Shown here in pieces: positions 1 through 64,000 of a DNA stretch of 64,000 nucleotides. The position numbers were made by a program, and so were the translations under genes. The notes under the pieces were generated by a model. That model was not told the DNA's origin. It saw nothing but the letters and a program-made list of their open reading frames with translations, and made no database searches. Source of the stretch: Eledone cirrhosa (Eukaryota); assembly GCA_964016885.1 (NCBI GenBank), contig OZ024751.1, positions 10,850,001 through 10,914,000 on the forward strand. Reading direction: 5' to 3'. Position 1 is the stretch's first letter. Every line of letters begins with the position of its first letter.

Positions 1-91
1 ACACTTGCAACAATAAAACAACAGCAATGACACAAATATAATACCAGCAATGATACAACTACAATGATAAAGACAACAACAACAACAGCAG

Positions 92-284
92 TAATAATAA
101 TTGTTTCTACTTTTGGCACAAGGCCAGCAATTACCCAGTGCATTACTGGTACTTTATTTTATCGACCCCGTAAGGATGAAAGGCAAAGTTAACCTCGGCG
201 GGATTTGAACTCAGATCGTAAAGGGACGTAACTATGCTGGAAAGCATGGCGTCCGACCCTCTACCGATACTGCCAATCCACCGC
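92..284 (-). mobile_element. tRNA-derived SINE (Octopus-type family A)
   Basis: The minus strand reads A-box-like TTGGCAGTATCGGTAGAG, B-box GAGTTCAAATCCC, body GCCGAGGTTAACTTTGCCTTTCATCC..GGGGTCGATAAAATAAAGTACCAG and an (ATT)n tail. About 9 related copies are in the window. Confidence 0.85.
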
Positions 285-309
285 AGTATTGCCAATCCAA
301 CAGTAGTAA

Positions 310-535
310 TAATAATAATTGTTTCTACTATAGGCTCAAGGCCAGCAATTTGAAGGGAAGGAGAAAGTCGATTTAATCGACCCCAGTGCATTACTGGTGC
401 TTTATTTCATCGACCCCGTAAGGATGAAAGGCAAAGTTAACCTCGGCGGGATTTGAACTCAGAACGTAAATGGCCGTAACTCTACGCTGCAAAACATGGT
501 GTCCGACGCTCTACCGATTCTGCCAATCCAGCACC
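310..535 (-). mobile_element. tRNA-derived SINE (family A), tandem with the previous copy
   Basis: Same A/B boxes and body as 92-284. Confidence 0.85.
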
Positions 536-1069
536 CTAGCAGTAATAATAATAATCATGATTTCTTTATTAACCACAGAAACATTTACAAAAATACATTA
601 AGGTACAATAATGATAATTTTTTTATAGGCCACAAGGGGCTACATACAGGGGACACTACAATAGACAAGGACAGTGGGGGTTACAATGATAATAATAATA
701 ATAATTATTATTGTGATAACTACAACAACAACAACAACGGCACATACAACAACAAAAATCTCAGAAACAAAGACAACAATAATAATTCATCTTGGTGATG
801 TAAGTGGTGAAATCTTTTACTGAAGAAATTCAGAAACAAATCAAAAATGGCGGAAGAAAGAATGAAAGAAAGGAAGAAAAAAACACGAAAAAACAACAAC
901 AACATACCATCTATTAAACATATATAAAAACATGCAACATAAAACAAAAATAAAATATGACCGTGAGAAACAACAACAATAACAACTAAAATAATATAGG
1001 AATAGATAAAATATGGCACGTTTCGTTCCAGTGAGATTCCACAGAAAGAAGTGACATTTCACATTGTGT

Positions 1070-1560
1070 CTCCCTCTCCACCTCTTTCTCTCTCTAACTT
1101 CTCCTCTCTCTTTCTCTCTATAACTTCTCTCTCTTTCTCTCTCTAACTTCTCCTCTCTCTTTCTCTCTAACTTCTCCTCTCTCTCACACACTGCCTGTCT
1201 CTCTCTCACACACAGTCTTTCTCCCATAATCTCTCTTTCTCATACACACTTTTTCTCTCATAATCTCTCAACCTCTCCCCCTGTCCCCCCTCCCACACAC
1301 TGTCTTTCTCTCATACTCTCTCTCCAACACTGTCTGCCTTTCTCTCATACTCTCTCTCCCACACTATCTGTCTCTGTCCCCTCTTTCTCTCTCTAACCTC
1401 CTCTCTGTCTCAACTCTCCTTTATTTCACCACCACACTTAAACCAATCTCCCTCACGTATTCTTCTTAACATTCCCCCCTTTTCTCTCAACTTCTCTTTC
1501 CCTCTGTCTCCCCAGGTTCTGTTCTCTTTCTCCCTCTATCTATCTATCTATTCATCCATC
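1070..1560. repeat. (CT)-rich low-complexity tract
   Basis: Degenerate CTCT repeats. Confidence 0.85.
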
Positions 1561-1854
1561 TACACATACACCACGTTCACCCTTTCACCTCTCTCACACT
1601 CTTACACAACTTTGTTCCGCCAGCCTCACCCGCCTCTCTACTTCCCACGAAATACGTAGCCTACTTCGGTACGTGTTCTGCACCCAATGACATGATTCAT
1701 TTGGCAGTGAGTGAAGAGGTCAGCCACAGTGAAATATTCCACTGTGACGGATGGTTAACATCTCGTTTAACCGAATTAGTCGACACAGTTTCCATTCTCG
1801 GCTGGAGATCTTTCGCTTAACGTCGATAAAAGCAATTAGTAAAAACGTATATGT

Positions 1855-2160
1855 CAAAATTGTGAAGCCACGTGTCTTAGTGTTTAGTGTGTTCAGCTCT
1901 CGATCGTTGAGTAGTGACTTCGATTTAAAGTGGCGTGTTGTGTCTTGAGCAAGGCACTTTACTTGACTTTGCTTCAGTCGAATCAACTGGAAAAAAATGA
2001 GTTGTAACTATAATTCAAAATTCACCATTTCACGTTGAATCTCTCTGAAAACTACAATGAAGTTACGTGTCTGTGGAACGCTCAGCCAATAGCACGTTGA
2101 TTTCACGAGCATGTTCCTTCGTTTATCATATCAATTCTAAGATTCGCCATCAGAAACTTT
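1855..2160 (+). mobile_element. Degenerate SINE, second family
   Basis: Decayed tRNA-like head followed by GTGTCTTGAGCAAGGCACTTTAC..TTGCTTCAGTC..CAACTGG..AATGAGT, a central domain recognised from invertebrate SINEs. Confidence 0.6.
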
Positions 2161-2365
2161 GGAGATACAACACATATATGTTAAAAACATGGTTTTTCCC
2201 TACTTCTTTCACGGACATATGCCGGCCAAGTAGACACACATACACACGCACACAGCAAACGCATATGCATGCACACACTCAACACACATATATATCCCTG
2301 GATATATAAATATATTAATATAAGATCGGAGGCCATATTCAGTTGATTCAGGTTTATTTAAAACT

Positions 2366-2423
2366 CCGTTATACATATTTCATTGAGGACTATCAGTTAG
2401 GATAGACCGAGCTCTTCAAACGG
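2366..2423 (-). ncRNA. Degenerate type I hammerhead ribozyme
   Basis: Minus strand: ccgt-TTGAAGA-[..ctatc taact gatag..]-GAAA-tatgta-TA-acgg. Stem I is ccgt/acgg; the core has C3 changed to U. Confidence 0.5.
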
Positions 2424-2632
2424 CAAAACACATACACAGACACAGACAGACAGACAGACATACAGAGATCACAATAGTTTAGATTGCTAAAAGCGTAATA
2501 CAGGATCAACTATAACAAGAAGAAATATATTATAGATTAATTACAAGTTGGGGTGAACGTGATTAAATCAAGCCAAGTAAATAATAGACTGATGTTTATA
2601 TCTGTATATACATCCTATATTTATTTATATAT

Positions 2633-3690
2633 ATATATCATAAAACATGTCTATAGAATCACAAGATAAAATATATACTATTTCCTCTCCCAATTAGCAT
2701 TTATTTTACACCTAATTCTGTTTAGTTGACTATATCTGGGCAATTACGCTGTCGAAATATTCGATAAATATTCCGCTACGGCCGACGCGAAGCGCTAGTT
2801 TCGGTTATTTGTCGGAGATTTCTTCATAGAGGCCTCATTCTTATAGCCTGGTCTATTCGATTTTTTATATGGTTAATTATGCTAATTGGGAGATGAAATA
2901 GTATATATTTTATCTTGTGATTCTATAGACATGTTTTATGATATATAGCACTGATCGTTTAATTTATTAATTTTTCATTGAGCCACAAAGTGACCAGTTG
3001 CAAAACACGTATATGTATATGTATGTATATATATATGTAAACTTTTATATGTAATAATCTCCCATTGGGTTGAGATACAAATTTGGCTGTATTGTGCTGT
3101 GTTTTCTAGCAAAAATGCCACCAGTCGTAAGCAACTACCACACCCCTTCCAACCTGACCGAGACTACGTCACGATTTTTAGCCATTTTGAAATGAATTTC
3201 TTGGCGCGATCAATTTGGAAAATTTAGTGTCTAGATACGAGCGAGCTTCCTGATGAATCCCGCGTTCGAGTTTATATAATTATTACATAATTATTGGAAA
3301 ACTCAAAATACGGACGAAACCATGGTAGAGGTATTTAAATGTAGTTTATTTTACACCTAATTCTGTTTAGTTGACTATATCTGGGCGATTACGCTGTCGA
3401 AATATTCGATAAATATTCCGCTACAGCCGACGCGAAGCGTTAGTTTAGGTTATTTGTCAGAGATTTCTTCATAGAAGCCTCATTCTTATAGCCTGGTCTA
3501 TTCGATTTTTTATATGGTTAATTATGCTAATTGGGAGAGGAAATAGTATATATTTTATCTTGTGATTCTATTAACATGTTTTATGATATATAGCTCTGAT
3601 CGTTTAATTTATAAATTTTTCATTGAGCCACAAAGTGACCAGTTGCAAAACACGTATATGTATATGTATGTATATGTATATGTAAACTTT
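2633..3690 (+). mobile_element. Non-autonomous PLE pLTR/retrozyme-like element (~646 bp unit, ~1.5 copies, inverted 5' piece)
   Basis: 2701-3045 is repeated at 3347-3690. 2633-2700 is the reverse complement of ~2878-2947. It contains a hammerhead and is flanked by (TA)n. Confidence 0.75.
3245..3332 (+). ncRNA. Type I hammerhead ribozyme with extended stem II
   Basis: gcttc-CTGATGA-atcccg..gagttt..aaactc..cggac-GAAA-ccatgg-TA-gaggt, with palindromic stem III (ACCATGGT). Confidence 0.75.
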
Positions 3691-3712
3691 TATATATATA
3701 TATATATGTATT

Positions 3713-3769
<57 letters not shown>

Positions 3770-3770
3770 T

Positions 3771-3817
<47 letters not shown>

Positions 3818-3818
3818 T

Positions 3819-3877
<59 letters not shown>

Positions 3878-3882
3878 TTATG

Positions 3883-3917
<35 letters not shown>

Positions 3918-6536
3918 TTGCATATATATATATGTATTTATATATATGTATTTATATATATGTATTTATATATATATGTATTTGTATATATATATATATT
4001 TGTATATACATATGTATTTATATGTATATATATATATATATTTGTATATACATATGTATTTATATGTATATATATATGTATTTATATGTATATATATATG
4101 TATTTATATGTATATATATATGTATTTATATGTATATATATATGTATTTATATGTATATATATATGTATTTATATGTATATATATATGTATTTATATGTA
4201 TATATATATATGTATTTATATGTATATATATATGTATTTATATGTATATATATATGTATATGTATTTATATATATGTATATGTATTTATATATATATATA
4301 TGTATTTATATGTATATATATATGTATATGTATTTATATATATATATATGTATTTATATATATATGTATCTGTATATGTATTTATATATATATGTATCTG
4401 TATATGTATTTATATATATGTATCTGTATATGTATTTATATATATGTATCTGTATATGTATCTATATATGTATCTGTATATGTATCTATATATGTATCTG
4501 TATATGTATCTGTATATGTATCTGTATATGTATCTGTATATGTATCTGTATATGTATCTGTATATGTATCTGTATATGTATCTGTATATGTATCTATATA
4601 TGTATCTATATATGTATCTATATATATGTATCTATATATATGTATCTATATATATGTATCTATATATATGTATCTAAATATATGTATCTATTTATATATA
4701 TGTATCTATTTATATATATATCTATTTATATATATATATCTATTTATATATATATATCTATTATATATATATATTATTTATATATATATATATATGTATT
4801 TATATATATATATGTATTTATATATAGTATTATATATATATGTATTTATATATATATATGTATTATATATATATATGTATTTATATATATATATGTATTT
4901 ATATATATATATGTATTTATATATATATGTATTTATATATATATATTTATATATTATATATATATATATTTATATATTTATATATATGTATTTATATATA
5001 TATATTTATATATTTATATATATATATTTATATATTTATATATATATATTTATATATTTATATATATATATTTATATATTTATATATATGTATTTATATA
5101 TTTATATATATGTATTTATATATATTTATATATATGTATTTATATATTTATATATATGTATTTATATATATTTATATATATGTATTTATATATTTATATA
5201 TATGTATTTATATATATTTATATATATTTATATATATTTATATATATTTATTATATATATTTATATATATTTATATATATTTATATATAGTATTTATATA
5301 TATATGTATTTATATATATATATTTATATATATATATATATATGTATTTATATATATATATTATTCTAATATATATTATATATTTATAATATATANNNNN
5401 NNNNNNNNNNNNNNNNNNNNNNNNNNNNNNNNNNNNNNNNNNNNNNNNNNNNNNNNNNNNNNNNNNNNNNNNNNNNNNNNNNNNNNNNNNNNNNNNNNNN
5501 NNNNNNNNNNNNNNNNNNNNNNNNNNNNNNNNNNNNNNNNNNNNNNNNNNNNNNNNNNNNNNNNNNNNNNNNNNNNNNNNNNNNNNNNNNNNNNNTATAT
5601 ATGTATATATATATGTATATGTATATATATGTATATATATATGTATATGTATATATATATATGTATATGTATATATATATATATGTATATATATATGTAT
5701 ATGTATATGTATATGTATATATATATGTATATATATGTATATGTATATATATGTATATGTATATGTATATATATATGTATATGTATATGTATATATATGT
5801 ATATGTATATATATGTATATGTATATGTATATATATGTATATGTATATGTATATATATGTATATATATATGTATATGTATATGTATATGTATATATATGT
5901 ATATATATATGTATATGTATATGTATATGTATATATATGTATATATATATGTATATATATATGTATATATATATGTATATATATATGTATATATATATGT
6001 ATATATATATGTATATATATATGTATATGTATATGTATATGTATATATATGTATATGTATATGTATATATATGTATATATATATATATATGTATATGTAT
6101 ATGTATATATATATGTATATATATATATGTATATGTATATATATGTATATATATATATATATGTATATGTATATATATATGTATATATATATATATATGT
6201 ATATGTATATGTATATATATATGTATATATATATGTATATATATATATATATATATGTATATGTATATATATATGTATATATATATATATATATATGTAT
6301 ATGTATATATATGTATATATATATGTATATATATATGTATATATATATATATATGTATATATATATGTATATATATATATATATGTATATATATATGTAT
6401 ATGTATATGTATATATATGTATATATATATATATATATGTATATGTATATGTATATATATATATATGTATATGTATATGTATATATATATGTATATATAT
6501 ATATATATGTATATATATATGTATATGTATATGTAT

Positions 6537-6568
<32 letters not shown>

Positions 6569-6770
6569 GTATATGTATATGTATATATATATGTATATAT
6601 ATATATATATGTATATATATATGTATATGTATATATATATGTATATGTATATATATATGTATATGTATATATATGTATATATATATATATATATGTATAT
6701 GTATATGTATATATATATATATATGTATATGTATATGTATATATATATGTATATATATATATATATGTAT

Positions 6771-6816
<46 letters not shown>

Positions 6817-7089
6817 GTATATATATGTATATATATATATATATGTATATATATATGTATATGTATATATATTTTAGCAATTGGAAAAAAAAAGACCAAT
6901 GGAAACATTGTTTCCTCGGTCCGATTTGACGAAAGTCGATCGATTGGAAAAAAAAAAAAAATGTATATATATATGTATATGTATATATATATGTATATGT
7001 ATATATATATGTATATATATATGTATATATATGTATATATATATGTATATATATGTATATATATATGTATATATATATGTATATATATG

Positions 7090-7154
<65 letters not shown>

Positions 7155-7169
7155 GTATATATATATATG

Positions 7170-7218
<49 letters not shown>

Positions 7219-7379
7219 ATGTATATGTATATATATATGTATATATATATGTATATATATATGTATATATATATATATATGTATGTATATATATGTATAT
7301 ATGTATATATATATGTATATATATATGTATATATATATATATATGTATGTATATATATGTATATATATATATATGTATG

Positions 7380-7410
<31 letters not shown>

Positions 7411-7773
7411 GTATGTATATATATGTATATATATATATATATGTATGTATATATATGTATATATATATATATATGTATGTATATATATGTATATATATAT
7501 ATATATGTATGTATATATATGTATATATATATATGTATGTATATATATGTATATATATATATATATGTATATATATGTATATATATATATATGTATGTAT
7601 ATATATGTATATATATATATATATGTATATATATGTATATATATATATATATGTATATATATGTATATATATATATATATGTATATATATATGTATATAT
7701 ATGTATATATATATGTATATGTATATATATATGTATGTATATATATATATGTATGTATATATATATATGTATG

Positions 7774-7812
<39 letters not shown>

Positions 7813-7993
7813 GTATATATATGTATATATATGTATGTATATATATGTATATATATGTATATATATGTATATGTATATATATGTATATATATGTATATGT
7901 ATATATATGTATATATATGTGTATATGTATATATATGTATATATATGTATATATGTATGTATATGTATATATATATATATATGTATGTATATG

Positions 7994-8042
<49 letters not shown>

Positions 8043-8385
8043 GTATATATATATATGTATATATATATATGTATATATATGTATATATATATGTATATAT
8101 ATGTATATATATGTATATATATATATGTATATATATGTATATATATATATGTATATATATGTATATATATATGTATATATATGTATATATATATATATGT
8201 ATATATATGTATATATATATGTATATATATGTATATATATATATATGTATATATATGTATATATATATGTATATATATGTATATATATATATGTATATAT
8301 ATGTATATATATATATGTATATATATGTATATATATATGTATATATATGTATATATATATGTATATATATATATGTATATATATG

Positions 8386-8416
<31 letters not shown>

Positions 8417-8560
8417 GTATGTATATGTATATATATATGTATATATATATATGTATATATATGTATATATATATATGTATATGTATATATATATGTATAT
8501 ATATGTATATGTATATATATGTATATATATATGTATATATATGTATATATATATGTATGT
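3691..8560. repeat. Very long (TA)n-derived satellite (TATT, TATC, TATG variants)
   Basis: Direct reading; interrupted by an N gap and one ~90 bp island. Confidence 0.95.
5396..5595. other. Assembly gap (200 N)
   Basis: Run of n. Confidence 0.99.
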
Positions 8561-9910
<1,350 letters not shown>

Positions 9911-10897
9911 TATGTAGATAAATCTACCAAGAGTTTACGGTAGTGTCCAATCCGTATGAAGAACTCAATGTATTCCGGATATCATGGAAAGAAGAGATGT
10001 AATGAAAAATCACTTTCGGTGAAAGATAAACGGTATACAGAGTCAAGATAAAATATTAAACAAATAATGAATAAACAATTCCTTATATTAAACAAAAAAA
10101 GTTCATTATTTAACGATCGTTTCTAGGATATATATGTGTTAGAATTGGTATGCATATTCAACAGATCTATGTACAAAATTATACAAAATTATACAAATTA
10201 TCAAGATTAAATATACATACCAACACATATATACGCCGTCTTCAGAAATAATGAAGTATATTTATTGATAATAACAACAATTCAAAATTTCAGGTCCGTT
10301 TGGGAACAAAATTGACCAATGAAAACACAAAGGGTTAAATGCAGTTCGGTGTGTGTATATACATGCAAAACCCCCACACATATTTTACAAAAATGTATGT
10401 ATAATTTGTATACGCATACTAAAAGGATGGATGCAAATACAAAATTTCAAGGTTAATGTCTCTGTAAGTTTATAATGCACAGATAAGATGCGTATTGACA
10501 CAAGTATGAAGTTAAGTATATAAATATATTTTTTCATACTCACACATATCCGTACAATCACACATACACGCGCGTATATGCATAAATATACACATAACCA
10601 CGAACATACAAACACACACACACCCCCACTCACATTTATATATGTGGATATAAAATCATAAGCACATGGATATTAATTCACTCACATAAAACACTGGCAC
10701 ACACATTTTTAGATCAAGATACAGAAATTAGGTGGGAGGGGGGGGGAGAGGTCAGTATTCAACGGTCTGAGCAGACTGCCTAATATAGATGTATCTATAA
10801 ACTAAGAAAATAAAATAAAAAATAATAAATAAACATTAAAGAGGAAAGAATAGAAAGAAAAAAGAAAAAAGAAAAAAGAAAAAAGAAATATATCAAG

Positions 10898-10941
<44 letters not shown>

Positions 10942-11156
10942 CATACACATACATATATATATATATATATACACACACATATATATATAATATACATATA
11001 TATACACATAGACACACACACACACATACATAAATATACACACATATACAAACACATACATACATATACACACATCCACACTAAGAACATACATACACAC
11101 ACATATATAAACATATACATATACACACATACATACATATACACATATACATACAA

Positions 11157-11207
<51 letters not shown>

Positions 11208-11523
11208 CATATATATGTATATACACGTACATATACACACACATATACATATAATCACACATACTATATAGACACAGATATATATAACCACACACATACA
11301 TGCACATATACAACACTTACATACTAATATACATACAGATATACACATACATAGCTATATATACACACAAATATATACAGACTTACATATATACATACAG
11401 ACAAATACTTACGCATCTATATATCGGTATATACATACAAACACCACTACACTATCACACAACTTAGAAATACAAAGAGAAAGGTATATACCTATACACA
11501 CATACATATACAAATAGAAAAAC

Positions 11524-11554
<31 letters not shown>

Positions 11555-11620
11555 TATATATATACATATATATATATATAACATATATATATATATATAT
11601 ATATACACATACATATACAC
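9911..11620 (-). repeat. 3' pLTR of the PLE
   Basis: Matches 16945-18640 apart from microsatellite length changes and a few substitutions or indels. Confidence 0.9.
10102..10255 (-). ncRNA. Type I hammerhead ribozyme in the 3' pLTR
   Basis: Minus strand: ttcattattt-CTGAAGA-cggcgtatatatgtgtt..aacacatatatatccta-GAAA-cgatcg-TT-aaataatgaa. Stem I is 10 bp, stem III is palindromic, and the stem II insert is ~115 nt. Confidence 0.75.
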
Positions 11621-11760
11621 ATACACACACATACACATACACACACATACATACATGTACACACACATAGAAATATATACGCATACACACATACACACAT
11701 ACATATAAAGTCATACACACACATACACCTACACGAACATACACATACACATATATAAAG

Positions 11761-11791
<31 letters not shown>

Positions 11792-11853
11792 ACACATACA
11801 CTCATACACATATATATAAAAAATAAATAATAAAGATATATACATATATATAT

Positions 11854-11894
<41 letters not shown>

Positions 11895-12539
11895 CACATA
11901 AATATACATACACATACATACACACATACATAGACATACATGTACATACATACACGTACATCGATATACATACATATATATATACACACATAGACATATA
12001 CATACATACACACACAACTTACATACACACATATATATACATGTATATTCATACATAGAATTAGATATATAATCATACATACATATGCACTTACTTATAC
12101 TCATATATACAAATACATACGCATCCATATATGCGTATATACATAAAAACACCACTACAACCTCACCTAACTCAGACATACAAATAAAAATAAAAAGGCA
12201 TATGTATATACATATATACACGCATTAATAGAGATATATATATACATACATATATATATATATATATACATATATATACATATATATATATATATACACA
12301 CATACATTCATATATATATATATATAGATACCCACACACACATACCACCATAAATACACATACAAACAACCACATATACATATATATACACACGTATATA
12401 TATATATATATACACACACATAAAAAACAGACATGCACATATATATATATTTTTTTACACTTATATATACACATATTATATACACATACACAACCTCACA
12501 TATACACACATACACATAAGTTATATTATAATAATAAAA

Positions 12540-12578
<39 letters not shown>

Positions 12579-12667
12579 CATATATATAAATATAATATAT
12601 ATACATATAAACATATACATACATATATACACACATACGAATATAGACATATATTCACACATAGACA

Positions 12668-12707
<40 letters not shown>

Positions 12708-14350
12708 TACATATACACAGACACATATACACACTCACATATATATGTGTGTGCACACACACATATATACACACATACACATATATACACATAAACACAT
12801 ATATGTGCATACATGCACACACACACACATATATCACATAGACACGAAGATAGACATATAAATAGAGAGACATACATATATATACAACACACATACACAC
12901 ACATACATATACACACATATATACATATACATATATATATACATATATATATTCCTATATATACATATATACACACATATACACATATATACATATATAT
13001 ATATATACATACACATATACATACACACATTCACATACACATACATATATACATGCATATATACACATATATACATACATACACACACTCATATATACAC
13101 ACACAATCTTACATTCATATTTGCATGCGCATATATGTATTTTTATATTCAGATATAAATACCCAAACCTATATAGACACCTACCTACATATATATTCAT
13201 ACATACACGCTTACAAATACAGATGATAATAGTATGGGGGAAAGGGGGGGTTTGGAGAAGGGGATCATAGTAAATATATGTTTCAAGAAACATAGAATAT
13301 TTTCCGTATCTTGATCCAATGTATGTTTTTACATAGTTTCAGTGTTAGGAAATACAATAAACAAGAACTAAGGCAAAATCTATGCATCTCAAAATAAACA
13401 AGTATACCATTAATTATATGTTAACTAAACCAAAGATAGTTAACATATTGATTTCTAAGGTGTAAATTAGTTAGGTTTATAATATTTGAAGCAGAATTTT
13501 GAAGTTAAATAGTAGTAGAGTATTAATTATAGTATAACTAAATTAAAGTTAATAACGTTATGGTATCAATATTAGGAAATGAATTTAGTAATAGGGAAAA
13601 AACAAATAAAATAAAGTATTACATCGGTAGTAGAATATAAATTATAGGTTAACTAAATTAAAAATTATATATTTATTTCTATAGTATATGTTAATTAGGT
13701 ATATAATACATAAAGCAGATATTGTATTTTATCAATAGCATAATATCATTATATGCAAATAGAAATCAAAATTAATACAAATACATATACATATACATAC
13801 ACATACATATATACATATATATACACATATATATATATATACATATATACACATATACATACACACACACGTACACATATACATATACATATCTTTTTCA
13901 AAAAATTGTATAGAATATATTAACTAGGTATATATCCAAAACACATCCCATTCTATGATTACATGACATTCTGCAATTCGTCTGTATAAGGATACTAATT
14001 TTAAGCAAATTAAAATTAAATTTTTAGGTTGATTAAAATTAAAACCAAATTATAAATATATTTCTAAAATGTATATTAATTAGGTCTATAATACTAAAAA
14101 TTATTTCTCTGTCATTGGATACACGATATTATTTTGTTATATTTTATCTGTAAAAGAATTATAATAAAAGGTTTAAATAAATTAAAATTAATCTATAAAT
14201 TAAATTACTAAGTATATATTAGTAATATTTAAAGGTTTTTCACAATTTATGATTACATAATATTTTATATTCTCATCTGTAAAATTTTAATTAAATTAAA
14301 TTTATAGGTTAACTAACATTTAAATTAAATTAATTTCTAAAATAATGTTA

Positions 14351-16792
14351 TTAATTAGGTTTATAATATTTAAATGTTTTTTTTAGTTTATGATTACACG
14401 ATATAATTAATTCCTGTCGTTTATTTAATAAGATATCCTTAGACTTCATTATTTCAAATAGTTCTTGGGAACATAATCTACATTCATTTCTATTATTTTG
14501 ATAAGGGGTGGCTCTTTTGAGCACACTCCAGGTCAAATCATATTCTATATTCTTATTTTTATAACTATTGATTTTTTCTGCTAGAGATGTTGTATTAGCC
14601 AGTGCGGCATTTTTAAAACTATGCTTGTGGGTATTAAACCTTGTCTTAAAATTGTTAGAGGTAGCTCCTATATATGAGCAAATAGAATCTTTAGTTTTAA
14701 CATTACATTTATAGACTATGTTGTTAACAAGACAATTCCCTTTTAATGGGCAGTTTGCTTTGTTTCTACAGTTACATCCTTTCGTTAATTCTGTATTTGA
14801 GGAGATATTATGGTTAATTTGATGTACTGGTGGTATACTTATGGTTTTCTTACATTTATATGCATTATACGCACTTATATTTTGTTTTATGTTATTTGTT
14901 GTAGAGTATGAGAATTTAACTGTAGACCTATTTAAGATTTGATGGTATTTGTGGTTTGGCGGGAAGTTTTTCTCAAGGATATAAAAAAATTTTTTAGCAA
15001 TATTATCCTTAACTTGTAAATTAAAAGGAGCATTATACCAAGTAACCCGTCTATTACGGTTTCTATGTTGTTTATTATTTTTATTATTTTTATAGGTTGT
15101 ATCGTGATTTTTACTAGGAGGATTAATGTTAATGATCTCACCACAACTATTTTTAGTTATATTTGTAGATTTAGGTGTTTTATCCTTTTTATTAGGAGTT
15201 TTATTATTAATATTTATTAGAGTTGTATGATGAGTAGTTTTTTGAGAGTTACTATACTTTATATTAGAAGATTTGGTATTTTGGGGTATAGTGTGGGTGG
15301 CATTTAGGTGTGTACTATTCATTTGGTGTTTGTTGGTAATATTATGTTGTATGCTTTCAGTATTTTTAGTAGAAGGTATATACTCTAATCTATTTTTGTG
15401 GCCACTTCTATCTAGAGCTTCGTTATAGAAGGTCGCATTTTTATCAAATACATCTTGGTTAGAAGAAAGGTTAGAAATTCTAAGTGATATATTATATGCA
15501 AGGTTTTTAAGGATAGATTTAGGGTGATTAGATTGTGAGTGTATGTAATGTAAGTTTTGGTTAGGTTTATGGTAAGGTTGGTAGATACCCGTAGCTAAAT
15601 CTAAAGTTATATCTAGGAAATTTACTACTTTACTTGTTTTTTCAAAAGTAATATTAAGATTATAATAGTCTTTAAGGAAAGTTCTAATATGTTTTTTGTT
15701 TTTTTCAATTTCTGAAAGGCTAAGGTTGTTAGAAAGAAGAAGACAGTCATCACGATATAAACCACCTTTGAGGTGGGGAAAAGACGCATTTATGTTGAAA
15801 AGGAGAAAGAGGCCCACAAGATCAGTAATTTGGGCGGAATCGCTTGAACCCATAGTAATATCAAAAAGATTACTGTATGTGTTTCTGGTCCAGTATTCAT
15901 TCTGAAATTTAATAAGTGTTAGTCTAGCATGTGTAATAATGTTAATGTCATCCAAAGTTAAGTTAGATCTATTTTTAGCAAATATCAATGCTTTGTTCAG
16001 GAGTATAGGTGATATAGAAGAATAGTAATTATCTATATCAAATTGTAGGAATGAAGCAGAAGATTTACACCTAATATTTTTAAACCAGTTAATTACCTGG
16101 GAGGTGTTTTCCCAGAGTGGTAAAATAACGTGTTTTCTTATTTGTGGGATGACTCTATCTAAAATTTTTTTGCTAATTATTCCAATATCTGATTTGGAGG
16201 GACATATAAGTCTAATAGAAGGATTTGAGTTAAAGTTAGATTTGTGATCTTTCAGGTTGAAGTGTGGTCTTTTCAATGCCAAAGGTTCAGTTCTATCTTC
16301 AATGTTTAGTTTTTTTACTATGTTGTGTGTTTTGTTGTTGATGTTGGTGAGTGACACATTATTAGATTTTTTGTAATTTTTTCTGAGTTCTTTATATATG
16401 AACTCGTTATAATGTTCAATATCCATATGATACAAGTTACCAGTTTTGTCCGAGTGGACATGGATTTTTTTAGACTTTTTTAGGTCCAATAGGGTAGAAT
16501 CAAGGTCCTTTTGAAAGACGGATTTATACTTTTTAAATTTGAGGTGTTTAATTAAATTAAAAAGGTCTTTCTCGAAGTCTTCAAGTAAAAAGTTGTGTGG
16601 TGGATTCTTGTAAGTATTGAAATCATACATATATTTCCGATCTGCTTGTTTAGATTTTCTATCGAAGTGGTAGGCTCTCCATCTAACCCTTCTGATAAAA
16701 TTATTAGTTTTCTGAATCATAAGGAGTAAGAAGTCATCCTTAGAAGGTATTGGTATGTTTTTTAAGGAGGTTCCTAAATATTGTTTTTCCAT
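14351..16792 (-). CDS. PLE polyprotein: reverse transcriptase plus GIY-YIG endonuclease (813 aa from the first ATG; open to 16813)
   Basis: N-terminal SLKNIPIP..FIRRVRWRA; RT motifs QFDIDNYYSSI, TMGSSDSAQ, YRDD, NFLDITL, YHKP..SNHP; Cys linker CNCRNKANCPLKGNC; endonuclease IVY..YIGAT..FKTRFNTH..C.LC..E..LLNKR. No internal stops. Confidence 0.95.
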   Translation of the reverse strand: MEKQYLGTSLKNIPIPSKDDFLLLMIQKTNNFIRRVRWRAYHFDRKSKQADRKYMYDFNTYKNPPHNFLLEDFEKDLFNLIKHLKFKKYKSVFQKDLDSTLLDLKKSKKIHVHSDKTGNLYHMDIEHYNEFIYKELRKNYKKSNNVSLTNINNKTHNIVKKLNIEDRTEPLALKRPHFNLKDHKSNFNSNPSIRLICPSKSDIGIISKKILDRVIPQIRKHVILPLWENTSQVINWFKNIRCKSSASFLQFDIDNYYSSISPILLNKALIFAKNRSNLTLDDINIITHARLTLIKFQNEYWTRNTYSNLFDITMGSSDSAQITDLVGLFLLFNINASFPHLKGGLYRDDCLLLSNNLSLSEIEKNKKHIRTFLKDYYNLNITFEKTSKVVNFLDITLDLATGIYQPYHKPNQNLHYIHSQSNHPKSILKNLAYNISLRISNLSSNQDVFDKNATFYNEALDRSGHKNRLEYIPSTKNTESIQHNITNKHQMNSTHLNATHTIPQNTKSSNIKYSNSQKTTHHTTLININNKTPNKKDKTPKSTNITKNSCGEIININPPSKNHDTTYKNNKNNKQHRNRNRRVTWYNAPFNLQVKDNIAKKFFYILEKNFPPNHKYHQILNRSTVKFSYSTTNNIKQNISAYNAYKCKKTISIPPVHQINHNISSNTELTKGCNCRNKANCPLKGNCLVNNIVYKCNVKTKDSICSYIGATSNNFKTRFNTHKHSFKNAALANTTSLAEKINSYKNKNIEYDLTWSVLKRATPYQNNRNECRLCSQELFEIMKSKDILLNKRQELIISCNHKLKKTFKYYKPN

Positions 16793-16944
16793 TGTGATAT
16801 GGATGATGGACAATTGAAAGAGCTCAACTAAATGTATATGGGTTTACAAAATCATACATATATATATGTATATACATAAATATAAAATTAATACACACAT
16901 ACAGTACAAAAATATGAATATTTCCGTGAAAATAGGAGCAAAAT

Positions 16945-17942
16945 TATGTAGATAAATCTACCAAGAGTTTACGGTAGTGTCCAATCCGTATGAAGAACTC
17001 AATGTATTCCGGATATCATGGAAAGAAGAGATGTAATGAAAAATCACTTTCGGTGAAAGATAAACGGTATACAGAGTCAAGATAAAATATTAAACAAATA
17101 ATGAATAAACAATTCCTTATATTAAACAAAAAAAGTTCATTATTTAACGATCGTTTCTAGGATATATATGTGTTAGAATTGGTATGCATATTCAACAGAT
17201 CTATGTACAAAATTATACAAAATTATACAAATTATCAAGATTAAATATACATACCAACACATATATACGCCGTCTTCAGAAATAATGAAGTATATTTATT
17301 GATAATAACAACAATTCAAAATTTCAGGTCCGTTTGGGAACAAAATTGACCAATGAAAACACAAAGGGTTAAATGCAGTTCGGTGTGTGTATATACATGC
17401 AAAACCCCCACACATATTTTACAAAAATGTATGTATAATTTGTATACGCATACTAAAAGGATGGATGCAAATACAAAATTTCAAGGTTAATGTCTCTGTA
17501 AGTTTATAATGCACAGATAAGATGCGTATTGACACAAGTATGAAGTTAAGTATATAAATATATTTTTTCATACTCACACATATCCGTACAATCACACATA
17601 CACGCGCGTATATGCATAAATATACACATAACCACGAACATACAAACACACACACACCCCCACTCACATTTATATATGTGGATATAAAATCATAAGCACA
17701 TGGATATTAATTCACTCACATAAAACACTGGCACACACATTTTTAGATCAAGATACAGAAATTAGGTGGGAGGGGGGGGGGGGAGAGGTCAGTGTTCAAC
17801 GGTCTGAGCAGACTGCCTAATATAGATGTATCTATAAACTAAGAAAATAAAAATAAAAAATAATAAATAAACATTAAAGAGGAAAGAATAGAAAGAAAAA
17901 AGAAAAAAGAAAAAAGAAAAAAGAAAAAAGAAATATATCAAG

Positions 17943-17978
<36 letters not shown>

Positions 17979-18195
17979 CATACACATACATATATATATA
18001 TATATATACACACACATATATATATAATATACATATATATACACATAGACACACACACACACATACATAAATATACACACATATACAAACACATACATAC
18101 ATATACACACATCCACACTAAGAACATACATACACACACATATATAAACATATACATATACACACATACATACATATACACATATACATACAAAT

Positions 18196-18244
<49 letters not shown>

Positions 18245-18640
18245 CATATATATGTATATACACGTACATATACACACACATATACATATAATCACACATA
18301 CTATATAGACACAGATATATATAACCACACACATACATGCACATTTACAACACTTACATACTAATATACATACAGATATACACATACATAGCTATATATA
18401 CACACAAATATATACATACAGACAAATACTTACGCATCTATATATCGGTATATACATACAAACACCACTACACTATCACACAACTTAGAAATACAAAGAG
18501 AAAGGTATATACCTATACACACATACATATACAAATAGAAAAACATATAGATATATATATATATATATATACACACACATATATATATACATATATATAT
18601 ATATAACATATATATATATATATATATACACATACATATA
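16945..18640 (-). repeat. 5' pLTR of the PLE
   Basis: Direct repeat of 9911-11620. Confidence 0.9.
17136..17289 (-). ncRNA. Type I hammerhead ribozyme in the 5' pLTR
   Basis: Same sequence as 10102-10255, about 340 nt upstream of the ATG. Confidence 0.75.
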
Positions 18641-18690
18641 TCAGGTCCGTTTGGGAACAAAATTGACCAATGAAAACACAAAGGGTTAAA
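18641..18690. repeat. 50 bp extra copy of an internal pLTR segment
   Basis: TCAGGTCCGTTTGGGAAC..AAGGGTTAAA equals 10290-10339 and 17324-17373. Confidence 0.9.
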
Positions 18691-19067
18691 AACCAGTATG
18701 ACTCTAAAAACCGGTTTGTCTGTGTGTTTACATACAGAATAGCTGGCCACTCACAGTAAAGTGACCAGTGAAAAAACTTGGTACATCTACATATTTATAC
18801 GTGTGTGTATTCATATACATACTAGTATTTCAGTATATATATATGGATGTACATCTTTAACTTAATTGTTTAAGCGTCAGTCATACAAAAGTGAGTTACA
18901 AACGAAATGAAATTTAATTTCGTTTCGTTATTTGTTTTTATCGTCTCCGTTGAACCGGTACTTACTCACACTCTATGCAAATTGGTCTGCCCACTACTAA
19001 TTTTCATAGAAAAAGCATATAACGATATGTGCTTTTACGATTCTCTAGAGAGGCCGGAAGATAGGTA

Positions 19068-19112
19068 AATATTGCTGATGAGTTGTAACAACAACGAAAC
19101 TAGTCCAATATT
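19068..19112 (+). ncRNA. Minimal type I hammerhead ribozyme, copy 1
   Basis: aatattg-CTGATGA-gttg(taacaa)caac-GAAA-ctag-TC-caatatt; canonical core, GUC cleavage site after 19105. Confidence 0.93.
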
Positions 19113-19532
19113 CCTTGTCTGGCTTTCTGGAGAATAGAGGAAAGGTGTTTCCTCAAAAACCAGTATGACTCTAAAAACCGGTTTGTCTGTGTGTTTACAT
19201 ACAGAATAGCTGGCCACTCACAGTAAAGTGACCAGCGAAAAAACTTGGTACGTCTACATATGTATACGTGTGTGTATTCATATACATACTAGTATTTCAG
19301 TATATATATATGGATGTACATCTTTAACTTAATTGTTTAAGCGTCAGTCATACAAAAGTGAGTTACAAACGAAACGAAATTTAATTTCGTTTCGTTATTT
19401 GTTTTTATCGTCTCCGTTGAACCGGTACTTACTCACTCTATGCAAATTGGTCTGCCCACTACTAATTTTCATAGAAAAAGCATATAACGATATGTGCTTT
19501 TACGATTCTCTAGAGAGGCCGGAAGATAGGTA

Positions 19533-19577
19533 AATATTGCTGATGAGTTGTAACAACAACGAAACTAGTCCAATATT
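19533..19577 (+). ncRNA. Minimal type I hammerhead ribozyme, copy 2
   Basis: Identical to copy 1. Confidence 0.93.
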
Positions 19578-19999
19578 CCTTGTCTGGCTTTCTGTAGAAT
19601 AGAGGAAAGGTGTTTCCTCAAAAACCAGTATGACTCTAAAAACCGGTTTGTCTGTGTGTTTACATACAGAATAGCTGGCCACTCACAGTAAAGTGACCAA
19701 GGAAAAAACTTGGTACATCTACATATGTATACGTGTGTGTATTCATATACATACTAGTATTTCAGTATATATATATGGATGTACATCTTTAACTTAATTG
19801 TTTAAGCGTCAGTCATACAAAAGTGAGTTACAAACGAAACGAAATTTAATTTCGTTTCGTTATTTGTTTTTATCGTCTCCGTTGAATCGGTACTTACTCA
19901 CACTCTATGCAAATTGGTCTGCCCACTACTAATTTTCATAGAAAAAGCATATAACGATATGTGCTTTTACGATTCTCTAGAGAGGCCGGAAGATAGGTA

Positions 20000-20044
20000 A
20001 ATATTGCTGATGAGTTGTAACAACAACGAAACTAGTCCAATATT
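20000..20044 (+). ncRNA. Minimal type I hammerhead ribozyme, copy 3
   Basis: Identical to copy 1. Confidence 0.93.
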
Positions 20045-20340
20045 CCTTGTCTGGCTTTCTGGAGAATAGAGGAAAGGTTTTTCCTCAAAAACCAGTATGA
20101 CTCTAAAAACCGGTTTGTCTGTGTGTTTACATACAGAATAGCTGGCCACTCACAGTAAAGTGACCAGTGAAAAAACTTGGTACATCTACATATGTATACG
20201 TGTGTGTATTCATATACATACTAGTATTTCAGTATATATATATGGATGTACATCTTTAACTTAATTGTTTAAGCGTCAGTCATACAAAAGTGAGTTACAA
20301 ACGAAACGAAATTTAATTTCGTTTCGTTATTTGTTTTTAT

Positions 20341-22846
<2,506 letters not shown>

Positions 22847-23624
22847 TCTTCATGTATGTCTGAAAGCGCAAACTTAAAACACTGTTTTCGCCATCAATTC
22901 GAATGCCTTTCAAACACACCTGCTATGTTTAGTTTTTCACATTTTCTTTTGAATAATTTCTCCTTGCAGTTTTATATATTTAAAAAAATATTATTATCTT
23001 TATTTTCATTATTACTTTCAACTTTTAAAGATTTTCAAACTATTTCAAGTGGAAGCGAATAACATGTCAAGAAAAAAACAAAACAAATAAAAAACAAAAC
23101 AAAAAACAAAAACAAAAACAAACTAAAAAAAATCAACAAAATATATAAAAAGGAATCACATTAAAAAACAAAAAAGCAAAACAAAGCTGCAACAACAATA
23201 ATAACGCCAAATCACATTTACTCTCTCATGGTAAAAATAAAAGAATTTAGTATAATTATTATTATTATTATTATTATTGAACATAAAAAATTATTATTAT
23301 CATTATAGTTAATGGTATTGTCATCATCATCATCATCATCTTTGTCATCATCATCATCATCATCATCGTCGTCGCCATTATTCTTTTATATTTAATTTCT
23401 ACTGAAATAAAAACTTCAGGTTGAAGCAGATGTCTATAATTTCCTTACCTTTTTTCTTTCTTTTTTCTATTTTTCTTTTTTTATTTCTTTTCTTCCTAAC
23501 GTCCTTTCTTTCATTTTTCTTCTGAAATCTCAATTTTCTTTAGTCTAGTTAAATTTTTACGCCATTATCCACCACCCTCTACTCCACCCTGCTCCCATCT
23601 CATCCCTTTCTGCACCACCGATTT

Positions 23625-25625
23625 TTAATAATAACAACATCAACAACATTATCACGCCACCACCACCACCACCACCACAAACCACCACACACTTCCACTA
23701 TCACCACTACCACCCCTCCACAACATCTATAACAACCGCAAGTCTACGACAATAACCATTAATAAAACCATCACCGTCACCATTACCATTATCATTAACA
23801 CCACCAGTAACAACAAAAGCCATAACGACATCAACACTAACACATAGCAGTCATTAGCAACACCACGGTACAATCACCGAAACTAACAACAAAACAACTC
23901 AACTGCAATGACAAGAATACAACCACCGCCACACCCTTACCACCACCATCGCCACTACAACTACCACCAACAACAACACCATCGCCACTACCAATACCAC
24001 CACCACTGCCACTACCACTGCCATTACCACTACCACCACCATCACCACTACCACTATCACCACCACCACCGCCATTACAACTACCACCACCGACACTACC
24101 ACTATCACCACCACCGCCATTATAACTACCACCACCGACACTACCACTATCACCACCACCGACACTACCACTACCACCACCATCGCCATTACAACTACCA
24201 CCATCGCCACTACCAATACCACCACCATCACCACTACCACTACCACCACCGTCGCCATTACAACTACCACCATCACCACTACCAATACCACCACCATCAC
24301 CACTACCACCACCATCGCCATTACAACTACCACCATCGCCACTACCAATACCACCACCATCACCACTACCAATACCACCGCCATTGCAACTACCACCACC
24401 ATTGCCATTGCAACTACCACCACCATTGCCATTACAACTACCACCACCATTGCCATTACAACTACCACCACCATTGCCATTACAACTACCACCACCTTCG
24501 CCATTACAACTACCACCACCTTCGCCATTACAACTACCACCACCTTCGCCATTACAACTACCACCACCTTCGCCATTACAACTACCACCACCACCGCCAT
24601 TACAACTACCACCATCGCCACTACCACCACCATTGCCGTTACCACTACTACCACCATCGCCACCATCGCCACTACCACCGCCACTACCATCACCATCACC
24701 ACAAAAACAAGCAATACCACCGACCAACAATACGCCATCAACACAATCACCACCACCTACAACAATACCACCGCAACCGTCACCAACCCGACCATAACCT
24801 GCACCCCCACCATCATCACTATCGGCACAATCCCCACCACCGCCTCGATAGCCTCAAGCACTCCATCGCCACCTCACTTACAATGGAAATCACCACCACT
24901 TTCAATTTCCACACCGCATTTTCATAAACCCACGCCACTACTTCGACTTTGTGTGTTTCAGCAGTATCTCCCACCAACACACCACCTCCACCACCTCTGC
25001 AACTGCTACTACTACACCCACTCCATCGCCACCACCTCGCTTACAATCAAAATCACCACCAGCCCTCCATCACCACCACTACCACCATCAGCACTACCAA
25101 TACCACCATCAGCACCACCACTACCTCCACCTCACTTACAATCAAACTCACCACCAGCCTTCCATCACCACCAATACCACCATCAGCACCACCACTACCA
25201 CCACCTCACTTACAGTCAAACTTACCACCAGCCCTCCATCACCACCAATACCACCATCAGCACTACCACCACCACTACCGCCACCTCGCTTACAATCAAA
25301 ATCACCACCAGCCCTCCATCACCACCAATACCACCATCAGCGCCACCACTACCACCACCTCGCTTACAAGCAAAATCACCATCAGCCCTCCATCATCACC
25401 ACCAATACCACCATTAGCATCATCACCACCACCACCACACCACCTTGCTTACAATCCAAATCACCACCAGCCCTCCATCACACCACCATCAGCAATATCA
25501 CCACCACCACTACCACTACCACCACCATCTCACTAACAATCAAAACCACCACCACCACAACCACCACAATACATTCAATCACCACGCCACATTTTTATAA
25601 ACCCACACCACTACTTCGAGTTTGT
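23625..25625. repeat. (CAC/TAC)-derived minisatellites
   Basis: ~24 bp units GCCATTACAACTACCACCACC, then longer units with CTTACAATCAAAATCACCACCAGCCCTCCATC. Confidence 0.85.
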
Positions 25626-26170
25626 GTAGTGTGAAGACTTTTAAAAAATGTAAAACAAATTATTTTGACAAAATAACTTCGTAATGAAGGTATAACTATA
25701 ATAACTAGCGTGTCTCTTTTATATTTTTTTACCTCCCCTTACTTTCACAAACTTGCCTGCTGCTTATTTTATTTTATGTTTGTTTAAGAAAATATTTGTA
25801 TTATTTTTATTGAAATATTTCTCAATGTTCATTGGTAAAGAACCAAATTCTTTGGTCATTAAAGCACTTCTATTCGAGTCGCAAGTTCCATTCTTAAGCA
25901 CGGCGCTTTCACTAAAGTATTTGATGTCCATTTTGATTGTCTATCTATTTATCTTTCTATCTATCTATATGAATATGTATGTATGTATGTGTGTGTGTGT
26001 GTGTGTGTGTGTGAGTGTGTGTGTGTGTAAAAATATATGCGTGCATGTTTACGCATGTATATATATATATACGCGTACACATGCACGCATATATTTTTAC
26101 ACACGCGCACACGCACACGCGCACATACATACATATATACATACACACATACATACATACATACATGCAT

Positions 26171-26224
<54 letters not shown>

Positions 26225-27569
26225 GTATTTATTCGTCTTCATTTCCTTTATGGAATTTCAGAAGTTTATTAAAATGCGTTCTATTTTTTCTTTTGATTTT
26301 CTTTATTTTATACTCCTATTAAATTTTCATTCTTTTTCAGACATTTTAACGTATTTTGTTTATTTATATAGTTATTCATATATTTATACACACACACATA
26401 ATATATATATAAGCACACATATATATATAAATACACACACACATATATATAAACACACATATATATAAATACACACACACACATATATACGCACACACAC
26501 ACACATATATGTGTGTATCTATATACACAAACATATGTATACGTATATATATATATATATACAAACATTTATTATATATATATATATATATTTCTCTCTA
26601 ATGTTACCATTGAAATAATGTATAATCGAATAAACTCAACGAAATTTCGTTTCAATAAATATTTCACTTAAATGACCATTATTACTTTCTTGCGTGCCCT
26701 TTTCAAACATTTTATTTATTTATTTTGACTATTTTACCTTTTTTCTTGTTGCCTTCTATAATGTTCTTAATTCATTATAATTTCTTCATATTTTCTTTCT
26801 TTTTTTTCATTCTCAAAAAAAAAACACCCCCAAAAATTACAACAATAAAGAAAACAAGAAAACCTGTAAGTTATTTTCTATTTGTTTAATTTTGTTTGTT
26901 TGTATGTATGTATGTTTGTTTGTATTGCTCGTTTGTGTTTTCTTCTTTATTGATTTAATGATTTCGCCATTTTGGATGATATTACAAATGTTTACAGGAG
27001 TTTATTAACCATGAGAGTTTTCAACAACACTTCAAAACTACTATCACAATCATTATAACAACTGCCACTGATTTGATACTGATTGTGTTGTTTTTGTCGT
27101 TGTTGTTGTTCTTGTTGTTGATTTTGTTACTGTTGTTGTATGTATTTTTTTTTTTTTGTAAACAGCTATAAAGAAAAACAGATTTGTGATATATTGAAGT
27201 ATAACGACAGCTTTGTGATGTTACAACTTAATATATATATACATGCATGTATATACATATTATATACATACATATATATATATATATGCTTTGTTTGTGC
27301 ATTTATTAACTATATATACAATATATATATATATATATATATATAATGCTCTTTGTCTGTGTAATGTAACGTAACGTATTGGATGTACAGTGAAACATTT
27401 TAAAGCTGGGGTGTTGGTTCGAACCCCAAATGAGAAGTTCCAATTCATTTATTCCTTGTAAACGTGATTCTTTTCTATCTCCGAACTAATTTAATTGTGT
27501 ATGAGATAAACCTTGAAAATGGTGACCTAGGTTTCACTGACCTTAACCATCTACAATTTATATCGAGTA

Positions 27570-27830
27570 ATATGTAGTGTAGTGTAATGTGGTGCGATGG
27601 TGTAGTTTAGTGCAGTGCGATTTTGTATGGTGTAGTGTATTGTGTTGTGTAGTGTAATGTATGGTAGCGTAATGTGATGCGATTTTGTATGGTGTAGTGT
27701 ATTGTGTTGTGTAGTATAGTGTATGGTAGTGTAATGTGATGCGATTTTGTATGGTTTAGTGTATTGTGTTGCGTAGTGTATGGTAGTGTAATGTGATGCG
27801 ATGTTGTATAGTGTAATGTAGCATAGAGTA
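27570..27830. repeat. GTAGT/GTAAT pentamer-based minisatellite
   Basis: Repeated GCGATTTTGTATGGTGTAGTGTATTGTGTTG blocks. Confidence 0.8.
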
Positions 27831-28057
27831 AAACAATTTAGTTTAATGTGGCTCAGTGTTGAGTAGTGTGTTGTCAAGGGATTATATAATGAAACCATTA
27901 AATATAAATTCATAATGGTGTCGAAGCAACACTGTTGAGACATACGTCAAGTGTTCGAAATTCGTAAGAGAGAAAGAGAGGAGGAAAAAAAATGGTGTCT
28001 TTTCTATACTTCAACTTCATTTATCGAATCTTCCCGTTTCGTTCACATATTCCAGAG

Positions 28058-28205
28058 TGGGTTGTAATGACAGTCGTTAGAACATCGGATAGAATGATTT
28101 GCTGTATTCGTTTCGCTTCTCTTAGATCAAATCCCGCCGCGGTCAACTTTGTCTTTCCGCAATTCAAGGTCAATAAAAATGTACCAGTCAAGTAATGTGG
28201 TCGAT
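28058..28205 (+). mobile_element. Degenerate SINE (family A)
   Basis: GATCAAATCCCGCCGCGGTCAACTTTG..AAAAATGTACCAGT. Confidence 0.65.
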
Positions 28206-28684
28206 TCTTCCTCTATATCCCTTTCTCACTCCCATTCACTCTCTCTTTCTCTGGAAGTAATCTACTTGTTCAGGCCTGGAGAGGATTGGGTTCCGCCAGG
28301 TTTTAAAATGTCCCAGAGACACCGTATGTTAATACAGCGCCCATGAGACTCTTTCGGTAGTTACAGAACCATACATACATGCATGTAATGATGTGTGTGT
28401 GTGTGTGTGTGGTTAACTGTAGGCTTGTTATTGTTTAGCCACAGGTCTTCTCTCATAATGGAGATTTATAATCAAAAGCATTCCAACGATGACAAATCCT
28501 ATTTTTCTATATGTAATACTACAGTGTCAATTGTGTAATGCCCTTGTTTACTTAAAATAAAATAAAATGAAACGTGGATCGAATTTACGTATTCCTGCAG
28601 AGAGCAAGGCAAGGGAGAATTGTCTTGATAACGACGAGAGTGAGAGACGATGTTCATCGTCAACAGTAACCAACCCTTTGCTTC

Positions 28685-28830
28685 TTGTAAATGTTTCTAA
28701 TTTAAGCACAAGTTTAGCAAATTTAGACGGAGAGGAAAGTTGATTATAGCAACCCTATTACTTGACAGGTACATTAATATATCGAAGGCTTCTGGAAGGA
28801 TGTACTAACACAAGGTATTTTGTCCGAGTT
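28685..28830 (-). mobile_element. Highly degenerate SINE (family A)
   Basis: TGTTTCTAATTTAAGCACAAG..AGCAAATT..GGAAAGTTGATTATAGCAACCC resembles 320-400. Confidence 0.45.
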
Positions 28831-29254
28831 TCCAACATTTACGATATCACATAGAAGAGACTGACGGCTTTGAAAAGAAAACACAAACACAGCCAAAATC
28901 AACAAAGCCAAAACAAAACCCAAATTCAATCAACTTCCCTAATTTCATGTCTATTGAAACAAAGAAGAGAAAGATACTAAAGAATTCTCAAAAGGGACAT
29001 TAATCGGTTGGATAAATTTATTAACGTCATACTGTGTCATATAAATAGTATCTGATGTTTATGCGATATTAATGACTGATATAATTTACTGCCAAAGGAT
29101 CGTTTGCACGTTTTTCATACGAGGCGCCAAATATTTGACTAATCTTGATTGACTCTATAAAAGATATTACTGATATCTCAATGTATGATACCGATAATAT
29201 AAAATAAAACATAACTCATATATATAATGGATATATATTTCTATATATGCACAA

Positions 29255-29294
<40 letters not shown>

Positions 29295-29479
29295 GTTTAT
29301 GGACATATATACATATATAAAAGACACACACAAACATATATATTTATGAAACTAGTGAACTATTACACTATAACCACACACACACACACACGCACACGCA
29401 CACGCACACGCACACGCACACGCACACACACACACGTGTGTGTGTGTTGAAAAGGTAGGTCCTATCTTCGATATACACA

Positions 29480-29563
29480 TTATGCATCGAGTACTATATA
29501 TATATATATGTGTGTGTATATATAGTATATATATATATATATATGTGTGTGTGTATATATATA

Positions 29564-29640
<77 letters not shown>

Positions 29641-29683
29641 ATATATAGTATATATATATATATATATGTGTGTGTATATATAG

Positions 29684-29718
<35 letters not shown>

Positions 29719-29725
29719 ATATATA

Positions 29726-29809
<84 letters not shown>

Positions 29810-29946
29810 AATTTATGTTTAAAGCACTATAGTATTTGAAACATTCAAATATTTATTCATGCACACTCAATACTGTGTAAAAAATGTGCAGTGACTCCGT
29901 AATTTCAGCTTGATCGCATATATATATATATAATATATATATATAC

Positions 29947-29992
<46 letters not shown>

Positions 29993-30008
29993 GTAACTAT
30001 ATATATAC

Positions 30009-30053
<45 letters not shown>

Positions 30054-30485
30054 TATACATATATATACATATATATACATATATATATATACATATATAT
30101 ACATATATATATACATATACATATATATATACATATATATATATACATATATATATATACATATATATACATATATATATATACATATATATACATATAT
30201 ATACATATATATATATACATATATATACATATATATACATATATATACATACATATATATACATATATATACATATATATAAATATATATACATATATAT
30301 ACACATCTTCAGCATTGTAGAATGCTGACATTTTGCAGAGAAGTAAAACAAGGAAATGTTTATACTTATACTGTATGTATGTTTGTGTCTGTGTGTGTGT
30401 ATGTGTGTTTTGTATTTCTGTATGTGTGTATGTATATATTAATATCATCTATAATTTATAAACACACCGGTTTTAACTTTATTTT

Positions 30486-30529
<44 letters not shown>

Positions 30530-30690
30530 GTATATATGTTGTGTGTGTGTATGTATATATACATATATATATATGTGTGTATATATATATGTATATATAT
30601 ATATATGTGTATATATATATGTATATATGTATATATATACATATATATATTTATATATATATATTTATATATATATATATATATAATAGT
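29480..30690. repeat. (TA)/(TG)/(CA) microsatellite cluster
   Basis: Direct reading. Confidence 0.9.
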
Positions 30691-31668
30691 TGAGTATATT
30701 AGGCATTACTTTCAACACTTAATACCAAATCCACAGAAGGTCCCCTAGTGCTATACTTTCTAATTATTGCGAGAGAAATATGAAAAAATAATGAACCGCC
30801 ATTTTGTAGTGTCGCTTTTGCTTTGTTTTTACTAATTCCAAATATATAACCATACCATAAAACTGTCGAAGCTTCATCGTAACCCCTCTTTTATCGGAGA
30901 TCTGACGGACCTTTTATGAAATACCCCCACGCCTATCTGTGAAGAATATCTATCTTGTTGCTGTAATGCGAACATTATATATCGAAAGGCCACTCAAACC
31001 AGGTAGATAGTTTGTGGAGTCACTGACGTTGCTAGACACACCAGCTAAATTGTACTGCACGTCTACAATTTATGGGAAAAAAATGAGAATGGGATGAATA
31101 AATTGGAGAATAACTTGTTAAATACGGTTTGTCTGAAAAAACCAAAGAAGCGATGTGCACAGGTGGGATATATTTGATCAAATATCTTATGGGTCAGACA
31201 TGACTTGGGTTCTCAGTAACATTATTAACAAAGTAGAACCTATAAATAAATAAATTTCAGACGGGATGGTAACAGTTTGAATGCCTTGGGTCATAAGTGT
31301 TGAAGATCATGTCTATAGGTGTTGAAGATCAAGTCTATATGTGAACATTTTTACATAAATTACTCCCCTTTATCTCTCCCTCTCTTTAATTATCTATCAG
31401 TTGCTTTCTCAAGCCAATAACTTTAATAAAATTATAACTCCAGAGAAGTCTTCCTCTATAATCCTAATTGTAGTATCCCAGATTTTAAAAACTCTATAAC
31501 TGTTACATTAAGCAATGTTTTTCTTACTCATACCTTCTCTATTGATTCTATTACGTTATCGCATGTTCTCATTATTAGGGTATAAATGTCGAGTTTTCTC
31601 ATGAGTTAATCACTACCTTGATTAAATCTTAACCATCTAACATCTCAGGGTATGTCATGTATCATTTT

Positions 31669-31734
31669 ATTTTATCTGATGAGGACGTACTGTTGAACCT
31701 GATTCACGTACCTCTGAAATATGTGTAATAAAAT
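31669..31734 (+). ncRNA. Type I hammerhead ribozyme (partly degenerate)
   Basis: attttat-CTGATGA-ggacgt..acgtacctct-GAAA-tatgtg-TA-ataaaat; 7 bp stem I, (TA)n about 45 bp downstream. Confidence 0.6.
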
Positions 31735-31774
31735 TTAATTGATCACAAGAACATCTATTTTATTAATATTTGAA

Positions 31775-31817
<43 letters not shown>

Positions 31818-32562
31818 TGATATTCATCGTATGGATTCGTTGTATTCCAAGGCTAAAACTAAATATATAATTAAAAGTCTTGTTCCTTGTTGCTCTATTC
31901 ACTCGATGCGTATGCTTTGAAATATTCGCTTTGCACAACATCGATCACATCAATATCACAGAACAGAGCAAATATCACACACACCATTTCCAGAATACAC
32001 ATACGCACATAAATATGTTTATAAAGTTTCACACACTAACTGGCCTATAAACACGTAAGTGTGTGTGGGTGTAGGTGGGTGTGTGTGGATTGATTGCAAT
32101 AGCCTGAAACCAACAGATTTTCTTATCTTTTTCAGCTATCGGGCAAAGAATTTCCTTTGCACTCTTTAACAGAGCAAGTTATATATAAGAGAGGGGCTTA
32201 TGGGAGCGTAGGGTTGTGTGATGGGGTAGAGATTAGTGGGTAGCGATGAAATATTATAGTGGCTAGTACAAATGTTGAGATATAGTCATATGAGTAAGGA
32301 ACGCTTATATCATAGCCTGACGTATTAAGTTGTACACTTTTGGCAATTGTCTTATACCGAGTGCCATATCGTTGTAATAACGACAAATTATAAATACATA
32401 CATACATGATCATACATACGTATACACTCATATATATGTACATACATATAAACAAACATGAATACATACATAGAAACATGCATGCATATATATATATATA
32501 TATATACGTACACACATACGTATATACACATGTTCATACATACACAAATACAAACATGCACG

Positions 32563-32593
<31 letters not shown>

Positions 32594-32964
32594 GAGTGTG
32601 TGTGTGTGTGTGTATGTATGTATGCGTGTGTGAGTAACCGTTGACTGTGAGTGTGTATACGTATGTATGCGTACACTACAACACACGCACGCACGCGAGT
32701 TCAAAATATGGCTTTATCTTTCTAATATCGCAGAAAATACAAAACAGTATTTTATAAAGACCGGCACATATACAAGTCTATCATACACACATACACACAT
32801 AGAGAAGTTTATCATAACCACATACATATATAGAAAGGATTATATCATAACCACATACATACATCCATAGAAAGAATTTTATCATAGCCATACATATATA
32901 TATATATATAAATAAATTTATCATTGCCACATAATATGTATATAGAAATAAATGTATCATACCC

Positions 32965-33000
<36 letters not shown>

Positions 33001-33420
33001 GAGAGAGAGTATCATAGCCACACGCGCGCACACACAAATATGTATATATATATATGTGTTTATCATAGACGGATATATAGAGGATGAGAGAGAGAGAGAG
33101 AGAGAGAAGTTTTGGCACCAGTTTATTTCAGTTGTCTGTTGATTCGTGATGATAATTCTGTGCTTATAATCGTGAAAACGTTCCTTCCTGCGGGAATAAA
33201 CTGTCGTCTGCTTTCTCCAATTATTCTATCGCGTTGATCTCACTCAAGTTTCGACTCAGTGATTCCATATTTTGACATTATTCAATCTCATAAGTATTAT
33301 TTTGAAAGTATATCATGTCAACAAACTATTCGAACCGAAAACTGAATCTATTGTAGTAATCATCATATTATTTCATTTGTACATATGCATGTCTGGGCCT
33401 TTTATAAATACATATGTGTG

Positions 33421-33471
<51 letters not shown>

Positions 33472-33965
33472 TCACTGTGACAAGCATAGAAACACACACA
33501 CACATATGTATATATATTTATCCATGTATAAATATTGTCTTATTCGTTCATTTTCAACTATGTATATATATATACATTATACACACACACACATATATAA
33601 GTAGACCAGCGGAATAAAATGCAGTTCACGATATAAAGGTATTAAAATAAATATGTATTTTTTAACAGGACGCCTACTCTCTAAACCGTACATACTCTAG
33701 CTTCAACAACCCTATCCTCTTTTGATAAGTTTGACAGTCTATAGAACAAATCACGTCACGTTATATACGTTTATTGAGATATAATTACGCCTCGAACAGC
33801 TTTTTTTAAAATTTAAACTGAAGAGGGTAATTAAAGCTGAAACTTTGAGATTATTACCGAATAATATAAAGCCTATATTTTTCTCTTATGTGTTCACTGG
33901 TCATGGGAAGATTTGACAGGATTTATATAGGCTTTTAGCTAGCACACCAGCTGTGTGCGCGTGTA

Positions 33966-34002
<37 letters not shown>

Positions 34003-34007
<5 letters not shown>

Positions 34008-34189
34008 AACAAGTATGACCCCGACGGGAGAGCTCAAGCCGTTTCGACGGCTAGTCCAGAATTAGCCGTCGAAACGGCTTGAGCTCTGCCGTCGGGGTCA
34101 TACTTGTTCCTATTACCCACTCTACTACCCTAAGTATTGAGTACTTTAGTGTGTTATGGTCCATCTGGTTCCTTACCACATTTCCTTCG

Positions 34190-34191
<2 letters not shown>
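34003..34191 (+). mobile_element. 5'-truncated and 5'-inverted PLE pLTR fragment (same family as 8561-9345)
   Basis: 34003-34053 is the reverse complement of 34063-34113 with 1 mismatch. It holds only the 3' half of the hammerhead and has (TA)n on both sides. Confidence 0.8.
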
Positions 34192-34235
<44 letters not shown>

Positions 34236-34390
34236 GAGAGAGATGTATACAGGTATATATAAATGTATGTATATACATATAAATGCATATACATATATAC
34301 GTGTGTGTGGGTGTGTCTGCAGGTATATACATGCATATTTATATACATTCATACTTACAAGCACACATATACACATAGATATACACATAT

Positions 34391-34423
<33 letters not shown>

Positions 34424-34855
34424 ATATATATACGATATGTATATATAATAGGTATATAATATATATACACAAATGGGTAGATATAGACATAGGCATTTCT
34501 TATGTACTGATATATGATAATTTAATTTATGTACGAATGTTTTCCCTGAAACCATATGACTGTATTAGTTGTGATAATCTCCTTATATCTCCTTATAATA
34601 TATAACCAGCAATTTCTCTGTCTGTCTGTCCGACAGTGGAAAAACGTGCGCGCGTGGTTGCTATCTCTCTCTCTCCAGCTATCCCTCTCTTTTAGTCTGT
34701 CTGTTTCTCTCACTCTCACTCTTTCTCTTTGTAACACAATAACATTCCTCCCCTCTATCGCTGTGACGAATGGGGAGGAGGAGAGAGTCACTTCGTCACT
34801 TCACCTCTGCCTTTCTTTCTCTCCCCTCTCACTCCCTCATTACGTACAGACATTA

Positions 34856-35048
34856 GGGCGGTGGATTGGCAGACTCTGTAGAGAGTCGGATACCATGCTT
34901 CATAGCATGGAGTTACGTCCCTTTACGGTCTGAGTTCAAATACCGCCGAGGTTAACTTTGCCTTTCATCCTCACGGGGTCGATAAAATAAAGTACCAGTA
35001 ATGTACTGGGTAATTGCTGGCCTTGTGCCAAAAGTAGAAACAATTATT
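34856..35048 (+). mobile_element. tRNA-derived SINE (family A)
   Basis: GGCGGTGGATTGGCAGA..GAGTTCAAATACCGCCGAGGTTAAC..GTAGAAACAATTATT. Confidence 0.85.
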
Positions 35049-35191
35049 AGAAACATTGCTTCATTTTTACGTATCTAAGCATTAGTAAAATAATTAATAA
35101 TTTCAAAAGTAATTTTTCAATTCCAATTGTTATGAACAGCAAAACATTAATAATAATTTTGTTCTAAGAAATATATATACATTTCTGTGTG

Positions 35192-35242
<51 letters not shown>

Positions 35243-35315
35243 GAAATATATAGACATTTCTGTGAGTGTAATATATATATAGACTAGAACTGTTTCATTC
35301 TTAAGAAATCACCAG

Positions 35316-35356
<41 letters not shown>

Positions 35357-35764
35357 TTAGTTTCAGAAGATCCCGTTAAGGGTGAAAGCAGCGATTCTTT
35401 GCTTAAACTTTAATCTTTTATTTTAATATATATATATATATAAATAAATGTACGTATGTAATATATTAATAATATATATATATAATGTATGTATATATAA
35501 TATATATATGTTAGTAAATACGAAGAAATATTTATACTATTCCACACACATATAATATATATGTTATGTCGTCGACCACTGATTCCAACAACCAACGTTC
35601 TAGGCCAGCACGTGACACCTGCGTTCCCAGACATGGCACGCGCGACCTTGGAGTAATTTACCATGGAGATCTAGCCAGACACAGCCTAGTTCTTTGAATT
35701 TACAGACGACAACTTTAAGACTGGCTTTTGGTGTTTTAACCAACTCACTTGGGCTGAGCATATA

Positions 35765-35823
<59 letters not shown>

Positions 35824-36607
35824 ATGTGTGTGCGTGTGTGTTATATGTGTGTGCGTGTGTGTATATATAATATATATATATATATATAATATATATATAT
35901 ATATATTATATATGTATATTGTGTGTCTCTCTCTATATATACATATATATAGGTTTAAGTGTGTATGTGCGTGTGTATGTGTATGTTAGCGTGTGTGCAT
36001 ATGTGCGTATGTATGAGTGTGTGTATGGTATATGTGTGTTAGCGTATGTGTCTGTATGCGTGTGTGTCTGTCTGTGCGTGTGTCTGTATCTGTGTAAGTG
36101 TGTGTGTGTGTGTACAGGAATTCATAAGTTTCCTAAAATATGTCTGTATGCTTAATTTTTCTTAAAAATTATAAACTGGTTCTTCCTGTCAGAGATAATA
36201 ATCTGATTTGAGAATAATGCATCTCAAAATATGAACATGGGTGTATATATATATATGTATGTGTGTGTGTGTCTGTGTGTTTGTGTGTGTGTTAAATATA
36301 TATCGACTAGCAGAAAACCACCCACCGGGTGGTTTTCTGCTAGTCTATATATCTAAAACAGAGAATGTCTGTTTGTCTGTCTGTCAGCTCACTAAAACTC
36401 CAGAACCACCCAACCGATTGTTTTCAAACTTTACACATGTAATACTGTGAGTGTTTTGAGAAAAATAAATTTCAAATTTTCAATGCCCTAGGGACCGCAT
36501 CAGGCGATTTAGCGATTTCTCTTTTTAGATAGATACATAGATATAACGTTGCGCCTTTATAATAGCTGTCTGTATGTCTGACTGTATGCATTACGACATT
36601 ATGACAC

Positions 36608-36693
<86 letters not shown>

Positions 36694-37195
36694 GTGTGTA
36701 ACATTTTTCGAAATATTTACTTCTACGTTCACAGATTGATTTCTTTTAGTTTCAGAGGTTCCCGTTAAGGGTGAAAGCAACGATTCTTTGCTTAAACTTT
36801 AATCTGTTATTTTAATATATATATATAATTATATATTCGTGTACAGATATTTTTGCATACACAACAACAAAATATAAACACAAGTATTTATTTCGCGATA
36901 AAGTATTTATTTTCTTCGCACAGAAAAAACCCCTTGTAATCTACGACGAATTTTTTTTATAAGCACAAAATGTAGACACCATCCCGAGGCCAAGGTATTA
37001 AGTACTTCTCTGTACTGTTATATATATATATATATATATGAATACCCCCTCCGCCTCCGTGGTATTTTCTTCGTGGTTATAAGAGGCTTAGCTCTGTTTC
37101 TCGACCGTTATATCGCGTGACTATCTCCCCCTCCGCCTTTTGGGATTCTTTCTCACGTCGTGTAGACGCGTTCTTGAGACTAGTAAAATGAGGTA

Positions 37196-37283
37196 TCCTC
37201 TTGATAAGTTGGCAGACCTCGCAAGGACTCTATATCTTTGATATATTGTTTTTGTTTATGCCACGAAACTACGTAGTCGAGGA
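37196..37283 (+). ncRNA. Type I hammerhead ribozyme, U3-A8 core variant, copy 1
   Basis: tcctc-TTGATAA-gttggca..tgccac-GAAA-ctacgtag-TC-gagga; palindromic stem III. Confidence 0.8.
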
Positions 37284-37786
37284 ATTTAGGAGCAGTTTAG
37301 GTATGATACATTTTATTACTAATTATATCTAAATGTTTCTTCTCTCTTCATAATGTATTTTTAACTCTGATACTGGTTCAGTCTGGTTCAAACTGAATTG
37401 GTCTGTCCCAGTCATTCATTGAGCAACATCGGTGAAGTTGGCACCCTTAACTCACAGTTGGGTGCGGATGCATTCATGTATATATGTGTGTGTCCGCATG
37501 TATCTGTGTGTTTCTAAATATATTAATAGCTCCCTCTGGTCGAGCAATCTTTGAGGTGTGGGGACAACTGGAAAGCTTCCATTACTCATACTTCTCGCCT
37601 TCTTCACTACCTCTTCTACGGCCTCGATATGAATACCCCCTCCGCCTCCGTGGTATTTTCTTCGTGGTTATAAGAGGCTTAGCTCTGTTTCTCGACCGTT
37701 ATATCGCGTGACTATCTCCCCCTCCGCCTTTTGGGATTCTTTCTCACGTCGTGTAGACGCGTTCTTGAGACTAGTAAAATGAGGTA

Positions 37787-37874
37787 TCCTCTTGATAAGT
37801 TGGCAGACCTCGCAAGGACTCTATATCTTTGATATATTGTTTTTGTTTATGCCACGAAACTACGTAGTCGAGGA
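37787..37874 (+). ncRNA. Type I hammerhead ribozyme, U3-A8 core variant, copy 2
   Basis: Identical to 37196-37283. Confidence 0.8.
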
Positions 37875-37943
37875 ATTTAGGAGCAGTTTAGGTATGATAC
37901 ATTTTATTACTAATTATATCTAAATGTTTCTTCTCTCTTCATA

Positions 37944-38000
<57 letters not shown>

Positions 38001-38197
38001 TATAATTATATATTCGTGTACAGATATTTTTGCATACACAATAACAAAATATAAAGCAACGTATTCATTTCACGAGGCTCGACAAGGATAAATATATATA
38101 AAATATATAAGAACCCTAGAGCAAATCCCGAACAACGCCGGGCCATTCTGCTAGTGAATCATAAAGCTTGATGGTATGTCATATCTGTTTGAAATAA

Positions 38198-38245
<48 letters not shown>

Positions 38246-38302
38246 ATATATATATATACACACGCATATATATATTTACTTACAATATATATTATGTAGT
38301 AT

Positions 38303-38344
<42 letters not shown>

Positions 38345-38476
38345 CACATATATATATTTACTTACAATATATATTATGTAGTAAATATAATATATATATA
38401 TATATATATACACATACACACATATATTTACTTACAATATATATTATGTAGTATATATATATATATATATATATAA

Positions 38477-38714
38477 TAATATATTTAGAAACACACAGAT
38501 ACATGCGGACACACACATATATACATGAATGCATCCGCACCCAACTGTGAGTTAAGGGTGCCAACTTCACCGATGTTGCTCAATGAATGACTGGGACAGA
38601 CCAATTCAGTTGAACCAGACTGAACCAGTATCAGAGTTAAAAATACATTATGAAGAGAGAAGAAACATTTAGATATAATTAGTAATAACATGTATCATAC
38701 CTAAACTGCTCCTA

Positions 38715-38717
<3 letters not shown>
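38477..38717 (-). repeat. Inverted partial copy of the 591 bp unit
   Basis: Reverse complement of ~37284-37526. Confidence 0.9.
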
Positions 38718-38748
<31 letters not shown>

Positions 38749-38792
38749 CATACACACACACATATATATTTACTTACAATATATATTATCTA

Positions 38793-38840
<48 letters not shown>

Positions 38841-39071
38841 TCATTCAAAATTAAATTTTGCATCCTACATTCAAACTTACATTTACAAACAATATTGACT
38901 CCTTGCCTTTTTCATTTCTTTCTTTCTGTTCTCTTTTTCCTTTTTGTTTCTTGTCACATTCACATATATACAATCTAATGCATATGTTTATATTTATGTG
39001 TGGGCATTTGTGTACAACCATTGTATATTATGTTACACACACACATATATATACACCATACATTTGTATAC

Positions 39072-39112
<41 letters not shown>

Positions 39113-39138
39113 TATATAGATATATATATATATATATT

Positions 39139-39302
39139 TACGAGGGGGTGTTGAAAAATTCCCGGGTTTGGGTAAAAGAAAATACAGGAGGATCAGTTAA
39201 TTATGATTTTATTTAACACATTCCCTTCTCAGATTCACACACTTATTGCAGCAGTCCTTCAGTTTTTCCAAACCCTGTAAAAAGAATTTGGAAGGTTGGG
39301 CC
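39139..39302 (+). mobile_element. Mariner-type DNA transposon terminal fragment
   Basis: TA followed by CGAGGGGGTGTTGAAAAATTCC, a mariner TIR-like start; no partner TIR or transposase was seen. Confidence 0.55.
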
Positions 39303-39789
39303 TTATATATTTATAAATATAAATGAAAAGAAAAAAAACGTTGTTTTTGATCGTGACGAAGCGAGATTGTATTTGAATATATATAAAAAATGAAAAAAAC
39401 TCTTCTCTAGAAGAGCCGTTAAAACAGCTAAATGCTGTCAAAGAAAGCGGTGGGCAAAATGCCCAAGTGGACAGAGACCAGCGGTCCGTAGTCAAGAGAG
39501 ACAATCCACAAGGTTGGAGGCAGGGGGTTGATTGATGGGTGGGGTATGATAGGCAGATGAAATATTGAATTGATTGAAAGAAAATTAGGACAAAGAGAAG
39601 CATGTTGGCGCATAAAAGTGATTGGAAAAAGGAAACGAAGAAAGGCGATGTACAGGACAAGTTTACATGCGCACAGATCTTCACCCTCATCAGCTCTCAG
39701 ACCAGCACAATGGTTTCGCACGATATATATTTAATACATTGAAGTATAGCGATATAAAGCCGCGTCTTCATATTCATTCAGCTACCAAT

Positions 39790-40015
39790 ATTAATTGTTT
39801 CTACTTTAAGCTTCAGGCCAGCAATTTGAAGGGGGGGGGGGGGGGGGGGGGGCGGCGGAGATAGTCGATTAAATCGACCCCAGTACTTACTGGTGCTTTA
39901 TTTTATCAACTCCATAATGATGAAAGGCAAAGTTAAGCTCGGCGGGATTTGAACTCAGAATGTAAAGCGCCATAATTCCATGCTGCAACACATGGTGTCT
40001 GATGCTCTACCGTTA
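39790..40015 (-). mobile_element. tRNA-derived SINE (family A)
   Basis: Homologous to 310-535. Confidence 0.8.
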
Positions 40016-40102
40016 TTGAATAACTCTTTGCGTTACATGATCCGGCTCCCTCTCCCTCCGATTTCAAATACAACCCATGTCACTTTTACCTTTCACTCCC
40101 GA

Positions 40103-40295
40103 TAAATAATTATTTCGACTTTTGGCACAAGGCCAGCAATTATCCCAGTGCGTTACTGGTACTTTATTTTATCGACCCCCGTAAGGATGAAAGGTAAAGT
40201 TAACCTCGGCGAGATTTGATCTCATACCTTTAAGGGGCGTAACTCTATGCTACAAATCATGGTGTCCAACCTTTTACCGATACTGCCAATCCACC
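40103..40295 (-). mobile_element. tRNA-derived SINE (family A)
   Basis: Homologous to 92-284. Confidence 0.8.
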
Positions 40296-40626
40296 ATAAT
40301 GTACTGACTTTTGCATCCTCAATAAATTGTTGGCCTTATGCCTACAATAACCAAAAAACTATCATTGGCATTTGGAAGACGCTAAAAATTAAGGGCTAAA
40401 TGCTATAGTGTGTTGGGGGTAAACTCTCAAGGGACCCACCATAAAACATATAACAAACAAAACAACAAAGTATAAATATATATGAAGTTTCGATTTTCGG
40501 CTGAATTCCATTCCTTTACGTGAACAATGTTGTTAGTTAATGAGCATCATACAGTATCATCCTTTCTCATTATCTCGTCTCCTCCTCCTTCCTCTATTTC
40601 TCTCACTCTCCCTCTCCCCCTCTCTC

Positions 40627-40702
<76 letters not shown>

Positions 40703-40739
40703 TACAACAGTAAGGTATAAATAACAGTAACAACTACTT

Positions 40740-40774
<35 letters not shown>

Positions 40775-41382
40775 CTATGCACACACTCATATTTTTAACT
40801 ATGTATCTATCCATCCAACTATTTCTCTCTCTCTCTCTTACATATATGTATATACGACGCACGCGCACACGCACGCACGCACACTCTCTTTCTCTCCCTC
40901 TCCCTCTCTCTCTATATATATATCGCTCCTGTTTTGCTACATCTCTCTCGTTCTTTTGTATCAATAAAAAAAAAACGTTGAATACCAAGTGAAGCAAGGA
41001 TAAACCTTAAATACAATAGCAACAATATTAAAAAGGCACCACCCCGCCACCACTTCGCCGCCACCAACATCTACCCCCACCCCGCCCCACCACCAGCGAT
41101 ACTAACAATAAAAACAATACCAATATTATGTAACAATAGTAACGGACAGTAAGGGTAAATATGACCTGAAGCAACGAAAACATCAAAGAAAAACAGACCT
41201 ATACATATATGAGTGTATAGGTCTGTTTCTGTATCAGTGTGTAGATATATGCGTATATATGTATGTGTGTACATATATGTACACACACACACACACACTA
41301 TATATATATATATATATACATACGCACACGCACTATATATAAATAAATATACACGCACACACACACACTATATATATATATA

Positions 41383-41414
<32 letters not shown>

Positions 41415-41452
41415 CACACCCACACCCACACCCACACACACACGCGCATATA

Positions 41453-41500
<48 letters not shown>

Positions 41501-41578
41501 CACACACAGACACTATATATACATATATATACGCACACACACTATATATATATATATATATATACGCACACACACACA

Positions 41579-41609
<31 letters not shown>

Positions 41610-41739
41610 CGCACACACACATACTATATATATATATACATACACTATATCACCAAGCATGGTATCATGTAAAGGGCAAATATGAAACAACAGGCGTTGA
41701 AATAATATCAAAAGAGAGGAAACGATCGGCTGAATGTAA

Positions 41740-42560
41740 ACAACAACTATAACTGCATAAACAACAATTGTGAATAGAAAGGTCTAGAGAACAACAGTAA
41801 CAACAACAACAACAGCAACGTCTAGAGAACAACAGTAACAACAACTACAACAGCAAGTTCTAGAGAACAACAGTAACAACAACAGCAACGTCTAGAGAAC
41901 AACAGCAAGGTCTAGAGAACAACAGTAACAACAACTACTACAACAGCAAGGTCTAGAGAACAACAGCAACGTCTAGAGAACAACAGTAACAACAACAGCA
42001 ACGTCTAGAGAAAAGTAACAACTACAACAACAAGGTCTAGAGAACAACAGTAACAACAACTACAACAACAAGGTCTAGAGAACAGTAACAACGACAGCGA
42101 CTAAAGCAGCAAAGTATTAACAGTAAAAACAACAACAACAACAGTAACACAACAACGACATTGCTAACAACAGCAATGTATAAACAGTAACAACTTGAAC
42201 AACATCAAGGTATGCCGAACAACAGTAATAGCTACAACAACAGTAATAACAGCTACAACAACAATATCAACAACACCAGTAAGGTTTAGAAACAACAGTA
42301 ATAACAACTACATCAACAACACCAGTAAGGGTTAGACACAACAACATCAACAACACCAGTAAGGTTTAGAAACATAACAGCTACAACAATAACAACAGTA
42401 AGGTTTAGACACAACAGTAACAACACAAGTAAGGTTTAGACACAACAGTAATAACATTTAACACCAGTAAAGTTTAGACAACAGTGACAACAACAACACC
42501 AGTAAGGTTTAGACAAAACAGTAACAACAGCTACAACAATATCAACAACACCAGTAAGAT
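41740..42560. repeat. Diverged (AAC)-based minisatellites (TCTAGAGAAC and GTAAGGTTTAGA units)
   Basis: Direct reading. Confidence 0.85.
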
Positions 42561-42564
42561 TAAG

Positions 42565-45500
42565 ACACAACAACAGTAACAACAACACCATCTACAACAA
42601 TAACAGTAACACCAACTCCAGGAACAACAACAACAGTAACACCAACTCCAGGGACAACAACAGTAACACCAACTCCAGGAACAACAACAACAACAGTAAC
42701 ACCAACTCCAGGAACAATAACAACAACAACAGTAACACCAACTCCAGGAACAATAACAACAACAACAGTAACACCAACTCCAGGAACAATAACAACAACA
42801 ACAGTAACACCAACTCCAGGAACAACAACAGTAACACCAACTCCAGGAACAACAACAACAACAACAGTAACACCAACTCCAGGAACAACAACAACAACAG
42901 TAACACCAACTCCAGGAACAACTATAACAACAACAGTAACACCAACTCCAGGAACAACTATAACAACAACAACAGTAACACCAACTCCAGGAACAACTGT
43001 AACACCAACTCCAGGAACAACTGTAACACCAACTCCAGGAACAACAATAACAACAACAACAGTAACACCAACTCCAGGAACAACAATAACAACAACAGTA
43101 ACACCAACTCCAGGAACAACAACAGTAACACCAACTCCAGGAACAACAACAACAACAGTAACACCAACTCCAGGAACAACAACAGTAACACCAACTCCAG
43201 GAACAACAACAGTAACACCAACTCCAGGAACAACAACAGTAACACCAACTCCAGGAACAACAACAGTAACACCAACTCCAGGAACCACAATAACAACAAC
43301 AGTAACACCAACTCCAGGAACAACAACAGTAACACCAACTCCAGGAACAACAACAGTAACACCAACTCCAGGAACAACAACAGTAACACCAACTCCAGGA
43401 ACAACAACAGTAACACCAACTCCAGGAACCACAATAACAACAACAGTAACACCAACTCCAGGAACAACAACAGTAACACCAACTCCAGGAACAACAACAG
43501 TAACACCAACTCCAGGAACAACAACAGTAACACCAACTCCAGGAACAACAACAGTAACACCAACTCCAGGAACAACAATAACAACAACAGTAACACCAAC
43601 TCCAGGAACCACAATAACAACAACAGTAACACCAACTCCAGGAACAACAACAACAACAGTAACACCAACTCCAGGAACCACAATAACAACAACAGTAACA
43701 CCAACTCCAGGAACCACAATAACAACAACAGTAACACCAACTCCAGGAACAACAACAACAACAGTAACACCAACTCCAGGAACAACAATAACAACAACAG
43801 TAACACCAACTCCAGGAACAACAATAACAACAACAGTAACACCAACTCCAGGAACAACAATAACAACAACAGTAACACCAACTCCAGGAACAACAATAAC
43901 AACAACAGTAACACCAACTCCAGGAACAACAATAACAACAACAGTAACACCAACTCCAGGAACAACAACAACAACAGTAACACCAACTCCAGGAACAACT
44001 ATAACTACAGTAACACCAACTCCAGGAACAACTATAACAACAGTAATACCAACTCCAGGAACAACTATAACAACAGTAACACCAACTCCAGGAACAACTA
44101 TAACAACAGTAACACCAACTCCAGGAACAACTATAACAACAGTAACACCAACTCCAGGAACAACTATAACAACAGTAACACCAACTCCAGGAACAACTAT
44201 AACAACAGTAACACCAACTCCAGGAACAACTATAACAACAGTAACACCAACTCCAGGAACAACTATAACAACAGTAACACCAACTCCAGGAACAACTATA
44301 ACAACAGTAACACCAACTCCAGGAACAACTATAACAACAGTAACACCAACTCCAGGAACAACTATAACAACAGTAACACCAACTCCAGGAACAACAACAA
44401 CAACAGTAACACCAACTCCAGGAACAACTATAACAACAGTAACACCAACTCCAGGAACAACTATAACAACAACAGTAACACCAACTCCAGGAACAACTAT
44501 AACAACAACAGTAACACCAACTCCAGGAACAACTATAACAACAACAGTAACACCAACTCCAGGAACAACAACAACAACAGTAACACCAACTCCAGGAACA
44601 ACTATAACAACAGTAACACCAACTCCAGGAACAACAACAACAACAGTAACACCAACTCCAGGAACAACTATAACAACAGTAACACCAACTCCAGGAACAA
44701 CTATAACAACAGTAACACCAACTCCAGGAACAACAACAACAACAGTAACACCAACTCCAGGAACAACAATAACAACAACAGTAACACCAACTCCAGGAAC
44801 AACAATAACAACAGTAACACCAACTCCAGGAACAACAACAACAACAGTAACACCAACTCCAGGAACAACAATAACAACAACAGTAACACCAACTCCAGGA
44901 ACAACAACAACAACAGTAACACCAACTCCAGGAACAACAACAACAACAGTAACACCAACTCCAGGAACAACAATAACAACAACAGTAACACCAACTCCAG
45001 GAACAACAACAACAACAGTAACACCAACTCCAGGAACAACAATAACAACAACAGTAACACCAACTCCAGGAACAACAACAACAACAGTAACACCAACTCC
45101 AGGAACAACAACAACAACAGTAACACCAACTCCAGGAACAACAATAACAACAACAGTAACACCAACTCCAGGAACAACAATAACAACAACAGTAACACCA
45201 ACTCCAGGAACAACTATAACAACAACAGTAACACCAACTCCAGGAACAACAACAACAACAGTAACACCAACTCCAGGAACAACAACAACAACAACAGTAA
45301 CACCAACTCCAGGAACAACAACAACAACAGTAACACCAACTCCAGGAACAACAACAACAACAGTAACACCAACTCCAGGAACAACAACAACAACAGTAAC
45401 ACCAACTCCAGGAACAACAACAACAACAGTAACACCAACTCCAGGAAGAACAACAACAACAGTAACACCAACTCCAGGAACAACAATAACAACAACAGTA

Positions 45501-48500
45501 ACACCAACTCCAGGAACAACAATAACAACAACAGTAACACCAACTCCAGGAACAACTATAACAACAACAGTAACACCAACTCCAGGAACAACAACAACAA
45601 CAGTAACACCAACTCCAGGAACAACAACAACAACAACAGTAACACCAACTCCAGGAACAACAACAACAACAGTAACACCAACTCCAGGAACAACAACAAC
45701 AACAGTAACACCAACTCCAGGAACAACAACAACAACAGTAACACCAACTCCAGGAACCACAATAACAACAACAGTAACACCAACTCCAGGAACCACAATA
45801 ACAACAACAGTAACACCAACTCCAGGAACAACAATAACAACAACAGTAACACCAACTCCAGGAACAACAATAACAACAACAGTAACACCAACTCCAGGAA
45901 CAACAATAACAACAACAGTAACACCAACTCCAGGAACAATAACAACAACAGTAACACCAACTCCAGGAACAACAATAACAACAACAGTAACACCAACTCC
46001 AGGAACAACAATAACAACAACAGTAACACCAACTCCAGGAACAACAATAACAACAACAGTAACACCAACTCCAGGAACAACAACAACAACAGTAACACCA
46101 ACTCCAGGAACAACAATAACAACAACAGTAACACCAACTCCAGGAACCACAATAACAACAACAGTAACACCAACTCCAGGAACAACAATAACAACAACAG
46201 TAACACCAACTCCAGGAACAACAATAACAACAACAGTAACACCAACTCCAGGAACAACAATAACAACAACAGTAACACCAACTCCAGGAACCACAATAAC
46301 AACAACAGTAACACCAACTCCAGGAACCACAATAACAACAACAGTAACACCAACTCCAGGAACAACAATAACAACAACAGTAACACCAACTCCAGGAACA
46401 ACAATAACAACAACAGTAACACCAACTCCAGGAACAACAACAACAACAGTAACACCAACTCCAGGAACAACAATAACAACAACAGTAACACCAACTCCAG
46501 GAACAACAATAACAACAACAGTAACACCAACTCCAGGAACAACAATAACAACAACAGTAACACCAACTCCAGGAACAACAATAACAACAACAGTAACACC
46601 AACTCCAGGAACAACAACAACAACAGTAACACCAACTCCAGGAACAACAATAACAACAACAGTAACACCAACTCCAGGAACCACAATAACAACAACAGTA
46701 ACACCAACTCCAGGAACAACAATAACAACAACAGTAACACCAACTCCAGGAACAACAATAACAACAACAGTAACACCAACTCCAGGAACAACAATAACAA
46801 CAACAGTAACACCAACTCCAGGAACAACAATAACAACAACAGTAACACCAACTCCAGGAACAACAATAACAACAACAGTAACACCAACTCCAGGAACAAC
46901 AATAACAACAACAGTAACACCAACTCCAGGAACCACAATAACAACAACAGTAACACCAACTCCAGGAACAACAATAACAACAACAGTAACACCAACTCCA
47001 GGAACAACAATAACAACAACAGTAACACCAACTCCAGGAACAACAACAACAGTAACACCAACTCCAGGAACAACAATAACAACAACAGTAACACCAACTC
47101 CAGGAACAACAATAACAACAACAGTAACACCAACTCCAGGAACCACAATAACAACAGTAACACCAACTCCAGGAACAACAACAACAACAGTAACACCAAC
47201 TCCAGGAACAACAATAACAACAACAGTAACACCAACTCCAGGAACAACAATAACAACAACAGTAACACCAACTCCAGGAACCACAATAACAACAACAGTA
47301 ACACCAACTCCAGGAACAACAACAACAACAGTAACACCAACTCCAGGAACAACAATAACAACAACAGTAACACCAACTCCAGGAACAACAATAACAACAA
47401 CAGTAACACCAACTCCAGGAACCACAATAACAACAACAGTAACACCAACTCCAGGAACAACAATAACAACAACAGTAACACCAACTCCAGGAACCACAAT
47501 AACAACAACAGTAACACCAACTCCAGGAACAACAATAACAACAACAGTAACACCAACTCCAGGAACCACAATAACAACAACAGTAACACCAACTCCAGGA
47601 ACAACAATAACAACAACAGTAACACCAACTCCAGGAACCACAATAACAACAACAGTAACACCAACTCCAGGAACAACAATAACAACAACAGTAACACCAA
47701 CTCCAGGAACCACAATAACAACAACAGTAACACCAACTCCAGGAACAACAATAACAACAACAGTAACACCAACTCCAGGAACCACAATAACAACAACAGT
47801 AACACCAACTCCAGGAACAACAATAACAACAACAGTAACACCAACTCCAGGAACCACAATAACAACAACAGTAACACCAACTCCAGGAACAACAATAACA
47901 ACAACAGTAACACCAACTCCAGGAACCACAATAACAACAACAGTAACACCAACTCCAGGAACAACAATAACAACAACAGTAACACCAACTCCAGGAACCA
48001 CAATAACAACAACAGTAACACCAACTCCAGGAACAACAATAACAACAACAGTAACACCAACTCCAGGAACCACAATAACAACAACAGTAACACCAACTCC
48101 AGGAACAACAATAACAACAACAGTAACACCAACTCCAGGAACCACAATAACAACAACAGTAACACCAACTCCAGGAACAACAATAACAACAACAGTAACA
48201 CCAACTCCAGGAACAACAACAACAACAGTAACACCAACTCCAGGAACAACAATAACAACAACAGTAACACCAACTCCAGGAACCACAATAACAACAACAG
48301 TAACACCAACTCCAGGAACAACAACAACAACAGTAACACCAACTCCAGGAACAACAATAACAACAACAGTAACACCAACTCCAGGAACAACAATAACAAC
48401 AACAGTAACACCAACTCCAGGAACCACAATAACAACAGTAACACCAACTCCAGGAACAACAACAACAACAGTAACACCAACTCCAGGAACAACAATAACA

Positions 48501-51500
48501 ACAACAGTAACACCAACTCCAGGAACAACAATAACAACAACAGTAACACCAACTCCAGGAACAACAACAACAACAGTAACACCAACTCCAGGAACAACAA
48601 CAACAACAGTAACACCAACTCCAGGAACAACAATAACAACAACAGTAACACCAACTCCAGGAACAACTATAACAACAACAGTAACACCAACTCCAGGAAC
48701 CACAATAACAACAACAGTAACACCAACTCCAGGAACAACAATAACAACAACAGTAACACCAACTCCAGGAACAACAACAACAACAGTAACACCAACTCCA
48801 GGAACAACAACAACAACAGTAACACCAACTCCAGGAACAACAACAACAACAGTAACACCAACTCCAGGAACAACAATAACAACAACAGTAACACCAACTC
48901 CAGGAACAACTATAACAACAACAGTAACACCAACTCCAGGAACAACTATAACAACAACAGTAACACCAACTCCAGGAACAACAACAGTAACACCAACTCC
49001 AGGAACAACAATAACAACAACAGTAACACCAACTCCAGGAACAACAACAACAACAGTAACACCAACTCCAGGAACAACAACAACAACAGTAACACCAACT
49101 CCAGGAACAACAATAACAACAACAGTAACACCAACTCCAGGAACAACAATAACAACAACAGTAACACCAACTCCAGGAACAACAACAACAACAGTAACAC
49201 CAACTCCAGGAACAACAACAACAACAGTAACACCAACTCCAGGAACAACAATAACAACAACAGTAACACCAACTCCAGGAACAATAACAACAACAGTAAC
49301 ACCAACTCCAGGAACAACTATAACAACAACAGTAACACCAACTCCAGGAACAACAACAGTAACACCAACTCCAGGAACCACAATAACAACAACAGTAACA
49401 CCAACTCCAGGAACAACAATAACAACAACAGTAACACCAACTCCAGGAACAACAATAACAACAACAGTAACACCAACTCCAGGAACAACTATAACAACAA
49501 CAGTAACACCAACTCCAGGAACAACTATAACAACAACAGTAACACCAACTCCAGGAACAACAATAACAACAACAGTAACACCAACTCCAGGAACCACAAT
49601 AACAACAACAGTAACACCAACTCCAGGAACAACAATAACAACAACAGTAACACCAACTCCAGGAACAACAATAACAACAACAGTAACACCAACTCCAGGA
49701 ACCACAATAACAACAGTAACACCAACTCCAGGAACAACAATAACAACAACAGTAACACCAACTCCAGGAACCACAATAACAACAACAGTAACACCAACTC
49801 CAGGAACAACAACAACAACAACAGTAACACCAACTCCAGGAACAACAATAACAACAACAGTAACACCAACTCCAGGAACAACAACAACAACAGTAACACC
49901 AACTCCAGGAACAACTATAACAACAACAGTAACACCAACTCCAGGAACAACTATAACAACAACAGTAACACCAACTCCAGGAACAACTATAACAACAACA
50001 GTAACACCAACTCCAGGAACAACAATAACAACAACAGTAACACCAACTCCAGGAACAACAACAACAACAGTAACACCAACTCCAGGAACAACTATAACAA
50101 CAACAGTAACACCAACTCCAGGAACAACTATAACAACAACAGTAACACCAACTCCAGGAACAACTATAACAACAACAGTAACACCAACTCCAGGAACAAC
50201 AATAACAACAACAGTAACACCAACTCCAGGAACCACAATAACAACAACAGTAACACCAACTCCAGGAACAACAATAACAACAACAGTAACACCAACTCCA
50301 GGAACAACAATAACAACAACAGTAACACCAACTCCAGGAACCACAATAACAACAGTAACACCAACTCCAGGAACAACAATAACAACAACAGTAACACCAA
50401 CTCCAGGAACCACAATAACAACAACAGTAACACCAACTCCAGGAACAACAACAACAACAACAGTAACACCAACTCCAGGAACAACAATAACAACAACAGT
50501 AACACCAACTCCAGGAACAACTATAACAACAACAGTAACACCAACTCCAGGAACAACTATAACAACAACAGTAACACCAACTCCAGGAACAACAATAACA
50601 ACAACAGTAACACCAACTCCAGGAACCACAATAACAACAGTAACACCAACTCCAGGAACAACAATAACAACAACAGTAACACCAACTCCAGGAACCACAA
50701 TAACAACAACAGTAACACCAACTCCAGGAACAACAACAACAACAACAGTAACACCAACTCCAGGAACAACAATAACAACAACAGTAACACCAACTCCAGG
50801 AACAACAACAACAACAGTAACACCAACTCCAGGAACAACAACAACAACAGTAACACCAACTCCAGGAACAACAATAACAACAACAGTAACACCAACTCCA
50901 GGAACAACTATAACAACAACAGTAACACCAACTCCAGGAACAACTATAACAACAACAGTAACACCAACTCCAGGAACAACAACAGTAACACCAACTCCAG
51001 GAACAACTATAACAACAACAGTAAGACCAACTCCAGGAACAACTATAACAACAACAGTAACACCAACTCCAGGAACAACTATAACAACAACAGTAACACC
51101 AACTCCAGGAACAACAATAACAACAACAGTAACACCAACTCCAGGAACAACAATAACAACAACAGTAACACCAACTCCAGGAACAACAATAACAACAACA
51201 GTAACACCAACTCCAGGAACAACAATAACAACAACAGTAACACCAACTCCAGGAACAACAACAACAACAGTAACACCAACTCCAGGAACAACAACAACAA
51301 CAGTAACACCAACTCCAGGAACAACAATAACAACAACAGTAACACCAACTCCAGGAACAACAACAACAACAGTAACACCAACTCCAGGAACAACAATAAC
51401 AACAACAGTAACACCAACTCCAGGAACAACAACAACAACAGTAACACCAACTCCAGGAACAACAACAACAACAGTAACACCAACTCCAGGAACAACAATA

Positions 51501-54500
51501 ACAACAACAGTAACACCAACTCCAGGAACAACAATAACAACAACAGTAACACCAACTCCAGGAACAACTATAACAACAACAGTAACACCAACTCCAGGAA
51601 CAACAACAACAACAGTAACACCAACTCCAGGAACAACAACAACAACAACAGTAACACCAACTCCAGGAACAACAACAACAACAGTAACACCAACTCCAGG
51701 AACAACAACAACAACAGTAACACCAACTCCAGGAACAACAACAACAACAGTAACACCAACTCCAGGAACAACAACAACAACAGTAACACCAACTCCAGGA
51801 ACAACAATAACAACAACAGTAACACCAACTCCAGGAACAACAATAACAACAACAGTAACACCAACTCCAGGAACAACTATAACAACAACAGTAACACCAA
51901 CTCCAGGAACAACAACAACAACAGTAACACCAACTCCAGGAACAACAACAACAACAACAGTAACACCAACTCCAGGAACAACAACAACAACAGTAACACC
52001 AACTCCAGGAACAACAACAACAACAGTAACACCAACTCCAGGAACAACAACAACAACAGTAACACCAACTCCAGGAACCACAATAACAACAACAGTAACA
52101 CCAACTCCAGGAACAACAATAACAACAACAGTAACACCAACTCCAGGAACAACAATAACAACAACAGTAACACCAACTCCAGGAACAACAATAACAACAA
52201 CAGTAACACCAACTCCAGGAACAACAATAACAACAACAGTAACACCAACTCCAGGAACAACAATAACAACAACAGTAACACCAACTCCAGGAACAACCAC
52301 AACAACAGTAACACCAACTCCAGGAACAACAATAACAACAACAGTAACACCAACTCCAGGAACCACAATAACAACAACAGTAACACCAACTCCAGGAACA
52401 ACAATAACAACAACAGTAACACCAACTCCAGGAACAACAATAACAACAACAGTAACACCAACTCCAGGAACAACAATAACAACAACAGTAACACCAACTC
52501 CAGGAACAACAATAACAACAACAGTAACACCAACTCCAGGAACAACAATAACAACAACAGTAACACCAACTCCAGGAACAACAATAACAACAACAGTAAC
52601 ACCAACTCCAGGAACCACAATAACAACAACAGTAACACCAACTCCAGGAACAACAATAACAACAACAGTAACACCAACTCCAGGAACAACAATAACAACA
52701 ACAGTAACACCAACTCCAGGAACAACAATAACAACAACAGTAACACCAACTCCAGGAACAACGATAACAACAACAGTAACACCAACTCCAGGAACAACAA
52801 CAACAACAGTAACACCAACTCCAGGAACAACAATAACAACAACAGTAACACCAACTCCAGGAACAACAATAACAACAACAGTAACACCAACTCCAGGAAC
52901 CACAATAACAACAACAGTAACACCAACTCCAGGAACAACAATAACAACAACAGTAACACCAACTCCAGGAACAACAATAACAACAACAGTAACACCAACT
53001 CCAGGAACAACAACAACAACAGTAACACCAACTCCAGGAACAACAACAACAACAGTAACACCAACTCCAGGAACAACAATAACAACAACAGTAACACCAA
53101 CTCCAGGAACAACAATAACAACAACAGTAACACCAACTCCAGGAACAACAACAACAACAGTAACACCAACTCCAGGAACAACAACAACAACAGTAACACC
53201 AACTCCAGGAACAACAATAACAACAACAGTAACACCAACTCCAGGAACAACAATAACAACAGTAACACCAACTCCAGGAACAACAACAACAACAACAGTA
53301 ACACCAACTCCAGGAACCACAATAACAACAGTAACACCAACTCCAGGAACAACAATAACAACAACAGTAACACCAACTCCAGGAACAACAATAACAACAA
53401 CAGTAACACCAACTCCAGGAACAACAACAACAACAGTAACACCAACTCCAGGAACAACAACAACAACAGTAACACCAACTCCAGGAACAACAATAACAAC
53501 AACAGTAACACCAACTCCAGGAACAACTATAACAACAACAGTAACACCAACTCCAGGAACAACTATAACAACAACAGTAACACCAACTCCAGGAACAACT
53601 ATAACAACAACAGTAACACCAACTCCAGGAACAACAACAGTAACACCAACTCCAGGAACAACTATAACAACAACAGTAACACCAACTCCAGGAACAACAA
53701 CAGTAACACCAACTCCAGGAACAACTATAACAACAACAGTAACACCAACTCCAGGAACAACAATAACAACAACAGTAACACCAACTCCAGGAACAACAAT
53801 AACAACAACAGTAACACCAACTCCAGGAACCACAATAACAACAGTAACACCAACTCCAGGAACAACAATAACAACAACAGTAACACCAACTCCAGGAACA
53901 ACAATAACAACAACAGTAACACCAACTCCAGGAACAACTATAACAACAACAGTAACACCAACTCCAGGAACAACAATAACAACAACAGTAACACCAACTC
54001 CAGGAACAACAACAACAACAGTAACACCAACTCCAGGAACAACAACAACAACAGTAACACCAACTCCAGGAACAACAATAACAACAACAGTAACACCAAC
54101 TCCAGGAACAACAATAACAACAACAGTAACACCAACTCCAGGAACAACAACAACAACAGTAACACCAACTCCAGGAACAACAATAACAACAACAGTAACA
54201 CCAACTCCAGGAACAACAATAACAACAACAGTAACACCAACTCCAGGAACAACAACAACAACAGTAACACCAACTCCAGGAACAACAATAACAACAACAG
54301 TAACACCAACTCCAGGAACAACTATAACAACAACAGTAACACCAACTCCAGGAACAACTATAACAACAACAGTAACACCAACTCCAGGAACAACAACAGT
54401 AACACCAACTCCAGGAACAACTATAACAACAACAGTAACACCAACTCCAGGAACAACTATAACAACAACAGTAACACCAACTCCAGGAACAACTATAACA

Positions 54501-55600
54501 ACAACAGTAACACCAACTCCAGGAACAACAATAACAACAACAGTAACACCAACTCCAGGAACAACAATAACAACAACAGTAACACCAACTCCAGGAACAA
54601 CAATAACAACAACAGTAACACCAACTCCAGGAACAACAATAACAACAACAGTAACACCAACTCCAGGAACAACAACAACAACAGTAACACCAACTCCAGG
54701 AACAACAACAACAACAGTAACACCAACTCCAGGAACAACAATAACAACAACAGTAACACCAACTCCAGGAACAACAATAACAACAACAGTAACACCAACT
54801 CCAGGAACAACTATAACAACAACAGTAACACCAACTCCAGGAACAACTATAACAACAACAGTAACACCAACTCCAGGAACAACAACAACAACAGTAACAC
54901 CAACTCCAGGAACAACAATAACAACAACAGTAACACCAACTCCAGGAACAACAATAACAACAACAGTAACACCAACTCCAGGAACAACAATAACAACAAC
55001 AGTAACACCAACTCCAGGAACAACAACAGTAACACCAACTCCAGGAACAACAACAACAACAGTAACACCAACTCCAGGAACAACAACAACAACAGTAACA
55101 CCAACTCCAGGAACAACAATAACAACAGTAACACCAACTCCAGGAACCACAATAACAACAACAGTAACACCAACTCCAGGAACCACAATAACAACAACAG
55201 TAACACCAACTCCAGGAACCACAATAACAACAACAGTAACACCAACTCCAGAAACCACAATAACAACACTAACACCAACTCCAGGAACCACAATAACAAC
55301 AACAATAACAACAGCAACAACAGTAACCAACTCTAGGAACAACAATAACAACAGCAACAACAGTAACCAACTCTAGGAACAACAATAACAACAGCAACAA
55401 CAGTAACCAACTCTAGGAACAACAATAACAACAGCAACAACAGTAACCAACTCTAGGAACAACAATAACAACAGTAATACCAACTCCAGGAACAACAATA
55501 ACAATAACAACAGCAACAGTAACACCAACTCCAGGAACAACAATAACAATAACAACAACTATAACAGCAACACCTGCAACGATAACATTAGCAAGAACAT
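42565..55600. repeat. 13 kb minisatellite, core GTAACACCAACTCCAGGA plus (ACA)n, units mostly 27-36 bp
   Basis: Several hundred homogeneous units whose length varies in steps of 3 bp; four 40 bp variant units lie at 55321-55480. Confidence 0.97.
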
Positions 55601-55619
55601 GATGAACAACTGCGAAATC

Positions 55620-56465
55620 TTGAAAACAAAGAGAATAACAAGAACGATTAAAACGAAACAAGTTTTTAACAAAGAATGACAAGAAAAAACAACAAAGAAA
55701 AAATAAACCTTTAAAAAATAAAACGTAACAAATTCCCCCAAACTGGGGATATCTCCGAGGGTTAGTCATTGAGAAAGCCCACAAAAAGCCACAGTAACCT
55801 TGACTGCTAGGGCACGTGTCCTCTCTCAGTGGCCCTCCTCTAATTTACTGGCACATGCTCAGTTCAAGTTCATTCACTCGGATCATACTCGTCTTTCTCA
55901 CCCACATTTCATCAAACAGGCAACAAGGCAACATTTATCTTTCCACCCTGATTTTTCTCTTCAGGGGAAACCTGAAAAAGTTAGGGTTAGGGTTAGGGCT
56001 TCGCCGAAGAGGAGAGTGCTTGTCTTCAACTCCTTCAAGCGCGTTCACCGCATGACCACTTTCGCCGTGACCACCGGGCGGATGAAACCTGCCTGTCCTT
56101 TCCCTCTAAAGGAAAAGGTAGGAGTGATCTTTACAATAGATACATCAGGTGTTCGACGTAAACCCACAAGTCAGCAATGCTCGGAAACTTGATCTGTGCG
56201 TGCAGGACGGTTTCGTCACTCACAGGCCCGACTGACGGCACACCCATGCCTGACAGTTTAACCTAACTGGCAAAACCCTCGATAGCATTGACAAGCTAGG
56301 AATTTTTGGAAGTTATCCATAAACTCTGGACTGAAAGTCCTCTGAAAAAGAGTGGCTAGTTGATTTTCGTCGACCTCTTGAGTCTCCTCAAGAACGTCGT
56401 CGTTTTTACCCGCCACTAAATATCTATAGAAAGCTAAGGTGGAGTTTCCACCGATCGTATTCAAC
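55620..56465 (-). pseudogene. Decayed 5'-truncated non-LTR retrotransposon (Tx1/L1-like ORF2 C-terminus plus 3' UTR)
   Basis: Minus-strand frames joined across frameshifts give TLAFYRYL..MDNFQKFLACQCYRG / LPVR..RHGCAVSRAC / DETVLHAQIKFPSIADLWVYVEHL / AKVVMR*TRLK..FFRFPLKRKIRVER, resembling the zf-RVT region of L1/Tx1 ORF2. Confidence 0.7.
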
Positions 56466-56951
56466 AAACACAACGAAAGCAACAGTAGCAATAACATTAA
56501 CAGTAGTAACAATAAAAACAACAGCAAAGACAACAGTAACAACAGTACCCCTGACCATTAACAGCTACAATTACCGTTCCTGACTCTTCCATGAAAACAC
56601 TGAGCCACCTCCACAACAAAAAATAAACTACACCTCCCAACACACCACCACCACCACCACCACCGCTATTAACAACAACTAGAATACAATACAGTTACAA
56701 AGCCCACACCTCGCTACACCACACCCCACATCAATACGCCTGCAACAACAACAACAATGACAACAACAGTACAATACAGTGAGTACCTCCTCACCACCAC
56801 ACGACACACCACATCAATACGCCACCACCGCTACCTGCAACAACTGTTCAATATAATAGTATAATACTGTTACAACTCCTTCCACCCCGACTAAACCCCA
56901 CACCACACCAATACGCCACCAACAATACTAGTAACAGCAACAAGTCATTAT

Positions 56952-57130
56952 ATTGGCAGTATCGGTAGAGGGTCGGACGCCATGTTTTGAAGCATAGTTA
57001 CCTCCCTTTATGGTCTGAGTTCAAATCCCGCCGAGGTTAACTTTGCCTTTCATCCTTACGGGGTCGATAAAATAAAGTACCTGTAATGCACTGGGTATTG
57101 CTGGTCTTGTGCCAAAAAGTAGAAACATTA
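56952..57130 (+). mobile_element. tRNA-derived SINE (family A)
   Basis: TTGGCAGTATCGGTAGAGGGTCGG..GAGTTCAAATCCCGCCGAGG. Confidence 0.85.
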
Positions 57131-57254
57131 TAATTACCACAGTAACATCAACTGCTCAATACAGCTACAACACCCTCCTTCCCCCACAACACCCACTCCA
57201 CACCAATATGCCACTAACGATACTAGCAACAACAACAACACTACACTACAGTTA

Positions 57255-59195
57255 CAATAACACCACCAACAACAATAACACCACCAACAACAATAACACC
57301 ATCAACAACAATAACACCACCAACAACAATAACACCACCAACAATAACACCACCAACAACTACAACACCAACAATAACACCAACAACTATAACACCACCA
57401 ACAACACCAATAACACCAACAACTATAACACCACCAACAACACCAACAACAACAACACCACCAACAACAATAACACCACCAACAACTACAACACCAACAA
57501 TAACACCAACAACTATAACACCACCAACAACACCAACAACAACAACACCACTAACAACAATAACAACACCAACAACTACAACACCAACAATAACACCAAC
57601 AACTATAACACCACCAACAACACCAACAACAACAACACCACCAACAACAATAACACCACCAACAACAATAACACCACCAACAACAATAACACCACCAACA
57701 ACAATAACACCACCAACAACAATAACACCACCAACAATAATAACACCACCAACAATAACACCACCAACAACTACAACACCACCAACAACTACAACACCAA
57801 CAATAACACCACCACCAACAATAACACCACCACCAACAATAACACCACCACCAACAATAACACCACCACCAACAATAACACCACCACCAACAATAACACC
57901 ACCACCAACAATAACACCAACAACAACAATAACACCAACAACAACAATAACACCACCATCAACTATAACACCACCAACAACAATAACACCAACAACAATA
58001 ACACCAACAACTACAACAACAACAACACCACCAACAACAACAACACCACCAACAACAATAACACCAACAACAATAACACCACCAACAACAATAACACCAC
58101 CAACAACAACACCACCATCAACAACACCAACAACTACAACACCAACAACAACACCACCAACAACTACAACACCAACAACAACACCACCAACAACAACACC
58201 ACCAACAACAATAACAACTACAACATCAACAATAACACCACCATCAACAATAACACCACCATCAACAATAACAACACCAACAACTACAACACCAACAATA
58301 ACACCACCATCAACAATAACAACTACAACACCAACAATAACACCACCAACAACAATAACAACTACAACATCAACAATAACACCACCAACAACTACATCAA
58401 CAATAACAACTACATCAACAATAACACCACCAACAACAATAACACCACCATCAACAATAACACCACCAACAACAATAACAACTACAACATCAACAATAAC
58501 ACCACCATCAACAATAACATCACCAACAACAATAACACCACCAACAACAATAACATCACCAACAACAACACCACCAACAACAATAACAAATACATCAACA
58601 ATAACACCACCATCAACAACTACAACACCAACAACAACAACACCACCAACAACTACATCAACAATAACACCAACAACATCAACAATAACAACACCATCAA
58701 CAATAACACCACCATCAACAATAACAACATCAACAATAACACCACCATCAACAATAACATCACCAACAACACCACCATCACCAACAACAACACCACCATC
58801 AACAATAACAACTACAACATCAACAATAACAACACCATCAACAATAACACCACCATCAACAATAACAACAACAACAACAACACCACCAACAACAATAACA
58901 ACTACAACATCAACAATAACACCACCATCAACAATAACACCACCATCAACAATAACACCACCAACAACAACACCACCATCAACAATAACAACTACATCAA
59001 CAATAACACCACCATCAACAATAACACCACCAACAACAATAACACCACCAACAACAATAACAACTACAACATCAACAATAACACCACCATCAACAATAAC
59101 AACTACAACATCAACAATAACACCACCATCAACAATAACACCACCATCAACAATAACACCACCAACAACAACACCACCAACAACAATAACAACAA
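57255..59195. repeat. (AAC/AAT/ACC/ATC) trinucleotide-derived satellite
   Basis: Direct reading. Confidence 0.95.
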
Positions 59196-62100
59196 CAACA
59201 GTAACACCAACTCCAGGAACAACAATAACAACAACAGTAACACCAACTCCAGGAACAACAATAACAACAACAGTAACACCAACTCCAGGAACCACAATAA
59301 CAACAACAGTAACACCAACTCCAGGAACCACAATAACAACAACAGTAACACCAACTCCAGGAACAACAATAACAACAACAGTAACACCAACTCCAGGAAC
59401 AACAATAACAACAACAGTAACACCAACTCCAGGAACAACTATAACAACAACAGTAACACCAACTCCAGGAACAACTATAACAACAACAGTAACACCAACT
59501 CCAGGAACAACAATAACAACAACAGTAACACCAACTCCAGGAACCACAATAACAACAACAGTAACACCAACTCCAGGAACAACAATAACAACAACAGTAA
59601 CACCAACTCCAGGAACAACAATAACAACAACAGTAACACCAACTCCAGGAACCACAATAACAACAGTAACACCAACTCCAGGAACAACAATAACAACAAC
59701 AGTAACACCAACTCCAGGAACCACAATAACAACAACAGTAACACCAACTCCAGGAACAACAACAACAACAACAGTAACACCAACTCCAGGAACAACAATA
59801 ACAACAACAGTAACACCAACTCCAGGAACAACAACAACAACAGTAACACCAACTCCAGGAACAACTATAACAACAACAGTAACACCAACTCCAGGAACAA
59901 CTATAACAACAACAGTAACACCAACTCCAGGAACAACTATAACAACAACAGTAACACCAACTCCAGGAACAACAATAACAACAACAGTAACACCAACTCC
60001 AGGAACAACAACAACAACAGTAACACCAACTCCAGGAACAACTATAACAACAACAGTAACACCAACTCCAGGAACAACTATAACAACAACAGTAACACCA
60101 ACTCCAGGAACAACTATAACAACAACAGTCACACCAACTCCAGGAACAACAATAACAACAACAGTAACACCAACTCCAGGAACCACAATAACAACAACAG
60201 TAACACCAACTCCAGGAACAACAATAACAACAACAGTAACACCAACTCCAGGAACAACAATAACAACAACAGTAACACCAACTCCAGGAACCACAATAAC
60301 AACAGTAACACCAACTCCAGGAACAACAATAACAACAACAGTAACACCAACTCCAGGAACCACAATAACAACAACAGTAACACCAACTCCAGGAACAACA
60401 ACAACAACAACAGTAACACCAACTCCAGGAACAACAATAACAACAACAGTAACACCAACTCCAGGAACAACTATAACAACAACAGTAACACCAACTCCAG
60501 GAACAACTATAACAACAACAGTAACACCAACTCCAGGAACAACAATAACAACAACAGTAACACCAACTCCAGGAACCACAATAACAACAGTAACACCAAC
60601 TCCAGGAACAACAATAACAACAACAGTAACACCAACTCCAGGAACCACAATAACAACAACAGTAACACCAACTCCAGGAACAACAACAACAACAACAGTA
60701 ACACCAACTCCAGGAACAACAATAACAACAACAGTAACACCAACTCCAGGAACAACAACAACAACAGTAACACCAACTCCAGGAACAACAACAACAACAG
60801 TAACACCAACTCCAGGAACAACAATAACAACAACAGTAACACCAACTCCAGGAACAACTATAACAACAACAGTAACACCAACTCCAGGAACAACTATAAC
60901 AACAACAGTAACACCAACTCCAGGAACAACAACAGTAACACCAACTCCAGGAACAACTATAACAACAACAGTAACACCAACTCCAGGAACAACTATAACA
61001 ACAACAGTAACACCAACTCCAGGAACAACTATAACAACAACAGTAACACCAACTCCAGGAACAACAATAACAACAACAGTAACACCAACTCCAGGAACAA
61101 CAATAACAACAACAGTAACACCAACTCCAGGAACAACAATAACAACAACAGTAACACCAACTCCAGGAACAACAATAACAACAACAGTAACACCAACTCC
61201 AGGAACAACAACAACAACAGTAACACCAACTCCAGGAACAACAACAACAACAGTAACACCAACTCCAGGAACAACAATAACAACAACAGTAACACCAACT
61301 CCAGGAACAACAATAACAACAACAGTAACACCAACTCCAGGAACAACTATAACAACAACAGTAACACCAACTCCAGGAACAACTATAACAACAACAGTAA
61401 CACCAACTCCAGGAACAACAACAGTAACACCAACTCCAGGAACAACTATAACAACAACAGTAACACCAACTCCAGGAACAACTATAACAACAACAGTAAC
61501 ACCAACTCCAGGAACAACTATAACAACAACAGTAACACCAACTCCAGGAACAACAATAACAACAACAGTAACACCAACTCCAGGAACAACAATAACAACA
61601 ACAGTAACACCAACTCCAGGAACAACAATAACAACAACAGTAACACCAACTCCAGGAACAACAATAACAACAACAGTAACACCAACTCCAGGAACAACAA
61701 CAACAACAGTAACACCAACTCCAGGAACAACAACAACAACAGTAACACCAACTCCAGGAACAACAATAACAACAACAGTAACACCAACTCCAGGAACAAC
61801 TATAACAACAACAGTAACACCAACTCCAGGAACAACTATAACAACAACAGTAACACCAACTCCAGGAACAACAACAACAACAGTAACACCAACTCCAGGA
61901 ACAACAATAACAACAACAGTAACACCAACTCCAGGAACAACAATAACAACAACAGTAACACCAACTCCAGGAACAACAACAGTAACACCAACTCCAGGAA
62001 CAACAACAACAACAGTAACACCAACTCCAGGAACAACAACAACAACAGTAACACCAACTCCAGGAACAACAATAACAACAGTAACACCAACTCCAGGAAC

Positions 62101-62520
62101 CACAATAACAACAACAGTAACACCAACTCCAGGAACCACAATAACAACAACAGTAACACCAACTCCAGGAACCACAATAACAACAACAGTAACACCAACT
62201 CCAGAAACCACAATAACAACACTAACACCAACTCCAGGAACCACAATAACAACAACAATAACAACAGCAACAACAGTAACCAACTCTAGGAACAACAATA
62301 ACAACAGCAACAACAGTAACCAACTCTAGGAACAACAATAACAACAGCAACAACAGTAACCAACTCTAGGAACAACAATAACAACAGCAACAACAGTAAC
62401 CAACTCTAGGAACAACAATAACAATAACAACAGCAACAGTAACACCAACTCCAGGAACAACAATAACAATAACAACAACTATAACAGCAACACCTGCAAC
62501 GATAACATTAGCAAGAACAT
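59196..62520. repeat. Second array of the GTAACACCAACTCCAGGA minisatellite
   Basis: Same unit and same terminal variants as 42565-55600. Confidence 0.97.
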
Positions 62521-62539
62521 GATGAACAACTGCGAAATC

Positions 62540-63385
62540 TTGAAAACAAAGAGAATAACAAGAACGATTAAAACGAAACAAGTTTTTAACAAAGAATGAC
62601 AAGAAAAAACAACAAAGAAAAAATAAACCTTTAAAAAATAAAACGTAACAAATTCCCCCAAACTGGGGATATCTCCGAGGGTTAGTCATTGAGAAAGCCC
62701 ACAAAAAGCCACAGTAACCTTGACTGCTAGGGCACGTGTCCTCTCTCAGTGGCCCTCCTCTAATTTACTGGCACATGCTCAGTTCAAGTTCATTCACTCG
62801 GATCATACTCGTCTTTCTCACCCACATTTCATCAAACAGGCAACAAGGCAACATTTATCTTTCCACCCTGATTTTTCTCTTCAGGGGAAACCTGAAAAAG
62901 TTAGGGTTAGGGTTAGGGCTTCGCCGAAGAGGAGAGTGCTTGTCTTCAACTCCTTCAAGCGCGTTCACCGCATGACCACTTTCGCCGTGACCACCGGGCG
63001 GATGAAACCTGCCTGTCCTTTCCCTCTAAAGGAAAAGGTAGGAGTGATCTTTACAATAGATACATCAGGTGTTCGACGTAAACCCACAAGTCAGCAATGC
63101 TCGGAAACTTGATCTGTGCGTGCAGGACGGTTTCGTCACTCACAGGCCCGACTGACGGCACACCCATGCCTGACAGTTTAACCTAACTGGCAAAACCCTC
63201 GATAGCATTGACAAGCTAGGAATTTTTGGAAGTTATCCATAAACTCTGGACTGAAAGTCCTCTGAAAAAGAGTGGCTAGTTGATTTTCGTCGACCTCTTG
63301 AGTCTCCTCAAGAACGTCGTCGTTTTTACCCGCCACTAAATATCTATAGAAAGCTAAGGTGGAGTTTCCACCGATCGTATTCAAC
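62540..63385 (-). pseudogene. Duplicate of the decayed Tx1/L1-like fragment
   Basis: Apparently identical to 55620-56465, offset 6920 bp. Confidence 0.7.
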
Positions 63386-63871
63386 AAACACAACGAAAGC
63401 AACAGTAGCAATAACATTAACAGTAGTAACAATAAAAACAACAGCAAAGACAACAGTAACAACAGTACCCCTGACCATTAACAGCTACAATTACCGTTCC
63501 TGACTCTTCCATGAAAACACTGAGCCACCTCCACAACAAAAAATAAACTACACCTCCCAACACACCACCACCACCACCACCACCGCTATTAACAACAACT
63601 AGAATACAATACAGTTACAAAGCCCACACCTCGCTACACCACACCCCACATCAATACGCCTGCAACAACAACAACAATGACAACAACAGTACAATACAGT
63701 GAGTACCTCCTCACCACCACACGACACACCACATCAATACGCCACCACCGCTACCTGCAACAACTGTTCAATATAATAGTATAATACTGTTACAACTCCT
63801 TCCACCCCGACTAAACCCCACACCACACCAATACGCCACCAACAATACTAGTAACAGCAACAAGTCATTAT

Positions 63872-64000
63872 ATTGGCAGTATCGGTAGAGGGTCGGACGC
63901 CATGTTTTGAAGCATAGTTACCTCCCTTTATGGTCTGAGTTCAAATCCCGCCGAGGTTAACTTTGCCTTTCATCCTTACGGGGTCGATAAAATAAAGTAC
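63872..64000 (+). mobile_element. tRNA-derived SINE (family A), cut by the window end
   Basis: Duplicate of 56952-57080. Confidence 0.85.

Follow-up and report, generated by a model that had tools for sequence, protein, structure and literature searches.

Structure of the locus

The window, the whole 64,000-nucleotide stretch of Eledone cirrhosa DNA analysed here, contains in order a (TA)n tract, a PLE on the minus strand, a 50-bp re-copied piece of this PLE, an AAA overlap, a retrozyme array on the plus strand and a second (TA)n tract (Table 1). Re-analysis reproduced every coordinate of this anatomy as given in a preliminary description. The two arms are opposed, each has its own 3′ end on its outer side and they meet in a direct 5′-5′ junction, as in a twin-primed chimera. 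Neither a TA tract between the 50-nt piece and the retrozyme array nor a remainder of the PLE inside or past the right (TA)n tract was found. Both tracts are of one polarity, and they mask any target-site duplication around the arms. At another retrozyme locus (L043), a duplication of 10-11 bp is visible.

Table 1. Features of the PLE-retrozyme locus (window positions)
Feature	Position	Strand	Remarks
Left (TA)n tract	9347-9913	.	G-interrupted on + (G 54, C 0)
Full PLE unit, 7034 bp	9911-16944	-	3′ end, at 9911, coincides with distal fixed end of family ("7034")
Proximal fixed end of PLE family ("6897")	10048	-	137 nt before distal end; this copy continues past it
PLE hammerhead 1	10104-10253	-	core at 10245; helix I 8 bp, CUGAAGA, palindromic helix III
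PLE ORF, RT and GIY-YIG, 814 aa, stop-free	14354-16795	-	Hydra-type motifs
Partial tandem PLE copy, pseudo-LTR (unit 5328-7034)	16945-18640	-	carries second hammerhead
PLE hammerhead 2, inside pseudo-LTR	17138-17287	-	core at 17279
Re-copied PLE piece, 50 nt (unit 6606-6655)	18641-18690	-	same orientation as PLE arm
AAA microhomology, PLE piece to retrozyme arm	18688-18690	.	common to piece and array
Retrozyme arm, 3.5 monomers x 467 bp, 98%	18688-20341	+	3′ end at distal fixed end of family (monomer position 254)
Type I hammerhead 1	19068-19112	+	core 19075; helix I 7 bp, CUGAUGA, helix II 5 bp
Type I hammerhead 2	19533-19577	+	core 19540
Type I hammerhead 3	20000-20044	+	core 20007
Right (TA)n tract	20338-22834	.	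polarity as left tract (G 58, C 1)

The PLE arm has the features of an EN+ PLE: a single ORF with RT and GIY-YIG domains, a partial tandem pseudo-LTR, inverted copies and a tail. The ORF carries RWR38, DKT116, YRDD347, CxCX5C674 (CNCRNKANC674) and YIG708, motif names being taken in part from Craig et al. (2021, PMC8557442). A Pfam search of the 814-aa ORF gave no matches. Cys697/706 and His723/725 also occur and might belong to a CCHH motif, the absence of which is a mark of the Hydra clade. The partial copy differs from 9911-11617 by three substitutions in 1681 aligned bases and by seven indels, all in low-complexity runs, and its 5′ truncation falls within a TA/CA-rich stretch. The 3′ region of the PLE is 4.4 kb long and rich in microsatellites. 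Cleavage by hammerhead 1 is predicted between 10112 and 10111.

By its motifs, the element resembles the Hydra-clade PLEs (PMC8557442): it shares the C-terminal GIY-YIG endonuclease, the RWK-like (RWx) and DKT motifs, the CxCX5C linker, the hammerhead in the pseudo-LTR, the (TA)n target and the tandem and inverted copies. However, its unit is 7 kb, whereas Hydra elements are "generally <3 kb", its tail is 137 nt as compared with 30-40 nt, and its hammerhead differs by an insertion of about 110 nt in helix II (PMC8557442).

The retrozyme arm consists of tandem non-coding monomers with one type I hammerhead each, and the family occurs as dispersed low-GC copies (GC 34%) with 2122 exact distal ends on TA. 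In these respects it is like the metazoan non-LTR retrozymes (Cervera and de la Pena 2020, PMC7229834; Li, Clavereau and Pollet 2026, 10.64898/2026.07.22.740005). Its monomer of 467 nt is longer than the range of 170-400 nt in PMC7229834 and lies inside that of 51-972 nt in 10.64898/2026.07.22.740005. Hammerhead 1 has a palindromic helix III (ACUAGU) and a predicted cut after 19105; no match in an Rfam search reached the gathering score. The homogeneity of the retrozyme arrays lends indirect support to the idea that self-cleavage and circular RNA may occur in vivo. All four window monomers share a rare 151C>T change. We did not find a source array with the window's retrozyme variants; locus L185 has 151T and lacks every window-private variant in its covered span. 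Similarity between the retrozyme and the 3′ region of either PLE was not significant: the real score was equalled in 9 of 200, 71 of 300 and 49 of 300 shuffles.

The junction

The 50-nt piece matches 10290-10339 and 17324-17373, and a 23-mer across the junction occurs once in the 3.0-Gb genome. Among 65 two-arm junctions of the retrozyme, 34 have an overlap, five are blunt and 26 contain fillers of 1-47 nt, the long ones being mostly re-copied pieces. Antisense re-copies (22 and 129 nt) that resemble the window's piece were present in two of 15 PLE junctions. Thus, the window junction, with its 3-nt overlap and re-copied piece, is typical for arms of one insertion.

An assembly chimera, in which two repeat-rich loci were joined, is very improbable. 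In its favour, the junction is unique, long (TA)n lies on both flanks, and no read piece bridges the junction among the matches listed from the contigs of X1-X3 (sample S1) and one RAD run (X19), both of which contain the two families. This absence does not refute the junction: it refers to the matches listed, and the reads may come from another individual than the assembled one. However, a re-copied stretch of 50 nt and an overlap of 3 nt, as usual in these families, are not what one would expect of a misjoin, and the two tracts are of one polarity.

Two-armed, head-to-head insertion in both families

Throughout the genome, both families insert into (TA)n as two head-to-head arms whose ends lie at two fixed, paired sites, which is the PLE "tail" signature. 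Each arm starts at one of these paired RNA sites and borders (TA)n on its outer side; the two join at their 5′-truncated ends through overlaps of 1-15 nt or re-copied fillers. We counted pairs of exact end motifs in C1:0-99.65 Mb with a distance limit of 20 kb. Among the end motifs listed, head-to-head pairs of retrozyme ends 180 and 254 numbered 28 (0.45 expected by chance) and those of PLE ends 6897 and 7034 numbered 23 (0.33 by chance). In contrast, like-with-like pairs numbered 1, 1, 1 and 0, the chance level. Predicted partner ends were also confirmed: all seven previously unseen partner arms stop at 6897 or 6892. At the 61 two-armed retrozyme loci, the arms were identical at diagnostic positions in 49 and differed by at most 5% in 60, whereas between loci 2.9% of comparisons were identical and 15% were within 5%. 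Ordinary insertions therefore draw both arms from one RNA or source.

These data support twin priming of the PLE type as the usual insertion mode of both families in this genome, and both families are active now. The genome-wide two-site pairing is the strongest evidence for mobilisation of the retrozyme by PLE enzymes.

Age of the two arms

Both arms are very young, with PLE divergence under 0.2%. The retrozyme arm carries eight private events (nine substitutions, private to the window array) in 1655 bp. The PLE arm carries eight in 4558 unique positions, plus three between its repeats. After adjustment for composition, the retrozyme arm has 2.3-4.8 times more private substitutions than the PLE arm (two-sided p 0.02-0.11); equal age has a likelihood ratio of 0.11-0.84. 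The substitution clock looks valid because both tested variant patterns are unique to the window locus and internal variation is absent in 10 of 33 arrays. The age difference is marginal and leans against equal age. The comparison of targets and ages suggested by the preliminary description came out divided: both families use (TA)n and both arms are very young, but the retrozyme arm bears the excess of private substitutions.

Other loci and candidate helpers

A search for more fusions of this kind, which the preliminary description had also suggested, was negative in the loci covered: none of 30 loci and none of 80 further arms (0/110 retrozyme loci or arms) was fused head-to-head to the window PLE. 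The sole candidate by coordinates, L083, proved to be a nested insertion. Three further candidates were rejected: L077 is a same-strand arrangement across a scaffold gap, at L169 the retrozyme adjoins a SINE-like element at the 3′ end of the latter and in the same direction, and at L168 a retrozyme and PLE-B meet co-directionally, with an ambiguous origin. At L148, two retrozyme units of different subfamilies are fused without a spacer. Retrozymes and PLEs occupy common TA tracts at L083, L155, L231 and L245, and cross-family neighbours within 20 kb are at the chance level.

A second young, intact Hydra-like family, PLE-C, has a 758-aa ORF in L230. No direct retrozyme junction occurred at any of 18 PLE-C loci. 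The PLE-C reference, cut from L226/L227, spans a scaffold gap; only its ends and part of its ORF were used. The two end sites are 69 nt apart in PLE-C, 69-74 nt in the retrozyme and 137 nt in the window PLE. The fusion therefore does not single out a specific helper: this second family, with an end spacing closer to that of the retrozyme, could also have supplied the enzyme.

Discussion

At this locus a Hydra-type PLE arm and a 467-nt retrozyme arm are fused head-to-head with no spacer between them, and we put the chance that the fusion arose in one insertion into (TA)n, made by a PLE enzyme, at about even. The fuller version, in which reverse transcription at a single break copied autonomous PLE RNA on one side and, by rolling copying, a retrozyme circle on the other, falls slightly short of that. 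The PLE enzyme would nick both strands in (TA)n. The left cDNA would start at the PLE distal site, run 8.7 kb through two hammerheads (an uncut multimer or a circle), then jump back and re-copy 50 nt. The right cDNA would start at the retrozyme distal site and make 3.5 rounds of one template, probably a circle, and the two cDNA ends would anneal at AAA/TTT. By order after the ribozyme, the ends at the window pair distal with distal, which is not the normal pairing. As each arm starts from its distal site, a pair of independently loaded RNPs is a better fit than a dimer bound to a single RNA. A shared TTATTTGTTT motif would make the ends complementary; ribozyme order and the end motifs of PLE-B and PLE-C point the other way, and we favour neither reading of the pairing.

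One event is favoured because the junction is typical, both arms are very young and both families are two-armed. The shared polarity of the tracts and the lack of a PLE remainder at the right, unlike at the nested L083, argue in the same direction. It is weakened because the retrozyme arm carries more private changes, two-template insertions are rare, the fusion is not repeated among the 110 loci or arms, and no bridging piece occurs among the read matches listed. Thus, of the heterologous twin-priming event first proposed, the setting stands (twin priming is normal here, the junction is typical and (TA)n is common to both), whereas the single arrival of both arms is less secure.

Sequential insertion or deletion, taken jointly, is only slightly less probable than one event. 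Sequential insertion, the main rival, is on its own less probable than one event. A single-armed PLE would land in (TA)n just left of an older retrozyme (a single distal arm, or one with a tiny second arm), resection would remove the spacer, and the PLE cDNA, with its 50-nt re-copy from the PLE itself, would anneal at AAA. The older look of the retrozyme arm, marginal as it is, fits this order, as do the distal-distal pairing and the use of 7034, the commoner PLE end (4330 exact matches versus 1560 for 6897). The TA tracts common to both kinds of element also fit. Furthermore, sequential insertion can leave no spacer, as at L169, at L148 and where single PLE arms abut non-TA sequence (about 6 of 16); this, too, weakens the case for one event. 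However, the right tract, the right orientation and total spacer loss are all required. Our rough expectation for this geometry, with assumed inputs, is 0.03-0.76 per genome, which counts for one event, and cross-family neighbours show no excess.

Deletion is improbable. Long perfect palindromes are prone to deletion, and microhomology and templated inserts are the traces of repair by polymerase theta. An adjacent two-armed PLE and two-armed retrozyme could thus have lost their inner arms, with microhomology repair and a 50-nt insert templated from the pseudo-LTR; the fusion at L148 is consistent with such a course. However, two rare steps would have had to occur within the very short time allowed by the PLE divergence, and the filler resembles those of ordinary two-arm junctions.

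Least probable of all is a template switch of one strand from one RNA to the other, which the preliminary description had allowed: re-copied pieces show that the RT jumps and L168 is co-directional, but a simple switch would give arms of the same orientation (Law and Burns 2026, PMC13174262), and here they are opposed, with a separate fixed 3′ end on (TA)n for each, which contradicts a switch unless antisense RNA was the template.

The one-event reading has relatives in other systems. In vitro, the PAc Poseidon PLE (Frangieh et al. 2024, PMC11167929) cuts both strands and extends them, with ribozyme cleavage being dispensable; its RT has two internal start sites on the RNA, and the stretch between these is the tail. 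The families studied here have the same two-site tail, recognised from genome sequence alone. In PAc Poseidon the start sites were equal between strands and no trans template appears in the available text (PMC11167929), whereas here one site pairs almost strictly with the other. Opposite-orientation L1 chimeras, attributed to twin priming (PMC13174262), likewise combine an autonomous element with another RNA, opposed at one site. They were verified by target-site duplications and dating; here (TA)n hides duplications, and the enzyme class differs.

PLEs have been proposed as retrozyme mobilisers from co-occurrence and pseudo-LTR homology in Xenopus (PMC7229834; 10.64898/2026.07.22.740005). In the available portions of both papers, the mobilising enzyme of animal retrozymes is proposed without demonstration, and the insertion anatomy, the two fixed ends and the PLE fusion have no counterpart. 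No report of a PLE-retrozyme fusion was found in the literature searched, subscription journals being outside its coverage. The retrozyme described here bears an insertion signature considered unique to PLEs, under a strict pairing rule. As the young PLE ORFs of 814 aa (window) and 758 aa (L230) are both intact and the RNA start sites are known exactly, trans-mobilisation and helper specificity become testable in vitro. If the fusion arose in one event, it would document physically that a PLE enzyme had acted in trans on a retrozyme, and would single out a definite RT/RNA pair. It would also mean that the priming reactions at one PLE break can use different RNAs, which would be a route to composite elements.

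Anatomy of the fused elements

As had been described in the preliminary description, the window, at G000:C11:10850001-10914000, contains in this order (TA)n, minus-strand Penelope-like element (PLE), 50-nt piece, AAA, plus-strand retrozyme and (TA)n. The 50-nt piece follows the partial PLE repeat, copies unit positions 6606-6655 in the orientation of the PLE, and is joined to the retrozyme array by the AAA overlap. The two (TA)n tracts that enclose both arms have the same polarity. The junction 23-mer occurs once in the 3.0-Gb genome, and the fusion is a real feature of the assembly.

Features of the window and of other loci (L numbers) in the same genome
Feature	Location	Strand	Remarks
PLE unit, 7034 bp	9911-16944	-	
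Partial PLE repeat, 1.7 kb	16945-18640	-	3 substitutions in 1681 bases
Retrozyme array, 3.5 monomers of 467 bp		+	
Short TA-anchored repeat	9200-9346		Internal inverted repeat; look-alikes at ~34150 and in L060, L071, L072, L154, L168
N run (scaffold gap)	~5400-5590		Within long (TA)n, 3655-8562
Two very long open frames	42506-55376 and 57076-62329	+	4270 and 1700 codons; Thr/Pro-rich repeats (TTTVTPTPG), ends near-identical; mucin-like exons or satellite
PLE-C (a further PLE family)	L230:1500-7430 (G000:C1164) and L228-L245		Hydra-like; open 758-aa frame in L230, 41-45% identity
Two complete two-armed retrozyme units	L148:1788-4527 (G000:C1:67.84 Mb)		Different subfamilies, fused tail-to-tail within palindromic hairpin (monomer ~240), without TA
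Retrozyme distal arm, 85 nt	L168:4265-4530 (G000:C1:95.15 Mb)		Co-directional with truncated arm of PLE-B (another, older PLE family), joined with a short duplication; may be a nested insertion or reflect a template switch
Two-armed retrozyme	L083:1000-5830 (G000:C1:90.88 Mb)		Second arm 11 nt; nested in (TA)n of older PLE copy
Retrozyme outside microsatellite	L043 (G000:C25:19.84 Mb)		Target-site duplication visible, 10-11 bp

The fused PLE encodes a stop-free 814-aa ORF, whose motifs (RWR, DKT, YRDD, CxCX5C, VY-YIG) agree with the Hydra description in the available part of PMC8557442. This ORF has 13,930 relatives at E<1e-3 (top identity 45%) and no match in a Pfam search. Each of the two PLE repeats contains a predicted hammerhead whose helix II is long. 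The genome contains 1391 candidates of this family, of which the 40 scored are 99-100% identical; thus the family is young and abundant.

In the retrozyme, every monomer carries a predicted type I hammerhead whose helix III is palindromic, a form that requires a dimer (PMC4209133, available part); in an Rfam search it fell below threshold. The distal end on TA has 2122 exact genomic copies, as compared with 0 for the reversed control, and the proximal end has 808 matches on the forward strand; the reverse-strand count includes duplicates. A variant common to all four window monomers, as expected of a single circular template, has only 4 other genome matches. At L033 and L037, single variants (271G>C, 297G>A) recur across monomers of both arms, which suggests multimeric or mixed templates. 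A SINE-like repeat of 670-740 bp with a fixed terminal motif on (TA)/(GTAT)n (L090, L169, L031, L097) is very common near the retrozyme and PLE loci.

Both families insert as two opposed arms

Two opposed arms were present in 22 of 30 other retrozyme loci, and monomer positions 250-254 were paired with 177-186 in 21/21 loci having both ends fetched. Among 20 PLE loci, 12 were two-armed: five showed the 7034+6897 pairing at once, and in the remaining 7/7 the partner end was predicted and then found at 6897 or 6892. In a coordinate census of C1:0-99.65 Mb (78, 57, 100 and 33 ends), complementary head-to-head pairs among the matches listed numbered 28 for the retrozyme (0.45 by chance) and 23 for the PLE (0.33 by chance), whereas like-with-like pairs were at chance level. 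For 80 further arms, an opposite arm appeared in 46 rows, including one duplicated locus and one hairpin self-match; it was of the other end class in 27/27 rows with a visible terminal end. Second arms can be as short as 9-20 nt (L058, L104, L107, L109, L110, L119, L153, L167).

One event or successive insertions

The fusion resembles an ordinary two-arm insertion in which each RNA would have supplied one arm. Its junction is also typical: 34 of 65 retrozyme arm junctions overlap, 5 are blunt and 26 carry fillers of 1-47 nt; the 15 PLE arm junctions comprise 8 with overlaps of 1-7 nt, 2 blunt joins and 5 with fillers, and a pair of these fillers are antisense re-copies like the 50-nt piece. 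Geometry, junction, the shared polarity of the flanking tracts, a right flank in which no PLE remainder was found and the variant common to all four monomers agree with the proposed single integration, but age, arm haplotypes and the lone case lean against it, and we give insertion in one event an even chance.

Both arms are very young. Private events number 8 over the 1655 bp of the retrozyme arm and 8 over 4558 positions of the PLE, whose two repeats differ by a further 3; after adjustment the ratio comes to 2.3-4.8 by events and up to 5.4 by bases (two-sided p 0.02-0.11; likelihood ratio for same age 0.11-0.84). Arrays start uniform, since 10/33 lack internal variation and minority variants are mostly singletons. 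A heterogeneous template of unassembled source could account for the extra changes; a genome search found no source array with the window's variants, and the two variant patterns tested occur nowhere else. After prior exclusion of ten overlapping, duplicate or complex loci, both arms shared a single haplotype in 60/61 two-armed retrozyme loci, against 15% between loci. Both window arms are at the distal site, judged by order after the ribozyme. In a search of the kind that the preliminary description had called for, further direct head-to-head fusions with this PLE numbered 0 among 30 loci and 80 arms.

Sequential insertion, a later element landing beside an older one, is a possible but less favored origin. 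The excess of private changes fits it, spacer-free abutments arise in this way (L169, L148, ~6/16 single PLE arms), and retrozymes do nest within PLE microsatellites (L083). Nevertheless, a rough estimate with assumed inputs gives 0.03-0.76 such geometries per genome. A deletion is improbable as the origin. No read piece among those listed bridges the junction, the sample possibly being a different individual from the assembly; the fusion is probably biological in origin, and an assembly artefact very unlikely. Template switching is the least credible reading, because in L1 chimeras opposite orientation points to twin priming and not to a switch (PMC13174262, available part).

Candidate helpers of the retrozyme

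Even given one event, the retrozyme arm could be the work of the enzyme of the fused PLE or of that of PLE-C. PLE-B, with its other copies at 88-93%, is an old family, and PLE-C is as young as the fused family (39 other copies, 98-100%). PLE-C has the hammerhead core CUGAUGA, as in the retrozyme, and its proximal and distal ends are paired in L229, L233, L237, L240 and L243. Paired ends lie 69 nt apart in PLE-C, 69-74 nt in the retrozyme and 137 nt in the fused PLE. Sequence comparison revealed no significant similarity of the retrozyme to either PLE. The fused PLE does not stand out as the specific helper once supposed, and PLE-C is a candidate helper of the 467-nt retrozyme.

PLEs have been called "a strong candidate" as retrozyme mobilisers (PMC7229834), and a 2026 preprint (10.64898/2026.07.22.740005) adds PLE-retrozyme co-occurrence and Xenopus homology; the available parts of both report neither insertion anatomy nor a PLE fusion. 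Our literature search, with subscription journals outside its coverage, found no paper on such a fusion. According to the available part of PMC11167929, a PLE protein cuts the two strands and extends each of them, and two internal RNA start sites define the genomic tail. Because its two paired fixed ends correspond to such a tail, the retrozyme bears a PLE-type footprint, and at the family level the case for its PLE-type mobilisation is strong.

Follow-up and report, generated by a model that had tools for sequence, protein, structure and literature searches.

The window analyzed here is a 64,000-nt stretch of Eledone cirrhosa DNA (assembly GCA_964016885.1, contig OZ024751.1, positions 10,850,001 to 10,914,000). 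It contains a tandem repeat with hammerhead ribozymes that adjoins an intact Penelope-like element (PLE), and the question raised by this locus is what the repeat is and which enzyme placed it there. The best explanation is probably an animal non-LTR retrozyme family that was copied by a PLE enzyme.

The array and its hammerheads

A first-pass annotation of the sequence had described about 3.5 nearly identical, non-coding tandem units of 465-467 nt, and this description holds. Approximately 3.54 head-to-tail units occupy 18688..20340 on the + strand, with starts at 18688, 19155, 19620 and 20087 and periods of 467, 465 and 467 nt. Tandem Repeats Finder returned the same array (18688-20340, 3.5 copies, 98% matches).

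18688..19154, + strand: retrozyme unit 1, 467 nt
19155..19619, + strand: retrozyme unit 2, 465 nt, with a 2-nt deletion
19620..20086, + strand: retrozyme unit 3, 467 nt
20087..20340, + strand: partial unit 4, 254 nt, the RNA-sense 3' end of the insertion

The longest open frames over the units reach only 57-66 codons, and we therefore regard the units as non-coding. GC content is 0.31 across 18001-20000, and the monomer is strongly self-paired, folding with a z of -9.6 relative to shuffles. Nine substitutions and one 2-nt deletion distinguish the units, each of them private to a single unit. Where non-LTR retrozymes have a target-site duplication, it exceeds 4 bp; here the 3' end of the array falls directly after a 13-bp hairpin and is followed by (TA)n, in which such a duplication is illegible, while the other end is joined to the PLE. 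These ends correspond to unit positions 1 and 254 and do not match the ribozyme cut site at position 418. The intact PLE, the (TA)n target and this mismatch between ends and cut site had all been passed over in the first-pass annotation.

Each of the three full units carries an intact type I hammerhead on the + strand:

19040..19135, + strand: hammerhead 1, whose stem I is extended, with its core at 19068-19112, the palindrome at 19099-19104 and a predicted cut after 19105
19505..19600, + strand: hammerhead 2, cut after 19570
19972..20067, + strand: hammerhead 3, cut after 20037

All three combine CTGATGA (at 19075, 19540 and 20007) with GAAA, the ACTAGT palindrome and the GTC triplet, in agreement with the perfect core, the three GUC cut sites and the ACUAGU stem III proposed earlier. 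Stem II can form the four pairs previously assigned to it, with a 6-nt loop, or five pairs with a 4-nt loop. The proximal part of stem I has seven pairs, and the extension described beyond it is present with one mismatch in unit 2. None of 5000 dinucleotide shuffles of one unit contained the motif. An Infernal-type search against Rfam, suggested as a check, matched all three ribozymes to Hammerhead_HH9 (RF02275) at E 3e-8, though the score of 40 bits is below the 52-bit gathering threshold, and at gathering level Rfam has no match across the whole window. Alignment to the model spans all 77 of its positions and takes in the core, both stem I and stem II, and the bulge of stem I; the array's helix III differs from the model by lacking five positions. 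The remaining Rfam matches by E-value (sraA and miRNA families) were rejected as hairpin or TA artefacts.

One claim, that these hammerheads are minimal, does not survive comparison with the published definitions. PMC4209133 reserves that term for motifs of PLEs in which helix II is long and helix I short (7-8 bp and 4-5 bp, with an unpaired base 5' of stem II) and calls canonical those with a helix I of ~6 bp, a helix II of 4 bp and a palindromic helix III of 1-2 bp. The array ribozyme shares the palindromic stem III region and, as predicted, the dimer mechanism with the minimal PLE hammerheads, but its helix II has 4-5 bp, its helix I has 7 bp plus the extension, and the extra base is missing. 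By the definitions in PMC4209133 it is a canonical hammerhead with a weak helix III, of the newt and axolotl kind. As in newt satellite 2 and axolotl HHR_Amex1, helix III consists of one pair and a palindromic tetraloop.

Because the CUG of the core pairs with the UAG of the palindrome, the active fold of a lone ribozyme is disfavored, with a computed energy 7.4 kcal/mol above the minimum. When one transcript carries two ribozymes, the fold computed for the double hammerhead lies only 0.4 kcal/mol above the minimum. This difference, together with the analogy to axolotl HHR_Amex1, of which 6% cleaved in 1 h as a monomer and much more as a dimer (PMC7229834), makes the predicted dimer dependence of the array hammerhead well supported in silico, as first suggested. 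PMC7229834 describes dimer dependence as an amphibian feature and most invertebrate retrozymes as active monomers, whereas here a ribozyme of the dimer-dependent type sits beside a PLE resembling a clade from aquatic invertebrates.

A probable new family in a known class

The array resembles animal non-LTR retrozymes (PMC7229834; bioRxiv 10.64898/2026.07.22.740005) in its head-to-tail non-coding units with one type I hammerhead each, its low GC content, its strongly self-paired monomer and its co-occurrence with PLEs. Three consecutive hammerhead-bearing units of this composition, and further copies that conserve the core, make it very probable on sequence grounds that the repeat belongs to this class, as proposed before. 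It differs from the retrozymes described there in that its sequence is new and the unit is physically fused to an intact PLE. Although it was thought to be on the long side, a unit of 465-467 nt exceeds the 170-400 nt of PMC7229834 but falls within the 51-972 bp of the bioRxiv report. Compared with the retrozymes in the main texts of these reports, the array is probably a new family in a known class. In Xenopus, 24 of 57 families resemble known elements, nearly all of them PLE termini, while the array shares no long sequence with its PLE; of the nine retrozyme dimers predicted in Xenopus, one cleaved when assayed in vitro (bioRxiv 10.64898/2026.07.22.740005).

Further copies were sought in public sequence runs. 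Among 24 listed runs, 20, from 16 studies, hold the query stretch or part of it, and we compared four of the 24 (X1, X4, X5 and X21) with 18641-19154 at 85% likeness. None of the listed runs that hold the stretch is an RNA run, which says nothing about expression. X21 consists of raw reads, of which about 1/100 of the run was sampled and none were placed. X1 yielded 1161 matching contigs, 500 of them at 99% or more (depth in this run is not copy number), X4 yielded 4 and X5 yielded 11. The head-to-tail joint is present in all three runs that hold the unit, which come from three public studies. A single 497-nt contig in X4 goes once round the unit plus 30 nt, a sequence that fits tandem DNA or a circle alike.

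Across the runs compared, neither the core nor the palindrome shows a variant at a 5% threshold except at the cut nucleotide, so the family does have further copies that keep the core. The cut nucleotide is C in X4 and U in the X5 contig and in 82% of the X1 depth. GUU is a poorer hammerhead substrate than GUC. Sixteen of 18 substitution rows were mapped onto the circular fold, omitting two in which unit 1 alone differs both from the other units and from the runs; five fall at unpaired positions and 11 at paired ones, where nine keep the pair and two break it. A double change from U-A to A-U in stem II accounts for 37% and 36% of the X1 depth at its two positions and for all of X4's. Stem II therefore covaries, with pairing kept by compensatory change. 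In X1, U at the cut nucleotide prevails while stem II covaries; weak cutters may be favored, or a GUU subfamily may have expanded. Given the prevalence of GUU in X1 and the single cleaving dimer among the nine from Xenopus, activity should not be assumed for the whole family.

Two letters common to the units in the window are also rare in X1, namely T at position 151, with 0.07% of the depth, and G at position 297, with 6%. With all differences among the units private to one of them, these letters point to copying from one template lineage, unless they are species differences.

The adjoining Penelope-like element and the junction

Immediately to the left of the array lies an intact PLE on the - strand, with a stop-free frame of 830 codons (14351-16843):

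14351..16792, - strand: intact open reading frame, 813 aa from the first Met, whose reverse transcriptase (RT) is telomerase-like and which has a GIY-YIG-type region at its C terminus
16945..18640, - strand: upstream pseudo-LTR, a 5'-truncated tandem copy, 97.7% identical to 9911-11617
9911..11617, - strand: downstream pseudo-LTR, the 3' end of the PLE, running into (TA)n
17136..17289, - strand: the PLE's own hammerhead-like motif, with a second copy at 10102-10255, 7034 nt to the left
18641..18690, - strand: 50-nt junction piece, an exact copy of PLE 17324-17373
9347..9910: (TA)n-rich tract bordering the PLE's 3' end
20341..22834: (TA)n-rich tract bordering the array's 3' end

The reading frame has 118 homologues among 7999 scored candidates. 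Pfam assigned no family to the protein and a sequence search of the PDB gave nothing significant; in three of seven homologues, weak GIY-YIG matches appeared below the Pfam cut-off. A model built from a 78-sequence alignment reached a pLDDT of 85.7, and its nine highest-ranked Foldseek matches are all telomerase RTs (best E 4.3e-9), a predicted resemblance with a TM-score of only about 0.3. The protein contains RWR, DKT, CNCRNKANC (CxCX5C), CRLC (CxxC) and CNH (CxH), and in loose pattern form these five motifs recur in 58, 78, 45, 76 and 75 of the 78 aligned proteins, respectively. VY..YIG is found at residues 693-709. Hydra-clade PLEs lack a CCHH motif; in the window protein, two cysteines lie between VY and YIG, eight residues apart, and two cysteines occur there in 2 of the 78 proteins.

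RW(K/R), DKT, the CxCX5C linker, the C-terminal GIY-YIG region, CxxC and CxH are features of the Hydra-clade PLEs (PMC8557442), as are the (TA)n target, the partial tandem arrangement with pseudo-LTRs and a hammerhead in the repeat. On these motifs we consider the element Hydra-clade-like. The Naiad clade was rejected because the endonuclease region is C-terminal. Its 1.7-kb direct repeats make the PLE a partial tandem with a unit of 7034 bp, whereas Hydra-clade units measure less than 3 kb; the window PLE also differs in its microsatellite-filled 3' region and irregular hammerhead, and in that the place of the inverted copy is taken by a foreign retrozyme array. The PLE protein is intact and apparently young.

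The hammerhead-like motif of the PLE is in sense orientation, occurs once per repeat and folds with a z of -5.9. It has a 10-bp stem I, a stem II of about 110 nt with an irregular base, a palindromic stem III and GUU, and in contrast to the array ribozyme it does show the traits of minimal PLE hammerheads. It was missed by Rfam at gathering level and by our pattern scans. Among 78 related PLE loci, hammerheads with a palindromic stem III were detected in sense in eight and in antisense in none, with none in shuffles; these counts are underestimates, since the scan misses the irregular motif of the window PLE. The related Hydra-like contigs carry sense hammerheads with a palindromic stem III of 6-10 nt (L042 at 75 and 2522, L020 at 2399, L026 at 3057, L029 at 319 and L049 at 2440), and those of L042 flank the reading frame on both sides.

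Two simple relationships between array and PLE could be discarded. The array is neither a derivative of the PLE's repeat nor the PLE's own inverted repeat, as their best local alignment scores 30 where shuffles reach 39. The exclusively sense orientation of hammerheads in related loci and the lack of long similarity together argue that the antisense array is not the PLE's own repeat. Against the 78 PLE loci, the best match of the retrozyme unit had an E of only 0.06.

The PLE and the array meet head-to-head, 5' to 5', with no (TA)n between them. The upstream PLE repeat stops at 18640, and the last three nucleotides of the junction piece (AAA) are also the first three of the array. From there the 3' ends of both elements face outward into 0.56 and 2.5 kb of (TA)n. 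An inverted-repeat scan across the junction gave 540 pairs, and all 25 of those listed have microsatellite arms only. PLE insertions often bear an inverted, 5'-truncated copy at their 5' end, and (TA)n is the target of Hydra elements, a group reported from aquatic invertebrates (PMC8557442). The array sits where such a copy would be expected, and one insertion event may therefore have copied both RNAs.

X1 also contains the neighboring PLE family, with loose ends at 18658 and 18690. No contig crossed the PLE-array junction among the 12 loose ends examined of 60. One X1 contig ends at 18941, the position equivalent to the array's 3' end, followed by a single differing letter, which is too little to count.

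Routes of insertion and neighboring elements

In the mechanism that we propose, tandem copies would be transcribed from the + strand. In two neighboring hammerheads, the ACUAGU palindromes would pair with each other and strands of stem I would be exchanged, yielding the double hammerhead suggested by computed folds and by analogy, and cleavage after GUC would release 465-467-nt monomers that a host ligase could circularize. The GIY-YIG and RT regions of a PLE enzyme would have cut (TA)n and, judging by the array's ends, primed cDNA synthesis inside the RNA at unit position 254 rather than at the ribozyme cut, copying 3.54 units from one template lineage. This cDNA would have met the 5' end of the Hydra-clade-like PLE, whose own synthesis would have been primed on the opposite side of the break in (TA)n, and joined it through the 50-nt PLE-templated piece and 3 nt of microhomology.

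Parts of this scheme have precedents. The PLE protein of Anolis cuts both strands of AT-rich DNA and extends them, and its start point lies within the RNA; it is predicted to be a dimer and achieves insertion in vitro without the need for ribozyme cleavage, and for Anolis PAc no reads start or end at the cut site (PMC11167929). We think it probable that the insertion was PLE-driven, by target-primed reverse transcription into (TA)n. That the array and the adjoining PLE were copied in the same event has a nearly even chance. In its favor are the geometry, the piece copied from the PLE and a border devoid of (TA)n; the greater divergence of the array units and the fact that there is only one such junction count against it. 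More tentatively, we propose trans-mobilization, in which one dimeric Hydra-clade PLE complex would have opened (TA)n, copied its own RNA and the retrozyme RNA, the latter 3.54 times round, from opposite ends of the break, and joined both cDNAs head-to-head.

The strongest competitor, with a substantial chance of being correct, is that two separate insertions struck one (TA)n hot spot, the array first and the PLE later on its left, and that the intervening (TA)n was lost; the retrozyme may then depend on another PLE family. Among the array units there are 9 substitutions in 1653 nt, compared with 3 in ~3400 for the two PLE repeats (Fisher p = 0.003), making the units about six times more diverged, as expected if the array came first. 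This divergence suggests that the array is older or that its template was a linear multimer with units that differed beforehand; in a shared event, it weakens the picture of copying from one circle. Two more hammerhead-type elements lie in (TA)n within the surrounding 20 kb, so clustering is common here, and the lack of long similarity between unit and PLE also fits independent arrivals. Separate insertions nevertheless require that all the (TA)n was deleted even though the PLE cDNA ended within a TA-rich stretch of its own. At the two other element-element borders of the cluster, 4.9 kb and 0.56 kb of (TA)n remain, where the PLE-array border has none. The orientation, moreover, matches the inverted copy of PMC8557442.

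It is improbable that the array represents a DNA satellite with a ribozyme, or a terminal repeat detached from another PLE family, and is copied from uncleaved linear RNA with little or no circle. GUU at the cut site in most of the X1 depth would suit such an origin, as would the in vitro insertion of Anolis PAc without ribozyme cleavage (PMC11167929) and the eight of nine Xenopus dimers that did not cleave (bioRxiv 10.64898/2026.07.22.740005), and a multimer template would account for the divergence of the units as well. However, the cut nucleotide is the sole exception to a core and palindrome without variants at the 5% threshold, stem II covaries, the whole monomer folds far better than shuffles, and repeats of the same build in coral, mussel and axolotl are abundant circles (PMC7229834).

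Growth in place is similarly doubtful. An insertion of 1.5 units could have expanded to 3.5 by unequal crossing-over, a route proposed in bioRxiv 10.64898/2026.07.22.740005 that the shared derived letters also fit and that would make the copy number uninformative about rolling-circle copying. Stepwise duplication tends toward nested shared changes, yet no difference is common to two units, and the founding insert would still exceed one unit. Least probable is that the PLE and the array were brought together by chimeric assembly or by repeats that rearranged at a later time. Despite the repeat-rich region and the absence of a spanning contig among the 12 loose ends examined, the join lies in non-repetitive sequence with an exact 50-nt templated piece, a 3-nt overlap and no long shared repeat.

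We return to copying by a PLE enzyme as the preferred reading. On its own, the repeat is an ordinary new family. A PLE origin or PLE help for retrozymes has been proposed before (PMC7229834; bioRxiv 10.64898/2026.07.22.740005); the former calls PLEs "a strong candidate" for retrozyme mobilization, and the latter states that the retrozyme mechanism remains to be elucidated. Animal retrozymes are widespread, and their helper enzyme has so far been inferred from co-occurrence and repeat similarity. Our literature search, which covered few subscription papers, found no earlier description of an intact PLE with a retrozyme array fused to it. The locus offers a concrete candidate helper in its intact PLE protein, together with the RNA of a retrozyme, a priming site predicted at position 254 and a (TA)n target, and because this candidate is fused to the array, the question of mobilization becomes testable. 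Trans-mobilization, if true, would provide direct genomic evidence for an enzyme moving an animal retrozyme, one that is no derivative of its helper's terminal repeat. A 20-nt motif in the unit would then be a possible recognition or promoter signal:

18758..18777 in unit 1, + strand: 20-nt motif, unit positions 71-90, present in each unit

These positions give the best 20-nt ungapped match of the unit both to the PLE repeat and to a second repeat family at 2700-3702 (17/20 each), at borderline significance, as 2 and 1 of 40 shuffles did as well among 12 comparisons. In the PLE, the motif lies inside the junction piece and antisense to the reading frame. In the retrozyme and in the second repeat family, the motif precedes the cut by 347 and 340 nt, and further sites are at 2987, 3632, 10309, 17343 and 18660. 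A pattern derived from the motif occurs at 12 places against 3.05 expected, nine of them in the retrozyme, the second repeat family and the PLE, a post hoc count of copies that are not independent. The motif is not enriched in the 78 PLE loci (4 and 1 of 78, compared with 11 of 78 shuffled). A putative role as a promoter, recognition or protein-binding site is possible by analogy; the promoter role is suggested by newt satellite 2, which has an internal snRNA-type promoter (cited in PMC2220036).

Frames judged by eye revealed no other recognizable gene in the window, and the hammerhead pattern was found in none of the viral contigs. The second hammerhead repeat, at 2700-3702 on the + strand, has a period of 645 nt in about 1.5 copies that are 96% alike. 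Its hammerhead combines a core at 3250, a long stem II, a palindromic stem III and a GUA cut at 3327; the repeat's 3' end runs into (TA)n and the hammerhead fold is not the minimum-energy one. At 8563-9345 on the + strand, a 780-bp element between two (TA)n tracts has a hammerhead-like motif with the U3-A8 core variant (PMC4209133), core at 9164 and cut at 9247, which folds no better than shuffles. Farther to the right, at 42000-62300 and 55400-64000, tandem sequence that is rich in A/C and skewed between the strands extends over a very long region, where stop-free frames exceed 4000 codons. A duplication with a period of 6920 nt places identical frames at 55416 and 62369.
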